Shown: positions 1 to 64,000 of the stretch, piece after piece
Position numbering within the stretch: the first letter of the stretch is position 1
How the letters are laid out: each line of letters starts with the position of its first letter
DNA from: Candidatus Thorarchaeota archaeon
Lineage (GTDB): Archaea > Asgardarchaeota > Thorarchaeia > Thorarchaeales > Thorarchaeaceae
DNA: 64,000 nt
Assembly: GCA_046758445.1 (NCBI GenBank)
Contig: JBHIAE010000014.1
Location: forward strand, 1 to 64,000
Direction of reading: 5' to 3'
Program-made: the position numbers and the translations under genes
The notes under the pieces: model-generated
Database searches by the model: none
Told to the model about the DNA's origin: nothing
Seen by the model: the letters and a program-made list of their open reading frames with translations, nothing else

Positions 1-161
1 TGACAGACAAGACAAGACGTCTGCACGAGAAGTACGAGAGAGTTTCCAAAGAGATGAATGATATCTTTTACAGAGGGCTCTCCGAGGAAGAGATTGACGG
101 CTTCGAGACCCTCCTCCGAAGGCTTCTTGCAAATCTTGCGGATTATGATCTGTCTAAGTGA
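1..161 (+). CDS. MarR-family transcriptional regulator, C-terminal part (5' end outside window)
   Basis: Frame 3 reads TDKTRRLHEKYERVSKEMNDIFYRGLSEEEIDGFETLLRRLLANL..., TGA at 159-161; typical MarR C-terminal helices. Confidence 0.7.
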   Translation, partial: TDKTRRLHEKYERVSKEMNDIFYRGLSEEEIDGFETLLRRLLANLADYDLSK

Positions 162-228
162 TACCGAATCGCTGAGAAACCTAGTTTAATAGCCATAGTG
201 CGCACTTCATCTATTACCAAAGTGTGAG

Positions 229-756
229 TTGGCGCACATGACCAAAGAGAGTACGCATAAGTTTCAGAGCAAGTACGATTCGACGTATGCTGATTTTCTG
301 AAAGACGTCTATGCAGGCCGAATAGCCCTCATCAGGGAGTTTGAAACACATATCGGCAAGGAAGAAGCACTTCGAATAGTGAAGAACTTCTATGAGAACC
401 AGGCTGTTGATAACATTAGAGACCTAGTGGCAAAGCTGGATGCACCCATAGACTCAATCAGAACATTCGGTGACGTCATGAAACGGCTGGCATCTAACGA
501 GGTCACTGCAAACACTCAGACAATGGAGTATCCCGACTCTCCTCCTGGAACATTTCACATGTGTACAACAGAGTGTCTTTGGGCAGATGTGTTCAAGGAG
601 CTAGGTGCTGCAGACTTGGGGTACATAATGCTCTGTGGAACTGACTTTCTGGCTGCTTCTGCATTTCATAAAGACATTCGGTTAGAGAGAACTAAGACCA
701 TAATGCAGGGTGACGACCACTGCGATTTCATCTATCATTGGGACAAGAAAGATTGA
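229..756 (+). CDS. L-2-amino-thiazoline-4-carboxylic acid hydrolase-like family protein
   Basis: C..W...F..LG..DLG...C..D and RTKTIMQGDDHCDF motifs. Confidence 0.75.
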   Translation: MAHMTKESTHKFQSKYDSTYADFLKDVYAGRIALIREFETHIGKEEALRIVKNFYENQAVDNIRDLVAKLDAPIDSIRTFGDVMKRLASNEVTANTQTMEYPDSPPGTFHMCTTECLWADVFKELGAADLGYIMLCGTDFLAASAFHKDIRLERTKTIMQGDDHCDFIYHWDKKD

Positions 757-823
757 TTCTACCTGCATGATGGCACTGACGTCCCAGAGTTGAAACAGTT
801 CTTTTTCGCAAATCCTTGATTTG

Positions 824-1303
824 CTAGTCCTCCTCGAATTGCAGTAGTTCCAATACATTACCTGATGGGTCACGAATCGCCATGAAAGTGCCTGCAGGAA
901 AAGGTTGTGGAGCATCGTAGATGAAGTCAATATTCATCTCTCTGAGTCTGTTGGCTGTTTCCTCCAAGTTCTTGGTTTCAATGCCCAGTGCTACTTGAGA
1001 TGTCTGAGGGTACTTAGCATTGCTTGGTTCCGCAACTTTCTCGAGAATCAGTGTCGGACCTTCATTCTCGAGTCGGACCAGGCAGCCGTCATCATACTTC
1101 TTAGCGACCTCAAAGCCGAGCTTGTTGCAGTAGAAATCCAAAGCTTGGTCAATATCATTGACATAGATGCAGATCACGCATATACTCGTCAACTTGCCTA
1201 CCTCTGTGCTCTGCCGAAGAGCAACAGAAACCAGAATCCACTCACGTGAAAAGGCTTGCAGTGAGAGCATTCGAAAAGTGCCAGAGACTGGCAGACAATT
1301 CAC
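824..1303 (-). CDS. VOC/glyoxalase family protein (true start probably near 1192)
   Basis: IYVNDIDQALDFYCNKLGF ... RDPSGNVLEL. Confidence 0.85.
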   Translation of the reverse strand: MNCLPVSGTFRMLSLQAFSREWILVSVALRQSTEVGKLTSICVICIYVNDIDQALDFYCNKLGFEVAKKYDDGCLVRLENEGPTLILEKVAEPSNAKYPQTSQVALGIETKNLEETANRLREMNIDFIYDAPQPFPAGTFMAIRDPSGNVLELLQFEED

Positions 1304-1325
1304 AAGACTCTCTCGGCTTGAGTCA

Positions 1326-2258
1326 TTAGCGTGAAAGTGGTCTTCTCAACATCTCTAGTGCTTTCTGAGTTTCGTCCTTGAATCTCTCAAGAATGGACCT
1401 AGTTTGATTTGTTGTTTCCTTTGAGAGTTCAAGGTCACAGCGCTCCAACAATTCATGTAGATGTTTCAATGGGTGCTTTGATCGGTCTCCCCAGTCCCAG
1501 ATACTGCACCAGCTACGACCGAGATCGGGTCCATAGGCATTCTCCGCTGTCTGTCGTACTTCTTGAGAAACAATTGTCCCAGGATTCAACCAAGGCATGT
1601 CTGTGCCGTTTGGCTCAACACCAAAGATGGCATTGGAGAAGAATGAATACATAGGAACATGTATTCTATCAGCAAGCTGCTTCATGCGAAGAGCACCCTT
1701 GAGACCGCCTGCAATTGAGTAGACCAGAATAGCGCGAACATCGGAACTGTGAGTAAGCGTTGCTTCAATGATCCCTTCGATTGTGCCACCCGTAGCAATA
1801 GTGTCACCGATGAGAATCAAGGGCTTTGGAGTCAAGGCCTCAAAGTTCTGGTAGGAAAGCTCTGTTACCCAGCCAGTTGGAGTTAGCCGTCGCTTGGCAC
1901 CGATGAAGCACCTGTTAATGGTTTCACCGAAGACTGCCTCAAAAGCCTCTGCAAGGCTATAGTACAGGGCACCAGCAAGCGGAACAACTTCTGTCACCGA
2001 ATCAAGAGTGGAGTCTTGAACCTCGGGGACCAGACCATACGCAATACGGAGAAAATCGGCACTACTCTCACGAGCGAAATTGGCTAACCTTGCTCCTACC
2101 ATCCATGGCTCAAGAAGAATCTGGAGAGCACTTGGGGATTCTATGATGTATGTGTCAGGAAGCAGGTGAGGGCTCTTCACTTGTAGTACACGAGGACCGC
2201 CAACGAGCCCTTTGTGCTCGACGATTCTGGCATCTTCCTTAATCGAGGCTTGATTCAT
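1326..2258 (-). CDS. Type I phosphoribosyltransferase-fold protein (UPRT-like)
   Basis: PRPP-binding loop ILIGDTIATGGT. Confidence 0.6.
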   Translation of the reverse strand: MNQASIKEDARIVEHKGLVGGPRVLQVKSPHLLPDTYIIESPSALQILLEPWMVGARLANFARESSADFLRIAYGLVPEVQDSTLDSVTEVVPLAGALYYSLAEAFEAVFGETINRCFIGAKRRLTPTGWVTELSYQNFEALTPKPLILIGDTIATGGTIEGIIEATLTHSSDVRAILVYSIAGGLKGALRMKQLADRIHVPMYSFFSNAIFGVEPNGTDMPWLNPGTIVSQEVRQTAENAYGPDLGRSWCSIWDWGDRSKHPLKHLHELLERCDLELSKETTNQTRSILERFKDETQKALEMLRRPLSR

Positions 2259-2449
2259 TGCTCAAAGACTCCTGCAGTAAAGTCTGATTGCTGATATCTC
2301 CCCAACAAGGTGTACTACATCGCGTGGGATAGGTCCCGTTAATCAAGGTCCTGACACACTCAGGGATTTCTCAGCCGCTTCAGTCTTCTTAAGTCTACTT
2401 AGCCATTGGACTCCAAGATTCCCAATCTGGCGACGACTTACCAACAAGG

Positions 2450-3499
2450 CTACAGTCCTACGACTTCCCGATATAGTGCCAAGGCATCTTCTTCTGAGTC
2501 AACACCCCGGACAATTGCGTTTCCCCTGGCCATTATCGTGATCTCTGCCTCCTCGGAGGCTTCGATCTTGAGCCAATTGCTGGCCTTCATGACGCTGTAA
2601 GAGTCCTTCAGACGAGCAGCAATCTCCTTGATGTCCAGTGGTGTCATTGACGCTGGAGCTATACTGAAAGTCCCCGAGCAGAGTGTCGTAACGCTGGGCC
2701 CCTTTGGTGCCTTAATAGATGGTTCGACTCTTGGAACGGAGCAGGCAGGGCATCTCTCGTCCTTACCTATATCAAAGAGATCGAAAGTCAACGAGGCGAC
2801 GTCAACCACCATTAGCCGGTTCTTTAGTTTCGGCTCATTCTTCGTAGCTAAGAGTACGGCTTCCCGAACCTGTATCCCAGCCACTATTGAGAGCAGTTCG
2901 GGTGAAACCCCAACATTCGCGCAAGTGTAGTCTGGATCGTCTTCAGCATCTCCTGCTAAGCATTGAAGACATCCCGTTTGGCCTGGCACAAATGTGGACA
3001 GGTTACTGTGATATTCAATAGCTCCTGCAAATATGTACGGGATATCCAGGCTCAAACTGGCACTATTCACAGCATGTCTTGTGTGGAAGGAGTCCAGTCC
3101 GTCAACGATGATGTCAGACCCTTTCAGGAGCTCAATGGCATTGCTCTCATCCAGAAATACGCTAATGGGCTCTAGTTCCACCTCGGGATTCATTGCTGCA
3201 AGGTTCGCCGTAGCGGCCTCAGCCTTCGGCTTGCCGATGTCACTCGTATTGTAAACTGTCTGTCTTTGGATATTTGAGAGCTCAACTACGTCACGATCGA
3301 TTATCCTGAGATGACCGAACCCCATGGCTGTCAAAAGACGTAACGCTGGACTTCCGAGCCCTCCGGCCCCAACGACGGAAACTGTAGTTCTCATTACTGC
3401 TTCCATGTCTTTCTCACTGTAATCACGTAGAGCAAGCATTCTCGAGTAACGGTCTCGTTGTTCCGGTGTGAGCGTCATGACTTCGACACGACTAGACAC
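2450..3499 (-). CDS. moeB: MoeB/ThiF/UbaA E1-like adenylyltransferase with C-terminal extension
   Basis: VGAGGLGS, DRDVVELSNIQRQ, Zn-binding CLQC and CPAC. Confidence 0.9.
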   Translation of the reverse strand: MSSRVEVMTLTPEQRDRYSRMLALRDYSEKDMEAVMRTTVSVVGAGGLGSPALRLLTAMGFGHLRIIDRDVVELSNIQRQTVYNTSDIGKPKAEAATANLAAMNPEVELEPISVFLDESNAIELLKGSDIIVDGLDSFHTRHAVNSASLSLDIPYIFAGAIEYHSNLSTFVPGQTGCLQCLAGDAEDDPDYTCANVGVSPELLSIVAGIQVREAVLLATKNEPKLKNRLMVVDVASLTFDLFDIGKDERCPACSVPRVEPSIKAPKGPSVTTLCSGTFSIAPASMTPLDIKEIAARLKDSYSVMKASNWLKIEASEEAEITIMARGNAIVRGVDSEEDALALYREVVGL

Positions 3500-3544
3500 G
3501 AGAGAACTTAAGGTATCGGACGCAGGCTATATTGAGATTGACCA

Positions 3545-4525
3545 ATGAAATCACCCGTTCACTCTGGGATAGTCCTGCAGTATAACACGCCAACTGGCAG
3601 AGGTGATGAAGTAGAACAGCAGGCTGGCATCCTGTTGGTAAGGAACGTCGAGGAAGCACTCAGGAAGGCAGGGGTGCCTTTCACGGAAGTTCGAAATCAG
3701 GGCGGACGTATCGTTGTCGAAACAAAAAACACTAGTGATGCAGCCAGAGTTGCTGCACGTGTTTTCGGCGTTGACTCAGTATCAAATGCCACAGTTGCCT
3801 GTGCGGATATGAATCAGGACCTGAGAATTAGTGAAGCTCTCAAGGGTGTAGGAGGACTGCCAACCGGCATAGAGAGCAAGGTTGTCTGTACTATTTCTAG
3901 CGGTCTTGATTCTCCTGTAGCATCATACAAGGTCATGAGGCGTGGATGTGTGCCAGTGTTTGTCCACTTTGATAATGCGCCGTTCTCAGATGAGTCAAAC
4001 AAGGAGCTCGCAATAAGACAAGCCAAACGACTGGCTGAGTATGTTCACGGTTTTGAGGTTAAGATGTACATCGTGCCCCACGGTGACGATCTTGTGGAAG
4101 TGTTGAAACACGGGCCAAGAAAGATGACTTGTGTCCTATGCAGAAGGAACATGTATCGCTTGGCACAGGAGATAGCCCTTCGTGAAGGTGCAGACGCGAT
4201 AGTGACAGGCGAGATAATAGGCGAACAGGCCTCTCAGACTACTCAGAACCTGCGTGCTGAAAGGGATGCTATATGCGAGATTCCAATACTGAGACCCTGT
4301 ATAGGAGATGACAAAGTGGAGATTGAGGCTTTGGCAAGGACGATTGGGACGTACGAGTTTGCATCTGAGGCTGTTTCGTGTTGCTCGCTTCCACCAAAGT
4401 ACCCGGCCGTGCGCGCCCGGCCTGAAGATGTACGAGAGGCTGAGGAGAAAATGGACATGGACTGGATCAGTGCGGAGGTTTCTCAAGCCGAAGTCATCAT
4501 TCTGAAGGATGGGCCAAAGAAATGA
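3545..4525 (+). CDS. thiI: ThiI-like PP-loop sulfurtransferase, apparently lacking most of the THUMP domain
   Basis: GVGGLP, ISSGLDSPVA PP-loop, CVLCRR, TGEIIGEQASQT, ILRP; short linker between N-terminal domain and PP-loop. Confidence 0.75.
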   Translation: MKSPVHSGIVLQYNTPTGRGDEVEQQAGILLVRNVEEALRKAGVPFTEVRNQGGRIVVETKNTSDAARVAARVFGVDSVSNATVACADMNQDLRISEALKGVGGLPTGIESKVVCTISSGLDSPVASYKVMRRGCVPVFVHFDNAPFSDESNKELAIRQAKRLAEYVHGFEVKMYIVPHGDDLVEVLKHGPRKMTCVLCRRNMYRLAQEIALREGADAIVTGEIIGEQASQTTQNLRAERDAICEIPILRPCIGDDKVEIEALARTIGTYEFASEAVSCCSLPPKYPAVRARPEDVREAEEKMDMDWISAEVSQAEVIILKDGPKK

Positions 4526-4830
4526 CTGAGTTCTTCACGCTGAAGTTATGTTCAGACAAGACAGCTTTCGAGGCTAAGGCAAAGACACAAGTTGCCCTTG
4601 ATCTGAAAGCAGTTGCCAATGAGGCCTCAGAGAGGACTGGACTACGAATTCGCGTGTCTCTCCCTGTGCTCCTCCTCCTCGAGGGAGATGATGGTCGCAG
4701 AATCAACATATTCCCATCTGGACGGCTACTCCTCAGGGGATTCTCGACAAGGGAGGAGGCAGAGCATGCGGTGGAAGTCTTGGGACCGCTGTTGTATCAG
4801 ACCACTCAAGAAAGTGACACAAAGCAATGA
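4522..4830 (+). CDS. Small protein resembling the C-terminal extension of the neighbouring MoeB
   Basis: LC...LDLK...INIFPSGRLLLRG..TREEA parallels MoeB LC...LDIK...ITIMARGNAIVRG..SEEDA; start overlaps thiI stop (ATGA). Confidence 0.6.
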   Translation: MTEFFTLKLCSDKTAFEAKAKTQVALDLKAVANEASERTGLRIRVSLPVLLLLEGDDGRRINIFPSGRLLLRGFSTREEAEHAVEVLGPLLYQTTQESDTKQ

Positions 4831-4863
4831 TCTCGGACATAGATTCCCTTGATATTTCAGAGG

Positions 4864-6078
4864 TCATTCGAGTAAAGTGACCATTACTTTCTCTCCCTCG
4901 TCAATGACATCAAGGTTCAATGGTAGGATGATGTATCCATCTGCTTGAGCAATGCTTGTGATAGCCCCAGAGTGCTTGTAGACAGGATGGGCGACTCCGT
5001 CTTCTATCCGAACAGTGAGGAATTGCCTCCTACCTGATGACGAAACCACTCTCTTGCCCAGTCTAGCAAGGACGGTTCTTTCGACCTGTTCTGGCAGTCT
5101 TGCCATCTTGCGAATTGCTGGAGCTAAGAATATGTATGCGTTGCTCAGACACGACGTTGGATATCCTGGCATGCCTACCACGGGCGTATTCTTAACGACT
5201 CCAAACAGAGTGGGCTTTCCAGGCTTTATCTGCACTCCATGGAAGAGGACTTCCCCCAGCTTCTCTAGGATACCAGCGAGCAGGTCCTTCTCGCCGACTG
5301 AGCTCCCTCCTGATAACACTATCATCTCCGAATCAAGGGCGTTGGTTATTGCCGACTTGAGACCCTCGAATTCGTCGTTTACGACAGGATGTCTGTCTAC
5401 TTCTGCACCGTGAGACGCTAGTACAGCTTCCAAGGTAAACGAGTTCACGTCGTAGATTTGGCCGGGCTGCAATGGGCTTCCAGGGGGTACGACTTCTCGT
5501 CCTGTTGGGATAACAGCGACTCTCGGTCTTGAATAGACTTCCACATCCGTCTTTCCTAGCGCTGCGAGTGTTCCGATTCTGGCCGGAGTGAGATGACTGC
5601 CGCCAGGGAGTACAACAGCGCCCTCCTTGATGTCCTCTCCTTTGACTGACACGTTTGCACCTGGATAGACAGGTTTCGTAATCAGTACTTGCTTATCACG
5701 GCGCTCTGTGAACTCCACCATAACTACTGCGTCGGCACCCTTTGGGAGAGGAGAGCCAGTGGCAATTTGAAGACATCTACTTGTCGAAACACTGGCTTCT
5801 GACACTTCCCCTGCATGAATCACCCCGTCAAGCGTAAGGAGAACTTCCTCTTCGTTGGCGGAGAAGGTATCCTCTGCTATGACTGCGTACCCGTCCATCG
5901 CAGATCTGTCAAAAGGGGGTACAAACCTGTTGGCTATCAGATCTGCGGCAAGAACTCTCCCAAGAGACTGACTGATGGGTAGAATTTCGGTTGATTCAAT
6001 TGGGGCACAATGATCCAGGAGTATTCGTTCTGCTTCCTCCTGAGACACCAGTAGTTTGAACGGGTCCATCTTCTTCAT
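4864..6078 (-). CDS. moeA: Molybdopterin molybdenum/tungsten transferase MoeA
   Basis: PPFDRSAMDGYAV, IATGSPLPKGADAVVMVE, SGGSSVG, IKPGKP, GMPGYPTS. Confidence 0.95.
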   Translation of the reverse strand: MKKMDPFKLLVSQEEAERILLDHCAPIESTEILPISQSLGRVLAADLIANRFVPPFDRSAMDGYAVIAEDTFSANEEEVLLTLDGVIHAGEVSEASVSTSRCLQIATGSPLPKGADAVVMVEFTERRDKQVLITKPVYPGANVSVKGEDIKEGAVVLPGGSHLTPARIGTLAALGKTDVEVYSRPRVAVIPTGREVVPPGSPLQPGQIYDVNSFTLEAVLASHGAEVDRHPVVNDEFEGLKSAITNALDSEMIVLSGGSSVGEKDLLAGILEKLGEVLFHGVQIKPGKPTLFGVVKNTPVVGMPGYPTSCLSNAYIFLAPAIRKMARLPEQVERTVLARLGKRVVSSSGRRQFLTVRIEDGVAHPVYKHSGAITSIAQADGYIILPLNLDVIDEGEKVMVTLLE

Positions 6079-6578
6079 CTATCCACCTCCCATATTAGAT
6101 GCCCAAGCCCGGGGAGTATGGCCTTCTTCAGTGCAGTTGTCATTGCGTTCTTCGAACCGGGAAGGCAGTATAGTATTGTCTTGCCTATCATTCCTGCTGA
6201 TGCTTGACTGTAGATACTGGCAATACCGATTTCTTCATAGCTAATGCGGCGAAAGAACTCACCAAACCCATCAAGGCGCTTCTCGAATATTGGAACGAGG
6301 GTTCGTACTGTGACGTCTCTACTCCCCACACCAGTTCCACCACTGGTCACTATGACGCGAATCTCCGGATTCTCTAGGTATCCGCTGACCTTCTCTACGA
6401 TTGCATCTCCTCTGTTTGGGACAAGATCATATTCAACGATGGTGTGACCTTCGGATCTGATTAACTCCTGTGCCACCTGACCAGACTCGTCGGACTCCTT
6501 TGTCCTGCTATCGGTTACAGTAAGCACCGCAAAGCCTGTTCTCACCTTCTGGTTTCTTCTGTGCTCGCCAGTCATCAA
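6075..6578 (-). CDS. moaB: MogA/MoaB molybdopterin adenylyltransferase
   Basis: LTVTDSR..DESG, TSGGTG..RDVT, LPGS. Confidence 0.92.
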   Translation of the reverse strand: MMTGEHRRNQKVRTGFAVLTVTDSRTKESDESGQVAQELIRSEGHTIVEYDLVPNRGDAIVEKVSGYLENPEIRVIVTSGGTGVGSRDVTVRTLVPIFEKRLDGFGEFFRRISYEEIGIASIYSQASAGMIGKTILYCLPGSKNAMTTALKKAILPGLGHLIWEVDR

Positions 6579-7045
6579 ATCTCGTCCTTTCGCTTCAGCA
6601 GGACACGAATGCCTTCCAGTCGTGCATTCGGATACTGTCCTTCAGAATCCTTCTCCATATACTTCACCATGTCCCATATTGATAGAAGTGCTGTGGTCAC
6701 TCCGACTAGGGCTTCCATCTCAACACCAGTGGCATAGTTGGCCGTCACCGTGCAGACAGCTGCAATCCGGTCGCCCTTGAATTCGAACGATATGCCAACT
6801 GAGGTGAGTGGGATTTGATGACAGAGTGGAATTAGATCGGCAGTCTTCTTGGCTGCCATAATACCTGCGGTCTCAGAAACTGATAAGACATCTCCCTTCT
6901 TTGTGGTCCCAAGACGAATCGCCTCCACAGTTTCTGGTCGAAGTACAATGTCGCCTACAGCCTCTGCAAGTCTGGCCGATTCGGGCTTGCCTGAGATATC
7001 AATCATCCTGGCCGGTTCTTTCCTCTCGCTCAACCTGTCTGTCAC
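6575..7045 (-). CDS. moaC: Cyclic pyranopterin monophosphate synthase MoaC
   Basis: MIDISGK, KKGDVL, AGIMAAKKT.DLIPLCH, TGVEMEAL, WDMVK. Confidence 0.95.
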   Translation of the reverse strand: MTDRLSERKEPARMIDISGKPESARLAEAVGDIVLRPETVEAIRLGTTKKGDVLSVSETAGIMAAKKTADLIPLCHQIPLTSVGISFEFKGDRIAAVCTVTANYATGVEMEALVGVTTALLSIWDMVKYMEKDSEGQYPNARLEGIRVLLKRKDEI

Positions 7046-7448
7046 CCACCCAATAGCTGTCCCCTTCGATGTGCTCCTTCTTCCAGATCAGAGCTCTGCT
7101 CTTCAGCTGTTCAATCGCGTATCGGCATCCGTCAAAGGCCTGATTGCGATGGGTAGCCCCAACGACGATTAGGACTATGTTCTCACCTACATTCAGGTTC
7201 CCAATCCTATGTACAATCGAAACGTCGGTCACACCAAAGTCCCGGATCGTTTCTGCTCTAATCTTCTCAAGCTCTTCTACGGCGAGCTTCACCTCAGCCT
7301 CGAAGTCCAGTCGCTTGACTCTCTTTCCTTCTGTAATGCTTCTTACAGTGCCCAAGAATTGAACGATTGCGCCCATTTCTGGCCGACGGGTCTTCGAAAC
7401 CACTTCATCGATTGAGATGTCCTTCTCGGTCACCTCTATCATTCCCAT
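6999..7448 (-). CDS. moaE: Molybdopterin synthase catalytic subunit MoaE
   Basis: GAIVQFLGTVR, HRIG.L.VGE, HR.QAF, IWKKE. Confidence 0.93.
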   Translation of the reverse strand: MGMIEVTEKDISIDEVVSKTRRPEMGAIVQFLGTVRSITEGKRVKRLDFEAEVKLAVEELEKIRAETIRDFGVTDVSIVHRIGNLNVGENIVLIVVGATHRNQAFDGCRYAIEQLKSRALIWKKEHIEGDSYWVGDRQVEREERTGQDD

Positions 7449-8434
7449 TCCTCCTTTTGCCAGAAAGGTTCTCGAGTCCGAACTGCTTTGGTCAGAGCCT
7501 CATCCACTAGGCGTAGTGATTCTCCCAACCCCAGATAAGAACGAACATCTACCAAGTTGTCGTATCTAAGGAGGCAGGGCTTCAGTCTTCCGTCAGATGT
7601 CATTCTCAGACGAGTACAACCTTCACAGAACGAACTGTTGTGTGTCGGACGAACTACTTCAACTACCACTTGCCCATTTGGCAGAGGAATAGAGTATTGT
7701 TTCCTCCCGTGTAGAGTTCTCCTTCTCACTTCTGAAGCCTTGTTCAGGAGTCTTGCCTCAACTGGCTCAAGATCCACCCAGAATTCCAACCATGTGCTGG
7801 TGTTCTCTTCAGGCATATACTGTAGCTCTATCAGCTGAAGAATAGCACCCACAGAACCAGCAAACTCCATCATTGCAGGGATTTCGTTCTCATTGAGACC
7901 TCGGAGAATCGTCATGTTGATCTTCACTGGATTGAGTCCAGCTTTAACGGCCTTGAGAATCCCATTCTTGACAGCCTCAAGATCCGATGAACCGGTCATT
8001 GTCACATAGGTTTCTGGTTCCAGCGAATGCAAGCTCACATTCACCCTATCAAGGCCAGCCGCCTTCAGCTCTGATGCCATCCCCTCCAGACGAGCCCCGT
8101 TCGTTGTGAGAGAGAGATCATCGACCAGTGGAGCCAACCCCTTGACAATCTCTAGAATGTCACTACGAAGCAGAGCCTCGCCGCCAGTCAGCTTTACTTT
8201 CTTTATGCCGCGTCTGCTAGCGGCAGAAACAAGTCGCTCGATCTCTCTTGGTGTCATCTCGGAGTCAGTGTGATTCTCGCCTTCATGATGACAGAAGAAG
8301 CAGGAATAGTCGCATCTCTGAGTCAGAGATATTCTTAGGTAATCCACTGTCCGACCGAATCGGTCCGTCAACGGAGCTGTCTTGGATGCCAACTTCCCGT
8401 CTTTGGCAGATTTGATGTCTGACTCAGATGTCAT
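7439..8434 (-). CDS. moaA: GTP 3',8-cyclase MoaA (radical SAM)
   Basis: DRFGR..YLRISLTQRCDYSCFFCHHEG, FCEGCTRLRMTSDGRLKPCL. Confidence 0.95.
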   Translation of the reverse strand: MTSESDIKSAKDGKLASKTAPLTDRFGRTVDYLRISLTQRCDYSCFFCHHEGENHTDSEMTPREIERLVSAASRRGIKKVKLTGGEALLRSDILEIVKGLAPLVDDLSLTTNGARLEGMASELKAAGLDRVNVSLHSLEPETYVTMTGSSDLEAVKNGILKAVKAGLNPVKINMTILRGLNENEIPAMMEFAGSVGAILQLIELQYMPEENTSTWLEFWVDLEPVEARLLNKASEVRRRTLHGRKQYSIPLPNGQVVVEVVRPTHNSSFCEGCTRLRMTSDGRLKPCLLRYDNLVDVRSYLGLGESLRLVDEALTKAVRTREPFWQKEEWE

Positions 8435-8535
8435 TACATTGGGACTGGTTTCAGAAGGTGAAGATAACTGTTATGTTCTGTCATGCATGTCGGTGCTCAA
8501 TGAGATGGCCCAATCTCTCCACCTTGCTTCATGGT

Positions 8536-9618
8536 TTAGTACACGCGGACTGATGATGCCTTGAAAGTCACGTAGAGAGAGTCGCCCTCCTCAATATCCA
8601 GTTTCTCGAGTGAAGACCTGGTGATGTGAGCAATCAATGGAACACCTACATCTACAGTCACATGCACAGCCTCACCCTCAACTGACACGTCCCGTATTGT
8701 TCCCTTCAGTGTGTTCCGGGCGCTCGAGAGTACTGTTTCTCTGGATAGGACTATATCTTCTGAAGGGATGCTCACTGTCACAGGTCCCTCTATGTCTGAA
8801 ATGGCTTCAACGGTGACTTCCTTGTCAAGAACGACTCTCACCAGTTGACGCCGCTTTGTTTCTTCGCCCACTCTCGTTGCAGAACCTGAGAAGATGTTTG
8901 TCATCATCTCTTGATGCATAATGGAATCGAGCTCGGCCCTGAACACATCTCGGGCAGTCCCTATCTTCTGGATCCGTCCCTGATGAATAACGGCTATTCT
9001 ATCACCCATGAACTGCGCTTGAAGGATGTTGTGAGTGCTGAGGACTATTGTCATGTCCGACTGCTTGTTCAGGGACTGCAAGACTCTTCCTACTATCTGG
9101 GCGTTTTCGGGATCTAGATGAATGGTGGGCTCATCAAGTAGTAGCACTTCAGGCTTGAGAACCAATGCCATAGCTAGACTTAGTCGACGCTGTTCCCCAC
9201 CGGACAGCTTGCGTGCCATTCGATCATGAAAGTCACCGAGCTCAACAATCTCTAATGCATCGGTCACCCTTTTGCGGACTTCTGCCTCATCAATGCCTCT
9301 GATTCTCAGCCCGTAGGCGGCATTCTTGAACACAGTAGTGCCAAACATTGTCAGCCTTTGGAAGACCAGTGTGACCTTCCTTCGCATCTGTTCAACATTG
9401 ACATCAGTTATGATTTCGCCATCAAAGACTAGCTCTCCTAAGGTGGGCGGTTGAAGACCGGCCATTACTCTTAGTGCCGTAGTCTTTCCGGCTCCGTTGG
9501 ATCCTATTATGGAAAGCAGCTCTCCTTGCCTGACTCCCAGACTGATATTGTCTAGAGCACGTATTCCGTCAAAGTCGACAGACACGTTTCTCATCTCGAC
9601 TATTCCCATAACCACCAA
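8536..9618 (-). CDS. tupC: Tungstate ABC transporter ATP-binding subunit with TOBE domain
   Basis: Walker A GSNGAGKT, LSGGEQRR, LLDEPT; C-terminal SARN...FKASSV TOBE; operon with tupAB. Confidence 0.85.
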   Translation of the reverse strand: MVVMGIVEMRNVSVDFDGIRALDNISLGVRQGELLSIIGSNGAGKTTALRVMAGLQPPTLGELVFDGEIITDVNVEQMRRKVTLVFQRLTMFGTTVFKNAAYGLRIRGIDEAEVRKRVTDALEIVELGDFHDRMARKLSGGEQRRLSLAMALVLKPEVLLLDEPTIHLDPENAQIVGRVLQSLNKQSDMTIVLSTHNILQAQFMGDRIAVIHQGRIQKIGTARDVFRAELDSIMHQEMMTNIFSGSATRVGEETKRRQLVRVVLDKEVTVEAISDIEGPVTVSIPSEDIVLSRETVLSSARNTLKGTIRDVSVEGEAVHVTVDVGVPLIAHITRSSLEKLDIEEGDSLYVTFKASSVRVY

Positions 9619-10271
9619 CGTACCCTCTTCTCTGCGAATCGCAGGCCTATATTGAAAGTCAACATCAACATGAGTAGAATCGCTGTAGTTCCCAGACCCA
9701 AGGCTATTTCCCCTCTGGTCGTATCAAGTGCTATAGAGGTTGTCAGGACGCGGGTGAGCCCAGCTATGTTGCCACCCAGCATCAGAGCCACTCCTAGTTC
9801 AGATATCGCTCTGCTGAAGCTGGCTGAAACTGCCAATAGAATGCCCCCGAATGACTCTCTTATTGTAGACGCTGCAGCAGCCCTCTTGTCAGCACCCAGA
9901 GTTAGGGCAAGTTCTCCTATTGCCGGATCCACATTCTCAACGGTTTCAACCGTTATGCTGATCATTATGGGCAGAACAAGAATCGCCTGTCCAATGATTA
10001 TCACATAGGGAGTGTAGAGGAGATGAAATATGCCAAGAGGTCCGGCGCTTGAGAATACTAAGTACAATATTAGACCCAAAGCGACAGTGGGAAGTGCCAT
10101 CATGCCGTTGAACAGGCCTTTCAGGAAGGACCTTCCTTTGAAGCGTTGCATTCCTAGTAGAACTCCGATTGGGAGTCCTACAGCGGTCGCAAGTAGAGCG
10201 GCAATTCCTGATACAAACAGACTTCGCAACGTGATCTCTAGCAGCTCAGTTTCTAGTGACAAAATGACCAA
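9600..10271 (-). CDS. tupB: Tungstate ABC transporter permease
   Basis: MALPTVALGL, FSRAISELG..LMLGGNI..TRVLTT. Confidence 0.88.
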   Translation of the reverse strand: MVILSLETELLEITLRSLFVSGIAALLATAVGLPIGVLLGMQRFKGRSFLKGLFNGMMALPTVALGLILYLVFSSAGPLGIFHLLYTPYVIIIGQAILVLPIMISITVETVENVDPAIGELALTLGADKRAAAASTIRESFGGILLAVSASFSRAISELGVALMLGGNIAGLTRVLTTSIALDTTRGEIALGLGTTAILLMLMLTFNIGLRFAEKRVRWWLWE

Positions 10272-10304
10272 CTCCGTTTGAGCTCTAACATAGACTCTAT
10301 CTCA

Positions 10305-11303
10305 TTAGGGGTATAGACCGTAGTTTCCTTCTCTCCATATTGGTGGACATTCATACAGTGTTCCTCCATAGTCAAAGAAACCATGGTTCCTGATCCAAGT
10401 GTATATCTCCAAGGGTGACTGAGCATCCAACACTGGGACTGCTGATTGGAAGAGAGAAAGGCCATATTCGGATTGTCCAAAATCATGAATGAAAGTCTGA
10501 ATAGGGTCACTGAGAAGCCATTGAATGAACGCCATAGCCATGTCGAAGTTGGTGGCTGGTACTGTTGTTTGATTGACTGCAATGGCACTGTAGATGTTTA
10601 TCAGCATCTCATCCTCGTCAACAAACTGTTCGAGCTTGATTAGACCCTGGCTCTTGTACGCAAGGTAGGTACCTATGTCAGCCAGCGTATACAGATTCTG
10701 ATTCTCAGCGATGTTCAACGTGGAACCCATTCCGCTTCCTGAAGATATGAACCAAGGCTCTTCCTTAATGACATCGTAGTCGAAACCTGCAGCACTCCAG
10801 AGGCTCTTCTCTTTCGAATTGGTCCCTGAGTTATCGTCTCGTGAAACCCAGAGAGTTGTGTTGTGTGCGTGACCGTAGAAGTAGATCATCTGTAACGCAG
10901 TCAAGGCGTCTGTTTGAAGTGTTGCTGCAGGATCGTCTGCTGGACCTATGATTGTAAAGAAGTTGTAGGCAAACACCTTCCTGTTCACGCCATAAGTTTC
11001 ATTCATGAAGGAGTATTCCTGAGAGGGTGAATGAACAAGTATCATGTCAGCGTCTCCATTCTTCGCATGTTCAATTGCAATGCCTGTTCCGGCAGGGATG
11101 AAAGCTACCCGAACGCTTGGATGCTCTGCTTCATACTGGTTCTTCAACTCATCCAACAGACCTGTATCATATAGACTGGTGGTAGTTGATATCGTCAGTG
11201 TGCTCTTTGACTGGAGCTCGAGTCCAGAAAGGTAGATTCCTCCGCCTCCGATAATCATCGCTGCTAAGATGAGCACTGCAAGAAGGCCTCTCTCTCGTTT
11301 CAC
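10305..11303 (-). CDS. tupA: Tungstate ABC transporter substrate-binding protein
   Basis: TTTSLYDTGLL signature, SRDDNSGT, GSGMG; N-terminal membrane anchor. Confidence 0.9.
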   Translation of the reverse strand: MKRERGLLAVLILAAMIIGGGGIYLSGLELQSKSTLTISTTTSLYDTGLLDELKNQYEAEHPSVRVAFIPAGTGIAIEHAKNGDADMILVHSPSQEYSFMNETYGVNRKVFAYNFFTIIGPADDPAATLQTDALTALQMIYFYGHAHNTTLWVSRDDNSGTNSKEKSLWSAAGFDYDVIKEEPWFISSGSGMGSTLNIAENQNLYTLADIGTYLAYKSQGLIKLEQFVDEDEMLINIYSAIAVNQTTVPATNFDMAMAFIQWLLSDPIQTFIHDFGQSEYGLSLFQSAVPVLDAQSPLEIYTWIRNHGFFDYGGTLYECPPIWREGNYGLYP

Positions 11304-11407
11304 GATACAGTCACCGATATGTTCTGACGAACAGGTCGCGGACAGACAACTGCCCTATTTTAGTGTTCTGAGAAGGACTTCTCTTCAAGCATCAAGAATT
11401 GTGAGGC

Positions 11408-12571
11408 TCATTGACAGAATGATGTGATGACCTCGGCCAGAACCTTAGTGGTCGTGACTAAGGACTCAAAGTCAACGTACTCTATCGGTGAATGAGCACC
11501 CTCGCCCGACGGGCCAAAGAGGACAGAGGGAATCCCAGATTGCGCGAGAAGAGCAGCATCTGTCCACCACCCGGCACCCAAAAGTTCCGGCTTGGCCCCA
11601 GTGACAACCTGGCATGCTTCGCTGAGATGGTCAACTATCTCAAGATCTTCTGGTACCTCAAGGCTTGGCCGGTAGAAGAAGACCTCTGAGGTCGCCCTGA
11701 ACTGATCATCTGCCGAGGCTAAGTTATTGACCAGACCTGCTAGCTCGGTTTGGATAGTTTCGGCGCCCTCCTCCGGGAGAGTTCGTCGCTCTAGATCGAT
11801 CCGGCAGTAATCTGGATATGTGCTTAGTTCGACTCCACCTCTGATTAGAGAAGCGTGCACAGATGGACGTCCTAACAGTGGGTGGTGGTCTTGGTTCTGG
11901 AATTGACTCTCAAGATCCTCAAGTGCAACCAATACCCTTCCCGCCTTGGTGATTGCATCCACTCCTTCATCAAATCGGCTTCCATGTGCAGCCTTCCCAA
12001 ACACCTCCACCTTCGCCCATGCATACCCCCTATGTGCGATGACTACATGTAGGCTGGTCGGCTCAGTCACTATCGCCGCGTCCGCTGAGTGCTCCTTGAT
12101 GACTTCCTCGGTTCCTAGACTGGCGTATTCCTCATCTGCAACGAAAGCCAGGACTACGTTTCCATTCAGACTTGTTCCCGAGCTTGCAATGGACTCCACG
12201 GCTACGAGCATTGCAGCCAGACTGCCCTTCATGTCAAAGGCCCCCCTGCCGTAGACCTTCCCATTTTGGAAGACCGGCTCGAACGGTTCTATGTCCATAC
12301 CAGCAGTACTGACTGTGTCAGTGTGACCGTTGAGCATCAGAGTTCTCCCGCCGCCATCTCCTTTCAGGACTCCAATGACATTCTCTCTGCCCTCATCCAC
12401 GCTCTGATATTGTACCTCGAGTCCAATTCTCTCAAGATGTGTGCCAATAAGATGGGCGATCCTTGATTCGCCACTTCCTCCCTCTACAAGAGAGGGATTG
12501 ACCGACTCGACCGAAATCAGATTTTGGACTAGGGAAAGCAGTTTCGAATCATCTACAGCGTACTCACTCAT
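11408..12571 (-). CDS. ArgE/DapE-family M20 metallopeptidase/deacylase
   Basis: LNGHTDTV, GRGAFDMKG, DEEY, EPT, AHG, AHSPIE; start taken at MSEY (12571). Confidence 0.9.
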   Translation of the reverse strand: MSEYAVDDSKLLSLVQNLISVESVNPSLVEGGSGESRIAHLIGTHLERIGLEVQYQSVDEGRENVIGVLKGDGGGRTLMLNGHTDTVSTAGMDIEPFEPVFQNGKVYGRGAFDMKGSLAAMLVAVESIASSGTSLNGNVVLAFVADEEYASLGTEEVIKEHSADAAIVTEPTSLHVVIAHRGYAWAKVEVFGKAAHGSRFDEGVDAITKAGRVLVALEDLESQFQNQDHHPLLGRPSVHASLIRGGVELSTYPDYCRIDLERRTLPEEGAETIQTELAGLVNNLASADDQFRATSEVFFYRPSLEVPEDLEIVDHLSEACQVVTGAKPELLGAGWWTDAALLAQSGIPSVLFGPSGEGAHSPIEYVDFESLVTTTKVLAEVITSFCQ

Positions 12572-12769
12572 TCTTATCTCTCCCAGCATTGAATGTCTTG
12601 TGTTGCCAACATTGGCAGCGTCCCTCCACACTAGTCTTTATCGATTCTAGGAGAACAGGATGCAACAAACGATGTGACATGTATCGGAAACAGGAGCATG
12701 TAGGATGATACTGGCAGCTCGATTGCTCTTCGTCAGAAAAAACTGAAAATGGCGAGATTGAGTGCGCTT

Positions 12770-12928
12770 TCACAGACGATAGCCTGGTTCACTGACAGCA
12801 TGTTTCATTATCTCTAGACTACAGGATTTGTGTTCCCTGCACCACTCTTCGCATTTCTTTGCCCATGATTCTTCGCGGTAGAGTAGTTTGCATTCTTCAC
12901 AGAGATAGAGCTTGCCAACCTTCTTCAT
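12770..12928 (-). CDS. 52-aa Cys-rich putative metal-binding protein (absent from ORF track)
   Basis: MKKVGKLYLCEECKLLYREESWAKKCEEWCREHKSCSLEIMKHAVSEPGYRL; co-oriented with neighbours. Confidence 0.7.
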   Translation of the reverse strand: MKKVGKLYLCEECKLLYREESWAKKCEEWCREHKSCSLEIMKHAVSEPGYRL

Positions 12929-12988
12929 ACAGATACACTTGGATACAGGCTGTTTCTAACTTCCGGTAGAGGAAACTTGGAGGACCCT

Positions 12989-13342
12989 TCAGAAACTGAT
13001 GACCTTGCTGGACTCCATAGTCCAAGTGGCTAGGTCGCCCATTCCGCCTCGGGTCACCCCCGGAATCAGAGAAGCCTCATTCAATCCACGAGCATCTAAG
13101 CAGGTTCCACAGCACTTGATTGTGACTCCCTTCCTTACTAGCGCCGCGATCATTCTCTCTAGATTGTAGTAGCCATCAGGAGTCTTCTGACCTGAAACTG
13201 CACATGAAACAGCATCGCCAAGCAGGAATATGTTTGCTTGGAGTTCTGAATCCTGTTTCATTAGGGCCAATGCAAGACGGAGTCCGTTATAGGAGCGCTC
13301 GCTACCGTATGGAGGGTCATTCAAAACGAGAAGAAGACTCAT
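12989..13342 (-). CDS. DsrE/YchN-family sulfur-relay protein
   Basis: PPYGSERSYNGLRLA, FLLGDAV, GQKTPDGYYN, CGTCLDARG. Confidence 0.9.
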   Translation of the reverse strand: MSLLLVLNDPPYGSERSYNGLRLALALMKQDSELQANIFLLGDAVSCAVSGQKTPDGYYNLERMIAALVRKGVTIKCCGTCLDARGLNEASLIPGVTRGGMGDLATWTMESSKVISF

Positions 13343-13501
13343 GATTTCATCTTACGTCTTCATTGATTTGAGGGTTTGGGAACTCTCGAGGCATCGGTTC
13401 TCTTTCATTATCTAGCGAGAAAAGCAGGGGAGAGTACCCTGACTACAGATGCAAAGGTTGCCTTTGGGACCTACAACTTCTTCACTGGCAGAAGAGGATC
13501 G

Positions 13502-14065
13502 TTATCTAGCAAACTTTCCCTTCTGACTGACGACGAACACATCATGTGCCAGATGGAAGATCCGTTCCACTGCTTCAGGAATCCAGTACCCTCGTTCAAT
13601 GTCAAAGAACTCCTCAGAAGCGTCTACCGACACTACTTCGCCCACGAAGAGTGTATGATCTCCCATGCTCAATTGCTCCACAACTCTGCATTCGATGGAC
13701 GCGATGGCCTCCTTGATCGAAACAGCATTCTTGTCAATCTTCCCGGGCAGATATGTCAATCCCGCAGCGGAGATCTTGTCGTCATAGTGTCTTCCCGTGT
13801 GAGAGCCTGTCCACCATGTTTCTGATTGGATGTCCTTCGAAGGAATGTTGATTGTGAATACCTTAGCTCTCTCAATGACATCGTGGGTGGCCTTTCTGGG
13901 AGTGATGGCTATTCCAAAGAGCGGTGGTCTGACTGACAGAGGAGTGGTCCATGCCATTGTAATTGCAGACTTCTTCCCGCTCTCAGGATCCGCAACTGTG
14001 ATTATGAACGTGGGATGTGGACCTGACAGTGCTATGAATGTGTTCTTTCTGCATGCAGTTCTCAT
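13502..14065 (-). CDS. Flavin reductase (DIM6/NTAB) family protein
   Basis: AWTTPLS.RPP, FTINIP, IECRV...GDHTLFVGEVV. Confidence 0.9.
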   Translation of the reverse strand: MRTACRKNTFIALSGPHPTFIITVADPESGKKSAITMAWTTPLSVRPPLFGIAITPRKATHDVIERAKVFTINIPSKDIQSETWWTGSHTGRHYDDKISAAGLTYLPGKIDKNAVSIKEAIASIECRVVEQLSMGDHTLFVGEVVSVDASEEFFDIERGYWIPEAVERIFHLAHDVFVVSQKGKFAR

Positions 14066-14069
14066 GGTA

Positions 14070-14083
14070 TTAACTATCGTTAA
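14070..14083. promoter_or_regulatory. Palindromic operator-like site TTAAC-TATC-GTTAA
   Basis: 5 bp upstream of the flavin reductase start; one of six related sites. Confidence 0.6.
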
Positions 14084-14268
14084 TTGACCCTAATAAGAGC
14101 GCTGGTGCCGGCTGCGTTCCTAGTACCTCATGATAGGGTTGTTCACCAGACATTCTCCGCAGCAGATCACTGGCAGTTCCCGCAATACGCAAATGTCGGT
14201 TCTTTCGGGGGGCTATGAATAACAGCAATAGCAGCTCACAGATACAAACCTGTATATGGTGCAGGGTC

Positions 14269-14282
14269 TTAACTATAGTGAA
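14269..14282. promoter_or_regulatory. Operator-like site TTAACTATAGTGAA
   Basis: Identical 14-mer at 23213-23226; both follow a TATATGGTG TATA-like element. Confidence 0.6.
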
Positions 14283-14287
14283 GAATC

Positions 14288-14530
14288 ATGAAGGTCATGT
14301 CAAAGAAGACCAAGTTAAGTCTGGAAGAGATCATGAGAAAGGCGAAGGCAGCATTCGAGGGTAGATACGGGCTGACAATTACAGACGTTGAGGAAGGATG
14401 TTGTATAGAGTTCTCTAGCGACATTGGTTTTGTAACGGTGAAGGTTGTCGAGTCCAATGATGAAAACGAAGTGACTTTGGCAACGCGCGAATGGGAATTC
14501 CAGATAGAGAAGTTCCTTGCGAACCTGTAA
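14288..14530 (+). CDS. Small hypothetical protein
   Basis: Clean 80-aa ORF directly after the operator site; protein-like composition. Confidence 0.65.
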   Translation: MKVMSKKTKLSLEEIMRKAKAAFEGRYGLTITDVEEGCCIEFSSDIGFVTVKVVESNDENEVTLATREWEFQIEKFLANL

Positions 14531-14832
14531 GGAGCGGCAAGAGCTATCGGCCCGAGGGAGTGAGAGTCTTGATCAGAACGTACAGTGGGGAGATTGTGCA
14601 TTCACAGACTCAATTGATTGGGACTTCGGACATGAGGGACGGTTTCATCACAATTCTCACTGAAGATTGCGAGCACGTCAGACTGGATGTCGGCGCTTTC
14701 ACTTCTTTCGAAACGCTTGAAGAGGGGGAGTCTGTCATCGTGGTAGCAGAAACTCTTGGCAGTACTGGTAAATGGATTGCCAAGACTGTAGTTCAGAGTG
14801 AAATGAAGGATTCTCCAACGTTTGATGAATGA
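14491..14832 (+). CDS. Hypothetical protein (possibly OB-fold-like; start uncertain)
   Basis: Beta-rich ORF co-oriented with neighbours. Confidence 0.45.
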   Translation: MGIPDREVPCEPVRSGKSYRPEGVRVLIRTYSGEIVHSQTQLIGTSDMRDGFITILTEDCEHVRLDVGAFTSFETLEEGESVIVVAETLGSTGKWIAKTVVQSEMKDSPTFDE

Positions 14833-14981
14833 CGTTAAGTAGGAAGCATATAGCTTGAGTCTTCAGCAGTTGACTTTGACGTGTCTTCTCTCCGGGGGTT
14901 CACAAGGGTCCTAGTGAAGGACTAATATGTCAATGATGTATAATCTCGGTTTTGCTAACATTTAGCTAGAGGCGATAGATT

Positions 14982-15398
14982 ATGGCGTCAAAGGAACTAA
15001 TCGAGATGCTCAACAACGCAGTATCGAGAGAGCTTGCGGTCAGCATCCAGTACATGTGGCAGCATGTGAAGATATACGGTTTCGACCATGTGGCAGTTGG
15101 TGACGAACTGAAGAAGATTGCCATTCAAGAGATGATACATGCTGAGGAGATTGCCGAACGTATCGACTATCTGGGTGGGGAACCTACAACGATTCCAGCA
15201 GCGATCAAAATCGGTAAGACCCCAGAAGAGATGATTGGCATCGATAAAGAAGCGGAAGAAGCTGCAATTGCTCTCTACAAGACCATCATTGACAAAGCAG
15301 CAGAAGAGAAGGACTACGTGACAAAGAGGCTATTTGAGGGCATCTTGGCTGAAGAGGAAGACCATCACAATACGTTTCGGACCCTTCTGGAGAAGTGA
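14982..15398 (+). CDS. Ferritin-like / bacterioferritin-related di-iron protein
   Basis: REL...QY, QEMIHAE.IAERI.YLGGEP, EEEDHH ferroxidase motifs. Confidence 0.88.
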   Translation: MASKELIEMLNNAVSRELAVSIQYMWQHVKIYGFDHVAVGDELKKIAIQEMIHAEEIAERIDYLGGEPTTIPAAIKIGKTPEEMIGIDKEAEEAAIALYKTIIDKAAEEKDYVTKRLFEGILAEEEDHHNTFRTLLEK

Positions 15399-15584
15399 AG
15401 GTATCTTCACTTCACAAATGCTGCTAATTGGTGATAGACCATTCGAAGCCAATGAGTGGTCCACTCGATGATGCGATGATGCAGTGCGGGTTTCAGCCTT
15501 TGTTGAAATGGAGCAGATTGCTCGGACAGTGAAAACAGACCGTCCCCTCGTAGTTTCGATGATCAGGAAACAGAGATTCTTCAT

Positions 15585-16421
15585 ATGGAGGACTATGTGT
15601 TGGCGACCAGAGTTGTTCTGCTCGGAACAGGCACGCCCATTCCGAACCCGAAGAGGTCTGGACCCTCAGTTGCCATCATTGTCGGTGAATCGGTGTACTT
15701 AGTCGATTTCGGTCCAGGGGTTGTAAGACGCGCTGTGGAAGCAGGTCTGAAACCTGCGCAGCTCACACATGCCTTTCTGACACATCTTCATTCAGATCAT
15801 ACAGCCGGATACCCGGATCTCATCCTCACACCGGCCGTAGTCGGTCGCAAGGTGGCGCTGGAGGTATATGGCCCACCGGGCTTACAATCAATGACAAACC
15901 ACATCCTTGCAGCATATGAGGAGGATCTCAGAGAGAGAGTAGACGGGCTGGAACCAGCTATCTCAGAAGGATACGTTGTGAATGTAGATGAGTTCTCAGG
16001 AGATGACCCCAGGGTTGTATATCAAGACGGTCAAGTTTCCGTGGAGGCGTTCCCTGTCCTACATGGCTCTTGGCCAGCCTATGGGTACAAGTTCTTCACA
16101 CCGGACAAGACCATACTGATATCAGGTGATACGGCCCCTTCACCGAGAATCATTGAGATGGCCAGAGGTTGTGATATTCTCGTGCACGAAGTCTACTCAT
16201 CAGTGTCCTTGAAGACACGACCTGCAGAATGGATAGAGTACCATACGTCAATGCACACCTCCTCTCATGAGTTGGCTGATGTTGCATCTCAAGCTAGACC
16301 AAGACTTCTCGTTCTATACCACCAACTGAATTGGGAAAGCACAGATGAGGAGCTGCTCACAGAAGTCAAAGAGAGATATGATGGAAGTGTTGTTTCCGGG
16401 AGCGACTTAGACTCATTCTAG
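15585..16421 (+). CDS. MBL-fold hydrolase (RNase Z / arylsulfatase-like)
   Basis: LLGTGTP, THLHSDHTAG, ISGDT, LVHEV. Confidence 0.88.
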   Translation: MEDYVLATRVVLLGTGTPIPNPKRSGPSVAIIVGESVYLVDFGPGVVRRAVEAGLKPAQLTHAFLTHLHSDHTAGYPDLILTPAVVGRKVALEVYGPPGLQSMTNHILAAYEEDLRERVDGLEPAISEGYVVNVDEFSGDDPRVVYQDGQVSVEAFPVLHGSWPAYGYKFFTPDKTILISGDTAPSPRIIEMARGCDILVHEVYSSVSLKTRPAEWIEYHTSMHTSSHELADVASQARPRLLVLYHQLNWESTDEELLTEVKERYDGSVVSGSDLDSF

Positions 16422-16439
16422 ATTCAGAGATCGAGTCTA

Positions 16440-17768
16440 GTGATGGAAGTGTGGTTTGGCAGATTGGCGAACCTTTATCTGTACATCACCAGCGTAAGCC
16501 GTGGCTCGTCATTTGGACGAAGAACCGAGTTTGAGACAGTAGCATTGACCGGACAAGAAGCATCCTCAACGCACAGAGAAGTGCCATCAACGAGGGTAAC
16601 TGGGAAGATCCTAAGCCTTGGGGTCTTGACGCTTCTCACAATAACAGCAGCGGCTATCCTTCACGTGAACCAACCTGAGTTCATCCTTGACCGATTCGCG
16701 GGGATCACGGAGTTTGAGTACTCGCTTTTTGACAGCATGCTCTACATGTCCTACCTGTTGTTTGGCTTGGTGACAGGCGCTCTCTCTGATAGATGGGCGA
16801 AACGCCGTGTCTTCGTGCTCGCAGGGGCATCGGGCTCCATTCTCTTCTACTGGCTGATGACAACTGCACTCATCTATCCACTCTTGCTGGTCTACAGGTT
16901 TGTCCAAGGGGCCTTCACAGTAATGGCTTGGCAGACATTCATGACATTGGCAATCGACTTCTCTGGCCCTCACGATCGTGGGAAGAACATGGGTGTCTTC
17001 GGAGCATTTCTGGCTCTTGCCATGGGGTTAGGACCGGCAGTTGGTGGGGTCATCGCCAGCTATGGTGTGTTCATGCCTTACTATACCGCCGTTGTTCTGA
17101 ACGCGGCTGTGCTTGTCATAGCATTCTTCGCTCTAAGGGACCCACCTATCACCAAGCAGAGGCCCAGTCTGTCACGTAGCCTTGCCATTGCAAGACGCCA
17201 TCCAAAACTCACAATCCCGGGAGTATTCAACTTCATTGACAGACTTCACATCGGATTCATCCTGACGGCACTGCCACTCTTTCTATCATCTGTGCTTGGT
17301 CTCTCAGAGTCTCTTAGAGGGCTATCACTTGCCATATTTGCAATGCCCTTCATAGTATTGCAGTACCCCATGGGGAAACTCTCAGACAAGTACGGAAGGT
17401 ACGCGCCGTTAGTCTTAGGTAGCGTTGGTTTTGGTTTGGTACTGTCGAGTCTGGGATATATCGGGGCCTTAGGATTCGGCGCCTTGCTGCTAATGCTTGC
17501 AGTGTTGGGCTTCTTCTCCGGTGTGACTGCCCCGCCTTCCATGGCTTTGGTGGGAGACATTGTTGAGCCGGAAGACTCTGCTATGGCTATGGGCTTCTTC
17601 AATTTCATGGGCAACTTCGGCATCACCATTGGTCCACTTGTCTTTGGATTCATGGTGCTTTTGGCTGACTTCGTGACCGCCTTCGCAGTCGCGGGACTTC
17701 TGGAACTGCTGACCTTGGCGTTCAACATTGTCCTAATCAAAGCCGTTTTCCACGAGAGCATCATTTGA
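16440..17768 (+). CDS. MFS transporter (start probably downstream of 16440)
   Basis: About 12 TM segments; GALSDRWAKR and GKLSDKYGR motif A. Confidence 0.88.
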   Translation: MMEVWFGRLANLYLYITSVSRGSSFGRRTEFETVALTGQEASSTHREVPSTRVTGKILSLGVLTLLTITAAAILHVNQPEFILDRFAGITEFEYSLFDSMLYMSYLLFGLVTGALSDRWAKRRVFVLAGASGSILFYWLMTTALIYPLLLVYRFVQGAFTVMAWQTFMTLAIDFSGPHDRGKNMGVFGAFLALAMGLGPAVGGVIASYGVFMPYYTAVVLNAAVLVIAFFALRDPPITKQRPSLSRSLAIARRHPKLTIPGVFNFIDRLHIGFILTALPLFLSSVLGLSESLRGLSLAIFAMPFIVLQYPMGKLSDKYGRYAPLVLGSVGFGLVLSSLGYIGALGFGALLLMLAVLGFFSGVTAPPSMALVGDIVEPEDSAMAMGFFNFMGNFGITIGPLVFGFMVLLADFVTAFAVAGLLELLTLAFNIVLIKAVFHESII

Positions 17769-17901
17769 GCGGTCGGCTTCTACCGATGCCTTCTTTGCAC
17801 CTGCATAGGGGTCTAGTCCAGCAAGGACTGAGAGTATCAGTCTTGTCAGAGGTTGCGATAGGAGAAGGAGCAGCTCATCAAGCTCTTTCTCTTTCTGATT
17901 C

Positions 17902-18711
17902 TCACTGGCCACCTTCCATCGACTCCAGTTCCTCTACCTTCTTGATGACCGTATCTGCAAGAATGAGGGTACAGGGAATGGTGAATATCATGATCATGAT
18001 TATTGCGACTCCGGGCGCAGATATCCATGGCATAGATCCTGTACCTGCCAAGAACAGATAGATCACTGGGAGGATAACGGAAATAAAAGCAAAGACTCCG
18101 AGCGCTAGGAAGTTTCCTCTATTAGGGGAACGCAAGAGAAACCAGCTCTCAGATATGAATAGAAGAACAGAAAGGCCGAGGTCATATTTCCTTGCGAGTC
18201 GTATCAGATTGTTGACTGAATTCGCTGTTAAGCCGATACTGAGCGCGAATGAAACAAACGCTACAACAAAGCCAAGCTGATTCGCGGAGAACGCCATAAT
18301 CCACATTGCGATGAAACTGAGGAATGTGAGCGCGAAACCAAGACCAGACCCCAACTGAGCCTTGAAAAGCTGAAGTTCCTCTCGTGGTGTCATAGATAAG
18401 GCAGCAGAGAGCACACCGTACCTGTCAACCTGGGGCTCTTCCCGGACTTGGTCGATGAGGATTAGTGCTTTCCGTCCTAGGGCGGTTATTCTGTACTCTC
18501 CATTCACGCCTTCAATCAACCCTGCCTCCGCTAGCTCCTTGAGATGATAATTGAACGTACCGCTCTCAAGGGATGGGTCAAGACCCAAGACCTGCATCAT
18601 CTGGGTGTATGAAGCGCTTCCTTTCTTTGCTATAAGGCGGATGATCTCTCTTCTCGTGGAGTTTGAGAGAGCCTTCAACACACCTTCATCGTATTCTCTT
18701 GACGACTTCAT
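17902..18711 (-). CDS. ArsR-type winged-HTH protein fused to a multi-pass membrane domain
   Basis: LKALSNSTRREII...YHLKELAEAGLI...YRITALG, then about 5 hydrophobic helices. Confidence 0.8.
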   Translation of the reverse strand: MKSSREYDEGVLKALSNSTRREIIRLIAKKGSASYTQMMQVLGLDPSLESGTFNYHLKELAEAGLIEGVNGEYRITALGRKALILIDQVREEPQVDRYGVLSAALSMTPREELQLFKAQLGSGLGFALTFLSFIAMWIMAFSANQLGFVVAFVSFALSIGLTANSVNNLIRLARKYDLGLSVLLFISESWFLLRSPNRGNFLALGVFAFISVILPVIYLFLAGTGSMPWISAPGVAIIMIMIFTIPCTLILADTVIKKVEELESMEGGQ

Positions 18712-18832
18712 TGTTTATTTCATGTGAATCTTCGGCTCTTGATTATTTAAGCTGTTTTCACGAAATCTCTCGACAGACCTTTTGAACCACTGTGGAGTAG
18801 CCAGTACTGTGCAGAGTGTCGGACTTTGCACC

Positions 18833-19285
18833 TCAGATATACAGACTCATGGTCGCGTTGCTCGCTATATCGAGAAATGAGGCGATTCCTGTCACTTTGT
18901 CTACCTCCTCGATGAGCTCATCCTGATTAATATCAAGAAGCGTCATTGTTGTCACACATGCATAGATCTTCAATCCCAATCGTTTCGCATCCTTGATCTG
19001 ATGTGAAATGGGGTAGATGATTCCTAGGGTAAGTCCCTTCTCTACAACATCCAGGATTTCGCTGTCTGTTTCTTCTCCCAGAGTGTCGGTGTTGTTTCTT
19101 GCAAGCCTGTTGAGGGCTCCGTAGGTGAAGAGCGTGTTCACCTCCATGCCCATAGACAGCGCCGCCTTGGCGATGATGAGTCCATAGCCGACTTTGTCAT
19201 ATGATGCACTATGGAATATCATAGCTAGACTGTCACCTTTCTTGTTCTCACTATCCTTCAAGTGACCACCTCGGCCAGTGACCAC
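18833..19285 (-). CDS. DsrE/DsrF/DrsH-like protein
   Basis: AALSMGMEV..FT, KIYAC..TM, G..SFL. Confidence 0.8.
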   Translation of the reverse strand: MVTGRGGHLKDSENKKGDSLAMIFHSASYDKVGYGLIIAKAALSMGMEVNTLFTYGALNRLARNNTDTLGEETDSEILDVVEKGLTLGIIYPISHQIKDAKRLGLKIYACVTTMTLLDINQDELIEEVDKVTGIASFLDIASNATMSLYI

Positions 19286-19951
19286 AAAGACCCTAATCTT
19301 ATGACTTTGAGTGTTCAGTCATATCGAATGGAACGAGAGGAACAGCCGTCGGCGGAAATCCTTTGCCTCTCTGATAATACCCTTATGCAGTCGAAACGTC
19401 ATCTCTGCAGGGTAATGACGATGACATCCGGATTCGGTACATTGGGGCGAGATGTAGGTGTGGTGGGCAGATGGAGTCGGCTGGCATCCGGCCTTGGCTT
19501 CTTGGCATTAGGAGTACTGCTCCTTGCTTGGAATCAATCGCAGACCTACTACGCTCTCACCGCCATCTACCTCATCGTTATAGTTGGTCTGTATATCGTA
19601 GCTCACTATCTGCTTGGTGAACGTGTTCTAGCCGGCAGAAGCCCTTGGATAGGTACGGCAATCCTTGTGATTCCAATGATGTATCTGATATTCTCGGCCT
19701 ACCTGGGAGTTGGTATTGGACAGTGGCTCGGACTACCCGAGATTGACTGGCCATTGTCGACCGCTGCGATACTATACGTCGGGATCTCTTTCCTGATTAT
19801 CTGGAGAACCGGCTATGGGGGTTGTGAAGTAGTCGGCATACCGAACATTCTGTTCAAGAGGAGCTATAGGACCTACTGCATACCTCTTGTAGTCGTGGAC
19901 GTGTTAGAGAAGAGAAGGATAGACCTGAAGCTTACCGAAGCCGTGGAATAA
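19262..19951 (+). CDS. Membrane protein with conserved GYGGCE...C motif (start probably near 19415)
   Basis: Four TM helices and GYGGCEVVGIPN...YCIP. Confidence 0.65.
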   Translation: MTTSASDHKDPNLMTLSVQSYRMEREEQPSAEILCLSDNTLMQSKRHLCRVMTMTSGFGTLGRDVGVVGRWSRLASGLGFLALGVLLLAWNQSQTYYALTAIYLIVIVGLYIVAHYLLGERVLAGRSPWIGTAILVIPMMYLIFSAYLGVGIGQWLGLPEIDWPLSTAAILYVGISFLIIWRTGYGGCEVVGIPNILFKRSYRTYCIPLVVVDVLEKRRIDLKLTEAVE

Positions 19952-20021
19952 TGATATTCGCTCGGATGGTACGCATGTAGATGGCAAGAGGTGATTGGTA
20001 GCGACGTACAGGCCAGTCTTT

Positions 20022-20402
20022 CTATTGACGCCGCTTCCGTTCTGAAGCCCATTCCATCAACGGGACAATAAGCCGCCGGAGATTCTTCCCGTCCTCCGTC
20101 AACGAGTACTCTACTCGTGGAGGTATCTCAGGAAAGGCGTTTCTGACAATGATTCGTTCCGCTTCCAAGTCCCTGAGCCTTTGTGCGAGGCTACTCGGGC
20201 TAATACCTTTGAGAATAGTCTGAATCTCATTGAATCTTATGGACCCATGGTTTCCGATGACGGTAACTATCTGCAGAGTCCACTTTCTGCTGATTGTTTC
20301 TATGACACCCTCGAGTGGACAGAGACATATTCCCTCAACTATCTCTTCGCTGCACGTCGCATTACTATCTGAATTCATACTGGCTTCCAACCTCAATAGC
20401 AA
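20022..20402 (-). CDS. HxlR-family winged-HTH regulator
   Basis: CP...ISRKW, RFNEI...ISPSSLAQRLRDLE, EIPPRVEYSLT. Confidence 0.92.
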   Translation of the reverse strand: MLLRLEASMNSDSNATCSEEIVEGICLCPLEGVIETISRKWTLQIVTVIGNHGSIRFNEIQTILKGISPSSLAQRLRDLEAERIIVRNAFPEIPPRVEYSLTEDGKNLRRLIVPLMEWASERKRRQ

Positions 20403-20509
20403 CTTTAGTGCTACGAACTTTGTAGTTTAAATACTTCGGTTCTTATAGTAATCTCATGGTTCACATAACTTCCCAATGAAATGACTGTTGAGATGGAGGT
20501 GAAAAGAAG

Positions 20510-20596
20510 ATGTGCAAAGAATGCCTAGAGGAAGAGAAGAAAGATGAAAAGGCTAGACGAAAGAAACGGCGAAAACCAAGCCCTCCAGCGAAGTAG
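20510..20596 (+). CDS. 28-aa CxxC micropeptide
   Basis: MCKECLEEEKKDEKARRKKRRKPSPPAK; GGAGGTGA RBS at 20495-20502; divergent from HxlR. Confidence 0.5.
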   Translation: MCKECLEEEKKDEKARRKKRRKPSPPAK

Positions 20597-20650
20597 CTTC
20601 ACCACAACGGAGGTCAATCAAACCCCATCATAGTTAGTGCTCTCAGTGCT

Positions 20651-21256
20651 CTAGGAAACGTGGTCATTTGTGGCACGAGTAAGATACGCTCTCGCGCCGC
20701 CCTCATGGATCCTTGATTCGAAGATGGTTTCCCGAATGTAGTCAACTGTGAAGTCCGGTTCCAGAGTCTTTCTAATCTCTTCCTTCGACACTCTTCTTGG
20801 ACCCCGACCCGGTGGTTCCTTGTCAGAGAAACATAGCATGTAGTAAACCCCACCAGGCTTGAGTACTCGTTTAATCTGTTTGACAAACTCATTCAGATTC
20901 TGCTGGTGAATCGAATGGAACAGGCCGGAGTCGATGATGTGGTCAAACTCGTTTGCCATGAAGTACCGGTGAAGATTCAAAACATCCCCTAGCACGAACT
21001 CTACTTCGACATTGCGCCGGATTGTACGGTCTCGTGCGATTCCAACGGCCTCTGGAGTGAAGTCGATACCCACTGCTGAGAACCCGTTCTTTGAAAGGAA
21101 TATGGTGTTCTCTCCAGGCCCAGACCCAACGTCGAGGACTCTTGACGGTCTTAGTTCTCCACGATCGACTAGCTCAACAAAGGCCTTCTGAGGATGACCA
21201 ACGTCCCAAGGTGGAACTGACGAATATGAATCGCTCCAAGTGCTCAACTCAGTCAC
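20651..21256 (-). CDS. Class I SAM-dependent methyltransferase
   Basis: PPWDVG, VLDVGSGPG, DSGLFH, LKPGG. Confidence 0.9.
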   Translation of the reverse strand: MTELSTWSDSYSSVPPWDVGHPQKAFVELVDRGELRPSRVLDVGSGPGENTIFLSKNGFSAVGIDFTPEAVGIARDRTIRRNVEVEFVLGDVLNLHRYFMANEFDHIIDSGLFHSIHQQNLNEFVKQIKRVLKPGGVYYMLCFSDKEPPGRGPRRVSKEEIRKTLEPDFTVDYIRETIFESRIHEGGARAYLTRATNDHVS

Positions 21257-21269
21257 ACCATTAGGTTGC

Positions 21270-21283
21270 GTAATTATAGTTAA
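21270..21283. promoter_or_regulatory. Operator-like site GTAAT-TATA-GTTAA
   Basis: 14 bp upstream of the methyltransferase start; matches TTAAC-N4-GTTAA with 2 mismatches. Confidence 0.5.
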
Positions 21284-21543
21284 CTACTCTATGCTAGATG
21301 CAAATCCTGAGTGAAATAGCCAGACATCACACTTCGAGCTGACAACTTCATATGAAAGCGAAAGAGTACTTGACACTGTGTGAAGAGCAAGTCCTCAGAC
21401 TCTCAGTAACTGGCGCATACACATTCCTGCAGTTTCAGGGTCATTCAGAGTAGGCAGTATGTGTCGTCAGATCAATGCAAAGCTCCCCCCTTGCAGTTTC
21501 CGTACATGAGTTGCGTTCGACCGAATGCATGGCAATGTGCATT

Positions 21544-22479
21544 TCAGTCCCAGTATGGTCTGCGTACATACCTGTAGGCATTATGAGCGGCTAGAGCGCC
21601 TTGAGCTGCCGCAACAGTCGCCAATTGATAGACGGACACTATATCCCCGGCTGCGAAGACTCCCTCTACATTCGTCCGCATCTCGCTGTCTGTCTTAATG
21701 AATTTGCCATTCATGCTCAGATTAAGGTCGGTAAAGATTTCAGTGTTCGGTACTAGACCAACTGCAAGTACGACACGGTCCACATCAAGTCGCCACTCCT
21801 CACCGGTAACGCTGTTCTTCAGCCTGACCCAAGAAACCTCAGTTTCGCCCCCAATCTCCAGCAGTTCCGTTTTGTACAAGATTTCGGCCATGTTCTCATC
21901 GACAACCCGGGAAACCGTACTTTCTGCCGCCCGGAAAGCATCTCGTCTATGAGCAAGCCAGATCTTGTGTGTGACTGCGTTTGCATCGACGACTGCGTCA
22001 AGGGCTGTATCACCTCCGCCAATCACAAGAACCCGCTTATCGCGAAAGTATGCGGGTTCAGTCACATACGGATAGACGCCGCGGTTCTTACGTGAGAACT
22101 TATCCTCACCCGGAACACCGAGGATGTTCGGCTTCATTCCCGTGGCGAGAATCACAACTTTCGCTTGGTAGTGGCCCTCATTAGTTGTCACGCCTCGGTT
22201 GGATGTGATACCTGTCACCCTCTCAGGGATGAGATAGACGCCAAGATCAGCACACTGTCTGACCCACTCTGAAACTAGGTGTGATGCTAGTATCTTGGGA
22301 ACACCCGGATAGTTGAACACGTGCTTGTAGGGATAGATGGTTGATAGCAGCCCTCCCCATGTTCCGCCTTCAAAAACGGCAGTCCTTAGTCCCTTGTAAG
22401 AGGATATCGTTCCTGCTGATAAGCCCGCAGGGCCCCCACCGATAATGGCTACGTCATAGGAGCTAGTTTCTGACTCCAT
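21544..22479 (-). CDS. TrxR-fold FAD oxidoreductase without CxxC (ferredoxin-NADP+ reductase YumC type)
   Basis: GGGPAG, GGLLSTIYPYK, GGGDTA, HRR, GVFAAGD; GVYPYV where TrxR has CxxC. Confidence 0.8.
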   Translation of the reverse strand: MESETSSYDVAIIGGGPAGLSAGTISSYKGLRTAVFEGGTWGGLLSTIYPYKHVFNYPGVPKILASHLVSEWVRQCADLGVYLIPERVTGITSNRGVTTNEGHYQAKVVILATGMKPNILGVPGEDKFSRKNRGVYPYVTEPAYFRDKRVLVIGGGDTALDAVVDANAVTHKIWLAHRRDAFRAAESTVSRVVDENMAEILYKTELLEIGGETEVSWVRLKNSVTGEEWRLDVDRVVLAVGLVPNTEIFTDLNLSMNGKFIKTDSEMRTNVEGVFAAGDIVSVYQLATVAAAQGALAAHNAYRYVRRPYWD

Positions 22480-22740
22480 TCTCTCAATTCACCTTCCTGG
22501 CAAAGTTACTTCTTGCCGAGTCATTGACACATGATGTCCCAGAGAACACCTCATCAAAGAAGGGGTCATATGTCACGTCAATTTGATTGACCCTTTCTCC
22601 AACCACCATGTATGCATTGTATGTTATAGCATGGAGTGTTGTGAGGGAACGACCATGCAAATGGCGAATGTAGCGGTTAGCTGTATCGACCCAGTACAAA
22701 TCTTTCGCCCCTTCAGATTCCCTCATCGCTGGTCACGTAT

Positions 22741-22754
22741 TTAACTATAGTTAC
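22741..22754. promoter_or_regulatory. Operator-like site TTAAC-TATA-GTTAC
   Basis: Intergenic, between the divergent oxidoreductase and pruA. Confidence 0.5.
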
Positions 22755-23212
22755 ATCTCCTAATAAGATGACCGGCCAGTGATTGTGCCTGTTATGGCAC
22801 ATCGATCCCATACAATGTGCGATGATTCCTATCCAAGAGATACACTGTCTGCGATAGGATCTGCCATTCATTTCAGTTGGACGTACCTGTACACGGGAGT
22901 GATGTCCTCTCAGAATCGAGCTGGCATGACCTCCGGGCGGTCCGAGTGTGTGTCGAGTCAACCTCAAGCTGTTGTGCAAGGACTGAGCATAAGCCATGTT
23001 TTCAAAGTATCCTTGTTGATTGGACAGTCTTCTAGCTGGTCTACAACCTTGTCCAAGTTCTCTTCAGCTGCCGGATGCTTATTGGTACAATCATGGACCA
23101 ACATGTTTGGTAGATCTCATTCTGGGTTTTAGATGGCAAGCTCATAGAGGGTGCTCCTCCCAAGGATCATGCTTCAGTCGTTGTGACTATCGGGGCTTTT
23201 ATATGGTGATTG

Positions 23213-23226
23213 TTAACTATAGTGAA
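23213..23226. promoter_or_regulatory. Operator-like site TTAACTATAGTGAA upstream of P5C dehydrogenase
   Basis: Between the TTTTATAT TATA-like box (about 23197) and ATG 23243. Confidence 0.6.
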
Positions 23227-23242
23227 ATGATTGGTGTGATTA

Positions 23243-24871
23243 ATGTTCGGTGCTAGGTTTACAGTCCCAAGACCCAAGAATGAAACTGTTCTGGGATATC
23301 GGTCTGGCAGCACGGAGAGAAGGGAGCTAAAGGCCAAGCTCAAGGAACTTAAATCTCAAAGATTAGACATCCCTATGATTATCGGGGGCAAAGAAATCCG
23401 AACTGGGAATCTGGGGAAGTCTGTCATGCCACACGACCATCGGCATGTGTTGGCTGACTTTCACATGGCAGGCAAGGACGAAGTCCTCGAGGCAATTGAA
23501 GCCGCTCTCAAAGCAAGAAAGACGTGGGCTAGAACATCTTGGTATGATCGTGCAGCTGTCTTTCTGAAAGCTGCTGAACTAATCGCGGGACCGAATAGGC
23601 TCACCGTCAACGCGGCCGCCATGCTTGACCTGAGCAAGAACGTGTATCAAGCCGAGATAGACGCAGCAAACGAGCTGGTTGATTTCCTTCGTTTCAATGT
23701 CTACTATATGCAGGAAATCTATGGATCCCAGGCTTCCTCCGCTCAGGGCGAATGGAACCGTATTGAATATCGTCCCCTCGAAGGTTTTGTGCTAGCTGTG
23801 AGTCCCTTCAACTTCGTGAGCATCATGGGCAACCTTCCAACAGCTCCGGCAATGATGGGAAATGTGGTGGTTTGGAAGCCGGCATCGACAGCTGTGTATG
23901 CAGCATATCATGTGATGAAAGTGCTGCTTGATGCAGGGATTCCCCCAGGTGTGATCAACTTCGTGCCCGGCTCAGGTGCTGAGGTGGGCAATCCTGCCCT
24001 GAACCACCCGGCCCTTGCAGGCATTCACTTCACAGGAAGCACAGGCACCTTTAGGGCCTTGTGGCGAAGGATAGCCAAGAACATTCACAGATACAAGACG
24101 TATCCCCGGTTAGTCGGGGAAACAGGTGGCAAGGATTTTGTGTTCGCACATCGGTCTGCAGACATTGATGCGTTGGTCACTGCGTTGATTCGTGGTGCCT
24201 ATGAGTATCAGGGCCAGAAATGTTCTGCCGTTTCCCGCGCCTATATCCCGGAGTCCCTGTGGTCTATCCTAAGAGAACGGCTTCTTTCATCTCTCAAGCA
24301 GGTTCGTGTGGGGGATGTGGAAGACTTCACGACCCTTGTCAACGCTATGATTGACAAGCCTGCGTTTGACAGAGTCGTAGAGTACATTGAGTATGCTATG
24401 CACTCTCCAGATGCCGATATCGTTGCGGGTGGTACTTATGATGACGAAGTGGGCTACTTCATCAATCCTACAGTGGTTCTCACCAAGAATCCAAAGTCCA
24501 AGTTGATGGAAGAGGAGATCTTCGGCCCCATCCTGACTGTCTACGTATATCCTGACGACAGATATGAGGAAGCATTGCACCTCTGCGACGAAACATCACC
24601 ATACGCCCTTACAGGGTCCATCTTTGCCACAGAGAGAGATGCAGTCGTGCTTGCCACTGACATATTGGAGCATGCTGCCGGGAACTTCTATATCAATGAC
24701 AAGCCAACTGGTGCAGTGGTCGGCCGCCAGCCCTTTGGCGGAGCGCGCGCATCCGGCACCAATGACAAGGCTGGGAGTAGAATCAACCTCATGCGGTGGG
24801 TGTCACCAAGGACGATAAAGGAGAACTATCTACCACCAAAGCGCTTTGTATATGACTATATGGAAGGGTGA
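23243..24871 (+). CDS. pruA: L-glutamate gamma-semialdehyde (1-pyrroline-5-carboxylate) dehydrogenase
   Basis: AEIDAA.E..DF.RFN, SPFNF, FTGST, GETGGK, EYQGQKCSA, EEIFGP, SGTNDKAG. Confidence 0.93.
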   Translation: MFGARFTVPRPKNETVLGYRSGSTERRELKAKLKELKSQRLDIPMIIGGKEIRTGNLGKSVMPHDHRHVLADFHMAGKDEVLEAIEAALKARKTWARTSWYDRAAVFLKAAELIAGPNRLTVNAAAMLDLSKNVYQAEIDAANELVDFLRFNVYYMQEIYGSQASSAQGEWNRIEYRPLEGFVLAVSPFNFVSIMGNLPTAPAMMGNVVVWKPASTAVYAAYHVMKVLLDAGIPPGVINFVPGSGAEVGNPALNHPALAGIHFTGSTGTFRALWRRIAKNIHRYKTYPRLVGETGGKDFVFAHRSADIDALVTALIRGAYEYQGQKCSAVSRAYIPESLWSILRERLLSSLKQVRVGDVEDFTTLVNAMIDKPAFDRVVEYIEYAMHSPDADIVAGGTYDDEVGYFINPTVVLTKNPKSKLMEEEIFGPILTVYVYPDDRYEEALHLCDETSPYALTGSIFATERDAVVLATDILEHAAGNFYINDKPTGAVVGRQPFGGARASGTNDKAGSRINLMRWVSPRTIKENYLPPKRFVYDYMEG

Positions 24872-24916
24872 TGGTCCAAGTTACTCTTGGGTTATTCTCT
24901 GTAGTCTGTAGCAGAA

Positions 24917-24952
24917 GAGGGTGTTCAACAGGGCCATTAGGGCAAGTCCCAA
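24917..24952 (+). repeat. Degenerate left end of the cassette-spacer repeat (copy 1)
   Basis: gagggtgttcaacagggccattagggcaagtcccaa versus the shared gagggtgctcaacagtg-N5-7-agggcaagtgccaa pattern. Confidence 0.55.
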
Positions 24953-24988
24953 ATCATTGTGCGTTCCTCAGCTTCCCCTTGTGTCAAG

Positions 24989-26014
24989 TTACAGAATGCT
25001 GGTGAGTAGATTCCAGACTGCCTCTCTGTCACGACGATCTATGAGGGCAATCTCTCGAGGGTACGACGTATCACACTTGCAACATTCCCTGGCCGAATGC
25101 ATATACATCTCATAGGCTTCTGATCTGAATATCTTGCCCAGTCCTAGCTGGGTCACATTCCCGAGCCGGAAGTCCGCGGGGACTGGTCTTGCACTCTCAG
25201 AGATAGTTGAACAGACTCGGACTTCTCCGTCCCAACAGACCGTCACAAGAACCTTTGGGACCTGACATGAGTATGGAGTCTGCGCTGCGAGCGACTTGAA
25301 GTAGGATACGGAGTTGGATATGGGAAGCCCTGCCCTCTTCATCTGTATCAACCTACGAGAAGCCCTCTCTATTTCTTCTCGACTTGGTAGGAGATGCTCG
25401 TTGTAGCCCTCAATAACCTCCATCATCTCAAGTGTTAATTGCACATCAAGATCTTGAGCCAGAGCAACCATCTCATCAATCCTTCTCACATTCTCCTTCT
25501 GAATCACACAATTGATGAGCACTCTCAGGTCTTCGAACTCTCTCGCAAGCTTGACACCTTCAATCGCTCTGTTGTACACTCCGGAGATGCCTCTTAGCCG
25601 ATCATGGACCTCAGCCTCAGGATGATCGATTGAAACCATCACTCCCCAGAGATCATCTGCGATCCCCCGTATCTGCTGTGGAAGGAGCCACCCATTTGTT
25701 ATGACTGTGCAGTCCATTCCCAAGTTATTCGCATGAGAAAGAATCTTGGAGAGGTCCGTCCTCAAGAGGGGTTCTCCTCCCCAGACAACATAGTCGGTCA
25801 TCCCAAGCTGACGTGCTTCTTCAAGCATCTGAAAGATCTCTTGTGTGGTCATCTCTCGAAGTTTCCCCAGTTTCCAATAGTCACAGGTCGCACAACGACA
25901 GTTACATACAGATGTAATCATGTGACTTAGGAAAATGGGACGCTCTGTGATTAGCTGCATCCTCAGCACACTAGCCAAGAAACTCAGGTTTCGGCCAATC
26001 CTTGTCAGATTCAT
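24989..26014 (-). CDS. Radical SAM/SPASM-domain protein
   Basis: CNCRCATC, GGEPLLR, TNG, C-terminal C...DG.V..C...CCKC. Confidence 0.9.
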   Translation of the reverse strand: MNLTRIGRNLSFLASVLRMQLITERPIFLSHMITSVCNCRCATCDYWKLGKLREMTTQEIFQMLEEARQLGMTDYVVWGGEPLLRTDLSKILSHANNLGMDCTVITNGWLLPQQIRGIADDLWGVMVSIDHPEAEVHDRLRGISGVYNRAIEGVKLAREFEDLRVLINCVIQKENVRRIDEMVALAQDLDVQLTLEMMEVIEGYNEHLLPSREEIERASRRLIQMKRAGLPISNSVSYFKSLAAQTPYSCQVPKVLVTVCWDGEVRVCSTISESARPVPADFRLGNVTQLGLGKIFRSEAYEMYMHSARECCKCDTSYPREIALIDRRDREAVWNLLTSIL

Positions 26015-26069
26015 AGCAACGCATCCCTTAGTACTGAGAAGGCCTAATGGCCGGTCTTGTCTAGGTCCA

Positions 26070-26083
26070 TTAACAATTGTTAA
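26070..26083. promoter_or_regulatory. Perfect palindrome TTAAC-AATT-GTTAA
   Basis: About 55 bp upstream of the radical SAM start. Confidence 0.55.
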
Positions 26084-26452
26084 AATAGATAAGTCTTCCT
26101 CATTGTGTTTGGGTGCATATGTCGAATCTGAAGATCACTGCCAGATGAAAGGGTGCCTGATCGTGCATCACGAGACTAGTATGATTTCAATCATGACTCT
26201 CTATGCACGGGCGTCCAGTCGTGAGAGATTAACTGCCCAGTGTAATCTGGACAGTCTTGAACATCGAAGTGCTGTCCAACAAGGAAACTTGCTGGTTCAA
26301 CCCCGTAAGATGCGAGCTGTGCCATTTTGGTTTCGCTGATTTGTCCTCAACCCGAGAATCGAAGTGCATGTCCAACTTTGTACAAGTCTTGGGCAGCTGT
26401 CAGCAATCCCTCTGCCCCACATAAGTGAATGTATGTACTTTGGGACCAATGG

Positions 26453-26887
26453 TCAGTCTGTGTAGTCACTGTTGAAATAGCGCTCTATGTTCATTAAGAA
26501 AGCCTTAGCCTGTCCTGCAATGTTTGCAGAAATCACTTTGTTCAGGACTGTTCGTATCATTCCCTTCACTTCCATCGTAAGTGTGTGACTCACTTCGGTC
26601 CCATCGGCCACTGGCAACAACTCGACAACACTCTCAATATGAAGATGTTCACCCTCACCACGCACATTGAATAATCTCATGCCTTCCTGAGTAATCCTGA
26701 CTTGCAGACCTTTTGTCCTCGTAATTCTCCTTTGTTGATCCTTGAGAAACCAGGTACTGACTCCTTCACTCGATTCAGTGCGGGCCACAAAGGCATAAAA
26801 CAGTCCGATGGTATCAGGGGACTCAAACAAGGCAGCTATCTTTTCAGATGAAGCGGAAACTTGTCTAACTTGAGTGGATGTTGGCAC
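26453..26887 (-). CDS. SRPBCC/CoxG-like protein
   Basis: Size and beta-rich pattern with C-terminal helix (..AFLMNIERY). Confidence 0.6.
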   Translation of the reverse strand: MPTSTQVRQVSASSEKIAALFESPDTIGLFYAFVARTESSEGVSTWFLKDQQRRITRTKGLQVRITQEGMRLFNVRGEGEHLHIESVVELLPVADGTEVSHTLTMEVKGMIRTVLNKVISANIAGQAKAFLMNIERYFNSDYTD

Positions 26888-26893
26888 CTTGAT

Positions 26894-27181
26894 CTACTCC
26901 TCTAGCTGTGCATTTAGCTTGTCTGCGTTGTTGTGACCCGTCACAAGGACCTCGACTGACTCTATCTCAGGAATATCCAAGACCTTCTCTCGGATCTCAT
27001 GGCCAATGTGGAGAGCAAACGGGTCCGGACAAAACGGCACGGTGAGATGAAATGTGACTCTAACCTTGCTCCCTTCTATTGCCACCTCATCAATGAGCCC
27101 TCTGTCATAGATTGGTCTGCCAAACTCCGGATCCAATACTTCCTTCAGCTTTGCCCAGACCTTCTCTTCAATCTCAGCCAT
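26894..27181 (-). CDS. DUF59/SufT/PaaD-like Fe-S assembly factor
   Basis: LKEVLDPE...I.D.GLI, LTVPFCP. Confidence 0.85.
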   Translation of the reverse strand: MAEIEEKVWAKLKEVLDPEFGRPIYDRGLIDEVAIEGSKVRVTFHLTVPFCPDPFALHIGHEIREKVLDIPEIESVEVLVTGHNNADKLNAQLEE

Positions 27182-27183
27182 AC

Positions 27184-28323
27184 TCAGTCCACCCCAATAA
27201 TACCTGAGTCATACTCTACAAGCTGTTCTGGACCTTCACTTGTCAAATGGAAGACATCCTCAATGCGTGCTGCGCCCTTTCCGGGCACCCATAGAATCGG
27301 ATGTCCAAAAGACAGGACCATGTCTTCCCGAAGACGGACCATCATATGTTCCGGGAAGATCGTACTGAATGGTTTCTCCTCGAAGTTCAGACCGATGCCA
27401 TGCGCGATTCCACGAATCTGGTAATCACCCATTCCATGCTCCTTCAATGCACCATAGAACGCATTGTCTAACTGCATCACCTTCACCCCAGGTCGTGCAG
27501 CATCCATTGCTGCCTTCCTAGCGTGGTCATAAGCTTCTGAAACTTGGACAAGTCCTTGGCTGGGCGGCCCCAAGTTTAGTACACGAGTGAGGTTTCCATG
27601 ATAACCCCTGTACATTGGTGACACGTCTATCAAGACCGGGTCGCCATGCTGCACAACTCGATCTGTGGCCACTCCATGAAGGCCCTGTGACCTCTCGCCC
27701 GAGTTCACAAACGGTTCGAAACCGAAGCCTGAAGCCCCCTCTCGCCTCATTGTGTACGTGATCTCAGCAAGAACCTCCTGCTCACTGACTCCAGGCCGGA
27801 GGAACTCTTGGGCAGTGTCCATGCCCTTCGCTGCAATCTCCTGGGCCTTCCTCATGAGTTCTATCTCACTGGGCGACTTTGTCAGTCTCATCTCAATTAG
27901 TGTGTCAGATGCATCTACCACACTGACGGTGGGGTTTGCTAGTTTGAATCGCTCATAAAGGAATGCAGGCAGAGAGAAGTCCATGTGCAGACCCACAGTG
28001 CCCTCCTCACAACCGTGTTCCTTCAGAAGATTGATGATTGCCACAATCATTTCGTGGACTGCAGTGTATGGTCGTACATCTTTGATCCAACTGGCCTGTT
28101 TCAGACTCTCGCTTTCTCCTCTAAACACCAACAATGCAGGATTGCCTTCTTGCGGTATGAATGCCCGTGGCTGTTTTCGCAAGTCTCCAGTGTAGTAAAC
28201 ATAGTTCGCGAGGTCCATGATGACGATGGCATCAATCTCGTCCTTAGACATCTGCAACTGTAGATTCTTGACTCTCTCTTCGTATTCCCTCATGGCACAG
28301 ACCCGTACATCTGCTGTTTTCAA
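27184..28323 (-). CDS. M24 Xaa-Pro peptidase/creatinase-fold protein
   Basis: R..KSPSEIELMRKA, HGIGL, RIED; two metal ligands altered. Confidence 0.85.
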   Translation of the reverse strand: MKTADVRVCAMREYEERVKNLQLQMSKDEIDAIVIMDLANYVYYTGDLRKQPRAFIPQEGNPALLVFRGESESLKQASWIKDVRPYTAVHEMIVAIINLLKEHGCEEGTVGLHMDFSLPAFLYERFKLANPTVSVVDASDTLIEMRLTKSPSEIELMRKAQEIAAKGMDTAQEFLRPGVSEQEVLAEITYTMRREGASGFGFEPFVNSGERSQGLHGVATDRVVQHGDPVLIDVSPMYRGYHGNLTRVLNLGPPSQGLVQVSEAYDHARKAAMDAARPGVKVMQLDNAFYGALKEHGMGDYQIRGIAHGIGLNFEEKPFSTIFPEHMMVRLREDMVLSFGHPILWVPGKGAARIEDVFHLTSEGPEQLVEYDSGIIGVD

Positions 28324-28420
28324 AACCTTTGTGGTGGGTTGATCGCATCTCCGAGTGCCGGAACAAGAGTGAGTCGTTGTGCACCGAAACTGATAACAAG
28401 AGTCTACAAAGGGAAAAGTC

Positions 28421-28477
28421 GCTCAACAATAACAGAAGGGCAGACCCCCAATCTCTCTATCACCGCCCCTTCTGCTT
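28421..28477 (+). repeat. Short-form (type B) repeat (copy 2)
   Basis: gctcaacaataacagaagggcagacccccaatctctctatcaccgcc matches the copies at 44449 and 50661. Confidence 0.8.
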
Positions 28478-28597
28478 CAGTCATCACTAATGATGTCTTC
28501 TCCATGATTGAACTGCTGCAGAGATTTCAGCATGAATGGAAAAGGATAGATTCATGATAAGGGCTCATGCTATATCTCAATTCACTGGTGAGTCGAT

Positions 28598-29701
28598 TTG
28601 CAGGTCCTGGAAGCCACCTTCAACATTGGACTCCTTGCCCTGGGCCTTGTCATGCTGAGTCAGGGTTCCGAGTACTTCGTTGAGGCAGCGTCAAAGCTTG
28701 CGAGAGCGGCTGGTGTTTCAGAGCTGTACATTGGCCTTACGCTTGTGGCCATTGGTACCTCCTTGCCGGAGATAGTTTCCAGTTCTGTGGCAATTGCTGC
28801 CGGCAGTGCAGACTTGGCGTTCGGAAACATCCTCGGCAGCGTTATGGCGAATCTGACCTTGGTGGTTGGTCTGAGTGCAATCTTTGCACCCCTGGCTTCA
28901 AATGCCGTGATTCTTGACCGAGATGCCAAGATCATGATTTTCATTGTACTCTTTCTAGGATTCTCTGTGTTTGATCCGTTCACACCATCACAAATCACAG
29001 CCTACGAAGGCATCATCCTGCTGCTTCTGTTTGTCACCTATTTGCTCTTCCTCTATGATAGCCGAGATGAATGTGAAACATGCTACCAATTCAAGGTATT
29101 CGTCGACTTCTTAATCAGATTGAGATTCCTCACAACTCTTCGTGGAATTGCTCGTGGGCCCTCTCCAACTGAGCCATTCACGGATGAGTCCACTGACCAA
29201 GAAGTGGGCGCCAGACCAACGTTACAGGAACATCGTAGACCCTATCGGGAAATCATCATCGTTACTCTCGCGGCTGTGGGTGTAGTAGTGGGGGCACAGT
29301 TCGCCATCCAAGGAGCTGTCAATATCAGCTTCTCTTGGGGGATAAGCGAGGGTGTGATAGGTCTGACAGTGATTGCCTTAGGCACCTCTCTCCCTGAGAT
29401 CATGGTTTCTGTCAATAGTGCACGGAAAGGATTTGGCAGACTCCTAATTGGTAACGTCATAGGTAGCAATATAATCACCATCACATTGGGATTGGGTTTT
29501 GGGGTCTTTGCTGGTCCCACTTCAATAGACCCACTCACAGCAGGATTGCTAGTCGGGCTGTCACTTTTCATCTCAATTCTATTCTACTACATCATCAAGA
29601 TGGACTGGCGTGTGACAAGGAGAGAAGGAACAATTCTTCTCTTGTGCTATGTTCTCTCCCAGATTGCAATCTTTGGCATTCTGCAACTCGGCGGGTTCTA
29701 G
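28598..29701 (+). CDS. Ca2+/Na+ antiporter (YrbG/CaCA family)
   Basis: Two alpha-repeats: AIGTSLPE...GNILGS and ALGTSLPE...GNVIGSN. Confidence 0.93.
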   Translation: MQVLEATFNIGLLALGLVMLSQGSEYFVEAASKLARAAGVSELYIGLTLVAIGTSLPEIVSSSVAIAAGSADLAFGNILGSVMANLTLVVGLSAIFAPLASNAVILDRDAKIMIFIVLFLGFSVFDPFTPSQITAYEGIILLLLFVTYLLFLYDSRDECETCYQFKVFVDFLIRLRFLTTLRGIARGPSPTEPFTDESTDQEVGARPTLQEHRRPYREIIIVTLAAVGVVVGAQFAIQGAVNISFSWGISEGVIGLTVIALGTSLPEIMVSVNSARKGFGRLLIGNVIGSNIITITLGLGFGVFAGPTSIDPLTAGLLVGLSLFISILFYYIIKMDWRVTRREGTILLLCYVLSQIAIFGILQLGGF

Positions 29702-30198
29702 CTACTTGGTTCGCTCTGGAGTTTTGAAACCAAGTCCACTATTTGGTCAGCATCCGGAACTGGACTCTGCTCATTCTGGACCCATTTGAATGCAATCTTC
29801 CTCTCTTTGTCTATAACAAACAGGCCTGCACAGGTAACCATAGTCAGACCTGCGATTCTATCTGTTAGTGTACCATATGCATTTGATACTTCGCGGTCAA
29901 AGTCACTGAGCAGGATGTAGGGTATGTTCTCCTCGTCAGCGAATGTGCACAGTGTTTCCACCGGTTCAGTGGACACACCAACAATAGTAACTTTCAGCAT
30001 GCTGAGCGATTCATGAAGAGCTTCGAAAATCTCGGAGAACCCACGCGAGAAGTAAGTGAAGGTGTCAGTAAGGAAGAACAATACAATAGGACTATCTGTT
30101 AGCGACAGAAGTTCCACTGTTTCGCCTTGAGTGGATGGTAATGCGAAATCGGGTGCTGGATCACCCACATCGAGTGGTTTCGATTCATTAGACGTCAT
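29698..30198 (-). CDS. Peroxiredoxin (BCP/AhpC)-fold protein lacking the peroxidatic Cys
   Basis: VGDPAPDFALP, IVGVS, LLSD..REV..AYG, FVID; TYFS in place of TxxC. Confidence 0.8.
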   Translation of the reverse strand: MTSNESKPLDVGDPAPDFALPSTQGETVELLSLTDSPIVLFFLTDTFTYFSRGFSEIFEALHESLSMLKVTIVGVSTEPVETLCTFADEENIPYILLSDFDREVSNAYGTLTDRIAGLTMVTCAGLFVIDKERKIAFKWVQNEQSPVPDADQIVDLVSKLQSEPSS

Positions 30199-30568
30199 GG
30201 CTGGGATGCTAAGTTCTGATTTGAGAGCATATCTGTGTATCGCCTTAGTGCTACAGTAATCGTGGATAGAACGGCGTATGTCATCATCGTTGAGTCTTAG
30301 AGAATGAGAAACGGGCCAGTTGTGGTGCAGAATAACGGGCGTTTATCCCTGGACACGGGAAACCCCTACGATGGTCCTGCGTACACGTTTTGCGATTGCC
30401 ATATCTCACTGGTGCTATTCTCTATCGGTAGTTTCTGCCGGACCGAAGAGGTCCTGATCTCTGCAGCTCTATTCTCAGGGGTAAAGACAAATATCGGGCA
30501 CGCGTCTACAGACAGATTTACGTTCAACTGGAGCGCAGCACAACCTTCTCCCTCAACGGTGACTTCAA

Positions 30569-31095
30569 ATGCAAGGATTAGATCTTCAGACAATATCCAC
30601 CTTGGTGGCGGCTGTAAGCGTGGTAGTAGGTGTAATAATGAGTGTCTTTTCTATTCTTGCGTCTACTAGAAACTTCAGCAACTCCAGAAAGGCTTAGCTC
30701 TTCTTACAGCTGAATGAGAGAGCAGCCAAGGAGGACTTCATCAAGAAGATCTTTGACTTGCTGGACTGGAAATGGTCTGATGCCGATGAGTTCAGGAACA
30801 AGTATGCGGCAGACATGAATCAACTCCCCACTTTCATCAGAGTTTCGAGATTCTTTGATAGCATGGGTACGCTAGTACGAAACGGACTGACAGAAACAAA
30901 GTTTATGCACGAATGATGGCCATAACTCTGATACAGTTCTGGGAGAAGATATCTCCAATTGCTCAAGATTTGGAGGCCCAGTGGGGAAGCCCAGGTCTAT
31001 ATTACAATGTCGAGTACCTATATCAAGAAATCGGGAAGTTTGGCTACTCATCACCTCCGGGCCTAGATTCCAGTCACTCCAACACCGGCGGTTGA
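30569..31095 (+). pseudogene. Disrupted membrane-anchored archaeal hypothetical protein
   Basis: MQGLDLQTISTLVAAVSVVVGV...RKA*LFLQL (TAG 30695-30697), frameshift near 30910, continuing as ...QFWEKISPI...NVEYLYQEI. Confidence 0.65.
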
Positions 31096-31257
31096 TTATT
31101 GATTATCATGTTTCCGCAGCTAGGACATCGTCGGAATGATTTGGACATCCAATATCCTACGGTAATGCTTTATGTAGACATGCTGTCACTGTTTGATGTT
31201 CGATATGGTGATAGGTACGGATTCAGAGTACCGGCTAAGTCGAATGGAGAGATTACA

Positions 31258-31431
31258 ATGGCCGAGAGGATAAAGAAATTCGTTAGTGTGATAGGTGGGA
31301 AGCTTGACATCACCTGTGATGAGTGCGGAAGCAGAATGCGTCCTGGTGGACACTACCAGCTCGACGTAGGGGACAAGACCTACCAATTCGACACAGAGAA
31401 ATGTATGGAGGCCTTTGAAGCGAAGCTTTGA
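31258..31431 (+). CDS. Small TRASH/YHS-like metal-binding protein
   Basis: CDECG...KTYQFDTEKCMEAF. Confidence 0.6.
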   Translation: MAERIKKFVSVIGGKLDITCDECGSRMRPGGHYQLDVGDKTYQFDTEKCMEAFEAKL

Positions 31432-31621
31432 TTCTGTGAGATTCAGCTTCAAGGAACTGGCGGAGGTCGCGGTTTCTCATAGATTGGCCTCCGCATCTGC
31501 TTTCTTTTGGACCCCCCGTATGAGATGTATCGTAGCTACCTTATCCTGCGTAGAAGCAAAACAGATTTAGTTACGATTTGTAAGTTAAGTCCCAAGCGTT
31601 TCTTCCAAGGAGAGTGGGAAG

Positions 31622-31990
31622 ATGGAATCCAGAGAATCATTGATTCTGATTGCCCACGCAGTCATAATCTACTTTGTATGTTTTGCAGTGATGGGTGCTT
31701 CGATGGCAACGATGCCAATCGACACAGCATTAGTAGTTCATGCAGCGGCGGCACCTTTTGTTTCAGCTGCATTCTCATACATCTACTTCATGAGATTCAA
31801 CTACACTAGCCCGCTACTAGCTGCTCTTGTGGTAATGGTTACTGTGATCTTGCTGGACTTCTTCTTGACAGCAACAATCATCCTTCAGGACTATGCCATG
31901 TCCTACAGTCCAATTGGAACTTGGATTCCTTTCGCACTGATCTTCACCGGAGCGTTCCTAGTTGGCTATTATGTGAATAGAGAGCAATAG
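31622..31990 (+). CDS. Four-helix membrane protein
   Basis: Hydrophobic 122-aa ORF ending GTWIPFALIF. Confidence 0.7.
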   Translation: MESRESLILIAHAVIIYFVCFAVMGASMATMPIDTALVVHAAAAPFVSAAFSYIYFMRFNYTSPLLAALVVMVTVILLDFFLTATIILQDYAMSYSPIGTWIPFALIFTGAFLVGYYVNREQ

Positions 31991-32097
31991 ACGCGATTCA
32001 TTTCGAGCTGCACTCTCAAAGAAGAAGACACCGAGCAGAAGAATCATCGATTCAACAGGTGTCTACAATCGACAGTTAGGAAGAGGCTGGTGATACA

Positions 32098-32548
32098 ATG
32101 AGTAGTCGCATTGATGTGGAGATAAAGCAGTCATCCCTTATTCGTGCTAGCCCGGAAGATGTCTATGATGCCCCTGGAACTGCCGCTGGACTTGACGCGT
32201 GGTTTACTTCAGGATCAGAGGTGGATGCAAGACCCGGAGGAAGTATCGAGTGTCGATGGAAAGAGTGGGGGCCTGACAAATACACCGCAGAGGCTGGAGG
32301 ACCAGTACTTGAAGCCGGAGCAGGGCAAGAGGTTTGTGTTTCAGTGGTACCCAGACAGTGGTAACCCAAAGCTAGCAACCACGATTGAAATTGACTTTGG
32401 AGCATTTGAAGAAGGAACTGTGGTACGAGTTCGAGAGTATGGACACGAAAACGCACCTACCAGTCTAGCTGCATTAGCTGAGTGTGCCGCTGGTTGGGGG
32501 GAAGCTATTACATTACTGAAATTCTACGTGGAGCATGGAATCAAGTAG
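32098..32548 (+). pseudogene. SRPBCC/AHSA1 domain gene with one frameshift near 32315
   Basis: N-half IRASPEDVYDA..GLDAWF..DARPGG and C-half RFVFQW..TTIEIDF..GW..LKFYVEHG lie in different frames. Confidence 0.75.
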
Positions 32549-32900
32549 CAGTGACTCTGCTACGAACTCTCCTTGATACACGCCATGAAGTTGAAAACTG
32601 ATTACTCACTCGTAATCATTCCTACTCATTTGCCAGTTCTTTGAAGGCCTGTTATGGAAGTCTTGTTGTGCTTAGGTAGCGGATTAGAAACGGTCAACCT
32701 TCTCGTTCGTTTGGCACAAAGACAAAGATGTCATAACGAACATGCAGGGGATCATCCCTGATACGTGTAGTCTTGACAAATGCCTTTAGGTGTTCACTCG
32801 CACATCGCTCGAGGCACTCCTCGACCTTGGCTTCGCTCGTGGTTCCCAACACATGTCGTAACATTAAAGAGACCCCCTCAACGAGGTACTGCCTTTCATG

Positions 32901-33245
32901 TCAAAAGGTCGGTTTCTTGGCAGATATGAACTCATGCAGATATCTACTCTGACCATCGATCTCCCATTCATCTTCTCCCAGCTCTTCCTTCAACACACGA
33001 ATCAATTGGTTACTGGTTTCAGTGAAGACTTCCTGTCTAAGGGCAGTGGCTATGAGAGCCAAGCTTCTGATGAGATCAAGAATCTTGTGTTCATCAAAAC
33101 CTGCCAGCCATTCCTCTTCCTCAAGTAGCTCCTCGATTTCCCCCAAGTCTGTCGGCAGGTTAATCTCTGAGAGAATCAGCACCGCATCTCTTCTAAGACG
33201 CTTGAGAGCTCTCTCTAGCACCTTGATTGGCCTCTTTCCACTCAT
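32901..33245 (-). CDS. Hypothetical acidic helical protein
   Basis: ATG-started 114-aa ORF preceded by GGAGG-like sequence. Confidence 0.6.
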   Translation of the reverse strand: MSGKRPIKVLERALKRLRRDAVLILSEINLPTDLGEIEELLEEEEWLAGFDEHKILDLIRSLALIATALRQEVFTETSNQLIRVLKEELGEDEWEIDGQSRYLHEFISAKKPTF

Positions 33246-33841
33246 CCTAGACCCTCCTTATCATTGAGTCCGAAGCCACCAAGTCGGAGGGTTTTTCTCT
33301 AGAAGCGTAATCAGTGTGTCCTTCAAGTCTGCGAGTCAGTTTCTTAGAATGCAGTAATATTGGTTCTGTCAAGTCAAATCGCTTCCTAAGCCATTCCTTA
33401 TGATCGGTTACAGTAGAAAGGCAAGATTCGGATATAATACACAACCTCTGATGCTCTTCCTGTGTAAAGTAACAAGACAATGAAGTCTCAATCACTGGCA
33501 CGAAAGCTGTCTTTCTCGTTTGTGCTTCTGTTCCCTTGCATGAGCCCAGAATGTGTAAACGCAAGTAGTGTGAGACTGAGTATCCTTATAAAGATGTTCA
33601 ATAAATCAATAAATCACTATAATTATATGACTTGTGTTGTATAAATCGAGATAACAGTGTAACGTGGGGATGCGCCGAATGCTCATTCCGAAGTGTTTCG
33701 TTTCTCGGATTGGTTCTCATCTTGTCTTATGTGTTAGATGCAGAAGCAAAGCTGCTCTGCAGTGGCAATGAGCAGTCCCTCAATGCTCGGCCACTGCTGC
33801 TGACACTCTTCAAACCGCAACAGAACTGAAAGATGGGGCGT

Positions 33842-35680
33842 CTATGGGAGGTCTATCAACTCCAAGGGGTCTATGCCCCGTACATCTTCTCCTTCCTCTC
33901 TCAGTCTAAGGATAGCGAGTTCATAGGCCTTGAGAACATCGGCCTTTGTGATGAAGCCGATCATCTTCGCGGGGGTTCCTGAGTCAACAACCACTGCATG
34001 CCCTTCTTCTCTCTCCAGCATTTCATGGAGAACAGTATCCATTGGAGTGGTCGGAAGAATACGGAGGAAGTCAGTTTTCATGAAGTCACGAACCCGGCAG
34101 TCTTGGCAGCCGCCCTCTGGTCCGCTAAATAGGTCTTCAGTAATGAGGGCACCCAAGATTACGTCGTTCTGGTCAACAACAGGAAACTTGGTGTGCTGAG
34201 TTTCATCAACTATCTTCAAGACCTCGCTTACGGTCATCTCTGGTGATAGCTTGGTAGGATTGGTTGTCATCACATGTCCTGCATTTGCTTCTTTCAGTGC
34301 ACCGATGTACAGTGCCCTATGGACATTCATACCTCTGCGTGCCAACTTCAAGGTGTAGATGCTCTCTTCCTCTATAGAGGACGCCACTAGGAAGGATGCA
34401 GAAACTGAAATCATGAGTGGAAGAATCATTGAGTAGTCCCCAGTCATCTCCATGAGCATCAGAATACAAGTGATAGGCGCCCGACCTGAGCCAGCAAAGA
34501 GAGCCGCCATCCCGACTAGCGCATAGGCCATGGGGTTGGGTATGAGTCCGGGGAACGTCATCGAAAATAGCTGGCCAAATCCTCCACCTATTGCCGCTCC
34601 TATGAAGAGTGATGGTGCAAAGACCCCGCCGGAACCCCCCGAACCAAGAGTGAAAGACGTGGCAAAAGCCTTGAGGATTCCAAAGACGATTAGCGCTGAG
34701 AATGCCACGTTTCCGATAAGAGTGGCGTCTATGAATGCATAACCAACGCCCATGATCGCAGGGAAGTATGGCTCAGTGGGTTTGAAGATGCCAGCGTATC
34801 CGAAGTCTCCTTCGAACACAATCACTACAACACTGATTAGTCCTACAATAATCCCTCCGAAGACAGTGAGACCATACCTAGATCCTCGAATCCTTTCAAG
34901 GATATCCTCAATCGCATAGAATCCGCGGGTCCACAGCACGCTAGCCACACCTAGAACAAGCCCAAGCAGGAGATAGGGTAGGAGCTCCCAGTAGTTGCTC
35001 AATGCGAAAGCAGGTGCTTGGAATGATGGCTGAGTTCCAAGAACCGCGTCAACCAGCGCAGTCGCTATGACGGATGAGAAGATGATAGGTATGATTGAGA
35101 TCCCTACAATACCTCCACCAACGATCTCTATTCCGAAGAGTGTGCCACCCAAGGGGGAATTGAATGTGGCCGCGATGCCCGAAGCGGTGCCGCAGACTAC
35201 AAGCGTCTTGGTCATTCTCTTGTTGAGTTTGAGGTACGTTGCAAGTGATGATCCCGCACCGCCCCCAATCTGTGCAATGGGGCCTTCTCTGCCACAAGAC
35301 CCTCCCGAACCGATACAGATTGCGGAGGCGAGACTCTTCAGAATTGGAACTCTGAAGCGTATCTTACCTCCCCGGAAAGTGTATGCATCGATTATCTCCG
35401 GAACTCCATGTCCCTTGGCTTCGGGGGCGTAGCGCTGTACTATGATGGCAACCAGCAGGCCCCCAAGGGCTGGAGCCAAAACCCATCCCCAGGTGCCAAG
35501 GACTGCGGGCAAGATGACAAACATAAGACTCATGCCTTGGATAAGCCACCTGAAGAACAAGGCGGTAAAGCCTGAGATCACGCCGACGACAGCTGCAAGG
35601 AAGTATACCCACAGCCTTTGGTTTCTCGATTCTCTTCCAATCATTGCTGCGTGGCACCTTCTGACACGGATGGGCGTCAT
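33842..35680 (-). CDS. ClC (EriC) chloride/proton antiporter with CBS pair
   Basis: GHGVPE, GREGP, GVFAP signatures; two C-terminal CBS domains. Confidence 0.93.
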   Translation of the reverse strand: MTPIRVRRCHAAMIGRESRNQRLWVYFLAAVVGVISGFTALFFRWLIQGMSLMFVILPAVLGTWGWVLAPALGGLLVAIIVQRYAPEAKGHGVPEIIDAYTFRGGKIRFRVPILKSLASAICIGSGGSCGREGPIAQIGGGAGSSLATYLKLNKRMTKTLVVCGTASGIAATFNSPLGGTLFGIEIVGGGIVGISIIPIIFSSVIATALVDAVLGTQPSFQAPAFALSNYWELLPYLLLGLVLGVASVLWTRGFYAIEDILERIRGSRYGLTVFGGIIVGLISVVVIVFEGDFGYAGIFKPTEPYFPAIMGVGYAFIDATLIGNVAFSALIVFGILKAFATSFTLGSGGSGGVFAPSLFIGAAIGGGFGQLFSMTFPGLIPNPMAYALVGMAALFAGSGRAPITCILMLMEMTGDYSMILPLMISVSASFLVASSIEEESIYTLKLARRGMNVHRALYIGALKEANAGHVMTTNPTKLSPEMTVSEVLKIVDETQHTKFPVVDQNDVILGALITEDLFSGPEGGCQDCRVRDFMKTDFLRILPTTPMDTVLHEMLEREEGHAVVVDSGTPAKMIGFITKADVLKAYELAILRLREEGEDVRGIDPLELIDLP

Positions 35681-36052
35681 TCTGATGACTTCTAGCTAGC
35701 TGCGTTCAATTCGGTTCAGAGTTAAACCTTTCGTGTCGTCAGTTCATAGATTCAGAAAATCCACTCACATTAGCCGCCTTCCTGCATTCTGAAACAGAGC
35801 TACTGCGGCATGAATCGTTGAGAGATGGGGAGGGAGTTAGAAGAGGTTTGACACAGCATTCGAGCCCATTGATGTGCTTCAACAGTCCTACCTAGCCGAG
35901 CCACCGCTGAGCTCGCATACATTGCCATCGCTTGAGGAAGAGTTCATTAATCAAGCGTTAACTCAACTGACAGATAATACAAAATGGAATCTAGAAAAGT
36001 GCTGAAGCCCTTTGTCCAAACAACAGAACCAGTTAGATAGTTCATTTGCCAA

Positions 36053-36286
36053 TTACGCTCGTTGATTAAGCTCTACAGTGTCACGGTCATGAAGAACATT
36101 ATCAGGATTTGCAAGAGCATTGTTAATATAGCAGTCACCAACGTCATCTAGATTCAATCCCAATCGATGCAAAAAGTCTTGAAAATGCTCTCCTTCAACG
36201 TACTCGCACAGCATGATTGCACTGCTATTGGGCCCTCTTTCCTTGGCCAACTCCTTGAGGTCGCCGTACAGATAGACTTCTATCAT
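36053..36286 (-). CDS. MoaD/ThiS-like beta-grasp protein without C-terminal Gly-Gly
   Basis: MIEVYLYGDLKE...LGL...YINN....VLHDRDTVELNQRA. Confidence 0.6.
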   Translation of the reverse strand: MIEVYLYGDLKELAKERGPNSSAIMLCEYVEGEHFQDFLHRLGLNLDDVGDCYINNALANPDNVLHDRDTVELNQRA

Positions 36287-36547
36287 ATGTCTAATACAAG
36301 GTTCATAACAGATAAACAATTTGAATGAGCACTTGGGAGAGTTCAGAAGACAATTCGTCCAGGAACGCTTATTCCAACTCCTCGCAATGAAAGTCACATA
36401 GGCGTGTGCGCAAGGACCAAACGCACTGTCCTAAGAACGATTATGCAGTGGGATACAGGATTCCTTATATTGACTTGTAGAACATCCGACTTCAGGAAGA
36501 CCCAGTCGTGTTGGATTTAGCACAGAAGGTGTACAGAAACGGATAGC

Positions 36548-37300
36548 TTGACCACATTGATTCTGGCTGTGATTATAGGGCTGATTGGAGGATTTAGCAG
36601 CGGGCTTTTTGGTATAGGGGGCGGCTCAATCAGGATTCCCCTGTTGAATCTTGCGGGCATTACTCTGATCTCAGCATATGGCCTGAATCTCCTGGTACTC
36701 CCATTGACATGCTCTACAGGGGCAATATCGCAAAGAACCAATATCGATGTGCATATTGGCATGTATATGATCGTTGGTGGTTCGATAGGTACAGTAGTAG
36801 GCACACTAGTGGCCTTTTCTCTAGCCGCAACTGCTCTCTTGTTGGCTGCTGTTTTTGTGCTGGCCTCCATAGTCGCTGTGATTGCCATGAACCTGAATTA
36901 CTTGGCACCAGAGGCCTCGAGTCACATGAATCCGACAGCATTGAATCTGACGTCGGGTACTCTGATATGCAACACTCTGACTGGGATGAGGGGAGGGACA
37001 GAGGGGTCCCTGTTTGTACCCCTCCTCAAGGCATTGAATATCGATATGCACAAGGCTATTGCCACTGCGCTTTTCTCAGCAGTGTTCACATCTCTAATAG
37101 GTCTAATTCTCTACTGGAACCGAGGATATATACCATGGATTGAGGGCATTGCTCTGCTCATAGGGTCAGCAGTTGGAGCAAGATTCGGGAGTGTCCTCTC
37201 CATCACGACTGAATCGAGATTGTTGAAGCTTGGCCTCTCAGTCATAATCGTCATACTCGCATTGGCCACGCTGCTGAAAGCCATGCTGCTTTCGATATAG
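36548..37300 (+). CDS. TauE/SafE sulfite exporter family
   Basis: GF.SGLFGIGGG..IP, A.AT.L, about 8 TM segments. Confidence 0.88.
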   Translation: MTTLILAVIIGLIGGFSSGLFGIGGGSIRIPLLNLAGITLISAYGLNLLVLPLTCSTGAISQRTNIDVHIGMYMIVGGSIGTVVGTLVAFSLAATALLLAAVFVLASIVAVIAMNLNYLAPEASSHMNPTALNLTSGTLICNTLTGMRGGTEGSLFVPLLKALNIDMHKAIATALFSAVFTSLIGLILYWNRGYIPWIEGIALLIGSAVGARFGSVLSITTESRLLKLGLSVIIVILALATLLKAMLLSI

Positions 37301-37353
37301 GCAGAGCTAACCGAACCATAATGCGATTCTAGTCTCCTCTTTGAGGCTAGAGT

Positions 37354-37493
37354 ATTCCCTGTCAAAGGCCCGCACCTCTTCCCACTCCGAAGAGCAGGAA
37401 CAAGCTGCTCTACCTCCAAGTAGTAGAATCCTAGGAGGTGATTGATGGATGATGAGGAAATCTCAACTTCTTCCATCCGCAGCTTCCGCTACG
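37354..37493 (+). repeat. Long-form repeat, 3' two-thirds only (copy 3)
   Basis: attccctgtcaaaggcccgcacctc...caagctgc...ctaggaggtgattgatgga...tcttccatccgcagcttccgctacg. Confidence 0.85.
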
Positions 37494-37585
37494 GATACCT
37501 CACAGTCCTGAGAGAGTCAACCTTTGGGAGACATCCTCTTTCCTTCATCTACAAAGGCCCTTGGTTTGACAATAGATTATATGAT

Positions 37586-38338
37586 TTACAGCCTTTTCTC
37601 AAGAGTCCTTCTGTGACCTATGAATGACACTATCACAAGAAGCAAGGTCCATCCAACAATTATTGCAAGATTGACAGAGGGATGAAGAAAGGAAACGCCT
37701 GCTACTGACGACCAGAAGAAATCTGCAACGTAAGTTAAAGGTGATAGGAATGTCACAATTCGGAATAATGCAGGCAAGACAGCCAGTGGAATGAAGATTC
37801 CGCTGATGAAGATGAGAGGAAACTTCACCATGGTTGCAATCATCATGATAGTGGAGGTCTGGTCCACAGGAGGCGCGGATATCAATTGACCAAAGAACGC
37901 AAAACAAATACTGCCTAGAACAATGCCTACGATTGTTAGTCCAACTTGAATGACGCTCATTTCCAGAAGTGCGATTGTGAGTACAAGTGGCACAGAACTC
38001 GAGATAAGACAGAATATCACAGATGCAACGCTATCTCCTAAGAGAATACACCAAAGGGGCACAGGCATGGAGATCAGCCTTTCCAGAGTATAGGCTCTAG
38101 TTTCAGTTGGAAAGATTACTGGTCCAACAGCTGTTGCTGAAAAAAAGACAACCATTGCAGTAAGACCAAGCATCAAGGTTGTTGGATTCATGTTCCTCCC
38201 CACAACGAAGGAGAGAAAGAAGAAGAAAGGAAAGAGAAGGCCAAAGATTAGTGTAGGTCCCTTTGCGTAATAGACTCTCATGTCTTTCTTAGCGATGGCA
38301 AGTATCTGACGGATTCGGAGCCTCGGAGCACTGGTCAT
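37586..38338 (-). CDS. ABC-2 type permease
   Basis: TLERL..P, FISGIFIP..LP, SPLTY. Confidence 0.9.
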   Translation of the reverse strand: MTSAPRLRIRQILAIAKKDMRVYYAKGPTLIFGLLFPFFFFLSFVVGRNMNPTTLMLGLTAMVVFFSATAVGPVIFPTETRAYTLERLISMPVPLWCILLGDSVASVIFCLISSSVPLVLTIALLEMSVIQVGLTIVGIVLGSICFAFFGQLISAPPVDQTSTIMMIATMVKFPLIFISGIFIPLAVLPALFRIVTFLSPLTYVADFFWSSVAGVSFLHPSVNLAIIVGWTLLLVIVSFIGHRRTLEKRL

Positions 38339-39270
38339 GAGGTTGTCCTCCTCGGTTGTATCAGTTCGAGGAAGACATCCTCAAGAGCAGCAGATTCCGT
38401 ACATGCAGAGAGGACTTTGATCCCTTGATGTTTGGCTAGTTCAACAAGAGCTGTCAACACACTTCCAGGATTGGATGAGTAGCATCGAATTATCGAGCCA
38501 CTGATATGGACTTCCTCAACACCGGATAATTCCTCTATCCTTTCACGAGGGATAGATTCTGAGAGATGCATGACAACGCTCTGGCGTTTCTCGAAAGTCC
38601 TCCGCAGGTTCGTCGGTGTGTCAATTGCGGCGATTCTTCCCTTGTTTATTACAGCTACTCGTGAACAGAGATCTTGGGCTTCTTGCATATTGTGAGTTGT
38701 CAGGATGATTGTCCGTCCCTCGGTGGCCATCTCAGATATGATTCCCCGAATCTCTCGTGAGCTCTCTGCATCAAGACCAGAAGTTGGTTCGTCAAGGAAT
38801 AGGACTTCCCCATCGGTCATAAGGGTCATAGCAAGACTCAGTCGCTGTCGCATTCCTTTCGAATAGGTCTTCGCCGCTCTATCTTTGGCCTCATAGATAT
38901 TCATCTTCTTGAGGAGTTGCGTGGATCTCTCCACCACGATGTCTTTTCTCAGACCATAAAGATCCCCAAACAAGTACATATTCTGTTGGCCTGTAAGATC
39001 TACATAGACATTCGCTGTTTCAGGAAGGACTCCAATGTTGTGTCGAATCTCACTAGCCTGTCTTGGCATCTCAAGGCCCAAAACTGAGATGGACCCTGAA
39101 GTGGGTGATATCACTCCAGTAAGCATGCGCACTGTTGTTGTCTTTCCCGCACCGTTTGGTCCTAAGAGACCGAATATCTCTCCACGTTGCATAGAGAAGC
39201 TGATTCCATCTACCGCTGAAATGTCATCATACCTCTTCACAAGGTCTTGAGCGGCAGCGACTAGAGTCAA
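38335..39270 (-). CDS. ABC transporter ATP-binding protein (DrrA-like)
   Basis: GPNGAGKTT, YSKGMRQR, LDEPTSGLD. Confidence 0.93.
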   Translation of the reverse strand: MTLVAAAQDLVKRYDDISAVDGISFSMQRGEIFGLLGPNGAGKTTTVRMLTGVISPTSGSISVLGLEMPRQASEIRHNIGVLPETANVYVDLTGQQNMYLFGDLYGLRKDIVVERSTQLLKKMNIYEAKDRAAKTYSKGMRQRLSLAMTLMTDGEVLFLDEPTSGLDAESSREIRGIISEMATEGRTIILTTHNMQEAQDLCSRVAVINKGRIAAIDTPTNLRRTFEKRQSVVMHLSESIPRERIEELSGVEEVHISGSIIRCYSSNPGSVLTALVELAKHQGIKVLSACTESAALEDVFLELIQPRRTTS

Positions 39271-39299
39271 TAGTAATCAACACTTGTCAGATGAGGGCG

Positions 39300-39446
39300 T
39301 TATTGAGTCCTAAGGCTCCTCAATTCGTCTTTGATACATTCTAATTTGTGAATAGTTTCTACCATGCAACTCTCAAGATGGGCTATCTGTTGTTCTCTAT
39401 TCATCTCTTTATGATGTTCGCCTCTTTCACATTTGCATTTTGTCAT
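39300..39446 (-). CDS. 48-aa Cys/His-rich coiled-coil peptide
   Basis: MTKCKCERGEHHKEMNREQQIAHLESC...; first gene of the ABC unit, divergent from HxlR. Confidence 0.5.
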   Translation of the reverse strand: MTKCKCERGEHHKEMNREQQIAHLESCMVETIHKLECIKDELRSLRTQ

Positions 39447-39531
39447 TGAGAATACATCCGATAGAGCAAGTTTTGATGAACCATATAACTTATCGCTCCA
39501 ACGGATGGAAGTAACTACCTGATGATGAAGA

Positions 39532-39923
39532 ATGAATAAGACAACGTATTCAAACCCACCATGCATCAGACCTCTTGAGAGTGTTGTGCGTCTACTTGGT
39601 CGTCACTGGACAATCCCTCTGATTCTGATGCTGGGAGAGCAAGGGAGCACTATTAGGTATTCTGAGATACGGGAGAAGTCATTGAGGATTCAAGTGATGT
39701 GATAAGTGACTCAACCCTTTCAAGAAAGTTGTCTGAACTTACCAACCTGGGAATTGTTAGTCGAAAGAGCTATGATGAGGTTCCCCCTAGAGTGGAGTAT
39801 GGTTTCACTGATGCGGGAATGACTCTGTTTAATACTCTTCATCAGATTGCGGCATGGACGAGAGAGCAGTGTCATAATGGTGTGCTTCGTATTCCAAAAA
39901 AGAAGGATATAGAGCATCTTTAG
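39532..39923 (+). pseudogene. HxlR-family regulator with a frameshift near 39678
   Basis: MNKTTYSNPPCIRPLESVVRLLGRHWT...RYSEIREK, then shifted frame ISDSTLSRKLSEL...EVPPRVEY. Confidence 0.75.
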
Positions 39924-40230
39924 GAATCTTAGACAAAGTTGGACATTATATATCTAAACAATGATTGACCTTGTAACATAGACTGTAGAATATGAGAATG
40001 ATCTCACTTTTTGATTTCTTTAAGAATACGTATGGGAGTCCCTTCTCTGTGCGATTTTTGGTCATTTCTTAATGAATATACCCCAAAAGCATAAGACTCA
40101 TCCTGATGACTTCTTCAATCATTCTGGTCGCATTTGCTGAGAAGCTGAATGCGGCAGCCATCGTAATTGGTGGAGCTATTGTTGGTGCAGTCTGCAAACT
40201 CTTGAAAAGTTGTAATCCATATGTGAATCT

Positions 40231-40644
40231 ATGCGAAGAGTACTGTTTCTCTGCACCGGGAATTCTGCAAGAAGTCAAATTGCAGAAGCGCTCCCTAAAC
40301 ACCTCGGTAAAAGAAACTTAGATGTACATAGTGCAGGAATCAAAGCTCAATCAGAGGTGAACCCGTTTGCCATAGAAGTGTTGAATGAGAGAGGAGTTCC
40401 AACAGAGAGCCTCTATCCAAAGCTTGTCAATGAATTCGTGAACCAAGAGTTCGACCTTGTTGTGACAGTGTGCGATGGAGCCAAACAGTCATGCCTGTTC
40501 TTTCCGGGAGCAAGACAGATGGAGCATTGGTTTCTTGAGGATCCTGCAGCCTTTCAAGGTGCATATGATGAGATTCTCCGTACCTTTAGAGAAACACGCA
40601 ATGAGATTGAGAAGAGAGTCAGAGAAAGATTTCTGAAGTCTTAG
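40231..40644 (+). CDS. arsC: Arsenate reductase (LMW-PTP fold, thioredoxin-type)
   Basis: CTGNSARSQ, VTVCD...C, EDP. Confidence 0.88.
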   Translation: MRRVLFLCTGNSARSQIAEALPKHLGKRNLDVHSAGIKAQSEVNPFAIEVLNERGVPTESLYPKLVNEFVNQEFDLVVTVCDGAKQSCLFFPGARQMEHWFLEDPAAFQGAYDEILRTFRETRNEIEKRVRERFLKS

Positions 40645-40710
40645 ATTGACATCTGCTTGTTAATCCTCCTATGAACCTCTCAGATAGAACAGATAGTCTA
40701 ATTGATATTG

Positions 40711-41484
40711 CTATATTCCTAATAACCAGCAAGTATCCGAGTATTTGGTATCAACTAGTAGCTGTGCAAGTTCGTTCTCACTCTCACTGATTGATCCCAA
40801 ACCCCAGCAGTTTTGTCCCAGCAATTTCGTGATTGATCCGACTAATCGTTTCACAATCTCCTGGGAGTGAAGCTCTTTTCCAAGCAGGAGTGATATGTTT
40901 GCTACAGGATCCGGGATACTTGGAACAGTCCCAAGACTATGTGCAAGCTCTGAATTTGGGTTTAGAACCCTGTGCATCATATCCAGGTCAGAGTCAATCA
41001 GTAGCGTACCATGGTGGAGAATGCCTTCATAAAGATAGTACTGAGCAGACCCCGAAACCTTCCAATCCTCAATGAAGACACTGGAGGGGGGCACAAACCT
41101 TGGTTTACAGCCTAATTGCGATAATAGATCGATAATGGCTGAACACAGGAAACGAGTGATATCGGGAATTGAATTCACTCCGATGATAGTTCTGGTATCT
41201 GCATTAATAGAGTAGTTGTAGTTTCCAAGGTCCATATACACAGTCCCTCCACCACTGCAACGTCTGATGATAGGGATGCCAAGTTCATTGCACAATTCTG
41301 TGTTTACTTCTGCTCTCACATCTTGACTACGGCCCATTATAACTGATTTAGAGTTTTGCCAAATACGAATGGTGTTTGGTGAACCGTGATCGATAACGCC
41401 TCTCAGTATTGCCTCATCGAGAGCGATGTTCCACTCTGGGTCAGTTTCCTTTGAGATCACAATACGCCACTTCGAGTCCATCAT
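40711..41484 (-). CDS. lplA: Lipoate-protein ligase A family catalytic domain
   Basis: N.ALDEA, RRCSGGGTVY.D, KVSGSAQ, HHGTLL. Confidence 0.85.
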   Translation of the reverse strand: MMDSKWRIVISKETDPEWNIALDEAILRGVIDHGSPNTIRIWQNSKSVIMGRSQDVRAEVNTELCNELGIPIIRRCSGGGTVYMDLGNYNYSINADTRTIIGVNSIPDITRFLCSAIIDLLSQLGCKPRFVPPSSVFIEDWKVSGSAQYYLYEGILHHGTLLIDSDLDMMHRVLNPNSELAHSLGTVPSIPDPVANISLLLGKELHSQEIVKRLVGSITKLLGQNCWGLGSISESENELAQLLVDTKYSDTCWLLGI

Positions 41485-41768
41485 TTCGAGATGCCACCAA
41501 ATGCCGCATCATATGCCTCCTCAACAATTCTACAGAGGTCATCATAAATGGGAACTATCCGTTCATGTGTTATTCTCCCTTCAACTACTATCGCTGGCAC
41601 AATGTTCTTCTTGGAGGCTTGGACTACTCCACCACTAGGACGTAGACCAGGAGGACCTCCCACTCTTTCTGTCCGAGTGTTACATCAGTTTTGCAACAGA
41701 GCCCTATTTACCTACCAATACCTAGTGTCGAATACGACGCCAGAATCAGCAAGGAGAAACCTTGCTTC

Positions 41769-42317
41769 CTATGTTCTCTTTGCTAGGACGCTCTCCAAAC
41801 AGTATACAGTCAGTCTTGGCTCATCACAAAGACGACCAAGTTCGCAGTCAGTGCATAGCCCCTCAAGGTTGTCCTTGCTCAAGTCCAAGTTTCCTTTCTC
41901 CTCGTGTAGTCGATGAAGAATCTTCAGATACTTCCCTTCTGCTATACGAGGGACCTCATTCCGTCTTTCAAGCTTGAACCATTCATACAGACCCCTGTTA
42001 CCTTTTGAACTGTTACAGCTTCTGCAGGCCATGACTATATTATCGGAAATGTCAGGCCCGCCTCTACTCACCGGTATCAGATGGTCATACGAAAGGTCCT
42101 CAGTTGATTCACAGTAGATACACTGGTTGGGCATCTCTCGTTCGCGAATGTACTCTTGAATGGAACCAGACCACTCAATCTCCCCAGCCTGAAGCTTCTT
42201 GAAGCGGTTCATTATGAAGGCAAACTGTTTCTTCCCGAATCCCGCCGAGGATGAGATGATCTTGGAGTACTGCCAGTAGATCAAGTTTCGTATCGTCTTG
42301 ACTGCTGCAGGCGGCAT
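41769..42317 (-). CDS. HNH endonuclease
   Basis: CIYC...DHLIPVSRGG....NIVMACRSCNSSKG. Confidence 0.9.
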   Translation of the reverse strand: MPPAAVKTIRNLIYWQYSKIISSSAGFGKKQFAFIMNRFKKLQAGEIEWSGSIQEYIREREMPNQCIYCESTEDLSYDHLIPVSRGGPDISDNIVMACRSCNSSKGNRGLYEWFKLERRNEVPRIAEGKYLKILHRLHEEKGNLDLSKDNLEGLCTDCELGRLCDEPRLTVYCLESVLAKRT

Positions 42318-42424
42318 CGCAGACTATCTCCCTTCTTTGGGGTTCTTGACTCTGGAATCTTATCAAGATTGGGGAGTTGCAGACCTTTGAGCTTATCACT
42401 AATCAACTGACAAAGTGAGAATGC

Positions 42425-42527
42425 AAAATGACAGGGCGCTCAACAGTATGCGTCAGGGCAAGTGCCAACCTGGCGTTGGGCAACCTGACCGATTGAATCG
42501 CATTCCCTGGTGTTAGCCTTCACCTCT
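42425..42527 (+). repeat. Long-form repeat, 5' part (copy 4)
   Basis: aaaatgacagggcgctcaacagt...cagggcaagtgccaacctggcgttgggcaacctgaccgattg. Confidence 0.88.
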
Positions 42528-42755
42528 TATTATCAGCATCTCGAAAGATGGCTCATTCTAATTCAGAGATGACTCTTGAATACAAGGCAAATACCTGATG
42601 AAATATCAGGTATCCAGCAGCTACTGAAATCTTGGAAAAGGTTAGACAAGATTTTCATATTCAGGGTAAGAATGTGATATTTCATCCATGAATCGCATAT
42701 TTCATCCATATCTTTATATCATATTGACTATACATAATGTAAGGTGCTCATCTTG

Positions 42756-42995
42756 ATGGTACGAGTTCGAATGGATGGCCAACGGCGCATCAGAATTCCA
42801 AGGAAGGCTGGAGTGGAAGGAAACACATTCTTTCTCCTCGCTCTTGGATCATATCACATCCTCTTTCCTGTGCCGTCTGAAAAGCCAGAACTGGATATTG
42901 AGGGGCCCATTGCAGAGCTTCTTGCTCAAGCAGAGGTGGAGATTATTAGAGATGTGTCTGAGAGATGGAAGAGGAAAGACCAAGATGCTGATTGA
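42756..42995 (+). CDS. AbrB/SpoVT-like antitoxin (TA pair 1)
   Basis: VRMDGQRRIRIP; overlaps the downstream PIN gene. Confidence 0.75.
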   Translation: MVRVRMDGQRRIRIPRKAGVEGNTFFLLALGSYHILFPVPSEKPELDIEGPIAELLAQAEVEIIRDVSERWKRKDQDAD

Positions 42996-43401
42996 GAATG
43001 ACATGGTTCTGGCATTCTATAAGAAAGATGACCACCTACAACCCCATGCGAATCGTCTGTTCTCAAGGATTGAGCAGGGCGATTTCGGTACGGTCGTCAT
43101 TCCCAGTGTCTTCTCGATTGAGCTCTACTACGTTTTAAGATCCCTCACTGGTGTGACTCCAGTTCGAGATGTCATAAGCCATCTCATTACATTCCCCAAT
43201 CTCTCAGTAGTACCCTCCACCATTGATCATCAGTTGGCAGCGTTGTTCCTTCTGGACAACTACAAATTAGGATCTATCTTTGATGCAGTCTATGCCGCAG
43301 TTTCACTCAGTGATGACAATCCGGACCACACAATCATCTCTACAGACCATATCTATGATAGAATTGAAGGCTTGACAAGACTCGACCCTACCAGAATCTA
43401 G
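42985..43401 (+). CDS. vapC: PIN-domain VapC-type toxin (TA pair 1)
   Basis: MLIENDMV..D.L, IELYY, IFDAVYAA, ISTDHIYDRI. Confidence 0.85.
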   Translation: MLIENDMVLAFYKKDDHLQPHANRLFSRIEQGDFGTVVIPSVFSIELYYVLRSLTGVTPVRDVISHLITFPNLSVVPSTIDHQLAALFLLDNYKLGSIFDAVYAAVSLSDDNPDHTIISTDHIYDRIEGLTRLDPTRI

Positions 43402-43445
43402 TATATTGCATACAGAACGGGCTGGTCACGAGAAAGGACAGATGC

Positions 43446-43669
43446 AAAAGAGAGAGGGTGCTCAACAGTGCGAGCCCGGGCAAGTGCCAACTTGGCGTTG
43501 GGCAACCTGACGATTGCACCGCATTCCCCGTCAAAGGCCCGTACCTCTATTGCAGTCCCAAAAGGACTGCAACCAAGCTGCTTCTACCCCTAAGGATAGA
43601 AAACTTAGGAGGTGATTGATGGAAGACGAGAGTGACTCTCACCCTCTTCCATCCGCAGCTTCTGCTGCG
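43446..43669 (+). repeat. Full-length structured repeat (copy 5)
   Basis: Closely similar to 47838-48058 and 45974-46197; multiple hairpins. Confidence 0.92.
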
Positions 43670-43702
43670 TTTTTTGATTGATATTCGTGTCTATTGTCCG
43701 CC

Positions 43703-44107
43703 TTAATAATCAATCACGATTAGCTCTGCCACAGAATCGAAGTGGGAATCACGAGTTACCAGAGGGAAGTTGTGATGTTTTGCTGTTGCAGCGATAATCA
43801 CATCTGCATACGGAATTATCTTTCCTTGTCGATAAAGATCACCATCAATACGTGCAGCCTCCCGTGCAATCTCGGAGGTATAATCGAGTTGATCGAAATG
43901 TGCAAGATCAATCAGAGCTTTACTCAGCTTTGACTTCAGTGTCTTTTTCTCCAAATGATAATAGAATATTCCCCGAAGATACTCATGAACAGTGACCACA
44001 GAGATTGCCTTGATATCAGAGCCGCTATCGACCTGTTTGGCCTTGGCTACCGCGCCAGGGTCCCCATTTGTAAGGTCAACGAGATACCCAGTGTCAAAGA
44101 GCGGCAT
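43703..44107 (-). CDS. vapC: VapC PIN-domain toxin (TA pair 2)
   Basis: LFDTGYLVD, VTVHEY, DVIIAATA, LVTRD.HF. Confidence 0.92.
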   Translation of the reverse strand: MPLFDTGYLVDLTNGDPGAVAKAKQVDSGSDIKAISVVTVHEYLRGIFYYHLEKKTLKSKLSKALIDLAHFDQLDYTSEIAREAARIDGDLYRQGKIIPYADVIIAATAKHHNFPLVTRDSHFDSVAELIVIDY

Positions 44108-44111
44108 GTTT

Positions 44112-44357
44112 TCACCCCTCATTTTGCTGAGAAACCAGAGATAGAGCTCTCTCCTTGTCACGTGCAGCCTGTTCCTTTTTCAGCTCCTTTAGTTTCATCC
44201 ATTCTTCAGAGCTCATGGTTGCAGTCCCTGCAAGATCAGATATCACACCTCTAGTCTTGATGAGCCTTCGTAGGAGCTCACTGAAGCTCTCACCCCTTCT
44301 CTTTAGACGTTTGAGTTCATTATAGACGTCATCTGCTACTGCTATGTTCTTGGCCAT
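44112..44357 (-). CDS. vapB: Archaeal VapB-type antitoxin (DUF217-like) (TA pair 2)
   Basis: KNIAVADDVYNELKRLKRRGESFSELLRRL. Confidence 0.88.
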   Translation of the reverse strand: MAKNIAVADDVYNELKRLKRRGESFSELLRRLIKTRGVISDLAGTATMSSEEWMKLKELKKEQAARDKERALSLVSQQNEG

Positions 44358-44368
44358 CTGAATCAGCC

Positions 44369-44386
44369 ATACATATGCATATGAAT
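44369..44386. promoter_or_regulatory. Palindromic operator candidate of the vapBC promoter
   Basis: atacatatgcatatgaat (perfect core CATATGCATATG) between the start codon and a TTTATATA box on the minus strand. Confidence 0.55.
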
Positions 44387-44443
44387 ATATAAACTCCATC
44401 ATGAATATGATTCGCTGTAATCAGACGAATAGCCCAATGGAGG

Positions 44444-44508
44444 ATGAGAGGGTGCTCAACAGTGACAGAAGGGCAGATCCCCAATCTCTCTATCACCGCC
44501 GCCTCTAC
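44444..44508 (+). repeat. Short-form (type B) repeat (copy 6)
   Basis: 44449-44508 is identical over 60 bp to 50661-50720. Confidence 0.92.
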
Positions 44509-44537
44509 TTCTCTCTACCCTGGGAAACCAAGAGAAT

Positions 44538-44819
44538 CTAGCCCAGCCAATCATATCCCTTGCTTCGATGGATAATCTCTGTGACTCTAACTTCTTTGTC
44601 AACTACGAAATAGATTGCCCTATAGTCACCAATTCTCATGCGAAACAGAGGAGGTTCCGACGGATATCTAAGCTTCTTGATGTCAGCACCGGATCGACTT
44701 CGAAATGGGTCTTGCTCTAAGCTCAAAAGGGCCTCCTTGACTCGCTTCTTCTGAGCCGGTTTCAAGAGTTCCAGTTGGGAAACTGCAGTTTCTGATAGCA
44801 GGACCCTATGTTTCGTCAA
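44538..44819 (-). CDS. relE: RelE/ParE-family toxin (TA pair 3)
   Basis: DIKKL...FRMRIGDYRAIY...I.HRSKGY. Confidence 0.9.
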   Translation of the reverse strand: MTKHRVLLSETAVSQLELLKPAQKKRVKEALLSLEQDPFRSRSGADIKKLRYPSEPPLFRMRIGDYRAIYFVVDKEVRVTEIIHRSKGYDWLG

Positions 44820-45003
44820 GAGAGATGAACTCCTCTTCAGCTAGGATACGCTTCTGCCTCTCTCCGAACTCCACCTCTTCTGCAATAGTGAGAAGGCGCC
44901 TGACTAGTTCATCATAGGTTTCCCCCTTTCTCCCGAAACGTTTCAAGAGATCTCTCGTTTCTTTAGAAAGTGGAATTGTCGTTGTTTCGCCCATATCTAT
45001 CAT
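44806..45003 (-). CDS. RHH-type antitoxin (TA pair 3)
   Basis: TTIPLSKETRDLLK..G.KGETYDELVRRL...FISLDE; overlaps relE. Confidence 0.85.
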   Translation of the reverse strand: MIDMGETTTIPLSKETRDLLKRFGRKGETYDELVRRLLTIAEEVEFGERQKRILAEEEFISLDET

Positions 45004-45082
45004 ATCTTATAATGTTGATAGTTACTTATAACTTTCACGGTAATGAGAACCAAGAGCCTTTGGTCGTTGCCTGAACATGCGG

Positions 45083-45167
45083 AATGAAAGGGTGCTCAAC
45101 AGTGCCAGCCAGGGCAAGTGCCAACCTGGCGTTGGGCAACCTGACGATTGACCGCGTTCCCCGTCAA
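45083..45167 (+). repeat. Long-form repeat, 5' part (copy 7)
   Basis: aatgaaagggtgctcaacagtgccagccagggcaagtgccaacctggcgttgggcaacctgacgattg...ccccgtcaa. Confidence 0.9.
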
Positions 45168-45174
45168 CAGAATA

Positions 45175-45591
45175 TCATACTAAGGTCACGAGTCCACCAA
45201 AATCTGAATCGAAGGTTGCTAAGTATGTCACATTATTGCCATCGATGTAAGCAAGGATACAACAGTCAGTAAATCTTAGGGGTCTCTCAGGCCATTTCGC
45301 AAATTGCCTCCATTTATCCCATGCAAGATCTAGAGTTCTAGGTGTTATGTATTCAAACCTTATGAATTCGGGAGTATTGCGAATCAGATCATACGCCTTA
45401 CGCACTATGTTCTTCTTTTTCGTGTGCATCCACAAGGTTGTTAGTACTTCATCCAAGACATAGTCAACTGTCAGTCTCATTCCATATTTCGGGTCCTTGA
45501 GCTCAGTGAGAAGTTCTTTCGCTTTGGAATGGTTATTGTCGCGAGTGTTCAGCAACGCAATGATGACATTACTGTCGATAAGCACCGTCAT
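45175..45591 (-). CDS. vapC: VapC PIN-domain toxin (TA pair 4)
   Basis: VLIDSNVIIA...D..H, VLDEV, FTDC, ATFDSDF. Confidence 0.92.
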   Translation of the reverse strand: MTVLIDSNVIIALLNTRDNNHSKAKELLTELKDPKYGMRLTVDYVLDEVLTTLWMHTKKKNIVRKAYDLIRNTPEFIRFEYITPRTLDLAWDKWRQFAKWPERPLRFTDCCILAYIDGNNVTYLATFDSDFGGLVTLV

Positions 45592-45881
45592 GCAGAGTCC
45601 CCGCCGTATACAACCTCATCCACTTTAGACGAGAGGTCCTCACTTCCCTGTCCCAAGTCCTCAGCTAGGGAGAGGATCTTCTTTATAGTGTCATCGTCGA
45701 GAGGGAGCTCCTTTAATCGCACCTCCTTCACTATGAGGTCATAGTTCTCAAGTCCAATCCTGAACACAATCTCCAGTATCTCCTTCTTAGTCAGACGTTT
45801 TCGTGTGTCTAGATACAGACGCGCCTGCAACTCCTCAAGGTCATCCTTAAGGTCAAACTTGACGGTGGACACTGGTAACAC
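45588..45881 (-). CDS. Putative antitoxin (TA pair 4)
   Basis: STVK...LEELQARL...DLSSKVDEVVYG; ATGA overlap with vapC. Confidence 0.8.
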   Translation of the reverse strand: MLPVSTVKFDLKDDLEELQARLYLDTRKRLTKKEILEIVFRIGLENYDLIVKEVRLKELPLDDDTIKKILSLAEDLGQGSEDLSSKVDEVVYGGDSA

Positions 45882-45973
45882 CCAGTAACTCAGTAACCAT
45901 CAACTCATATAAACTTGTAGAATATTCATGGCTCATCTAAATCTCAGATCTGGTGCTGGCTCTGAGTATGAAG

Positions 45974-46197
45974 AATGAGAAGGGTGCTCAGCAGCGTGGG
46001 TCAGAGCAAGGCCAACTTGGCGTTGGGCAACCTGACGGCTGCACAGCGTTCCCCGCCGTCGAAGGCCCGTACCTCCCTTGTATCCCCGAGCGGACGCAAA
46101 GCAAGCTGCTTCTACCTCTAAGAGATAGATATCCTAGGAAGTGATTGATGGAAGACGAGATGACTCTCATCCTCTTCCATCCGCAGCTTCCGCTGTG
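45974..46197 (+). repeat. Full-length structured repeat (copy 8)
   Basis: Same block order as copy 5, with compensatory stem changes. Confidence 0.92.
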
Positions 46198-46291
46198 GTG
46201 ATCAATCAGAGTATTCAGCATACCTTCAATGATTTTATATATGATTCAGGTCCATATTATCTTGTCAGGTATATTACGTTTTATCAGGTGA

Positions 46292-46552
46292 ATGCCAATG
46301 AGTCTGATTATAGAGGGACAAATCGGAAAGAAGCACACGATATACCTTCCAAAGGCTGTTGTTGATGAGGCAAGTCTCGAGGAGGGAATGAGGATCCAAA
46401 TCACTGTAGAGGGTAATAGAATCATCATTGAGCCTATTCCAGACCCTATCGCTCTTGCAATACACGGAAAGAAGTTTGCAGAAATGACACTAGAAGATAT
46501 CGAGGTCATCAGTAGTGAAGAACAGGCAAGGCACACAGAAGATTCTTCTTGA
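46292..46552 (+). CDS. AbrB/MazE/SpoVT-family antitoxin (TA pair 5)
   Basis: IGKKHTIYLPKAV....LEEG..I...VEGNRIIIEP. Confidence 0.88.
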   Translation: MPMSLIIEGQIGKKHTIYLPKAVVDEASLEEGMRIQITVEGNRIIIEPIPDPIALAIHGKKFAEMTLEDIEVISSEEQARHTEDSS

Positions 46553-46967
46553 TACTTCATTTCTTCTACCTACCCTCGGAATAGAGGTAGAAAGGGAGGT
46601 AGTACAGACAATCTCAAGGATTGATCAAGAACAGACTCAGCTGTTCTACTCAGAGTGGAGTTTCCTTGAGAGCAGTTGGGTGGCAATACGACTGCTAAGA
46701 CAGAAGAAGTTTGAAGAGCCAGTCTATCGAAGAGGACTTCTGAGTATAACCAAGACCCATGTCTACGACACTATCACGATGGACCCACACGATTACCTGA
46801 CTGCACTTACGTTTTTCCAGAAAGGGCACTCAGATATGATTGACAATCTATTGTATGCAGCCGCTCTCAGGGAGGGGTGCAAATTCCTCACCATTGATGA
46901 GGAGTTCTCACGCTTCATTTCCAAGAACGATCTTGAGAATGCTATTTTGACTCCCAAGGACATCTAA
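46515..46967 (+). CDS. vapC: VapC PIN-domain toxin (TA pair 5)
   Basis: ILLDTSFLLP, SFLES, HSDMIDNLLYAAA, FLTID. Confidence 0.9.
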   Translation: MKNRQGTQKILLDTSFLLPTLGIEVEREVVQTISRIDQEQTQLFYSEWSFLESSWVAIRLLRQKKFEEPVYRRGLLSITKTHVYDTITMDPHDYLTALTFFQKGHSDMIDNLLYAAALREGCKFLTIDEEFSRFISKNDLENAILTPKDI

Positions 46968-47012
46968 ACAACTGAAGTATATTCTCACACCTGGGAAGAC
47001 TGGTATTCATTA

Positions 47013-47164
47013 AAAATGAAAGGGTGCCCAACAATGTGAGCAGGGCAAGTGCCAACTTGGCGTTGGGCAATCCGACCGATTGCACCGCGCTCCCCATCCT
47101 AAGCCTGCACCTCTCTCTGCCCGAAGGCAGAGCAAGCTGTCTTCATCACTTGAGATGGTGGAAA
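47013..47164 (+). repeat. Long-form repeat, 3'-truncated and diverged (copy 9)
   Basis: aaatgaaagggtgcccaacaatgtgagcagggcaagtgccaacttggcgttgggcaa...ctctgcc-cgaa-ggcagag-caagctg. Confidence 0.88.
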
Positions 47165-47194
47165 GTATGATAGTCTGAATCGGTTTTCGAGCTT

Positions 47195-47470
47195 TCACAA
47201 AAGACTCAAGAATTCCTCTTTGGATAGTCCACTCTGCTTGATGATAGAGAGGAGAGTTCCTCTTGGAATTGGATTTCTATGGGGAATGATTACAAGATGA
47301 GGTCGACCATTTGCATCGTAGATGACAAGAGCCGTGTGACTTCCTTTCCCTTTCACGGGAGCATACTGGAAACCAGCCTTGAGTAGCTTCCGAGTGAGTT
47401 TCTTACTACCAATCAGAGGTAGTCGGTCCACAATGCTCGACCTCTCGACAAGACTAGAGAGTCTAGACAT
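47195..47470 (-). CDS. hicA: HicA toxin (TA pair 6)
   Basis: L.KAGF....KGSH...VIIPH..IPRGTL.SIIKQSG. Confidence 0.9.
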   Translation of the reverse strand: MSRLSSLVERSSIVDRLPLIGSKKLTRKLLKAGFQYAPVKGKGSHTALVIYDANGRPHLVIIPHRNPIPRGTLLSIIKQSGLSKEEFLSLL

Positions 47471-47699
47471 TGATCTCGATTGTGCGGGTAGATTTCTCAG
47501 GGGTGGTTATGATAGGGAGATAATCGTCAATAATCCCAAGTTCACGTGCATTAACAAGCCATAGTTCTATCGCCTCTGTGAGGTTAGAGAGAGCCTCTTC
47601 AAAGGTGTCACCTGCTGAAGCCACATCAATCTCAGGGCTTTTTGAAACATATGTTCCATCTTCTTCCCAAATTACGGCAGTGAATCTTACTTTCATCAT
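47463..47699 (-). CDS. hicB: HicB antitoxin (TA pair 6)
   Basis: EEDGTYVS..PE....GDTFEEAL.NL.EAIELWL. Confidence 0.9.
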   Translation of the reverse strand: MMKVRFTAVIWEEDGTYVSKSPEIDVASAGDTFEEALSNLTEAIELWLVNARELGIIDDYLPIITTPEKSTRTIEINV

Positions 47700-47837
47700 T
47701 GACTACAACCATCCAGAGTTCTTGAATTAAACTATTTCATTGATGAGATCATAACGCTAAACTCTCAAGTATTAACCATGAGGACCCAATATTAACCAAT
47801 ATGGTAGGCAGATCCACTCATTCATGGATTGTTCTGC

Positions 47838-48058
47838 AAAATGAGAGGGTGCTCAACAATGTGAGCAGGGCAAGTGCCAACTTGGCGTTGGGCAACCTGA
47901 CCGATTGCACCGCATTCCCCGTCAAAGGCCTGTACCTCTATTGCAGTCCCGAAGAACTGCGATACAAGCTGCTTCTACCCCTAAGGATAGAAAACTTAGG
48001 AGGTGATTGATGGAAGACGAGGAAACCTCATCCTCTTCCATCCGCAGCTTCCACTACG
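47838..48058 (+). repeat. Full-length structured repeat (copy 10), overlapping the copA 3' end
   Basis: Closely similar to copy 5; its last about 30 nt encode the end of CopA on the minus strand. Confidence 0.92.
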
Positions 48059-50280
48059 AACACCTTGTCTTTCTCAGTTCTGACGTAAGAGTTTGCCAAG
48101 ACAGCTGAAACACTTCCGGCCATCGCGATCATTGCCCACACTGGATGGAGCAATCCAGTCATGGCTAGAGGTACACCAATTCCATTGAACACAAACGCAA
48201 GTAGCACATTCTGCAACGTCTTCGAGTAACTAGACCTGCAGACATTATATGCATCAATCACACCCCTTAAGCGATCACTCACAATCACAATGTCAGCAGA
48301 CTCAATCGCGATGTCACTTCCGGCACCAATTGCAATTCCAATGTCCGACTGCATCAATGCGGGAGCGTCATTTATGCCATCTCCAACCATAGCAACTCTC
48401 TGGTCCTGGGCCTGAATCTTTCTAATCATGGCTGATTTCTCTTGAGGTAGGACTCCTGCATGGACCTCTGAAATACTCAATTCCTCTGCTATTGCACTAG
48501 CAGTGAGCTTATTGTCTCCCGTAACCAAGACCGGCTCAATACCTTCTGCCTTTAATTCTAGAACCACATCCTTTGCATCCTCTTTGAGCAGGTCTCCAAT
48601 TGCTATCATTCCAGCCAATATTCCGTTGACACTTACAGCTACCACGGTCAGACCTTCCCTCTGCATTTGCTCTAGTTTCTTGGGGAACTCGCCCTCTCTC
48701 GCTCCATCCTCCTTTAGAAACTCTGGACTGCCTACGAGTATGATTGCATCCCTCACGCGGCCACGAACACCCTTTCCTAGGTGAGCGCGAAAATCATCGA
48801 CAGTTTCTATTTGTACAACATCTTGCAGAGCCCGTTCTATCACCGCACGAGCCAATGGATGCTCGGAATTGATCTCTAAACTGGCTGCGAATGAGAGGAC
48901 TTCTGAATTACTGAAGCCATTAATGGCCACAATGTCAATGACGCTGGGTCTTCCCATCGTGAGTGTACCAGTCTTGTCGAAAACAACCCTTCGAACATCC
49001 TTGAATGTCTGAAAGGCCTCTCCTGACCGAATTAGCACTCCTCTTTGCGCGGCGATTCCACTCCCTCGAATCAAAGCCAGAGGCGTCGCCATCCCTATAG
49101 CGCATGGATAACCCATCACTAGAACAGCTAGTGCTGCAAAGACTCCTACTTCGAGATTTGACTCACCAAGGAGCAACCATGCACCAAAGATCCAAAACGC
49201 AAATGCGACAATTGCAGCCAGCAGCACCCCTCGAACGAAGTACTTCAGTATACGATCCACTAGCATGACAATATCAGGCTTTAGAGCCCTTGCTTCTCTG
49301 ATGTGTGCTGCAATCTGCTGAAGAAATGATTCTTCCCCCACTCTTGTCACTTCAATAATGAGGAATCCTCTCTGGTTAAGAGAGCCCCCGATGACCTCAT
49401 CCCCTCTTTCTTTTGGGACAGGAATCGGTTCACCTGTGACAAGGCTTTCATCTACGGCTGAAGCGCCTCTTCTTACGATTCCATCAACAGGGATGCTCTC
49501 ACCCGGTAACACCTTGACTAGATCACCCTGTTTCACATTCTCAACAGGAATCTCGGTTTCACTCTCGCCAGGTCCGATGAGCCTTGCGGTTGCAGGTTGG
49601 AGGTCCATGAGCTTCTTGATTGCCTGAGATGAACGAGTACGAACAAGAAGAGATACATAGCCAGAGAGGACATGATATGAGGTCACAAATACAGACACTG
49701 CAAAGAAGTCCATAACAGGCCATGGTTGAATAATGATGCCAATGATGCCCCCTAGAATCCCGCCAAAGGCAGCAAACTCTAAGAGCACATGCTGGTTTAG
49801 TATCCCTCTTCGAAGAGATGCTCCTGCCAATCGTTTTATGTGCAGCCCTGGACCAAACATTGTCAGGACTGCCAGAGAGAACATAATACTGAATCCAAAT
49901 GGAATAGAATAACCAGTCCACATCAGTAACATCATGGTGGCTGCTAATAGTGTCAGAATACCAGCAGCAATCAGCCACTTCTTTTCTAGAATAAGCTCTT
50001 CCTCATCTTCTTCAAGGCTGCGTACCTTGTCAGGGTCACGGATGGTGAACCCAATGCTTCGCAGAGTATCCTTGATGGCCGTGGGTGTCTGGTGCCCGGG
50101 ATCATACTCTATAAGTGCCTCCTCATGACTCAAACTCACGGCTACATCACAGACTCCCTCCATTCTCGAAAGTGCCTGTCTTACACTTTCTGTGCAGAAC
50201 GAACACTGAAGCCCCCCAATCTTGACCAACAACTTGTCGCGAACAAGTTGTGCATTGGACTCTTCTACCAATATCACCAT
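48028..50280 (-). CDS. copA: Heavy-metal P1B-type ATPase (CopA-like)
   Basis: N-terminal GLQCSFC, TGEP, GYPCAIG, DKTGT, SEHP, TGDN, GDGINDAP. Confidence 0.88.
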   Translation of the reverse strand: MVILVEESNAQLVRDKLLVKIGGLQCSFCTESVRQALSRMEGVCDVAVSLSHEEALIEYDPGHQTPTAIKDTLRSIGFTIRDPDKVRSLEEDEEELILEKKWLIAAGILTLLAATMMLLMWTGYSIPFGFSIMFSLAVLTMFGPGLHIKRLAGASLRRGILNQHVLLEFAAFGGILGGIIGIIIQPWPVMDFFAVSVFVTSYHVLSGYVSLLVRTRSSQAIKKLMDLQPATARLIGPGESETEIPVENVKQGDLVKVLPGESIPVDGIVRRGASAVDESLVTGEPIPVPKERGDEVIGGSLNQRGFLIIEVTRVGEESFLQQIAAHIREARALKPDIVMLVDRILKYFVRGVLLAAIVAFAFWIFGAWLLLGESNLEVGVFAALAVLVMGYPCAIGMATPLALIRGSGIAAQRGVLIRSGEAFQTFKDVRRVVFDKTGTLTMGRPSVIDIVAINGFSNSEVLSFAASLEINSEHPLARAVIERALQDVVQIETVDDFRAHLGKGVRGRVRDAIILVGSPEFLKEDGAREGEFPKKLEQMQREGLTVVAVSVNGILAGMIAIGDLLKEDAKDVVLELKAEGIEPVLVTGDNKLTASAIAEELSISEVHAGVLPQEKSAMIRKIQAQDQRVAMVGDGINDAPALMQSDIGIAIGAGSDIAIESADIVIVSDRLRGVIDAYNVCRSSYSKTLQNVLLAFVFNGIGVPLAMTGLLHPVWAMIAMAGSVSAVLANSYVRTEKDKVFVVEAADGRG

Positions 50281-50304
50281 TCCGCCTCTGTTCTTCCCGA
50301 TTCC

Positions 50305-50541
50305 TCAGCCCGAAGAAACAGGTGACGCAGGAAATCCAATCTTCTTTAGCACCTCTATGATTCTTTCAAGAACAATCTGATCTGAATCATAACTCACAAC
50401 TACTTCCTGAGTTGACTGACTTGTTTCTACAGCTAAGACTCCGGAGAGGATGTTCAATACATTCTTGATTCTCTTCTCGCAACTTGTACAATGAATTGCA
50501 TTTTGCTGAACAATGAGCTTGGTTCGGTGGATGTCTGTCAT
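50305..50541 (-). CDS. copZ: HMA-domain metal chaperone (CopZ-like)
   Basis: IHCTSCEKRI...L..V; start taken at MTDI (50541). Confidence 0.8.
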   Translation of the reverse strand: MTDIHRTKLIVQQNAIHCTSCEKRIKNVLNILSGVLAVETSQSTQEVVVSYDSDQIVLERIIEVLKKIGFPASPVSSG

Positions 50542-50653
50542 TGCATGAGCGTTTCCTAATATGTAATACCTAATCTCAAGGCAGATATATCCAACAAATA
50601 TCATTCATCGAAAAAAGAGCTATGGAAATCGGCATTGGGAATCAATTCAATAG

Positions 50654-50720
50654 AAATGAAAGGGTGCTCAACAGTGACAGAAGGGCAGATCCCCAATCTC
50701 TCTATCACCGCCGCCTCTAC
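50654..50720 (+). repeat. Short-form (type B) repeat (copy 11)
   Basis: 60-bp identity with 44449-44508. Confidence 0.92.
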
Positions 50721-50808
50721 GTTCCTCCTATTCAGGAGAAATCAGTCCATCCTCCTATTCACATAGTCAGTAAAGCACTTCAACATACTCGACGTAGAGC
50801 TATGTGGT

Positions 50809-51363
50809 GTGTTGAGTATGAGGAGATTGCACGCGCCTGCGAAGATTTCTATACCGTTGGCATTGATGTTGGTAGGACTCGTTTTGATTGCTTCGTGTGC
50901 ATTCCCTGTTGTAAGCATTGAAGAGGTCATCAATGTGTCATTCACATTGAGTCCAGGCTTTGAGTATGGTCCAGGTGAGAATGGAACCACCTATCATACC
51001 AGAGTTCACGGATACTCATCTGTCTTGAGGGGGGAGATTACGATTGACGGAGGGGGAGTCTACTTCAATGCGAACGGATACAACACACAGGATTTCAAAA
51101 ATGTCTATGTGGAGGACCAATATGCGTTCACGGTCGACCCTGCTGATGATCTCTATTGGTTTGTGTTCAACAATACCTCTGGCGGAAGTGAGAGTGACAT
51201 AGCGTTCAGACTGGAAGAGGTTTGGACCGCGCCCTTGGCTTTCAGTTCGTTCCCAATGATTATCCTAGCGGTGACATCACTGTTCTTGTTCCTCATTGGG
51301 CTTCTGGGCATGGTAATCACACGAGTACGAAGAGTCAGAACCGGGAACTCTGATGTGTTCTAG
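50809..51363 (+). CDS. Membrane protein with a small beta-sandwich between two TM helices
   Basis: N- and C-terminal TM helices; AFTV....YWFVFNN pattern. Confidence 0.6.
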   Translation: MLSMRRLHAPAKISIPLALMLVGLVLIASCAFPVVSIEEVINVSFTLSPGFEYGPGENGTTYHTRVHGYSSVLRGEITIDGGGVYFNANGYNTQDFKNVYVEDQYAFTVDPADDLYWFVFNNTSGGSESDIAFRLEEVWTAPLAFSSFPMIILAVTSLFLFLIGLLGMVITRVRRVRTGNSDVF

Positions 51364-51504
51364 GTATTGTCCTGTAGAAGCCTAGAATGCATATTGCACC
51401 AATCCTGTGCAGGAATACCGAATTGGTAAGCAATTCACACAGTGGGGTCTTTTGTAACTCCGTGTCTACCTCCGTCACCGCATGATGAACTTCTTGGAAT
51501 CTCT

Positions 51505-52551
51505 TTAGAGGCGGATCAAATCCTTCAACCATTCAACATCCCCACGCTTTCTCTTCCAGAACAGGTCTTCCCAGATATAGTGAACAGCAAGCATCTTGTA
51601 TTTGCCAAAGTGCTCGTTGAAGTGTGCCAAGAGTCTGTCAACAGAAACCGGTTCAGAAGGGTCTGCATCAAAGAAGAGCTTGGAGTAGATCTTCTTCTCC
51701 CAAGGAGAGATGTGCTCTAACTCGTCTAGATGATGAAACACGTCGGAGAGAATGTAACCAACTGAAGCAGGACCGACCCCGTAGAGCCCGAGAAGTGCTT
51801 TCCTTTGCTCCTTCCTGGGCTCTTCTCTCAACTCAGACTCGCTGATCTCTCCCATGACAAAGGCCTCGGTGACCTTCTTGATGGACTTGGCTCGATAGCC
51901 CACCTTCAATTCCCTGAGTTCCTGCTCTGATGCCGTGTGCACTGTTTCCGGTTCCCAAAAGCAGTACAACTCTTTGTCATCGTATGAGAGCAGGCTTCCG
52001 AAGGTTTCGAAGAGAGCTTGCATCATGTTGACTGATCGCCGTACAGTTGCATTCTGTAGGACTATTGCGATGATTAGATATTCGTAGAGCGAGCTAAGGT
52101 TCAGCGGTCGCATTCCTCGCCATCTTTCAATAACAGGCCCAAGTTGCGGGTCGTTTCGGAAACTCTGATAGAACTCGGTCAGGTCAGAATGCAGGTTCAA
52201 GCGGTAGTTGATCTCACGAGTAAGACCGTTCAGGAAATGTGGAGTGAGTTTCTTCTGTGACCAAATCGAGAGAGACATACTAGGTCGATCGACTGATCCC
52301 TGACTTTCAAACTTTAGACCCAAGGACGTGTTCTGCCAGAGCATCGTCTGCCATCTGACACCCGGTTCCCAGTCATTGTCGGCCGAAGGGAAGTGATCTG
52401 GTTTGTGCATCGTAGCATCGAAGCTGAATGGAAACCTGGGAACGAGCTCCATGACTTGCATCGTCTTTAAGGCGATAGGAGGCCCCATGAAGACTACTCC
52501 GACACTCAAAATCATGTGATAGAGAACATATGAATTGGCAACATTGGGCAT
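51505..52551 (-). CDS. HhH-GPD superfamily DNA glycosylase-like protein
   Basis: YEYLIIAIVLQN, LKVGYRAK, LLGLYGVGPAS. Confidence 0.75.
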   Translation of the reverse strand: MPNVANSYVLYHMILSVGVVFMGPPIALKTMQVMELVPRFPFSFDATMHKPDHFPSADNDWEPGVRWQTMLWQNTSLGLKFESQGSVDRPSMSLSIWSQKKLTPHFLNGLTREINYRLNLHSDLTEFYQSFRNDPQLGPVIERWRGMRPLNLSSLYEYLIIAIVLQNATVRRSVNMMQALFETFGSLLSYDDKELYCFWEPETVHTASEQELRELKVGYRAKSIKKVTEAFVMGEISESELREEPRKEQRKALLGLYGVGPASVGYILSDVFHHLDELEHISPWEKKIYSKLFFDADPSEPVSVDRLLAHFNEHFGKYKMLAVHYIWEDLFWKRKRGDVEWLKDLIRL

Positions 52552-52742
52552 GATGCAAGGTCGACCTCTGAGTTGTGTCCTTGGAGCTTCTCTAGCTGAC
52601 TCATTAGCTATGTTGTTCGCACTGCGCTGGAGATTGAAGTCAATCAGTGGGATAGAATGATGCTGAACACTTGTCTAAAACGAAGAGTCGCGTTGTAGTG
52701 GAAATGCTTGTCAGCCCAAGGTATCATGAGTGTCAGGAGAAT

Positions 52743-53426
52743 TCATAGAATACGGCTGTGGGAAGGATGCGTTGTTTCGCGGCGCTCTTGACAAGACTCC
52801 TCCAAGACTGGTTCCCAGAGATAGCCCCTGATGAATCTTCTCACAACGGGTCCAACAGTGGCTGCTATGATAGATCCCACAGTGACTTGAACAATGTTGG
52901 TTGTAAGTAGCTCTGCCAAAGCAGCACCGAATCCGAATAGCGGAATCTCTGCTAGGAAGTATCCGGTCAGCATGACCGATGACGCAACAAAAAGCCCTGC
53001 AAAATCCCATATCGTCAGCCACTTGGCAGACCTAGCCCTGCGGGAAATTAGGCCCATGATCATTCCCTCGCATCCCTTTACAACGAGCGTGATGGGTGCG
53101 AAGTGAAGGTATCCAAGAACAATGTCACCCATTGCAGATCCGCACCCTCCTGCAATGAAACCTCCAAAAGGACCAAGAATCAAGCCGCTCAGTAGTACCA
53201 GTGTGTCTCCGAAGTTCAGAAACCCAGTAGTTGTTGGGAACGGGACTGCTATGATGATTGTGGCTACTGTCGTCAGCGAAGTGAGTATTGATAGCAGGGC
53301 GACATAGAGCGCAGGACTTGATGTTTTGGGCGCGAAATATTCCAACGATGTTCTTCCTCCAAGCAGTAGACCGGGGAAGGCATATATAATCGTGAGCCTA
53401 TATATAGGTTCGAACCGAGATGTCAC
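52743..53426 (-). CDS. ECF transporter S component (true start probably near 53345)
   Basis: P..TGFLNFGD, LGP..G..AGG.GSAMGD, APIT..VKG.EG. Confidence 0.85.
   Translation of the reverse strand: MTSRFEPIYRLTIIYAFPGLLLGGRTSLEYFAPKTSSPALYVALLSILTSLTTVATIIIAVPFPTTTGFLNFGDTLVLLSGLILGPFGGFIAGGCGSAMGDIVLGYLHFAPITLVVKGCEGMIMGLISRRARSAKWLTIWDFAGLFVASSVMLTGYFLAEIPLFGFGAALAELLTTNIVQVTVGSIIAATVGPVVRRFIRGYLWEPVLEESCQERRETTHPSHSRIL
53383..53409 (+). promoter_or_regulatory. TATA box plus operator-like TGAGCCTATATATAGGT
   Basis: tatataa-N3-tgagcctatatataggt recurs exactly at 60935-60961; core CCTATATATAGG is a perfect palindrome. Confidence 0.7.
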
Positions 53427-54913
53427 TTCGGTCTGGATTCATGTGTACACAATGTGGGAGCAAGTATGAACCAGAAGTCCAAATCACATCATGCACTGAG
53501 TGCGATGGAGTGTTGCACATTCAGTATGACCTCCAAGAAGCAATAGAGAGTCTGAGTGTGCGGAAACTCCAGAAACGTCGGCCAGGCGTATGGAAGTACT
53601 TCGAACTCTTACCCCTAGGAGAACAGAGCAATATGGTTTCTCTAGGTGAGGGTGGAACACACTTGCACAAGTGTGACCGCCTGGCAAAGGATATCGGTGT
53701 TGTAGACCTCTACTTGAAAGATGAAACCACTAATCCTACTGGTGCATTTATCGACAGGGGAACTGCTGTCGAGGTGTCTGTAGCCAAGGAGCACAGAGTC
53801 AGGTCGATCTGTTGTGGATCTACTGGCAACCTTGCAGCATCACTGGTTGCCTATGCTGCACGCGCTGGCATACAATGCAAGGTGTTTGTTGGTCGGAAGG
53901 CGGTCGTCGACATTGGCAAGTTGTATCAGATTCTTGCATATGGTGACGACGTTGAAATCGTCAAGGACTACAATGAGGCACTGGCACGTGCCCACCAAGA
54001 AGCTGGAAGGAGTCACTTCGTGACAGGGCACAACCCGCACTTCTTGGAAGGGGAGAAGACAACAGTCTTTGAGATCTGCGAGCAGCTTGAATGGAGCACC
54101 CCAGATTGGATAGTGGTGCCCATGGGGAATGGAGGCCACATATCGATGACTTGGAAAGGGCTTACTGAGTTGGAACAGCTCAATCTGATTCCTGACCGAA
54201 ATGTGAAATTGGCTGGGACACAGGCAAGTGGATGTGCACCAATTGTTGATGCTTTCCAGCGAGGTAGCAGAGAGATTATTCCATCCAAGGTGTCATCCAC
54301 CGTTGCTTTTGATATAGGCATGAAGAATCCAACTAGCGGCCACACGGCCCTTTTGGCCATAGAGAGGTCAGGAGGAGAAGCTGTAGCGGTGTCTGATAGG
54401 GAAATCTTTGAAGCAGTCAGGTCTCTCGCTAAGCTTGAAGGAGTTTTCGCGGAGCCAGCCTCTGCAACCACGATTGCAGTTCTGAGAAGACTTGTTGGCC
54501 AAGGTACGATAGACCGCTCTGACAGAGTTGTGTGTGCCATAACTGGTATGGGCTTGAAGTATCCTGAAACTGCAAGATTGTTTGCCAGGGGTAAAGGAGA
54601 ACTAGAGCATCTTCTCAGCAGAGTCGAAGGCAGAAGATTTACAACGGAACTTGGACAGACCAAGATTCGCATTCTCAATATCCTCTCAGCTGCTGAGCTC
54701 TATGGCTATGCTATATGGAAGACACTGGGTGATGAATATGGTATACACATCAAGATTCCAAGTGTGTATCAACATCTCTCTGAACTCACAAGCAGTGGCT
54801 TGATTGTAGCTACCCGTTCCGAAGAAACGCTAAAGAGGACACACCGGAAGTACTACGCGCTCTCTGAGAGAGGGAGATGGATTCTGAAACAACTCAAGAG
54901 CCTGACGGGCTAG
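53420..54913 (+). CDS. Threonine-synthase-like domain (PLP lysine lost) fused to a C-terminal PadR-type winged HTH
   Basis: CxxC..CxxC, SLGEGGT, NPTGAFIDRG, STGN, PMGNGG, EGVFAEPASA, TG.GLK; then LYGYAIW...SVYQHL.EL...RKYYALSERG. Confidence 0.85.
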   Translation: MSLRSGFMCTQCGSKYEPEVQITSCTECDGVLHIQYDLQEAIESLSVRKLQKRRPGVWKYFELLPLGEQSNMVSLGEGGTHLHKCDRLAKDIGVVDLYLKDETTNPTGAFIDRGTAVEVSVAKEHRVRSICCGSTGNLAASLVAYAARAGIQCKVFVGRKAVVDIGKLYQILAYGDDVEIVKDYNEALARAHQEAGRSHFVTGHNPHFLEGEKTTVFEICEQLEWSTPDWIVVPMGNGGHISMTWKGLTELEQLNLIPDRNVKLAGTQASGCAPIVDAFQRGSREIIPSKVSSTVAFDIGMKNPTSGHTALLAIERSGGEAVAVSDREIFEAVRSLAKLEGVFAEPASATTIAVLRRLVGQGTIDRSDRVVCAITGMGLKYPETARLFARGKGELEHLLSRVEGRRFTTELGQTKIRILNILSAAELYGYAIWKTLGDEYGIHIKIPSVYQHLSELTSSGLIVATRSEETLKRTHRKYYALSERGRWILKQLKSLTG

Positions 54914-55127
54914 CTGCTACCACCTCCTACAGACCGGCTCTTTGCAGTGCTTCTCAATACCTTGGTGGCCCTCAGTAACCATTTGAAAGGCCCGGTAACA
55001 AGAAACTCGTAGGCTATCAGGAAGACGCTCACTTGGATGCTCCCTTAGTCCACATAGTTGACCATGGCATGTAACCCAAAACCTGATGCGCAAACCTGCA
55101 TCGATAGATCCAAAGAGTTTCCAGTAA

Positions 55128-55628
55128 TCAGTGTTCGAATCCCCATGATGCTTTCTCTATAGGTTTGATCTGTAACATTGCTCTATCATCAGCGTTTCTT
55201 GGAGTGAGGTCGTTACGTGCCCATTGCATGTATTGAGGATACCGTTGTAGGAGAAGAGTCCAACCCTTGGTGAATTCACTTTTGTGCTGTTTGAAGCGGA
55301 GAAGCTCTGCAACTCCATTCACCATGATTCCACGAAGCGTCAACCATCTCCCGTGCTCTTCTTCATACCTGTCAACAACTAATGAAACGTGGCTTCCGGG
55401 CTTCAGATTCTTGACGCGCCTACTCCTCATTGAGAGAGTAGTGTAGAAGCAGGACCCATCAAAGACATAACAGACGGGTACAACGTGAGGGGACTTATCT
55501 ATGGGTGACACAGTAGCAATACGTGCCACGCGCTCGGCCCTCAAGAAGATCATTTCGGACCTTGAGAATTGAACACTTCTCACAGTCAGACACCTCTGTC
55601 TTACAGTAGTCTTGTTCACAGGTTTCAA
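55128..55628 (-). CDS. Pyridoxamine 5'-phosphate oxidase-like (PPOX/F420-binding) protein
   Basis: RVARIATV..PHVVPVC, RVKNL....VSLVVD.Y. Confidence 0.85.
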   Translation of the reverse strand: MKPVNKTTVRQRCLTVRSVQFSRSEMIFLRAERVARIATVSPIDKSPHVVPVCYVFDGSCFYTTLSMRSRRVKNLKPGSHVSLVVDRYEEEHGRWLTLRGIMVNGVAELLRFKQHKSEFTKGWTLLLQRYPQYMQWARNDLTPRNADDRAMLQIKPIEKASWGFEH

Positions 55629-56335
55629 GGATAGTTTTGCCCGCGAACTGTTCTCAGAGAGTCAGGTATCTCCAGTCTGTCAGCAACATCTTCAGCAATC
55701 GAGTTCCCGAGCATCTTTCTTAGCAGGAACACACCGAGGGCTATGGACGATGTCACTCCGGCCGCGGTAATGATATTACCCTCATCCACGACTGTATCAG
55801 TTACCACTTCACAATACTGACGCAATTCATCTCTTGCGCCTGCATGAGTCGTGGCTCTCCTGCCTGTTAGCAAACCAGCTGCTCCGAGAAGGAGGGCTCC
55901 CGTACACACAGAACATAGAAGACCATCAGCACTGAAATCACGAAGCCTTGACAATACAGTGTCATTCTGCATGAGAGCCCTCACACCCTTCCCACCCGGC
56001 ACGATCAACATGTCGTATGAGTCGAATGCAACCCCTACTCTGTGAGGCACAACATTCAGGCCATTCGCACATGTTACAAGGTCATGTGCCGCAAGGACAT
56101 CTACTGTAAATGCAGTGTCTACGGCAATCTGGTTCTGATTCAACATTCTCAGGGCGGCTCCAAGAACCTCATATACACCGACGAAGTCGAGCTCTTCCAC
56201 ATCAGGAAAAATGAAGATACCGATTCTACTAATCTTCATCCAAATGCCTCGTGAGTCATGATGGTATACTAGAGTTGACCCTACGCCCGTTAAGGCCTTT
56301 GAGCCAGCACCTGCCGGAATGAAGCTCTCAGACAC
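55625..56335 (-). CDS. DJ-1/PfpI family protein (start probably near 56240)
   Basis: EELDFVG..EV, VPGG.G, SVCTGA, ATTH. Confidence 0.9.
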   Translation of the reverse strand: MSESFIPAGAGSKALTGVGSTLVYHHDSRGIWMKISRIGIFIFPDVEELDFVGVYEVLGAALRMLNQNQIAVDTAFTVDVLAAHDLVTCANGLNVVPHRVGVAFDSYDMLIVPGGKGVRALMQNDTVLSRLRDFSADGLLCSVCTGALLLGAAGLLTGRRATTHAGARDELRQYCEVVTDTVVDEGNIITAAGVTSSIALGVFLLRKMLGNSIAEDVADRLEIPDSLRTVRGQNYP

Positions 56336-56438
56336 GGATAATGAGAATCGTCACATCAGAACTGCGACAAGTCAAGACCCAAGGGTCGATTGATGCATTC
56401 AGAGCTCTGACACAAGCCATTTCATATCTCACCTAGTT

Positions 56439-56942
56439 TCAGACTTCGAGCTTCTCATTTCTGTTGCTACGTTTCTCCCAAGTCATGATCTCCTCACAGT
56501 AGGGTGAGAACGGCCTTATGCGATCATAGTTTCGGTCAAAGCTGATTCCTTTGTCAAGTAATGATAGGAAGATCTGAGTTGGCCTATGATAGGCCTTCTT
56601 GCATACCTCCCTTGTTTCAAGCCCGAACTCCATGCAGGCATTGAGAACCGGACAGTTATTCTACCATCTTGTCACAAGCTCGCTGTCTGACCTATGCACA
56701 ATCTCCCCATCAAATGGAACTGAGGTCTGAAGGTAAATCTCGTAGAATGTCCTGTAGGCATTATCCAATGGACTTTGACTTCTAAGTAAGGAGTCCCTGT
56801 TCTCACGAATCCATCTAGTTCTTCTCTCTATCACACACTTCTCAAGGTGTTTCAGTGCAGTGTTCAGCCCGACTTCTTCAGCAATCTGGAGGACAGTCCG
56901 AAATAGCGATTGGAGATCACCAGTTTGCTCTTCATACGCCAT
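56439..56942 (-). pseudogene. Cys-containing hypothetical protein interrupted by one in-frame TAG
   Basis: ...ELVTRW*NNCPVLNACMEFGLETREVC...PYCEEI; TAG at 56661-56663 joins two ORF-track ORFs in one frame. Confidence 0.7.
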
Positions 56943-57261
56943 GGTTGCGAATGATAGTATGTCTGGTAACAGCGCTCCATGGCAAGACGTCATTGGCTAT
57001 AATGCTGAGGTGTGATGACGTCTACACACAGAAAGGTAACACATAATGGAGAGGACTACCAAGAGGCTTTTTAGTCGTAAGAGTGTCGCCTTGGTTCGAT
57101 TGTGTAGCGAAAGATGGCGTTAAACAATACGAAGAGCTAGTTACTGTGGATCCGATGACTGCGTTTCTTGGTCCGTGAATTGATCTTGGAAGTCTTCGAC
57201 TGTTCATCGTGGAGCACATGTGGGGAAGCCGGATTTCAATAAGAATCATTCATTTTTACCG

Positions 57262-57852
57262 CTAAGTCAGCAGCCGGAGCAGAAGTGCGCCGGTGTTGAG
57301 ACTCGCGTGTGCTATGAAGCACCCGGTGATATTCTTCGTACGAACGAACAACATACCGTTGAGGAGTCCCAGAAGAAAGACTATGACCAGAAGCAAGAAC
57401 ATACCTGACTCCATATGATTCCTATGAATGAGAGTAAAGAATACTGCTTGGCAGATGTTTGCACCGACGTTTCGCTTCGACTTAACGGATATATTGAAGT
57501 CAGCCGAATGCGCGAGAAAGAAGCTCCTGTAGGTGACCTCTTCGTAAATGGGATACCATAAGACGTCACTCAGGATGATAGATGGTGTTATGGCAAATGT
57601 CGGCATGACAGGAGCATACAAGAATGCCACTTGTGCAAAGACTGTGACCAAGATCGCAGAAACCAGCAGACCCAGAGCTGTCGAATGCCAAATCCCATGG
57701 ACTCTGAAGCCCATCCAGCTGAGAGTCTTCTTCTCCACGAGAATTACGTACAAGAATGGCAGAACTACTATGGGATACAACCTGCCATCCAGCCACAAGA
57801 CGAGGAAGACTAGAGCTGGAAAGACCTTCTGAATCATGAGTTCTCTTTTCAT
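57262..57852 (-). CDS. CPBP (CAAX/Abi) intramembrane protease
   Basis: YEEVTYR, FTLIH, AHASLN. Confidence 0.88.
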   Translation of the reverse strand: MKRELMIQKVFPALVFLVLWLDGRLYPIVVLPFLYVILVEKKTLSWMGFRVHGIWHSTALGLLVSAILVTVFAQVAFLYAPVMPTFAITPSIILSDVLWYPIYEEVTYRSFFLAHSADFNISVKSKRNVGANICQAVFFTLIHRNHMESGMFLLLVIVFLLGLLNGMLFVRTKNITGCFIAHASLNTGALLLRLLT

Positions 57853-58562
57853 TTGATTCTTCCTTCTGCTCTCACTTTACCAGTATCTTGCTCTACAGGA
57901 CTGGAAAAGGCTGTGAGTTTAAAGACCGTCAACCAACCAAATCCAGCAGCCGCCGTAAGATGAGCCACGAGTCCTGGAACTAATGAACCAGTACTGACAA
58001 ACAGTGTTGCTATCCATACTGACACAACGAACCAGCCACTGGCGGCTACTGATTTGTCGGATGTGTATTCAAACATTCTGAGGTTCGGATTGCCGAAGTG
58101 CGAGAGCCAGTGGAAGAGTGCTGAGTACGTGATCGCAGGTATTGTTCCGAGAGGAAGGAAGAGAGGCATCAGCAAACCCCTAGAGAACAGCTCCTCAATG
58201 GCCGCGCCAGTCAACATGAAAGGAAGAATTGAGGCAAATCTTTGGCTTGCTCTTTGCGCCGCGGGAATCTCAAGATTCCTTCTCACGACAATTATATGCA
58301 TTGGATAGTAAGCCAGAGCAACTGAAACTACACCTGTGACAACGCCAGTCAAAAACGTATCTGGCGTGGGAAGTACTAAGCCCATCTGCAAATGGCTTAT
58401 CCAACCAGCCAGTAATGCGAAAATCGGAAGCAAGAACAGAAGGCCATAGCAGCACATGGCTAGAGTAGGAACTCGGTGATGCATGTTTCCCAGCCTCCTG
58501 TTTCCTGAACCAAGCCAACTGCATATGGAACCAGAATCGTCAGACTCAAATTGTGGGTGCAA
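57849..58562 (-). CDS. CPBP (CAAX/Abi) intramembrane protease homolog
   Basis: IEELFSRG, FHWLSH, AHL; ATGA overlap with the next gene. Confidence 0.78.
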   Translation of the reverse strand: MHPQFESDDSGSICSWLGSGNRRLGNMHHRVPTLAMCCYGLLFLLPIFALLAGWISHLQMGLVLPTPDTFLTGVVTGVVSVALAYYPMHIIVVRRNLEIPAAQRASQRFASILPFMLTGAAIEELFSRGLLMPLFLPLGTIPAITYSALFHWLSHFGNPNLRMFEYTSDKSVAASGWFVVSVWIATLFVSTGSLVPGLVAHLTAAAGFGWLTVFKLTAFSSPVEQDTGKVRAEGRIK

Positions 58563-58581
58563 GAAACTCCGTCTTTCATAA

Positions 58582-58938
58582 TCAGTTTGCTATCCTCCAT
58601 GAATCCGGATATTCCAGAGTGCCTAGTCTGAGTCCCAGACAAATGCTCACAAGACCCATGGCTGTGAAAAAAGCAGCAAGGTACAGCGAGAATCCATCAA
58701 GTCCTACGGTGAAGACAGCAAGCTTAATTGAAGGTGCCAATAGATACACTGCAGTATAGGTGTAGATTCCAATTGTGTTGGGGTCTGGAGCAGCATACAA
58801 TGGGTAAAGCAATGGCACGAACCAGTGTCCAGCTACGATTCCAGACACTGTCGCAATCACTACTGCTCCAATCCACACCACCATTCTCCTCTTCATTAAT
58901 CGACCGACTAGGAATCCTATTGTGGCGAGAAGAAACAT
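58582..58938 (-). CDS. Small membrane protein
   Basis: Hydrophobic ORF co-oriented with the CPBP genes. Confidence 0.5.
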   Translation of the reverse strand: MFLLATIGFLVGRLMKRRMVVWIGAVVIATVSGIVAGHWFVPLLYPLYAAPDPNTIGIYTYTAVYLLAPSIKLAVFTVGLDGFSLYLAAFFTAMGLVSICLGLRLGTLEYPDSWRIAN

Positions 58939-59071
58939 TTGGTACTCACAAGCCCACGGGGTTTCGTGAATTCATAAGTTGATGGCCGTCAGGTGACATG
59001 TTCCATTCTTCATTCTATTTTGGAACCACAGTCATACGGCTGCACATTCCTTTTCTGTTTCGAAACGAAAG

Positions 59072-60076
59072 ATGTTTCACGGCTCCTTTCGAGCAGGATG
59101 CGCATGTATGAATATCAAGTCCGTTGACTTCCTTCTCACGTTCAAGTGTCCGGCGAAATGCAGGCATTGTGCCTACAGAGCTGGACCAGCAATAGGAGGA
59201 CACATGACTGTGCGTAATGCGACCAAATGGTTGACAGACCTAAGAGATTCCCAACCTATTGAAACACTCACAGTTCACGGGGGTGAACCGTTCTTGTATC
59301 CTAAGGTCTTGGAACGAGTAATCAGGAAGGCAAAGGATTTCGGCATAAGCCACCGTGGAGTCATCACCAACTGTTTCTGGGCGCATGATGAAGATAAAGC
59401 TATGAAGACTCTGCATGCCATGAGGAATTCAGGACTCACCGGAATCACCGTGAGTGTTGATGCCTTCCATCAGGAATATGTGGCTCTTGAATGTGTCAGG
59501 AATGCGCTTGAGGCCGCCATTTCAATTGGCTTCGATAGAGTATGGGCTGATAGCTACTTCATCCATTCACCTGAGTTTGAGAATCCATTCAATCTTAGGA
59601 CGTTGCGTTTGTTGGATGAGTTGACAGACCTTGAGAGTGTGGAATTCTCCAATTACCCAGTAGATTTCGAGGGGAGGGCAGCTGATGAATTGGTGCAATA
59701 TGTGTCGTCAAGGAATTCAGAATCGCCTAGCCGCTGTAGGCCTCCACACTGGGTAGGTGAAAGCTATATGGATCCTGTTGGGATTGAGATTGATCCTAAT
59801 GGAAATGTCACGTTCTGCCCAGGGATTTGTATTGGCAATACCAGCGAGCAATCATTGCCTAACATTATGAGAGATTATGATCCAAATGAGCACCCCATAA
59901 TCAGAGCCCTAGTGGAAGATGGCCCCAATGGCCTCTACCGGATGTGCAAGGCTAAAGGGTTATGTGATGTCGTCGAATACGTGGATGATTGCCACTTGTG
60001 CTACATGACGAGAAGGCTTCTCAGGGGTAGTTACCCGAGAGAGCTTTCGCCTGAATCTTGCTACGAAGTCAGTTGA
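59072..60076 (+). CDS. Radical SAM protein with C-terminal Cys motifs
   Basis: CPAKCRHC, GGEPFL, TNCFWA, SVDAFHQE, CHLC. Confidence 0.88.
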   Translation: MFHGSFRAGCACMNIKSVDFLLTFKCPAKCRHCAYRAGPAIGGHMTVRNATKWLTDLRDSQPIETLTVHGGEPFLYPKVLERVIRKAKDFGISHRGVITNCFWAHDEDKAMKTLHAMRNSGLTGITVSVDAFHQEYVALECVRNALEAAISIGFDRVWADSYFIHSPEFENPFNLRTLRLLDELTDLESVEFSNYPVDFEGRAADELVQYVSSRNSESPSRCRPPHWVGESYMDPVGIEIDPNGNVTFCPGICIGNTSEQSLPNIMRDYDPNEHPIIRALVEDGPNGLYRMCKAKGLCDVVEYVDDCHLCYMTRRLLRGSYPRELSPESCYEVS

Positions 60077-60182
60077 AACTTTCGGCAGACGGATGTTTAG
60101 TGCACAACTCTACGGATGCAATATAGTGCAAGAGTCGCAGTCTGCATGTCATTTCGTTCAATGTGCGCCCAGATACTCCATG

Positions 60183-60902
60183 TTAGCTTACTAAATGCTT
60201 CATGAACTGAATTCGAGGGATGATAGCTGAAACTATCTTGTTCTCTGCCTTCTTTAGATGCTCCTGAAATGTCGTCCGGGGGACCCCTCTAAACGCAGCA
60301 ATTGCTTGGAGATCAGACTTTCGAGGTATCTGATAATAACCTTGGACATACGCGGTAAGGAGTGCATCCATCTGCTTTCTGGTCAGGTCCGAGAGAAGTG
60401 AGGTTGAATGGAATTCGGATGAGCCTGTAATCACCCCTTTGAAGTCGGTCTTTCTCTTGACCTGTACTGAGAAACCATCATCTCTAAGACATTGAAACAA
60501 CTGCTTGATATCTGAATGCCTGAGTGCTACTACTCGATACTCTCCCCATCCTGTTTCCATTCTTATTGGGAGAATGGTGAGTAGGCCTAGCTTCTCGATA
60601 CACTTCATTACACCGAGCTGGTATGCATCTGTCGTCAATCTGGCTACCATGTGAGTTGTGTCTTCCCTACTGCTCAACATGTACACATCGCCGAACGACT
60701 GCAATTCCTGAAGTGCCAGCTGATCTTTGTTATTACCATGTACGACAAGCTCAACGAACACGAACTCTGGATTGAGCCAAATGGACAGAATCAGCGATGA
60801 GAATCTTCGGGAAATCTTGCCTAGCTGACAGTTATGCTCGACCCCCAGAACAATCTCGAAAAGTGGCATATGCCAAGACTCACGCTTCTTGTTTGCCGAC
60901 AC
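60183..60902 (-). CDS. HTH-10 (bacterio-opsin activator-like) transcriptional regulator
   Basis: LTRKQ...L.TAY.QGYY.IPRK..L..IA...GV..TTFQEHL.KAE.K. Confidence 0.88.
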   Translation of the reverse strand: MSANKKRESWHMPLFEIVLGVEHNCQLGKISRRFSSLILSIWLNPEFVFVELVVHGNNKDQLALQELQSFGDVYMLSSREDTTHMVARLTTDAYQLGVMKCIEKLGLLTILPIRMETGWGEYRVVALRHSDIKQLFQCLRDDGFSVQVKRKTDFKGVITGSSEFHSTSLLSDLTRKQMDALLTAYVQGYYQIPRKSDLQAIAAFRGVPRTTFQEHLKKAENKIVSAIIPRIQFMKHLVS

Positions 60903-60934
60903 TTAGTTTCGGTGACGATGATTCAGAAGCAGGT

Positions 60935-60961
60935 TATATAAGCCTGAGCCTATATATAGGT
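60935..60961 (+). promoter_or_regulatory. TATA box plus operator-like TGAGCCTATATATAGGT (second copy)
   Basis: Same 17-mer and same spacing as 53383-53409. Confidence 0.7.
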
Positions 60962-61009
60962 CACCACTTATAATTGGCTTCTAGACAATACTAATGGTGT
61001 AGTCACCAC

Positions 61010-61564
61010 ATGGAAAGAGCCGTAAATGAATCTCAGAACGAAACAGGGCAGCTAACCTCTCCGCAGGTGCAGGTTTCAGAAGCGAGCCCTGCAGACTCGT
61101 ATGACATTCGAGAAGTATTGGAACAAGCATTTCAGGGACTAGAAGAACGAGGATATCCGTCAGCAGCCATTGAAGCGGCGATAATTGATGTTGCCTCAAT
61201 CAGGCTCCGATTGCTCTCCGGCCATATTGTGCTTGTAGCGAGAGTCAATGATTCAATTGTGGGAACTGTCACTGGTATTCAAGAGCACATGAGCATGCAT
61301 TTGAAGTCATTCGCCGTTCGACCCGCCTTCCAGAGAAATGGTATAGGCACATTGCTAGTGAATACGCTCGAATCCATGGCATCCAAACGTGGATGTCGCA
61401 AAGTGTTTCTGTTCACAGCTTGGCCAATGATAGAAGCTGCACGCTTATACCTGAAACTGGGTTACAGACTGGAAGGATACCTCCCGAATCATTTCTATGG
61501 AGAAGACTTTGCAATCTTTGGTAAGTCCATGGTTGAAGCAGACGAGTCACAACATGACTGTTGA
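61010..61564 (+). CDS. GNAT acetyltransferase
   Basis: AVRPAFQRNGIG, A.RLYLKLGY. Confidence 0.88.
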   Translation: MERAVNESQNETGQLTSPQVQVSEASPADSYDIREVLEQAFQGLEERGYPSAAIEAAIIDVASIRLRLLSGHIVLVARVNDSIVGTVTGIQEHMSMHLKSFAVRPAFQRNGIGTLLVNTLESMASKRGCRKVFLFTAWPMIEAARLYLKLGYRLEGYLPNHFYGEDFAIFGKSMVEADESQHDC

Positions 61565-61665
61565 CCAGGTCAAGCGATGCAGAACAGATGGCAGAAAGGA
61601 CTCCACTTGTCAGTCCCTCTGCCCTGTCTATACCAACAATGCCATTCGGGTCCTTGGGTGGTTCT

Positions 61666-62358
61666 CTACGATATGGCCTGATCAAGGGCTGCATTTGCAT
61701 GAATTTCAGTAGAGTTGTACGTGGGAATATTGCAGTCACTAGGGTCTACTAGGAGTGGAATCTCTGTACAGCCCAGAATGATGGCCTCTGCACCACGTTT
61801 CTCAAGGGTGAGAATTATCTCAAGGAACTGCTGGGCCGACTCAGACTTAATCACACCTCTAGCCACTTCTGTGAAGATGATGCGATCCATGACAACACGA
61901 GAATCAATCCCAGGAATCAGGACTTCGATTCCGGCGCTTCTTAGACGTTTCTTGAAGAAGTTCTCCGTCATAGTCGTGTTAGTACCCAGGAGGCCAACAG
62001 TTCTGTGTCCGTTTTTGATGACTTTGTCCCTAGTTGCATCAATTATGTTGATAAGAGGCAGTTTGACCACAGCAGCCACTTCCTCAAAAACACGATGGAG
62101 TGTCACTGCAGCTATGAGCCCAAAATCGGCACCCGCATCACATAGGGCATTGAGCCCCGCAGAAAGATTCTCAACCACGAGGTCGTAACGATTCTCCCTT
62201 TGTAGATCGATTAGCGTTTGAAAGGATACGCTGTAAATGAGAATCTCAGGATATGCATAGTCCCCAAAGCGCCTTACGTACTCCCTAGTGATGTAGGAGT
62301 AGTACCTGATTGTTGACTCAGGACTAGTGCCTCCCAATATCCCTATTCTCTTGTGCAT
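61666..62358 (-). CDS. Aspartate/glutamate racemase family (YgeA/RacX-like)
   Basis: IGILGG.SPEST..YY, GLLGT..TM, ILGCTEIP; first catalytic position reads AAVT, not CNT. Confidence 0.85.
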   Translation of the reverse strand: MHKRIGILGGTSPESTIRYYSYITREYVRRFGDYAYPEILIYSVSFQTLIDLQRENRYDLVVENLSAGLNALCDAGADFGLIAAVTLHRVFEEVAAVVKLPLINIIDATRDKVIKNGHRTVGLLGTNTTMTENFFKKRLRSAGIEVLIPGIDSRVVMDRIIFTEVARGVIKSESAQQFLEIILTLEKRGAEAIILGCTEIPLLVDPSDCNIPTYNSTEIHANAALDQAIS

Positions 62359-62536
62359 CTTTCTGCCTCAGATCTACGTCGAACAATGTTGCGAAATCCC
62401 CAAGGTGCTGATAATAGCCTTTTGCAGTCATGTGACACAAGAAACCGCATAGTCACCTTTGTGCCGGCAAAATGCTCAAGAGGACGCGCCTTTAGTTTGC
62501 TGGAGGACTAGTGAGTTGGTTCGGGCCTAAACGTTT

Positions 62537-63100
62537 GTGCCATCTGATTCATTAGGCAATTTGACCCACGACCCAAAGCTTTGGTGGTTGAGTTTGCTCA
62601 AGGGCAGTCATGTCAATTTGACGGTGATGGAGAAGGAAGACTTGCCACTATACCTTGAGTGGATGAATAGTCCTGAAGTTATCGGCGATTTCGTACCGTT
62701 CAGCCTACATTCCAAGTCTGAACTGGAGAAGAAGTACGAGGCCCGTGGTCCTGAGGACGGCTGGTATTTCATCGAGGAGAAGGATGGTACGAGAATTGGC
62801 GTTGTGATCCATTTTCTCTCTGGCACATGTTTCGAGATTGGTTATTTTGTAATCCCCAGCAAGAGAAGAAAGGGGCATTGCACAGAAGCTATCAAGATGA
62901 TTGTGGATTACTTGTTCCATTCGCGGGAGATAGTGCGTATCCAAGCATGTGTTGATGTCAGGAACTTAGCGTCCAAGAAGGTACTTCAGAAGGTTGGATT
63001 CAAGCAGGAGGGAACTATTCGAAAGGCAGGTTTCGTTTGGGGTGAGTGGAGTGATAGGTTTCTTTATAGTATCATCCGAGAGGATTGGAGAGAGCGTTAG
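62537..63100 (+). CDS. RimJ/RimL-type GNAT acetyltransferase
   Basis: EIGY...RRKG..TEA, N.AS.KVL.KVGF.QEG..R. Confidence 0.9.
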   Translation: MPSDSLGNLTHDPKLWWLSLLKGSHVNLTVMEKEDLPLYLEWMNSPEVIGDFVPFSLHSKSELEKKYEARGPEDGWYFIEEKDGTRIGVVIHFLSGTCFEIGYFVIPSKRRKGHCTEAIKMIVDYLFHSREIVRIQACVDVRNLASKKVLQKVGFKQEGTIRKAGFVWGEWSDRFLYSIIREDWRER

Positions 63101-63394
63101 GTCCTGACATGAGATTTCGTGAGTCTGGACACAAGAGTATATTGCTTCACATCATGCATTTGACCGATTTCAGAGAATCGCATCACAATGACTTCGTGTC
63201 TTTCTGAGAAGAGTGCTCAAGAATGGTCAGTCACCCTTTCTGCCCATTTCCGTAAGCGCCTAATTTGACAGTGCTATCGATGAAGAATCAGCTGTGCGCC
63301 GTTCTTACAGAATATCAAGAGTCTAGAACCGCCATATGCCGGTATTAAGCTTAAAGTGCGTATCAAGACCTCAGTTCTCGAGGGAATCTGACGA

Positions 63395-64000
63395 TTGTGC
63401 GAGTATTGTGTTCTCCATGGCAGTGGTCAGAGATGGTATCAGAATGCAAGGAATTATTCTAGAGCCTTGGCCACGAGTGAGTTTGTCAGAGATTTCTGTG
63501 ATTCGTATTTTGGGCGCGACATCAAACCGCATTCAGTGAAAGCGAATACCCAATCAGAATCTAGATCTGATGGATTCCTCGACTCAGAACGCCAGAAGAC
63601 TGACCGACGTTATAGACTATACCTTCACCACCAAGTTGTTACAACCGAAGAAGCACTTTCAATCATGAACCTTGCCAGCCGGCAGACTGGAGAACATGAA
63701 CGAACAATTGTACGACTGCCCTGCATTTGCCGGTATCAAGTATTGGGTTCAGATGAGGACCTTCACTGTTATGGTATGGCTTTCACTGATGAGTATGCAC
63801 GGCGTTTTCCGAGATATCTGGGAGGTGGACATGAATACCTTGATGCAGAAGAAGCCAGTCATAGGCTAGAGAATATGGCTACAACCGAACCAACAGTGCA
63901 TGCGATTTCTGCACTGGGAGTGCCATACTTGGGATTGCTCTGCAACTGTGATATGAACGTCTGTCAACCATACCTCCGACGCGTATCATTTGGGATTGAT
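63395..64000 (+). CDS. Cys-rich Fe-S protein, 3' end outside window (absent from ORF track)
   Basis: TTG start, (M)CEYCVLHGSGQRWY..NY...HQVVT.EEA...RLPCICR...C...LCNCD..VC; frame open to the window end. Confidence 0.75.
   Translation, partial: MCEYCVLHGSGQRWYQNARNYSRALATSEFVRDFCDSYFGRDIKPHSVKANTQSESRSDGFLDSERQKTDRRYRLYLHHQVVTTEEALSIMNLASRQTGEHERTIVRLPCICRYQVLGSDEDLHCYGMAFTDEYARRFPRYLGGGHEYLDAEEASHRLENMATTEPTVHAISALGVPYLGLLCNCDMNVCQPYLRRVSFGID

Follow-up and report, generated by a model that had tools for sequence, protein, structure and literature searches.

The window analyzed here is a stretch of 64,000 nucleotides from a Candidatus Thorarchaeota archaeon (assembly GCA_046758445.1, contig JBHIAE010000014.1, referred to as C14). 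Between positions 41769 and 50720 of this window, an HNH endonuclease gene, six toxin-antitoxin (TA) pairs and copZA are kept apart by exactly one repeat per gap. The HNH gene (41769..42317, minus strand; PF01844, E 6e-15) is followed by an antitoxin-like ORF (42744-42995) with a Pfam-supported PIN/VapC toxin (42985-43401; the pair at 42744..43401, plus strand), a VapB (PF02697) and VapC (PIN) pair (43703..44402, minus), an RHH-like (DUF7557) antitoxin with a ParE/RelE toxin (44538..45003, minus), a further antitoxin with a PIN/VapC toxin (45175..45881, minus), a MazE/AbrB antitoxin with a PIN/VapC toxin (46292..46967, plus), a HicB-like antitoxin with a HicA toxin (47195..47699, minus) and, finally, the CopA P-type ATPase (48028-50280) with CopZ/HMA (50305-50604; together 48028..50604, minus). 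By Pfam, the toxins are four PIN/VapC, one ParE/RelE and one HicA. A previous, sequence-only reading of this DNA had proposed the same gene content, which Pfam supports except for the antitoxin ORFs 42744-42995 and 45588-45881, where the search gave no match. It had also described a strict alternation of units and repeats, and its repeat positions (42425, 43446, 44444, 45083, 45974, 47013, 47838 and 50654) match the plus-strand starts that we computed (42422, 43443, 44444, 45083, 45974, 47013, 47835 and 50653). Its statement that minus-strand units end 8-35 bp from the repeat or inside it held in substance, the measured distances being 10-50 nt, with the copA stop codon within the repeat at 47835-48071 (overlap 48028-48071). 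The cassettes are strikingly compact; a dedicated mechanism would account for this more readily than illegitimate joining at random.

A blastn search of the 3.25-Mb genome with the repeat found only 17 loci: 13 on C14, all in plus orientation, three at the end of contig C2, all in minus orientation, and one on contig C1. The ends of C14 and C2 share an exact 55-nt overlap, and 16 of the 17 loci form one array in one orientation, the C1 copy being solitary. This array spans about 54 kb and about 16 repeats, all of them antisense to the plus strand of the window; it runs from window position 28413 to the end of C14 and on through C2 to the single intact 16S rRNA gene (C2:122207-123860), where it terminates. 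The window thus holds its middle part, with repeats on both sides of 41769-50720. Neither this continuation nor the 16S origin of the repeat described below was part of the sequence-only reading. The distal boundary at 28413 is a conserved core flank with a core M24 peptidase gene, the same flank limits the array in the related genomes G009 and G011, and the 16S gene adjoins the array also in G018 and G011. Short intergenic repeats, one of them a solitary copy, might suggest a MITE-like or other small transposable element inserted between pre-existing genes. We consider this extremely unlikely, given the concentration of copies in a single array and orientation, the failure to find terminal inverted repeats when these were looked for in the repeat, the identity of the sequence as a 16S tail, and the fact that cassette content, not just repeat presence, varies among relatives. 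The genome-wide search did not reveal the dispersed, MITE-like distribution that would have spoken against the sequence-only reading.

By their sequence, the repeats are displaced and partly truncated copies of the tail of the only 16S rRNA gene in the genome. Read in reverse complement, the repeat gives the 3' end of the 16S rRNA followed by a 3' trailer of about 165 nt, and its stretch GGAGGTGAT...ATGG likewise corresponds in reverse complement to ...GGATGG[insert]ATCACCTCC. An archaeal SSU rRNA was recognised by Rfam at L002:4108-5695, and the last repeat is directly continuous with it. A full tail comprises helix 45, a mini-insert of 31 nt, the anti-Shine-Dalgarno end and the trailer. The terminus of the trailer, CACTGTTGAGCACCC plus a T-run, makes up the base of the pre-16S processing stem by pairing with the 5' leader (leader L002:3957-4030 with trailer 5810-5912). 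The sharply conserved "left end" of the repeat, here called the head, is the 3' strand of this base. The same or nearly the same head ends every complete functional trailer read across the family (n=14) except that of L042, and it covaries with the leader, GCTCA(A/G)CAGTG in the leader accompanying CA(C/T)TG(T/C)TGAGC in the head. Displaced tails of both types have kept the ability to pair with the leader of this genome, 13 of the 15 scored doing so at -55 to -79 kcal/mol (shuffles -40 +/- 5). A model of the head matches 66 of 86 family genomes, with at most 17 copies in each, clustered on the same strand.

Displaced tails are of two types. Type B matches the functional trailer of the congener G011, and type A tails are 86-93% identical to the functional tail of G007 versus 74-81% to that of the genome that carries them. 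All tails in the window lie on its minus strand. Type A is represented by a copy whose head is missing (37354..37500; refA 45-200, 86%; helix 45, insert 5, anti-Shine-Dalgarno end and proximal trailer), by short copies at 42422..42507 (distal trailer and head; refA 195-280, 87%) and 45083..45165 (refA 191-275, 91%), by a medium copy at 47013..47144 (refA 137-277, 87%), by long copies at 43443..43669 (helix 45 to head; refA 52-280, 90%) and 45974..46194 (refA 55-275, 86%), and by the longest copy at 47835..48071 (refA 39-280, 88%), which reaches the 3' edge of 16S insert 4, carries a G007-type insert 5 and provides the last 12 codons and stop of copA. Type B is found at the distal array end (28413..28478, aligning to 87-146 of the functional G011 trailer), at 44444..44519 (refB 72-148, 84%) and at 50653..50716 (refB 87-151, 88%). 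The tails are polar: the head is their best conserved and sharpest portion, and the ends on the 16S side are ragged, lying at refA 39, 45, 52, 55, 68, 95, 137, 191 and 195 and at refB 70, 72, 72, 87 and 87, a spread of about 150 nt. Neighbouring tails are not each other's closest copies, and types A and B are interleaved. Furthermore, the tails at 65062 and 76672 alone share CAGCGTACACCAGGG, which indicates exchange between tails.

The sequence-only reading had suggested an integron-like system whose recombinase acts in trans. In such a system a dedicated site-specific recombinase, encoded elsewhere, would recognise the head and excise or insert units of cargo plus tail. Several observations favor this idea: the head motifs GCTCAAC and GTTGAGC resemble the R'' and R' cores of attC, the head is the sharpest and most conserved part of the tail, cargo and the tail on its 16S-distal side move together, much as an ORF and its attC do, homology to G007 breaks exactly at the head, and compact, single-operon, TA-rich cassettes are found in chromosomal integrons and archaeal CALINs, for which an enrichment in Asgard archaea has been reported (Ghaly et al. 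2022, PMC9668308). As in those systems, the array has one orientation, each compact accessory cassette has its repeat, many cassettes are self-promoted TA pairs, some are common to several species, and array content differs among relatives. However, the part that the head plays in the 16S processing stem explains its conservation and sharp end, and it covaries there with the leader, not with an internal partner. Single-stranded DNA folding of four tails on both strands was no better than that of shuffles (z -0.3 to +1.8), in agreement with the earlier remark that the site does not fit the single-hairpin attC; the type B repeat strand has no GTTRRRY partner, and the R''/R' match is lost in the G018 tails. 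We therefore rejected an attC-like hairpin site: the repeat is a 16S 3' end with its trailer, ragged on one side, and it pairs with the 16S leader instead of with itself. The array also differs from integrons in having neither IntI nor attI, although IntI is not required for a CALIN, and in being anchored on an rRNA gene.

The predicted trans-acting recombinase found no support either. In this genome, whose completeness of 92.7% makes the absence of an IntI gene provisional, PF00589 detected only two tyrosine recombinases, on contigs C34 and C52, scoring 71 and 30 bits against a XerA/IntI cut-off of 220 bits (NF040815). No integron integrase was found beside the array and profile searches detected no integrase gene within its 54 kb; no Y1 transposase was found in the genome and no reverse transcriptase near the array, and the IS110 genes are either on other contigs or separated from the array by 95 kb or more. 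With no tyrosine recombinase, Y1 transposase, reverse transcriptase or Pfam Cas1 near the array, and with the properties of the tails described above, we regard an integron-like mechanism as unlikely. CRISPR-like, Cas1-mediated insertion with duplication of the repeat is not supported either, since Cas1 (PF01867) was not found in the genome, a 1717-aa protein encoded in the array had no database match that would mark it as Cas1-like, and neighbouring tails are not the most alike.

Comparison between related genomes, which the sequence-only reading had called for, showed that array content differs at repeat boundaries and that cassettes occur in different species, in differing contexts, with much higher similarity than core genes. 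An 81% HNH homologue in G009 sits between two heads; homologues of the VapBC pair at 43703..44402 are in the arrays of G023 and G024, one of the MazE/AbrB pair adjoins a tail in G023:C44, a pair homologous to HicBA lies between tails in G023:C63, and the G018 homologue of the pair at 45175..45881 lies between two tails. The ParE cassette is about 85% identical in nucleotide sequence to those of G001 and G009, versus 64-73% for core DNA (measured against G009), and its proteins show 86-97% identity to those of two further Thorarchaeota species. Part of the conserved block is the type B tail at 44444..44519, on the side away from the 16S gene, which is 82-83% identical between species, the adjacent genes reaching 66-71% at their least conserved codon position; the 35-45 nt beside the tail on the 16S side are only 29-40% identical, which a simple unit of incoming tail plus cargo does not predict. 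The copZA cassette is 97.5% identical to that of G007 (98% at the protein level) versus 89-91% for core DNA, and this homology (G007:C335) begins exactly at 47833, beyond which the left neighbour differs. Of the gene-capture platform proposed earlier, then, a one-orientation, repeat-delimited array of accessory cassettes with variable content is supported, and the integron-type mechanism is not.

A single insertion, that of the mer cassette, could be reconstructed. In G007 and G018 the gene order is 16S, tail, a gene for a 1717-aa protein, and TnpB. In the present genome the functional tail is of a foreign type (78% identical to that of G007) and beside it lie a 237-aa fragment, derived from a paralogue with 45% identity to the 1717-aa gene, and then ArsR-MerA-MerB; beyond the mer genes comes an old tail cut within insert 5, followed by the outer flank that G007 also has (CTTCAATGGA.G.GAA). 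As read from these junctions, foreign DNA with its own 16S end and tail replaced the resident tail, the old one being displaced outward and truncated.

These results lead us to propose, with a probability of roughly 55%, that the array grows by repeated recombination, both homologous and illegitimate, at the 16S 3' end and its tails, and that it is integron-like in outcome only. DNA bearing its own 16S 3' end and tail would recombine with the resident gene by one homologous crossover within the 16S or the tail, and the second junction would arise either by homology in a resident tail or illegitimately within the old 16S end or tail. A working 16S gene would thereby be restored, and the former tail, cut back from the 16S side, would be pushed outward with the older cassettes. 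Homologous recombination between the direct tails could then lead to excision, re-insertion, interspecies exchange or loss of cassettes, and TA pairs would accumulate through the penalty that they impose on such deletions. Contigs of public runs showed neither circular nor deleted forms, which counts against this scheme. Except for the mer event we infer these steps, among them the first joining of the 0.6-1-kb TA cassettes to tails. Tandem genomic islands at the 3' ends of tRNA and tmRNA genes arise by integrase-mediated duplication of att sites. The array resembles them in having an intact RNA gene at one end and, between successive insertions, direct repeats that are displaced pieces of its 3' part, and in that incoming DNA restores the 3' end of the gene, here in the mer event. 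In contrast to those islands, the target is a 16S rRNA gene with its processing-stem trailer, units are as small as one TA operon, none carries an integrase, and the gene-side boundaries of the repeats are imprecise. Integrase-driven tandem elements are not supported, as the 54 kb contain neither an integrase nor precise blocks of att identity.

The array also encodes a TnpB (PF07282, E 3e-13; NCBIfam guided_TnpB NF040570, E 1e-26, below the cut-off of that model), and the neighbouring 1717-aa protein has no match in Pfam, NCBIfam or PDB. Behind TnpB, the segments GTCGG|ACCTTGTTACGACTC and GTCGG|GGATCACCTCCTAAG match the 16S 3' end read without inserts 4 and 5, and CGGAT precedes both targets. 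Asgard archaea have TnpB/omega-RNA systems and aCas1-linked TnpB loci (Altae-Tran et al. 2023, PMC10691335); as in TnpB/omega-RNA and collaborative-homing systems, a TnpB with a giant neighbour gene is accompanied here by guide-like matches to an insert-free 16S 3' end, and unlike in IS200/IS605-type systems no TnpA Y1 transposase was found. Mobile DNA beside the single 16S rRNA gene of an Asgard archaeon is known from Heimdallarchaeum, where, according to Wu et al. (2022, PMC8813620), HeimM2 and HeimV2 are integrated directly downstream of that gene at a site used repeatedly. They differ in being single large elements, 8 and 44 kb in size, of which one carries a homing-endonuclease-like gene, and the passages that describe them make no mention of reiterated 16S tails or of a multi-cassette array. 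The present array might be the trail of a selfish 16S-homing element, whose module of TnpB, the 1717-aa protein and mini-inserts would cut insert-free 16S genes and be copied in, with its tail, by repair. This reading, in which the mini-inserts would shield the host gene and each round of invasion would leave decayed parts or passengers behind as cassettes, seems to us rather improbable. The guide-like matches agree with such a course, as do the module directly adjoining the 16S tail in G007, G018 and G017, a fragment of a second, divergent copy beside the present tail of this genome, and long tails that end between the two target sites. On the other hand, tblastn (E up to 1) found no further remnants of TnpB or the 1717-aa gene in the array, most cassettes lie beyond the module instead of between it and the 16S gene, and G011 has an array and an insert-free 16S gene with no adjacent module. 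Moreover, the old tail of the mer event retains half of insert 5, so that the TnpB guide-3 target was already interrupted at that junction. We infer a possible link between TnpB cutting and array growth: in the recombination model TnpB may supply breaks in insert-free recipients, although the data do not require it.

Finally, tails may have been kept for a function in place, as terminators, RNA-processing 3' modules or leader-pairing decoys, and spread by gene conversion. In agreement with this, complementarity to the leader is preserved in the tails with one or two exceptions, and a T-run closes the head. Of the nine small cassettes, seven are oriented like the 16S gene and have a tail 10-50 nt past the stop codon, and between species the type B tail shows more conservation than the adjacent genes do at their least conserved codon position. 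Nevertheless, the opposite orientation is found in two TA units and several large blocks, truncation is very uneven among tails, one of which is headless, and neither the polarity towards the 16S gene nor the mer replacement would be explained. Such a function is very unlikely in our judgment to account for the tails, and so is the corollary that the array captures nothing and merely results from selection on the tails.

Together, this evidence is best read as a swappable cassette array anchored on an rRNA gene, and not as a classical integron. We found no publication describing a cassette array built on 16S tails. Tentatively, and with more doubt than confidence, we suggest that Thorarchaeota may possess a dedicated gene-capture platform of an undescribed kind, in which the 16S tail would serve as the recombination site and which would be driven by the RNA-guided TnpB aimed at the 16S 3' end, by the unclassified 1717-aa protein or both, or by a head-recognising recombinase. 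If so, Thorarchaeota would have a counterpart of the integron that is anchored on rRNA and possibly guided by RNA.

The sequence-only reading had proposed, at window positions 41769-50720, a candidate integron-like array of repeat-delimited cassettes with a recombinase acting in trans. All eight repeats that it claimed are present on the + strand where it placed them, and its list of the units between them was borne out: HNH, an AbrB-like ORF with PIN, VapB with PIN, DUF7557/RHH with ParE, an unassigned antitoxin with PIN, MazE/AbrB with PIN, HicB with HicA, and CopZ with CopA, that is, HNH, six toxin-antitoxin (TA) pairs and copZA. The array is thus real, but its extent is larger than described. 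Genome-wide blastn located only 17 repeat loci in the whole genome, 13 on C14, the contig of the window (all +), three at the end of contig C2 (all -) and one on contig C1. Since the end of C14 and the start of reverse-complemented C2 have an identical 55 nt, 40 of them unique, the array is continuous across the two contigs. The repeats lie at window positions 28413, 37354, 42422, 43443, 44444, 45083, 45974, 47013, 47835 and 50653, at C14:64303, C14:65062 and C14:67987 (the last being the same repeat as C2:138043), and at C2:129358 and C2:124027. There are two types, A (up to 235 nt) and B (~70 nt), and the left end, (C)AAAATGAAAGGGTGCTCAACAGTG, is the only part common to both.

The origin of these repeats is found at the proximal end of the array, where the last one directly continues, with no gap, the sole 16S rRNA gene of the genome (C2:122207-123794 by Rfam). 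Reading of the sequence places the true 16S end at C2:123860, as ...GCGGATGG, a 31-nt insert and ATCACCTCC, and the conserved right half of the repeat (...TAGGAGGTGATTGATGGAAG...CTTCCATCCGCAGCTTCCGCTACGGATACCTTGT) corresponds to this gene end in reverse complement; the remaining part is the 16S 3' trailer. This accounts for both the 'Shine-Dalgarno plus ATG' within the repeat and the final codons of CopA, which are 16S read backwards. We call the displaced copies tails, and their conserved trailer end the head. Rfam and tRNA scans of the window gave no match. The 16S gene as a whole (C2:122207-123860; L002:4108-5761) contains five inserts, each 30-31 nt long, after core positions 874, 1317, 1358, 1460 and 1493; relatives carry from none to three inserts, which occupy the same sites and differ in sequence.

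The 5' leader (L002:3957-4030) pairs with the trailer (5810-5912, ~100 nt), and because the leader itself has GCTCAACAGTG, the head forms the 3' strand at the base of the processing stem. Length and sequence vary among the 14 complete functional trailers of the family, 13 of which end in CA(C/T)TG(T/C)TGAGCACCC, or a near variant, plus a T-run. Genomes with leader GCTCAGCAGTG have the head ...TGCTGAGC, and those with leader GCTCAACAGTG have ...TGTTGAGC, a compensatory change. Type B is the trailer type functional in the congener G011. Thirteen of 15 scored tails, of both types, pair with the leader of the genome under study far better than shuffles do; folded as single strands, tails do no better than shuffles. 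Head ends are sharp. On the 16S side, tails stop at varied points between the 3' edge of insert 4 and the distal trailer, at reference coordinates 39, 45, 52, 55, 68, 95, 137, 191 and 195 for type A and 70, 72, 72, 87 and 87 for type B. A degenerate tail not found by blastn lies at C14:66422-66461 (L001:6422-6461) between two TA units, each of which has its own tail remnant even at this degenerate head. The solitary tail on C1 (C1:134537-135737; L003:9538-10741), outside the array, is the closest to the present functional subtype; the gene of a 378-aa HNH-motif protein begins at its head.

Outward from 16S, the array starts with the functional tail, a 237-aa fragment of a paralogue of a 1717-aa gene, and ArsR-MerA-MerB with two ORFs. 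Then come an old tail and, beyond it, the 1717-aa gene with TnpB and an SDH-type protease. Further out lie a type B tail, four units of TA or TA-like genes, and larger blocks, including window 50730-64303. These are followed by copZA, the six TA pairs and HNH, by transporter-bearing blocks and, as the last tail, the one at 28413, which adjoins a core M24 peptidase gene. Margins between cargo and tails are tight (10-50 nt), and seven of the nine small units are co-oriented with 16S. The distal blocks at window 28598-37300 (Na/Ca exchanger, 29698 ORF, 36053 ORF) have homologues of 68-81% aa identity in kept order in G009, and have the appearance of resident chromosome that became caught between tails rather than of mobile cassettes. 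A family of ~100-aa proteins without Pfam match (...LENALKRLR...EEEWLAG...) occurs twice in the array (window 32901-33245 and C2:128276-128581) and once in the array of G015, at 57-60% identity.

Integron-like in its outcome, the array fails the attC and IntI tests, and an integron-type mechanism is not supported. Nor did a recombinase-type enzyme turn up near the array: the genome has two tyrosine recombinases, both on other contigs and far below the XerA/IntI cut-off, IS110 genes are distant, and genome searches for a Y1 transposase, a reverse transcriptase and Pfam Cas1 came back negative. The array itself encodes TnpB, and behind tnpB (C2:136440-136620; L002:18341-18520) there are three guide-like segments, each after GTCGG. 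Two of them, ACCTTGTTACGACTC and GGATCACCTCCTAAG, match the 16S 3' end in its form lacking inserts 4 and 5, and in the gene CGGAT, a possible TAM, stands before each of the two targets. G011 has no 16S inserts and no TnpB module beside 16S, yet has an array, so that TnpB is not needed to keep one; no remnants of the module occur elsewhere in the array studied here. Paralogues of the 1717-aa gene and TnpB (24-58% identity) are found on contigs C85, C37, C102, C38, C36, C24, C90, C70, C4 and C15, the first three having both, and the 16S-linked pair is one member of a multi-copy element family. A Cas1-like identity for the 1717-aa protein could not be confirmed by profile, structure and feature searches: it has no Pfam, NCBIfam or PDB sequence/profile match, an AlphaFold model of residues 1150-1620 (pLDDT 62) gave no Foldseek match at E up to 0.001, and Atlas features offered only a weak STAND/AAA lead (0.83). 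HNH was discarded as a recurrent array nuclease, the head-adjacent HNH genes of C14 and C1 being unrelated outside the motif; neither recurred in the first set of loci searched, and the C14 gene later proved to have an 81% homologue that forms a cassette in G009.

The congeners of the source organism are named Candidatus Thorarchaeota MAGs. A head sequence model matches 66 of 86 family genomes, with up to 17 copies in same-strand clusters; arrays lie directly 3' of the 16S gene in G018 and G011, and those of G009 and G011 are bounded by homologues of the core block found here. Comparison between related genomes, a check named by the sequence-only reading, showed window cassettes again beside tails with differing neighbours, RHH-ParE and VapBC being adjacent in G023 too. 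Cassettes are far more similar between genomes than core DNA is: the ParE cassette has ~85% nt identity to G001 and G009, against 64-73% for core DNA (measured against G009), and copZA 97.5% to G007, against 89-91%. The copZA homology begins exactly at the head, beyond which G007 has another gene. In G011, 16S-adjacent cassettes (L066/L065, G011:C94:59134-64207) carry an M24 peptidase paralogue together with a GNAT-like gene, flanked by tails, which shows that cargo extends beyond TA and metal-resistance genes. Locus L027 (G007:C335, 7433 nt) begins at the point from which the present genome reads on beyond the type B tail at 50730, and its other end falls within copZ, directly ahead of that tail; this contig may reflect a circular or tandem arrangement of a 7.7-kb segment, or a mere assembly break at the repeat. 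Excised circles, sought as junctions in four public runs, all of them as Logan contigs, were not shown, nor were deleted forms; unitigs break inside tails, and apparent 'joints' connect distinct tail copies and are best taken as cross-matches.

One recombination event could be reconstructed. In G007 and G018 the order is 16S, tail, 1717-aa gene. The old tail and outer flank (CTTCAATGGA.G.GAA) are the same here, except that the old tail breaks off inside insert 5. The mer genes, a fragment of a 45%-identical 1717-aa paralogue and a functional tail that is new and of another subtype separate it from 16S; inserts 4 and 5 of the 16S gene also differ from those of G007. We conclude that DNA of foreign origin, bringing a 16S end and tail of its own, took the place of the resident end, which it displaced outward. 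Displaced A tails are closer to the functional tail of G007 than to that of their own genome. Duplication in situ does not fit, since neighbouring tails are not each other's closest copies, and no age gradient or neighbour similarity was seen along the array. Two tails have in common a unique head-proximal block, which points to exchange between tails. A chimeric 16S body was dismissed: the nearest relative did not change along the gene in a sliding-identity comparison.

Recombination at the 16S 3' end and tails is the best-supported mechanism; how the small cassettes arose, and what a nuclease might contribute, we infer. Literature searches found no published description of the system. The nearest are archaeal CALINs (PMC9668308) and elements in Heimdallarchaeum (PMC8813620), which are 16S-adjacent like the array described here. 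It may be asked whether some published Asgard 'CALINs' are candidate 16S-tail arrays. The finding also bears on the evolution of the 16S gene and its mini-inserts, and on the poor assembly of 16S genes and their neighbourhoods in these MAGs. Should an enzyme drive the process, it would be a new mechanism of cassette capture, possibly RNA-guided. Any DNA with a 16S end finds a homology arm ready for use in all relatives, which could account for gene flow across species that share only 64-73% identity in core DNA. In these Asgard archaea, accessory genes (TA modules, copper and mercury resistance, nucleases) are stored and exchanged with the most conserved gene of the cell as anchor.

Follow-up and report, generated by a model that had tools for sequence, protein, structure and literature searches.

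The direct repeats on contig JBHIAE010000014.1 of a Candidatus Thorarchaeota archaeon are opposite-strand copies of the last ~55–70 bases of 16S rRNA together with its ~170-base 3′ trailer. In the explanation that we prefer, to which we assign a probability of about 0.6, they are the recombination sites of a cassette array linked to the 16S gene, through a mechanism that we infer. Each repeat is a DNA copy that starts near helix 45, passes through the anti-Shine-Dalgarno (anti-SD) sequence and the ~170-nt trailer, and stops at a U-rich end past the core of the processing stem, and such copies form the boundaries of gene cassettes in an array of ~45 kb. The fold itself is known biology, the 3′ end of pre-rRNA and its processing stem, and as an ordinary pre-rRNA structure it does not merit an entry of its own among RNA families. 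The striking part is the setting: across an Asgard family, accessory cassettes (toxin–antitoxin systems, mercury and copper resistance, and nucleases) are attached to the single 16S gene, with copies of its tail interspersed. The arrangement suggests a way, open to testing, by which genes may move within the archaeal group that is closest to eukaryotes. No direct description of a 16S-linked cassette array in archaea was found in the literature searched.

Identity of the repeat

The window, meaning the whole stretch of 64,000 nt that was analyzed, covers positions 1 to 64,000 of the contig. The repeat family is concentrated at ~37–51 kb (Table 1), where the initial annotation had placed a ~225-nt repeat. 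That repeat is real, with three full copies of ~230–260 nt, four partial copies, and a second type. Its core word, GGKYGCTCARCA, occurs 12 times in the window compared with 2.1 expected from shuffles. The right end of the repeat as read on the plus strand (cttAGGAGGTGATtgatgga...ccgcagcttccgctacggatacct) is the reverse complement of the 3′ end of 16S rRNA, and matches to a pattern derived from the repeat were confined to assemblies of Thorarchaeota (Asgard archaea). In several of these assemblies the repeat is followed without a break by ...GGATACCTTGTTACGACTT..., the universal 16S 1492R site in reverse complement. Furthermore, in relatives and on a second contig of this genome (C2) the same element leads straight into the 16S gene, and the true trailers of ~20 relatives can be aligned with the array copies.

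Read on the minus strand, the full copies contain helix 45 (CGUAGC-GGAA-GCUGCG), an extra hairpin of ~31 nt, the anti-SD tail AUCACCUCCU (present in all of them), and ~170 nt of trailer. Most copies and the true genes have the GGAA loop in helix 45, the loop in the copy at 43446 being AGAA. The extra hairpin is found in the true 16S rRNA of this genome and several related ones and is missing from others. The ‘perfect SD plus ATG’ visible on the plus strand arises because the complement of the 16S anti-SD tail lies there. Only one copy is continuous with a 16S body: this is the original trailer at C2:123798-124027, immediately 3′ of the single 16S gene of the genome (C2:122207-123794, a match of 1191 bits to the SSU model), and the copies in the window end near helix 45.

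No Rfam family reached its gathering score anywhere in the window. A relaxed scan of the minus strand of the copy at 47838 aligned it to positions 1735-1831 of the 1831 positions in the SSU model (15 bits, E 0.046, against a gathering score of 50). The initial annotation had described the repeat as a novel ncRNA or ssDNA fold and recognized no known RNA family in it. The second statement holds at the level of gathering scores and fails in that the element is the pre-16S 3′ end; the first is overturned by the continuity of the element with the 16S gene in relatives and on C2.

The type 2 copies (28411, 44435, and 50652) have only their first ~30–45 nt in common with the main type. The shorter trailer form that they match in its distal part is the true 16S trailer of a congener, G011. 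An origin of the type 2 repeat in the flank of the 23S rRNA gene was also considered and rejected: there is no similarity, and the 23S gene is unlinked, on contig C53.

Table 1. Repeat copies, intervening cassettes, and the parts of one full copy. Positions refer to the window unless a contig is named (C14 is the contig of the window).
Feature	Position	Strand	Basis or remark
Full copy	43436..43698	-	nhmmer 287 bits; alignment to true 16S ends; order on minus strand: 16S helix 45, extra hairpin, anti-SD, 3′ trailer
Full copy	45959..46225	-	
Full copy	47827..48087	-	CopA stop codon within its 16S-like end
Terminal copy, 16S end and proximal trailer alone	37352..37508	-	
Partial copy, distal ~110 nt	42416..42529	-	
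Partial copy, distal ~95 nt	45074..45167	-	
Partial copy, distal ~145 nt	47007..47150	-	
Type 2 copy	44435..44515	-	Matches distal part of short-form trailer
Type 2 copy	50652..50727	-	
Diverged type 2 copy, beyond dense array	28411..28482	-	
Cassettes between copies	37586..50604		Pfam scans
Helix 45 copy	43654..43669	-	CGCAGC-AGAA-GCUGCG; true genes CGUAGC-GGAA-GCUGCG
Extra hairpin between helix 45 and anti-SD	43618..43653	-	GAUGGAAGA...UCUUCCAUC
Complement of 16S anti-SD tail	43606..43616	-	AUCACCUCCUA
Helix of anti-SD and flank with trailer	43584..43612	-	CCUCCUAAG/CUUAGGGG
Variable trailer hairpin	43550..43572	-	Most compensatory changes of all parts
Trailer blocks whose counterparts in the true copy pair with the 16S 5′ leader	43526..43547	-	GAGGUAC GGGC...CGGGG
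Distal core and U-rich tail	43444..43470	-	CACUGUUGAGCACCC; 3′ strand of outer pre-16S processing helix
Overlap of contig ends	C14:67958-68012 and C2:138018-138072		

Fold, folded strand, and processing stem

The copy at 43446 folds better than shuffled sequences on both strands (z = −4.3 on the plus strand and −4.4 on the other). In a set of 24 copies from several genomes, made up of true trailers and array copies, 91.6% of the cells in the consensus helices are standard pairs compared with 37–64% when the partner columns are slid, and the covariation score exceeded that of 500/500 shuffles. RNAalifold applied to these 24 copies found 28 pairs in the sense orientation, 8 of them (about 6–8) changed on both sides, and 18 pairs in the antisense orientation, 2 of them changed in this way. 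An alignment that mixed long and short trailers gave almost no RNAalifold consensus because MAFFT misaligns the variable middle, and the long-form subset was used instead. For its 13 copies, the consensus energy was −98.8 kcal/mol in the sense orientation compared with −86.4 kcal/mol in the antisense, and the sense structure contained 105 G.U cells compared with 16 A.C cells. These values identify the strand that folds as the 16S sense strand, the minus strand of the window.

These measurements bear on several details that had been read from the letters alone. The pairing rate, the shuffles, and the two-sided changes confirm that the stems stay paired while their sequence changes. The consensus recovered the hairpin gatggaaga...tcttccatc with its variable tip, ttgcagtcc...ggactgcaa and its variants, the hairpin cctaag...cttagg, and the outer stem aagctgc/gcagctt. 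A further proposed stem (gcccaac/gttgggc in one copy) does exist as an intramolecular pairing that competes with the helix between leader and trailer, and the covariation is carried by the latter. G-T pairs had been taken as a mark of a folded plus strand, and the counts of G.U and A.C cells point the other way. Variants of the helix between anti-SD and trailer also covary (UAAG/CUUA, UAUG/CAUA, and UACG/CGUA).

In the 16S 5′ leader, 112–154 nt upstream of the gene, UGCUCAACAGUG is the pairing partner of the distal core, CACUGUUGAGCA. In this genome the pairing of leader and trailer comprises five blocks with ~47 bp, including a 12-bp core helix, and the trailer hairpins lie between the blocks. 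Compensatory variants of leader and core occur in other genomes, as CAGCAG/CUGCUG, GCAGAUG/CAUCUGC, CUCGACAGGG/UUUUGUCGAG, and GGCUCAAC/GUUGAGCC (in G018, L061, L043/L045, and the group that has GGCUCAAC/GUUGAGCC). Because of this pairing and its covariation, the core common to nearly all copies is identified as the 3′ strand of the pre-16S processing stem. The co-fold of leader and trailer from this genome contained no clear bulge-helix-bulge motif. The 3′ end of archaeal pre-16S rRNA with its processing stem, which is cut by the splicing endonuclease, resembles the repeat in its helix 45, its anti-SD, and a trailer that covaries with the leader; the difference is that the segment is present here in ~16 copies, just one of them attached to a 16S gene.

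The three full copies in the window retain 58–63 of the 64 consensus pairs, on a par with true trailers, which suggests either that they are young or that selection acts on the copies themselves. On the best reading, the covariation arose in the working rRNA genes of different Thorarchaeota lineages and was inherited by the copies.

The array beside the 16S gene

Inside a type 2 repeat, 55 nt at the end of C14, the contig of the window, are shared with the reverse complement of the end of C2. The assembly therefore broke at the repeat, and the array belongs to the same locus as the 16S gene. The array extends for ~45 kb from the 16S gene on, with ~16 full or partial copies that are all in the orientation of that gene, and a BLAST search of the 3.25-Mb assembly found no copies elsewhere, all strong matches falling in this one locus. 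The distal core is kept in 15 of 16 copies, the terminal copy at 37352 being the sole exception, and many copies have no 16S-like end.

The cassettes overall contain accessory genes that include VapBC, HicAB, RelE/ParE, CopZA, merAB, HNH, and TnpB. The dense part in the window encodes an ABC transporter, an LMW phosphatase, a lipoate ligase, an HNH protein, four VapBC-type pairs, a RelE/ParE pair, HicAB, and CopZ-CopA. About three-quarters of the open reading frames in the array are oriented with the 16S gene, and plus-strand cassettes are also present between copies. The gene for the CopA P-type ATPase runs into the repeat at 47827-48087, so that its last codons and stop (48028-48087) fall within the 16S-like end. 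Other products of the array include a TnpB-like protein of 588 aa with a Cas12f1-like TNB domain (L036:15675-17441, plus strand), a ClpP-like SDH protease, and a 1717-aa protein with no domain match (L036:10388-15541, minus strand); the TnpB and protease cassettes recur in the array of G018 at 71–78% nucleotide identity. Between two copies, at 50700-65000, lie 14 kb that contain no repeat and carry genes for metabolism and regulation that look ordinary and occur on both strands (an ECF S-component, a ThrC-PadR fusion, DJ-1/PfpI, Rce1-like proteases, a radical SAM protein, a racemase, and GNAT). This segment is a ‘cassette’ of very large size or else chromosomal DNA that was captured.

Similar arrangements are widespread in the family. 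Same-strand clusters of the trailer core were found in most of its 81 genomes, compared with 0–4 matches per strand for a reversed-pattern control, and include 10 copies in 12 kb in G085, eight in G095, and six each in G094 and G064. In all seven examined arrays that share a contig with the 16S gene (those of G085, G095, G018, G063, G073, G011, and this genome), the array begins immediately after the gene and has the same orientation. An assembly break at the repeat adjoining the 16S gene was seen in this genome and in G024. Such breaks could, we infer, help to explain the missing 16S genes in other assemblies of the group. Related cassettes occur in other genomes in a different order and at 70–85% nucleotide identity. 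The HNH cassette is present in 7 of the 81 genomes and lies in or next to a core cluster in four genera, including this genome (the others represented by G073, G074, and G055). The HNH endonuclease had been a candidate for the enzyme of the array, and its presence in just these seven genomes marks it as a cassette instead.

Signs of turnover are also seen in comparison with the close relative G007. In G007, a giant-protein gene and repeat abut the 16S gene; in this genome, the 16S gene is separated from the unit of giant gene and repeat by 5.3 kb that encode MerB, MerA, and an ArsR-type regulator. The displaced repeat copy is a mosaic, with ~95–97% identity to G007 limited to its first ~50 nt and flank. 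The CopA unit is 97.5% identical to G007 from the exact distal end of its repeat, and its neighbors differ. In these two close comparisons the breakpoints are at the core or within ~60 nt of it. The merB, merA, and ArsR-type regulator genes form one block next to the 16S gene here, and in G015 MerB alone stands between two trailer cores with ~30 nt of the merA 3′ end retained (L081:16739-17674), so that the junction there is imprecise.

Across arrays, the copies have a sharp common distal boundary (gcaaaatgaaaGGGTGCTCA on the plus strand) and a variable reach toward the 16S end, and most of those in G015 are only ~45–80 nt long. The array copies shown for each genome mostly carry the trailer variant of that genome. 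Mosaic repeats and own-genome trailer variants point to exchange between copies. Counting against the preferred explanation, the 16S-adjacent trailer of this genome is 81–83% identical to its array copies.

Two further observations concern contig structure. A contig of 7433 nt in G007 (C335, L086) starts with a homologue of 50882-51437 and ends with a homologue of 47833-50577; the cassettes may be reordered between the two genomes, or the contig may be a circular permutation (from an excised circle or a cycle in the assembly). Logan contigs from four runs break at the repeats with even depth (~27–37), and the joints listed are cross-mapping of other copies.

Possible mechanisms and competing explanations

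Under the preferred explanation, cassettes would enter, leave, and be shuffled through recombination between copies. Homologous recombination or gene conversion is the most likely route, with the conserved trailer and 16S end supplying the homology. It fits the mosaics, the sameness of copies within a genome, and the imprecise junctions. Alternatively, a site-specific enzyme may act at the distal core. The sharp distal boundary and the near-universal core of ~45 nt look more like a defined site than like random homologous exchange; together with the breakpoints close to the core, they leave such an enzyme a modest probability. For cassettes oriented with the 16S gene, the copy would also provide a structured, U-terminated 3′ end. 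That homologous recombination drives the exchange, and that the copies serve as terminators, are both proposals.

Compatible with this explanation, and tentative in its own right, is the possibility that the copies are retained for an RNA role that serves the cassettes. They could be terminators or stabilizing 3′ UTRs, partners of the leader that cause read-through transcripts to be cut by the pre-rRNA machinery, or mimics of the 16S end that buffer ribonuclease toxins. Consistent with such roles, the full copies in the window pair as well as true trailers, copies begin 8–55 nt past the stop codons of toxin genes, most open reading frames share the orientation of the 16S gene, and the core with its U-rich tail is the part that is always kept. 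Many copies, however, are cut to only ~45–100 nt and are too short to form most of the helices, and plus-strand cassettes are found between copies as well.

A rather doubtful alternative is that the repeats are attachment-site duplications, produced by site-specific integration at the 16S 3′ end by a recombinase encoded elsewhere, or of unknown type, that cuts at the distal core. Genomic islands at the 3′ ends of tRNA and tmRNA genes, and tandem SCC elements at rlmH in staphylococci, are well-known systems of this kind. As in those systems, the direct repeats here duplicate the end of a conserved gene, in this case the 3′ end of an RNA gene, and have built up in tandem beside the intact gene; the sharp distal boundary, the core kept in 15 of 16 copies, and the breakpoints near the core in the G007 comparisons would also suit an attachment site. 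The target differs, being the 16S end and trailer, as do the length of the repeats (to ~250 nt) and the cassettes, which are of ~1 kb and contain no recombinase. A closer precedent in location comes from Heimdallarchaeum, where, according to an excerpt of the report (Wu et al. 2022, PMC8813620), the mobile elements HeimM2 and HeimV2 are inserted exactly between the single 16S gene and a tRNA-Arg gene. That excerpt describes Asgard mobile DNA immediately downstream of a sole 16S gene, but as single elements of 8 and 44 kb, and it reports no array of 16S-tail repeats.

The searches for a recombinase weigh against integration at an attachment site. Pfam scans of the larger open reading frames of the array found no integrase or recombinase. 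In the genome as a whole, no serine recombinase or resolvase was found, and the only two tyrosine recombinases are on contigs other than those of the array. Among five array-bearing relatives, no tyrosine recombinase was linked to the array, and three had no match at all. Moreover, the proximal ends of the copies vary, and the ~30 nt of merA beside the MerB cassette of G015 make an imprecise junction.

A more speculative and still less probable proposal is that Thorarchaeota have an integron-like platform built from the 16S unit that operates without an integron integrase. If so, signals for expression and for recombination (or RNA processing) would come from the strong rRNA promoter and the processing-stem core, cassettes would be captured beside the 16S gene by a novel enzyme or by RNA-guided or processing-linked chemistry at the core, and each trailer copy could pair with the 16S leader.

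A true integron-type array, in which the hairpin GCTCAAC...GTTGGGC would be an attC site in a cluster that has no integrase, is very improbable. Integron cassette arrays and integrase-less attC clusters have been reported also in Archaea, Asgard genomes among them (Ghaly et al. 2022, PMC9668308). The array resembles them in its small, toxin–antitoxin-rich cassettes at ~1-kb spacing, separated each by one structured repeat, in one orientation and at one locus, and both boxes of the long form in this genome match the consensus (GCTCAAC to RYYYAAC and GTTGGGC to GTTRRRY). However, the repeat is the tail of an rRNA gene, its anchor is the 16S gene and not attI, and no match to the integron integrase model (TIGR02249) was found in this genome, which is 92.7% complete. 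Neither the type 2 copies here nor the array copies shown for G015 and G009 have the GTTRRRY box, and the aligned trailers of several relatives lack it or carry a changed form. The hairpin, at 44 nt, is short and lopsided compared with attC sites of 57–141 nt with symmetric L boxes, conservation continues for ~170 nt beyond the supposed crossover, and published Asgard attCs differ from the repeat in sequence and shape. On these grounds the integron hypothesis was rejected. The array thus differs from integrons, from islands at RNA genes, and from the Heimdallarchaeum elements in its repeat, in its anchor, and in having no detected recombinase.

Equally improbable is a stand-alone structured ncRNA or ssDNA element on the plus strand: although that strand folds well and no Rfam family reached its threshold, the repeat is the same kind of sequence as the 16S 3′ end with its trailer, its core covaries with the 16S leader, and the counts of G.U and A.C cells favor the minus strand. 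Retro-copying of the pre-16S 3′ end by reverse transcription would give copies a common transcript-distal end and a variable 5′ truncation, as is seen, but it is highly unlikely given that no reverse transcriptase was found in the genome, that homologous cassettes show short copies to arise by deletion, and that cassettes occur in both orientations.

Two small hairpin insertions are present near the 3′ end of the 16S gene itself (L033:3040-3150, on C2 of this genome). The first, of ~30 nt, is within the universal GTCGTAAC/AAGGTA linker, and the second, of ~31 nt, is in the interval between helix 45 and the anti-SD, where its removal would restore the canonical GGAUCACCUCC. Both are variably present among genomes of one genus, and G011 has neither. 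This variable presence hints that the 3′ end of the 16S gene is itself exchanged between lineages. The linker that contains the first insertion is the 1492R primer site, and the insertion may bias amplicon surveys.

Follow-up and report, generated by a model that had tools for sequence, protein, structure and literature searches.

Cassette-bounding repeats in a Thorarchaeota genome share the tip of the 16S rRNA 3' trailer, where exchange junctions cluster

The two repeat types of the window (the whole 64,000-nucleotide stretch of Candidatus Thorarchaeota DNA analysed here) are almost certainly both spare copies of the 3' end of the 16S rRNA transcription unit, lying co-oriented on the minus strand, and the left end that they share is the distal ~26 bases of the 16S rRNA 3' trailer, seen as its reverse complement on the plus strand. 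This end block is the sole constant element across all cassette boundaries and very probably constitutes the boundary itself; it is not an integron site, and sequence comparison maps the exchange of modules to these trailer-tip bases. The combination of one fixed and one variable end is the appearance expected of gene-tail copies anchored at their 3' side.

The 16S gene occupies C2:122207 to about 123859, with the native trailer copy directly 3' of it (C2:123860-124028), and the repeats align across positions -74 to +170 around the 16S 3' end. When cofolded, a segment of the 16S leader, GCTCAACAGTG, paired with the block, and compensatory changes accompanied the pairing across genera: leader CAAC with trailer GTTG in some, as against leader CAGC with trailer GCTG in others, and, in genus g12, a leader G paired with a C inserted in the trailer. 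The block almost certainly consists of the 3' strand of this basal leader-trailer (processing) helix plus a T-rich tract that resembles a terminator; no canonical bulge-helix-bulge motif was recognisable in the predicted helix. Native trailers were readable in 16 genomes from nine genera; in all 16 the trailer lay directly 3' of the mature 16S end, and in the nine genera it carried the same terminal block 80-145 nt past 16S. Among congeners the native trailer type varied while the leader stayed constant. Type B stands directly after 16S in G066, and a type B probe also matched directly after 16S in G022, G023, G024, G076, G077 and G078, four of these six short native trailers having been read in sequence.

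On the plus strand of the window, the conserved end block reads AAAATGAAAGGGTGCTCA[A/G]CA[A/G]TG, and in the sense of 16S CAYTGYTGAGCACCC-TTTCATTTT(GCA); it measures about 24-26 nt, and in most genus copies its centre is a 9-bp palindrome, TGCTCAGCA. A search of the window with AATGARAGGGTGCTCAACARTG at up to three mismatches returned seven matches, all on the plus strand, against none in 100 shuffles. Position-weight scanning found nine block copies in the window and ~20 in the genome, those of the array being in a single orientation throughout; across the genome 19 copies retained the block and one tail copy lacked it, and copies at the far end of the array had degenerate blocks. The copies discussed below, with one example of a cassette body, are as follows.

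24914..24950, minus strand: most degenerate copy, at the array end, adjoining a conserved 542-aa flank gene
28410..28478, minus strand: degenerate type B copy towards the array's far (old) end (PWM score 20.9 bits)
37354..37500, minus strand: sole tail copy without the end block, spanning -68 to +87 of the 16S end and trailer
42427..42527, minus strand: type A short copy (16S alignment)
43449..43669, minus strand: type A long copy, with block, trailer and 61 nt of the 16S end (16S alignment)
44443..44525, minus strand: type B copy, with block and short-trailer form, truncated in the 16S-proximal hairpin
44526..45082, minus strand: example cassette body, with two small genes (relBE-like layout), promoter region and pre-block spacer
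45083..45167, minus strand: type A short copy, with block and distal trailer part only (16S alignment)
45975..46194, minus strand: type A long copy, block reading GCTCAGC (16S alignment, block scan)
47015..47164, minus strand: type A copy truncated near the 16S 3' end, at +5 (16S alignment)
47840..48071, minus strand: longest type A copy (aligned to the native 16S end and trailer)
50655..50720, minus strand: type B copy

Type A corresponds to this genome's long native trailer, extended by as much as 74 nt into the 16S end, and type B to the short trailer that is the native form beside the 16S gene of G066. The first-pass annotation had described both types as sharing a core that runs from the block through a short variable spacer to AGGGCA, beyond which they diverge, and sequence comparison bore this out; its type B copies were likewise recovered (at 28410/28421, 44443 and 50655, the last two identical over 60 nt), as was the long form's fixed left end with variable right ends (about 42527, 45167 and 47164, to which the comparison added 43669, 46194 and 48071). 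Its statement that only the left end is shared held inside the window but not in relatives, where complete type B copies also have the 16S-proximal hairpin and the 16S 3' end in common with type A. Across the genus there were at least three tail classes as well as copies of the block and nothing else (~24 nt; about 7-10 of 69). Sorted roughly by motif, 69 genus copies fell into 40 B, 10 A, 7 C and 12 other, a few being visibly misassigned, such as this genome's native long trailer, which scored as C.

The longest type A copy comprises the block (47840-47865), the ~168-nt 16S trailer in full and the last 74 nt of 16S, where it has a ~30-nt hairpin insert at 48010-48041; it aligned to native 16S from -74 to about +170, local alignment extending to +186. 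Its right end encodes the final codons and stop of copA, and a counterpart in G070 is 98% identical. The type B copy at 44443..44525 accompanies the relBE-like cassette (44538-45003), whose orthologue in G069 and G063 has the same tail junction; the unit at 44526..45082 occurs in both of these genomes in other contexts. At the array end, the gene for the 542-aa protein (23243-24871) is syntenic with 16S in G029.

Each cassette runs from block to tail to cargo genes to the next block, and its tail is truncated on the 16S side, or within 16S itself, at a point of its own. Cassettes measure just 0.6-1 kb, carry promoters and genes on both strands, and are strictly co-oriented in every array examined; the cargo in this genome (G000) consists of toxin-antitoxin pairs, mercury and copper resistance genes and TnpB. 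In relatives, the surroundings of orthologous cassettes differed. G029, G078, G076 and G023 have arrays of 4-12 copies after 16S, each with its own genome's block variant, and spare 16S trailers, either after 16S or between accessory-gene cassettes, were found in at least 10 genomes from four genera of this Asgard family. The TnpB cassette is immediately beside 16S in G070, whereas in G000 two further cassettes lie between 16S and the TnpB cassette, and the former 16S end is truncated at -32.

Between orthologous cassettes, homology broke within -4 to +20 of the block in every case, so junctions cluster in the block, although this clustering is partly a matter of ascertainment, because informative junctions, by construction, joined unlike tails. 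In the 12 left-junction pairs, identity was at chance (mean about 0.25) as far as -5; in the six right-junction pairs it was 0.72-1.00 up to the block and dropped after +20 in four. The clearest cases came from G000 compared with G070. Breakpoints resolve to this ~24-nt window, inside which GCTCA[A/G]C lies, and in the sequence logo no more than 2-3 nt ever separate the end of the T tract from the start of unrelated cargo. The expectation that breakpoints would cluster in the shared core was thus supported for exchange between genomes, and the scatter of breakpoints outside the core that had been named as counter-evidence was not seen.

The explanation that we favour, with confidence that is about evenly balanced, is that homology-driven repair, together with gene conversion, enlarges and reshuffles arrays at the 3' end of 16S. 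Each incoming unit would replace that end and displace the old end downstream, as WHO elements do at FBA1 in yeast, and array copies would then convert each other. The trailer alleles would have no sequence but the block in common, and the block would be the final homology before unique cargo; it is most likely there that gene conversion or 3'-end replacement resolves. Exchanges between unlike tails would therefore resolve inside the block, giving the fixed end, and the variable end would mark the point at which each former 16S end was cut or joined. A left end recognised by a protein, as first proposed, is unneeded if conversion tracts end in the only common block. In agreement with homology-driven exchange, tails in four genomes were 87-95% identical within a genome as against 63-83% between orthologous tails, and tails were mosaic or swapped between orthologous cargo in cassettes K7, K13, K14 and K11. 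The change of native trailer type beside a constant leader, the two additional cassettes next to 16S in G000 and the failure to find IntI, Y1 transposase, serine recombinase or reverse transcriptase point the same way.

The breaks may be made by the array-encoded TnpB, a putative nuclease whose gene (L018:14675-16441) lies within the array. Three short stretches just downstream of the gene match insert-free 16S over 12-14 nt; in the resident 16S, hairpin inserts break up at least two of these three sites, and the longest tail begins exactly at one of the sites. Hairpin inserts at the 16S 3' end, the guide-like stretches beside TnpB and the array could possibly form one arms-race picture. Between G000 and G070 the 16S-side trailer was about 75% identical, compared with 93-95% for the TnpB cassette; it was therefore not co-inherited with that cassette, contrary to what a pure WHO-type unit predicts. 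Homology alone leaves the precise placement of new cargo at the T tract unexplained. Block-only copies of ~24 nt are short for homologous recombination, and the keeping of the block in 19 copies, with its loss from one tail copy, also runs against a homology-driven mechanism.

The main rival is a true attachment site: a site-specific recombinase or nuclease would recognise the ~26-nt block at the trailer end, a conserved essential sequence serving as safe harbour, and would excise and insert cassettes there, making the block a functional analogue of attC/attI without IntI. We regard this as rather unlikely, at roughly one-half the weight of homology-driven exchange. The confinement of every mapped breakpoint to -4..+20, the start of unrelated cassettes' cargo so near the T tract, the existence of block-only copies, the lack of the block from only one of 20 copies, the palindromic centre and the strict co-orientation of cassettes all speak for it. 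Against it, no candidate enzyme was found in or beside the arrays; the genome's only two tyrosine recombinases are on contigs C34 and C52, away from the array, neither a serine recombinase nor a Y1 transposase was found in the genome, and an HNH cassette was present in just four of 17 genus genomes. The degenerate far-end copies argue that spare blocks are not strongly maintained, and helix formation in the native pre-rRNA is reason enough for the block to be conserved. That the trailer tip is a dedicated site of integrase-independent cassette exchange, widespread in this Asgard family, is a shade more doubtful still; if true, it would be an archaeal functional counterpart of the integron, with an essential rRNA-processing element as landing pad and an enzyme not yet recognised. 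Classical tandem accretion, by integrase-bearing elements that entered the 3' end of 16S through a crossover at the variable end, each bringing a replacement copy up to the functional end of the gene and later decaying to cargo, would account for an anatomy like that of tRNA/tmRNA islands and tycheposons, with direct repeats of a 3' end, fixed 3' limits and variable 5' limits. It is nevertheless improbable: none of the arrays examined held an integrase, cassettes of 0.6-1 kb are small, tail starts are scattered rather than falling into a few classes, and the 16S-side copy, expected to be element-borne, was not co-inherited in K2, K10 and K13.

The first-pass annotation had also offered one-ended rolling-circle or reverse-transcribed insertion, integron chemistry and a MITE. 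Rolling-circle transposition, or 5'-truncated retrocopying of the pre-rRNA 3' end, would suit a fixed end at a T-rich tract, conceivably a transcript 3' end, together with variable 5' extents; it is very improbable, since neither Y1/HUH transposase (PF01797) nor reverse transcriptase (PF00078) was matched in the 92.7% complete assembly, cassettes hold promoters and genes on both strands, and poly-A or ori/ter-like ends are absent. A genuine attC array (CALIN) or a MITE family is the least credible of all. The GCTCAAC...GTTGGGC of this genome's type A does fit RYYYAAC/GTTRRRY, in a co-oriented array rich in toxin-antitoxin pairs, but the predominant form of the motif among 71 genus copies is GCTCAGC; only 25 fit RYYYAAC, and the AAC/GTT triplet is broken in the other 46. 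Types B and C have no R' (GTTRRRY) partner box, single-stranded DNA folds of types A and B on both strands, the proposed GCTCAAC/GTTGGGC pairing and type B hairpin among them, were no better than shuffles (z -1.5 to +1.1), and no match to IntI (TIGR02249) was found at E<=0.001 in this assembly. With the sequence belonging to the 16S transcription unit, attC identity of the block was rejected. As for a MITE, alignments showed neither terminal inverted repeats nor target duplications, and the repeats always bound cassettes, never forming simple insertions between otherwise neighbouring genes.

Together these data define the anatomy of an undescribed gene-capture locus and locate its exchange point, one invariant element and the mapped window coinciding in the final ~26 bases of an rRNA transcription unit. 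The attC-like letters are an accident of the rRNA processing helix, a tempting misreading now corrected, which may bear on surveys that report integrase-less integron sites in Asgard genomes. The choice between a site-specific enzyme and homology-driven 3'-end replacement triggered by an RNA-guided nuclease becomes experimentally addressable.

Tandem accretion at the 3' ends of tRNA/tmRNA genes includes cargo-only satellites, CIMEs among them. The trailer resembles the archaeal pre-16S processing stem, a leader-trailer helix (PMC7038931, PMC10351888), in that the block is the 3' strand of the basal helix, shows compensatory changes and follows 16S by 80-145 nt. It differs in having ~20 copies per genome, the extra ones bounding accessory-gene cassettes, in the lack of a locatable bulge-helix-bulge in the predicted helix and in the presence of both long and short trailer alleles in one genus. 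Sedentary chromosomal integrons and CALINs, reported also in Asgard archaea (Ghaly et al. 2022, PMC9668308), have in common with these arrays co-oriented, repeat-bounded single-gene cassettes rich in toxin-antitoxin pairs, a cassette order shuffled between relatives and a position downstream of a very strong promoter; here, however, there is no IntI, the repeat is rRNA-derived rather than an attC fold, and the consensus triplet is unconserved. Tycheposons accrete in tandem at tRNA/tmRNA gene 3' ends and include cargo-only satellites (bioRxiv 10.1101/2020.12.28.424599); direct repeats made of target-gene 3' ends and additive arrays with cargo-only units are shared, whereas here no integrase was found near the arrays, the target is an rRNA trailer, units are single genes or gene pairs, and breakpoints lie at the distal end of the repeat. 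WHO homing elements at the FBA1 locus of Torulaspora and Lachancea yeasts (Coughlan et al. 2020, PMC7282813) likewise place co-oriented pieces made solely of a conserved host gene's 3' end between genes inserted behind the full-length gene, with the newest units closest to it, the host 3' end replaced and chimeric evolution as the outcome; in both systems the array encodes a nuclease that seems directed at the host gene, whose resident allele would be protected by its differences. In our arrays, by contrast, the host gene is an rRNA with putative protection through hairpin inserts, a nuclease is missing from most cassettes, which have toxin-antitoxin pairs, mer genes or copA instead, the fragments begin at scattered points, the TnpB cassette is inherited separately from the upstream 3' end, and cleavage by TnpB is putative.

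The motif given in the first-pass annotation matched seven times in the window (at most three mismatches), on the + strand only, and never in 100 shuffles. Its claim that two repeat forms have a common left end was borne out by motif search, repeat finding and alignment; the left block (~26 nt) is common to the long form and type B, and their right-hand ends are unlike. The copy forms, checked by repeat finding and alignment, were as follows, the type B copies at 44443 and 50655 being identical over 60 nt.

Repeat copies in the window
42427, 43449, 45083, 45975, 47015, 47840; motif on the + strand; long form (type A), up to about 230 nt
28410, 44443, 50655; motif on the + strand; type B, short form

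Rfam at gathering thresholds gave no match anywhere in the window, and the repeat is not a described RNA family. The single 16S gene of the assembly was placed by Rfam on another contig of the source genome (C2:122207-123794), with the true mature end (...ATCACCTCCT) read from the sequence at C2:123859. All long copies align, on the opposite strand, to this 16S end, from at most 74 nt inside the 16S to about +170 after it, so that the 'fixed left end' of the repeat is the distal tip of the 16S trailer. The 16S and 23S of the source genome are both archaeal; the 23S gene lies at another locus and is not flanked by the motif. Read in the 16S sense the block is CAYTGYTGAGCACCC-TTTCATTTT(GCA), and in a leader-trailer cofold the leader segment GCTCAACAGTG is predicted to pair with it, forming the base of a long helix. 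Leaders and trailers were also extracted from other genomes in the family, 16 of which, in 9 genera, had a readable native trailer; the same block ends every such trailer, 80-145 nt past the 16S, and its complement lies in the leader. Leader and trailer covary (CAAC with GTTG versus CAGC with GCTG), and in the genus g12 a leader G accompanies an inserted trailer C.

Two other identities were discarded: a solo IscB/TnpB ωRNA or transposon end, the Shine-Dalgarno-like AGGAGGTGAT being the reverse complement of the 16S 3' end, and a mini-ORF from an ATG inside the repeat, for which there was no conserved frame. Upstream of the 16S leader, a stretch of ~90 nt that includes GATGATG and CTGATG (L018:1920-2010, in the locus numbering on C2) is nearly identical between the source genome and its congener G066, and might represent a promoter element or a small RNA.

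In G066, whose leader is nearly the same as that of the source genome, type B lies directly after the 16S; a type B probe also matched directly after the 16S in the relatives G022, G023, G024, G076, G077 and G078, four of these trailers reading as short natives, and the genera g2 and g12 have short native trailers too. Complete type B copies in relatives continue into the 16S-proximal hairpin and the 16S end. Together with the native type B trailer, these complete copies indicate that types A and B are alleles of one unit with both ends common and a different middle; the type B copies within the window happen to be truncated. A third tail class of the genus, class C, is similar to the short trailer found in g12. 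Among 69 block-bearing copies from nine genus genomes, a rough motif-based sort, in which a few copies are visibly misassigned, yielded 40 tails of type B, 10 of type A, 7 of class C and 12 others; about 7-10 of the 69 keep little beyond the block.

When the whole assembly was scanned with a position-weight matrix, the contig of the window (C14) gave 13 block copies, each on the + strand, as well as a degenerate one at 24919 and a partial one at its end; C2 gave four, each on the - strand, and C1 gave one. The remaining matches were threshold-level chance hits only. The assembly breaks at the repeat: both C14 (67999-68012, beyond the window) and C2 (138031-138072) end in or beside a trailer block. 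The two contigs probably belong to a single array that would extend without interruption over about 57 kb, from C14:24919 to the 16S gene on C2. The gene flanking its far end (23243-24871; 542-aa protein) lies 23.6 kb downstream of the 16S in the relative G029, in the same relative orientation. Co-oriented trailer copies follow the 16S in G029 (12 in 14 kb), G078, G076 and G023, the block variant being each genome's own. Cargo between the copies includes vapBC-type PIN pairs, a relBE-like pair, an HNH gene and copA; C2 adds a mer operon and a large TnpB-bearing cassette.

Several copies have features of their own. For copA (ORF 48028-50280, minus strand), the final ~14 codons and the stop are supplied by the portion of the repeat that corresponds to the 16S end (48028-48071). 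At 37354-37500 lies the one copy of the 16S end and proximal trailer without a distal block; a membrane-protein gene on the + strand adjoins it, implying that the block was removed there by deletion or insertion. The solitary copy on C1 (134584-134628), block intact and far from the 16S, sits in a ~5-kb stretch for which genus relatives have no equivalent, and may represent either a transposed unit or a second landing site. When this copy was used for an empty-site comparison, the 5 kb around it proved to be a variable island for which the genus offers no clean empty allele. Logan contigs from four DNA runs were broken at every repeat and revealed no cassette gain or loss, the joints listed being other repeat copies or a relative.

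Cassette bodies are common to genus genomes and their neighbours differ. Junctions were compared in ungapped, block-anchored profiles, position 0 being the first A of AATGAAAGGG. Where the orthologous cassette lies right of the block (12 pairs), identity stays at chance (mean about 0.25) up to -5; where it lies left (6 pairs), identity is 0.72-1.00 right up to the block and drops after +20 in 4 of the 6, the other two being uninformative as their next tails are of the same type. These profiles place the breakpoints within about 24 nt of the block, and so they do cluster at the common core, as had been proposed. The clearest junctions are those between the source genome and the congener G070 (93-98% identity) and those of the relBE cassette in three genomes. 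The spacer before the block goes with the left-hand cassette; the tail after it usually travels with the right-hand cargo, the junction being cassette-specific. The promoter region of the relBE-like cassette (45003-45045), which includes TATA-like and palindromic elements, is almost invariant in three genomes; over the ~40 nt that follow in the direction of the block, the sequences cannot be aligned.

The integron chemistry suggested by the first-pass annotation was not upheld. IntI was not found in the 92.7% complete assembly, RYYYAAC fits only 25 of 71 block copies, types B and C have no R' box, and ssDNA folds of the repeat were no better than those of shuffles. The array is not an integron. 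Archaeal genomes are reported to hold 539 attC sites versus only six IntI genes, with enrichment in Asgard (Ghaly et al., PMC9668308).

Homology-driven exchange is what four other observations point to. Paralogous tails are 87-95% alike within a genome, versus 63-83% for orthologous tails (source genome, G066, G058, G064); some tails are mosaic or swapped between orthologous cargo; congeners with a common leader differ in native trailer type; and the TnpB cassette adjoins the 16S in G070, where the source genome has two more cassettes, its former 16S end now lying further downstream, truncated at -32 within a hairpin insert. The block would be the final stretch of homology that all trailer alleles have in common, so that conversion tracts between unlike tails would have to end in it. 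A dedicated site-specific activity at the block is a less likely rival, kept in play by three observations that homology leaves unexplained: in unrelated cassettes the cargo begins no more than 2-3 nt from the T tract, block-only copies exist, and copies with the block outnumber those without by 19 to 1. As to enzymes, searches of the 92.7% complete assembly turned up no Y1 transposase, no serine recombinase and no reverse transcriptase; its two tyrosine recombinases are both on contigs other than the array's, and the HNH cassette, which only 4 of the 17 genus genomes possess, was rejected as the array nuclease.

The 16S 3' domain itself carries two hairpin inserts of about 30 nt in the source genome (L018:3760-3789 and L018:3820-3850), both absent from the G066 16S; the first is different in G070, and versions of the second occur in spare tails (window 43619-43652 and 48010-48041), their inner stems covarying (GAGG/CCTC versus GAGAG/CTCTC).

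TnpB gene of the array
L018:14675-16441, on C2; TnpB ORF

Just after this ORF (L018:16480-16615; C2:136479-136614), three stretches of 12-14 nt, candidate guides judging by sequence, match insert-free 16S at about 1327, 1473 and 1509 of 1520, each preceded by GTCGG(A/G). The second and third span the resident insert sites, and one of the match sites is also the exact start of the longest spare tail.

Full-text literature searches returned no description of rRNA-trailer cassette arrays. The same anatomy is known from WHO elements, where it is explained by repeated replacement of the 3' end of a host gene (Coughlan et al., PMC7282813).

Follow-up and report, generated by a model that had tools for sequence, protein, structure and literature searches.

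A threonine-synthase-like protein without its Schiff-base lysine, fused to a PadR winged helix, is a candidate vitamin B6-responsive repressor in an Asgard archaeon

The 64,000-nucleotide stretch of DNA analyzed here (the window; contig JBHIAE010000014.1, assembly GCA_046758445.1) belongs to the genome bin of a Thorarchaeota-type Asgard archaeon, 3.25 Mb in size and 92.7% complete. Its forward strand carries a gene that joins a threonine synthase (ThrC)-like domain to a winged helix-turn-helix (wHTH), and a short spacer separates this gene from one for the S-component of an ECF transporter on the opposite strand. Related fusion genes fall into two subfamilies, A and B. The features of the locus are as follows.

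52743-53345, minus strand: ECF S-component, HmpT/PdxU2-like, candidate importer of a B6 vitamer (PF07155; PDB 4HZU chain S)
53382-53389, plus strand: TATA-box-like ATATATAA, putative promoter of the fusion gene (sequence; common to most subfamily A loci)
53393-53409, no strand assigned: candidate operator TGAGCCTATATATAGGT, whose core palindrome CCTATATATAGG spans 53397-53408 and ends 11 nt short of the ATG
53420-54913, plus strand: Lys-less ThrC-like/PadR fusion gene (open reading frame and translation, 497 aa plus stop)
53420-53527, plus strand: N-terminal four-cysteine Zn ribbon, residues 1-36, with C9, C12, C25 and C28 (family alignment, model)
53636-54547, plus strand: ThrC-type fold-type II PLP domain, residues 73-376, the proposed sensor (Pfam PALP, PDB matches)
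53750-53752, plus strand: ATC codon of Ile111, which takes the place of the PLP Schiff-base lysine (sequence, alignment to 2ZSJ/2D1F)
54671-54886, plus strand: C-terminal PadR-type wHTH, residues 418-489 (Pfam PF03551)
59072-60076, plus strand: radical SAM/SPASM protein, a possible but uncertain member of the module (Pfam Radical_SAM)
60935-60961, no strand assigned: second TATA and operator block (TATATAA, 3 nt, TGAGCCTATATATAGGT) between the HTH_10 and GNAT genes
61010-61564, plus strand: GNAT acetyltransferase, probable regulon member (operator copy upstream)

The protein is built, in order, of the Zn ribbon, a complete ThrC-type PLP fold and the winged helix. Pfam places PALP at residues 73-376 (E 1.5e-66) and PadR at residues 418-489 (E 2.6e-12, 47 bits against a cut-off of 27), the latter match covering positions 1-73 of the 75 in the profile and bearing out the original prediction of a PadR-type wHTH in the C-terminal residues. 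Its PDB matches are solved threonine synthases (phmmer, E 6e-62), and the wHTH matches the PadR regulator 5DYM (E 2e-4). An AlphaFold model, suggested at the outset as a check, is confident (mean pLDDT 91.6, pTM 0.82) and contains the ThrC fold together with the wHTH, whose helices span residues 413-458 and whose beta wing spans 462-481; the Zn-ribbon region is modeled as two beta hairpins. The top Foldseek match is the threonine synthase 2ZSJ, with a target-normalized TM score of 0.87 and an rmsd of 2.1 Å. Within a 50-sequence family alignment C9, C12 and C28 of the ribbon are invariant and C25 is at least 90% conserved, as are Y450, Q451 and L453 of the wHTH, where H452 is invariant.

The protein was also modeled as a homodimer, which scored 0.82 compared with 0.00 for the best of three controls. 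Of proteins solved as one-chain pairs 20 of 30 attain this mark, and of those solved as single chains 1 of 23; these counts are only rough here because our own alignment was used. The contacts agree to at least 80% across three runs, with partner pLDDT values of at least 83. Since ThrC dimers have already been solved, this result may reflect likeness to them.

In fold-type II enzymes the Schiff-base lysine forms the aldimine with PLP and serves as the catalytic base. The corresponding motif of the fusion protein is NPTGAFIDRG (residues 105-114; codons AAT CCT ACT GGT GCA TTT ATC GAC AGG GGA at 53732-53761), and because it aligns column for column with the NPTGSFKDRG of 2ZSJ and 2D1F, the residue that replaces the lysine is Ile111, as had been read from the sequence originally. 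The loss is conserved among homologs, a point that the original prediction had left to be settled: the lysine position is occupied by I or L in all 118 readable motifs among the 121 closest proteins (query included), and among 150 representatives clustered at 50% identity it is other than K in 60 of the 62 fused proteins, while K is kept in 72 of 72 unfused relatives shorter than 520 aa. The fused family typically has L, I, V or M at this position. Subfamily A always has one of these four or another non-nucleophile, and subfamily B has R or K, the lysine being kept by a few fused members (P0182, P0203). A sequencing error or a mutation confined to one genome is ruled out as the cause of Ile111, given that two base changes separate AAA or AAG from ATC and that the loss is family-wide.

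The rest of the PLP framework is as conserved in the fused proteins as in the lysine-bearing relatives. The residues conserved in the fused clade as well include N105, P106, T107, F110, D112, R113, G136, N137, E210, K213, T214, G236, G238, Q268, E345, T375, G376, G378 and K380, which points to a pocket that is still under selection. Position 111 is the sole one at least 80% conserved in unfused relatives at which the commonest residue of the fused clade differs; as it alone separates fused from unfused proteins at this level, the pocket offers no further clue to the ligand. Such conservation, together with the few lysine-bearing members of subfamily B, would also be expected of a trigger enzyme, that is, a protein that still catalyzes a reaction (non-canonically, or with PLP held by another residue) and moonlights as a regulator. 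We regard this as highly improbable. The residue that was lost is normally both the aldimine former and the catalytic base, its position in subfamily A is never taken by a nucleophile, and lysine-bearing unfused paralogs are available for catalysis. The genome bin contains two Lys-less fused copies and, in answer to whether an intact thrC exists elsewhere, two unfused Lys-bearing ThrC-like genes (L003 1321-2583 and L004 1456-2643).

In a phylogenetic tree, subfamilies A and B each form a clade (support 0.98 and 1.0, respectively). The tree does not resolve the branching among subfamily A, subfamily B and unfused ThrC, so the order of fusion and lysine loss cannot be stated. The NCBIfam model PRK05638 ('threonine synthase', 442 positions, spanning the wHTH) stayed below its cut-off here and in 14 control genomes, and we dropped it as a marker of a named, characterized group. 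Full-text searches, whose coverage did not extend to subscription journals, returned no paper on this fusion architecture.

The descent of the sensor from threonine synthase, with scores above the thrC cut-offs, could suggest as effector a compound of the threonine pathway (O-phosphohomoserine, homoserine or threonine), as the original prediction also allowed, with the transporter taking up a related amino-acid-like compound. A search of the genome returned no ThrB above its cut-off, so that threonine supply could be unusual. However, the segment N-S-V-N-P-Y-R of 2ZSJ, which precedes EGxKT and whose Asn, Ser and Arg we take to be the substrate-phosphate-binding residues of ThrC, is aligned to T-G-H-N-P-H-F in the fusion protein, and position 208, an Arg in ThrC, is F, L or Y in the fused clade. 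What is more, the conserved neighbors include no threonine-pathway gene and are instead a B6-type S-component or pdxST. An effector of the threonine pathway is thus unlikely.

That neighbor was originally described as a divergent ECF S-component, and the description holds: the minus-strand product matches PF07155 with 100 bits against a cut-off of 26.7. The reading frame is open up to a GTG at 53426 (52743-53426, minus strand). From the sequence, the true start is probably the TTG at 53345, giving a protein of 200 aa like the ortholog in L009 and, if so taken, a spacer of 74 nt between the divergent genes. The only PDB match at E of 1 or below is 4HZU chain S, known as HmpT/PdxU2 (E 8.9e-14, 153 residues aligned), which is reported to take pyridoxamine (PMC4860826; PMC9997740). 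The specificity of HmpT/PdxU2 has been disputed between HMP and B6, and the argument for B6 from the transporter is therefore not clean. The genome has two S-component paralogs, 50% identical to each other, and two matches over cut-off to PF02361 (EcfT/CbiQ), the ECF T component, on contigs C1 and C6.

An ortholog of the S-component adjoins the fusion gene in 46 fused loci from Asgard archaea, Bathyarchaeia and Nitrososphaerota. Three lineages (L050, G007/L099 and G020/L100) have pdxS-pdxT in place of the transporter, and one or the other adjoins the fusion gene at most fused loci. At least eight Asgard genomes have both the fusion and PdxS, and the two are adjacent in only two of them. The HmpT/PdxU2-like transporter and its replacement by pdxST in three lineages favor B6, or PLP, over a threonine-pathway metabolite as the ligand.

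The same transporter could be an HmpT in the original sense, with the thiamine precursor HMP or a related pyrimidine as both the transported substrate and the effector. The only solved relative of the S-component was first named HmpT, ThiC was not found in the genome, and a conserved AIR-synthase-like (AIRS-like) companion has a weak ThiL-like score (94 bits). On the other side, it is pdxS-pdxT and not thiamine genes that replace the transporter, the sensor has a PLP fold, and the companion is nearer to HypE (126 bits) and below every cut-off. HMP salvage would also need ThiD, and no PF08543 kinase was found in the genome. We consider HMP an improbable effector.

The missing PF08543 (PdxK-type) kinase is one of several absences: PdxS and PdxJ were not found in this 92.7% complete genome either, and a survey of 32 genomes from the same family turned up no PdxS. 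Salvage of B6 also requires a kinase, and the lack of a PdxK-type one in the genome search counts against a B6-responsive regulator as well.

Directly upstream of the fusion gene, positions 53380-53415 contain a conserved element in which a TATA box is followed by the palindrome CCTATATATAGG. The same arrangement precedes both fused paralogs and one GNAT gene, and these are the only three sites in the 3.25-Mb genome at which the exact palindrome occurs. A palindrome with one mismatch on contig C27 was rejected as a fourth site; it has no flanking TATA/TGAGCC context and resembles an ordinary promoter. Among subfamily A loci, 22 of 25 have the palindrome upstream with at most two mismatches, compared with averages of 4.3-5.2 mismatches in background windows, and in most of them a gap of 3-5 nt separates the TATA element from the extended operator block downstream of it, with about 7-9 nt between that element and the 12-bp palindrome. 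In L009, whose genome is complete (3.2 Mb), the variant CTTATATATAAG occurs a single time, in the same spacer, its two half-sites carrying symmetrical changes, and the motif is also present in the spacer between pdxST and the fusion gene in G020. The palindrome is itself TATA-like, so that part of its conservation could be conservation of the promoter.

Subfamily B loci do not have the palindrome, their best matches showing 3-5 mismatches, like the background. With R or K at the lysine position and without the operator, this subfamily may work differently. The sequence AACCGATAAA is common to some subfamily B loci.

The site upstream of the GNAT gene directs attention to companion genes. The GNAT protein matches only GNAT models in NCBIfam, all below their cut-offs. 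In L016 its ortholog (43.5% identical) lies in an S-rSAM-GNAT operon adjoining the fusion gene, the middle gene of which is an ortholog of the radical SAM protein of the window (43.6% identical, E 1e-102). AIRS-like orthologs follow the S-component or pdxST in 19 fused loci. These three companions have no obvious place in a simple model of B6 uptake. The PNPOx-like and DJ-1 genes at 55128-56335 are probably unrelated, because no homologs of them adjoin other fused loci.

The recurrence of the AIRS-like gene, the L016 operon and the operator before the GNAT gene are what would be expected if the effector were a metabolite made or modified by the companions, the B6 genes being part of a wider regulon. 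We find this rather unlikely. No companion is universal, whereas the S-component or pdxST is found at most fused loci; the radical SAM protein of Bathyarchaeia loci is not homologous to that of the window; and the operator was not found upstream of the genome's own AIRS-like gene, at L004 2903-3913. Nor was a copy found upstream of the radical SAM gene at 59072-60076.

Taken together, we favor the reading that the fusion protein is a dimeric, B6-responsive repressor that controls itself and the neighboring B6-type importer, to which we assign a probability of about 0.6. Control of its own gene and of the transporter is what we infer from the position of the operator and from synteny; DNA binding, the identity of the ligand and the sign of regulation we infer as well. 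The protein would act as a one-component transcription factor, with a threonine-synthase-fold pseudoenzyme as the sensor and the C-terminal PadR winged helix as the output. Dimerizing through its ThrC-like domains, it would sit on CCTATATATAGG, downstream of the fusion gene's TATA box and ahead of the point where transcription of that gene is expected to start, at a site that also overlaps the probable TATA region of the divergently transcribed transporter gene. The old cofactor pocket would take up a B6 vitamer, most probably PLP, which in the absence of the lysine would bind reversibly and without a covalent bond. Under B6 sufficiency, the ligand-bound protein would repress the HmpT/PdxU2-like importer and its own gene, and probably, in this genome, the GNAT gene at a distance of 7.5 kb. 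Elsewhere among archaea this regulator may act on pdxST rather than on an importer.

A bolder extension, which we hold only tentatively, is that these genes make up a previously undescribed and complete unit of archaeal B6 homeostasis, in which loss of the lysine created a reversible PLP sensor that controls a PdxU2-type importer or pdxST, and in which the AIRS-like companion serves archaea without PdxK as a non-orthologous kinase for B6 vitamers, filling that gap.

To our knowledge, no archaeal regulator of vitamin B6 metabolism has been described, and this family could fill that role in Asgard archaea, Bathyarchaeia and Nitrososphaerota. With the loss of a single lysine the cofactor would come to be bound reversibly instead of covalently, as suits a sensor, and this would mark a route from enzyme to sensor. 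Because the fused genes pass thrC cut-offs and are named accordingly, metabolic reconstructions of Asgard archaea may count a false threonine synthase. The failure to find PdxS, PdxJ or a PdxK-type kinase here, or PdxS in any of the 32 family genomes, points to dependence on the community for B6, which matters for the cultivation of these syntrophic archaea. The hypothesis lends itself to a direct test with purified protein, the predicted operator being short, exact and conserved.

Several known systems resemble parts of this one. The closest relative of the sensor is ThrC itself (EC 4.2.3.1), with which it shares the fold (TM 0.87 to 2ZSJ) and 41% identity over the aligned fold; the fusion protein passes the NCBIfam cut-offs for both TIGR00260 and NF006050, and its homologs are called 'threonine synthase' in public sources. 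It differs from ThrC in the missing Schiff-base lysine, in the altered region aligned to the substrate-phosphate site and in the additional DNA-binding domain, and its gene context is vitamin transport or synthesis rather than threonine biosynthesis.

Archaeal vitamin regulators that combine an enzyme domain with a wHTH have reportedly been described by the Rodionov group, namely ThiR, with a ThiN domain, and RbkR, with a riboflavin kinase domain. Both control uptake or synthesis genes of the vitamin of their own enzyme domain. The fusion protein differs from them in the vitamin, the enzyme fold and the wHTH family, and its sensor would derive from an enzyme that uses the cofactor and not from a biosynthetic enzyme of the vitamin.

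Classical PadR proteins consist of an N-terminal wHTH followed by a short helical dimerization domain. The fusion protein resembles them in its PF03551 match, its palindromic predicted target and its modeled dimer, but its wHTH follows, at the C-terminus, a sensor of 400 residues through which the model dimerizes. The neighboring S-component, for its part, shares PF07155 and the 153 aligned residues with HmpT/PdxU2, of which it is a distant archaeal relative with B6 as its candidate substrate.

The nearest parallel in design is found in Bacteria, in the MocR regulators (PdxR, GabR, TauR). These are likewise one-component factors that combine a PLP-enzyme-fold sensor with a winged helix, and they share the divergent gene arrangement with autoregulation that we propose for the fusion gene. 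Reconstructed PdxR regulons hold pdxST, pdxK and pdxU, with PLP as the effector, and MocR proteins are reported to be absent from Archaea (PMC5320631). In MocR, however, an N-terminal GntR wHTH is joined to a fold-type I aminotransferase domain that keeps its lysine and binds PLP covalently, whereas the fusion protein has a Zn ribbon, a fold-type II ThrC domain with Ile in place of Lys, and a C-terminal PadR wHTH. Pfam detects only PALP (fold type II) and PadR in it, a domain make-up different from that of MocR. The resemblance to MocR is that of a functional analog arisen by convergence, not of a homolog.

The fusion gene (53420-54913, plus strand) encodes 497 residues. Pfam assigns residues 73-376 to a PLP-enzyme domain (E 1.5e-66) and, as predicted for the C-terminus, residues 418-489 to a PadR winged helix (47 bits against a cut-off of 27). 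The top matches of the protein among solved structures are threonine synthases (2ZSJ, E 5.9e-62), and its NPTGAFIDRG aligns exactly onto their NPTGSFKDRG. Ile111 therefore stands where the Schiff-base lysine should be, in agreement with the original prediction of a lysine-to-isoleucine replacement in an otherwise ThrC-like fold; its codon is ATC (53750-53752), two changes away from a lysine codon. The proposed combination of a ThrC fold with a winged helix is also what the AlphaFold2 model, built with 50 family members, confidently returns (mean pLDDT 91.6, pTM 0.82): a Zn-ribbon hairpin, the ThrC fold, a linker of low confidence at about 405-409 and the winged helix. ThrC structures rank first for this model in Foldseek (TM 0.87 normalised to the target, rmsd 2.1 Å).

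The protein scores 217 bits against TIGR00260 (NCBIfam cut-off 167) and 309.5 bits against NF006050 (cut-off 303), both threonine synthase models. Annotation pipelines would therefore call it a threonine synthase, the name that its homologues carry in public sources. A still-active enzyme is one rival reading. The protein does not, however, belong to the catalytic ThrC family, as it fails on two of the features that define it.

A word-indexed search returned 2455 relatives, of which the top 120, from Bathyarchaeia and from MAGs of Thor-, Loki-, Hod-, Odin- and Sifarchaea, all combine PALP and PadR domains. Together with the query, 118 of 121 have I or L in the motif NPTG[AS]F[IL]DR, the search pattern being unmatched in three. 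We also searched exhaustively over representatives clustered at 50% identity and aligned the best 150. Position 111 is K in all 72 unfused relatives shorter than 520 aa; among the 62 fused proteins it is L, I, V, M, T, N, A, F, S or R, with K in two only. Lysine loss goes with fusion, and its expected conservation among homologues of the same architecture is borne out (60/62). Another type of fusion within this ThrC-like group, about 610-633 aa long, keeps K and has a LeuA allosteric (dimerisation) domain after the Lys-bearing PALP (P0183, P0201, P0204, P0206 and others).

Position 111 is the sole position conserved at 80% or more in the unfused proteins whose commonest residue changes in the fused clade. 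The cofactor framework is conserved there as in the enzymes (Gly-rich phosphate loop, N137, E210-K213-T214, Q268, E345, T375-G-x-G-L-K), and for this reason we read the fused-clade pocket as one on which selection for binding probably persists and selection for catalysis is gone. In a tree of the ThrC-like part the fused proteins form two clades, subfamily A (support 0.98), which has a hydrophobic residue at the lysine position and includes the window's protein, and subfamily B (support 1.0), with the motif NPTNS[FY][RK]DRA, found mainly in Bathyarchaeia and in some Odin and Jord archaea. The tree does not settle how the two are related.

The divergent neighbour of the fusion gene (52743-53345, minus strand) is an ECF S-component, as had been proposed: it matches PF07155, and its sole match at E up to 1 among all solved structures is 4HZU chain S (E 8.9e-14). 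That chain is HmpT/PdxU2, whose substrate was reassigned from hydroxymethylpyrimidine (HMP) to B6, with pyridoxamine binding reported (PMC4860826), and which is counted among three known prokaryotic B6 transporters (PMC9997740). The older assignment bears on a rival reading, in which HMP or thiamine is the effector.

An iterated profile built from the S protein was run against the ORFs of 80 loci, all taken from species-representative genomes. An orthologue was found in 46, every one of which has a fused gene (assigned by tblastn match in L036, L049 and L056). In most of the 46 loci it directly adjoins the fused gene, divergent and upstream in subfamily A, on the same strand and immediately downstream in subfamily B; in a few it lies at least 1.3 kb away or is otherwise oriented. 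Three lineages have PLP synthase genes at the transporter's position:

L050: fusion, PdxS, PdxT, AIR-synthase-like (AIRS-like) gene
Asgard genome G007: fusion, PdxS, PdxT
Asgard genome G020: PdxT-PdxS, divergent from the fusion

Vitamin B6 is what the conserved neighbours have in view. The MAG holding L050 is labelled Limnocylindrales bacterium, and that holding L068, a fusion with divergent S-AIRS genes, is labelled 'bacterium'; the gene content of both contigs looks archaeal, and they are probably mis-binned or mislabelled.

The window's own genome bin (3.25 Mb, 113 contigs, completeness 92.7%) belongs, by its homologues, with Asgard archaea of the Thorarchaeota type. It contains two fused copies lacking the lysine, the window's and one on contig C68 that is 67% identical and is likewise paired with a divergent S paralogue (50% identity to the window's S). 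Two unfused ThrC-like genes keep the lysine (CPSGSFKDR, NPTASFKDR), one scoring 467 bits against the thrC model NF006050, so that lysine-bearing thrC candidates do exist elsewhere in the genome. In the same-genus genomes G132 and G150 a single fused copy was seen in each, with 65% identity to the protein of the window. Since these are about as distant as the C68 paralogue, either the window holds an additional paralogue or its contig, C14, was binned from a related organism.

No PdxS, PdxJ, PdxK/ThiD-type (PF08543) kinase or ThiC, and no ThrB over its cut-off, was found in this 92.7% complete genome, which suggests multiple vitamin dependencies. The genome has two ECF T components and encodes several PLP enzymes. 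Among 151 sampled Asgard genomes, which are mutually related and whose counts carry no statistical claim, PdxS occurs in 27 (0 of 32 within the window's family) and the fused gene in at least about 60, among the matches listed. The ThrC fold and the ThrB result both bear on another rival, a threonine-pathway metabolite as effector; the neighbours conserved across lineages are a B6-type S gene or pdxST.

Several further genes accompany the fused gene or lie near it in the window:

L057, 6214-7221: AIRS-like gene
L050, 7033-8037: AIRS-like gene
L004 (own genome, contig C11), 2903-3913: AIRS-like orthologue, 45% identical, divergent from a Lys-bearing ThrC-like gene
Window, 55128-55628, minus strand: PNPOx-fold gene, nearest in NCBIfam to F420-dependent PPOX classes, below cut-off
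Window, 55625-56335, minus strand: DJ-1/PfpI gene
Window, 59072-60076, plus strand: radical SAM/SPASM gene, 43.6% identical orthologue in Hermodarchaeum (L016)
Window, 61010-61564, plus strand: GNAT gene, 43.5% identical orthologue in the same locus

The AIRS-like protein (about 336 aa) scores 126 bits against HypE and 94 bits against ThiL, below every NCBIfam cut-off; in 19 fused loci (Bathyarchaeia, Nitrososphaerota) its gene comes after S or pdxST. Because the window's genome yielded no PdxK-type kinase, we speculate that this protein is the missing kinase for B6 vitamers; given that neither a PdxK/ThiD-type kinase nor an over-cut-off ThrB was found, its substrate could be B6 vitamers or homoserine. 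The Hermodarchaeum locus (654-3909, minus strand) has an operon of S, radical SAM, GNAT and EamA genes divergent from its fusion gene, and of the window's radical SAM/GNAT pair GNAT alone has an operator copy. An effector linked to such companion genes is a further rival. The PNPOx-fold and DJ-1/PfpI genes are convergent with the fusion gene, and homologues were found beside none of the other fused loci among those fetched. A putative PNP oxidase is frequent in bacterial PdxR regulons.

The spacer between the fusion and S genes is 74 nt long and contains a candidate operator, of which the window has a second copy:

53382-53389: ATATATAA, TATA box, three bases before TGAGCCTATATATAGGT
53393-53409: TGAGCCTATATATAGGT, candidate operator block of the fusion gene
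53397-53408: CCTATATATAGG, perfect palindrome, 11 nt upstream of the fusion ATG
60935-60961: second copy of the TATA/operator block, upstream of the GNAT gene

The C68 paralogue has the same block 11 nt upstream, with one mismatch in the 17-mer, and exact CCTATATATAGG occurs in the 3.25 Mb at these three sites only. In the complete 3.2-Mb Thorarchaeota genome of L009 the pattern CYTATATATARG occurs once, within the corresponding spacer, as CTTATATATAAG; both half-sites are altered symmetrically, which matches the prediction for a dimer-bound palindrome. A copy with at most two mismatches lies within 200 nt upstream in 22 of 25 subfamily A loci (at most one mismatch in 21), against averages of 4.3-5.2 mismatches in other 230-nt windows of these loci. 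The loci with the palindrome come from Thor, Hermod and other Asgard groups, Bathyarchaeia, Caldarchaeales-type archaea and Nitrososphaerales; the ATATATAA box precedes most copies at constant spacing, and the pdxST-fusion spacer of G020 has two copies of the motif. Conserved in step with the operator is the recognition helix of the winged helix (Y450, Q451, H452, L453). No conserved TATA/palindrome element was found upstream in subfamily B loci. In six of these from Bathyarchaeia (L025, L027, L028, L029, L031, L034), AACCGATAAA(A)G is shared upstream of the fusion-S-AIRS operon; the half of it that reads CCGATA is similar to the TATCGG end of CCTATATATCGG, the operator variant seen in Nitrososphaerales.

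Archaeal promoters usually have about 26 nt between TATA box and start. On that distance the palindrome would fall after the TATA box and ahead of the fusion gene's start. It also overlaps the stretch that, among those the divergent S gene could use, most resembles a TATA box, and this arrangement suggests repression by the bound regulator. The gene of an HTH_10 / HVO_A0563_N-type regulator (60183-60902, minus strand) runs divergently to GNAT, and their common spacer holds the second operator copy; this regulator could be co-regulated, or itself the binder of that copy.

A two-copy model of the fusion protein scored 0.82 (best of three controls, 0.00); in calibration, 20 of 30 proteins with structures of paired identical chains and 1 of 23 with single-chain structures attained the score mark (approximate counts; own alignment). 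Three runs agreed in at least 80% of contacts with partner pLDDT of at least 83, and gave a symmetric interface of ThrC-like domain and linker helices (residues 51-180, 333-343 and 377-403). Because ThrC dimers are already solved, this reflects likeness to ThrC and is not independent proof.

The fusion protein very probably binds DNA and regulates the genes beside it. For the full reading, a dimeric one-component regulator of those genes with B6 as effector, we put the probability at about 0.6. The dead ThrC domain would reversibly bind a B6 vitamer, most simply PLP, and the PadR domains would bind the palindrome, so that B6 uptake (in other archaea, B6 synthesis) and the regulator's own gene would be under negative feedback.

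Full-text literature searches turned up no description of the ThrC-like/PadR architecture. In concept the protein resembles the archaeal regulators ThiR and RbkR. In function its nearest counterpart is the MocR subfamily of bacteria (PdxR, GabR), likewise a PLP-fold sensor with a winged helix-turn-helix. MocR/PdxR regulons hold pdxST, pdxK and pdxU, and the subfamily has been reported absent from Archaea (PMC5320631). The parts, however, are unlike those of the fusion protein: MocR regulators use fold type I and a GntR domain, and they retain the lysine.
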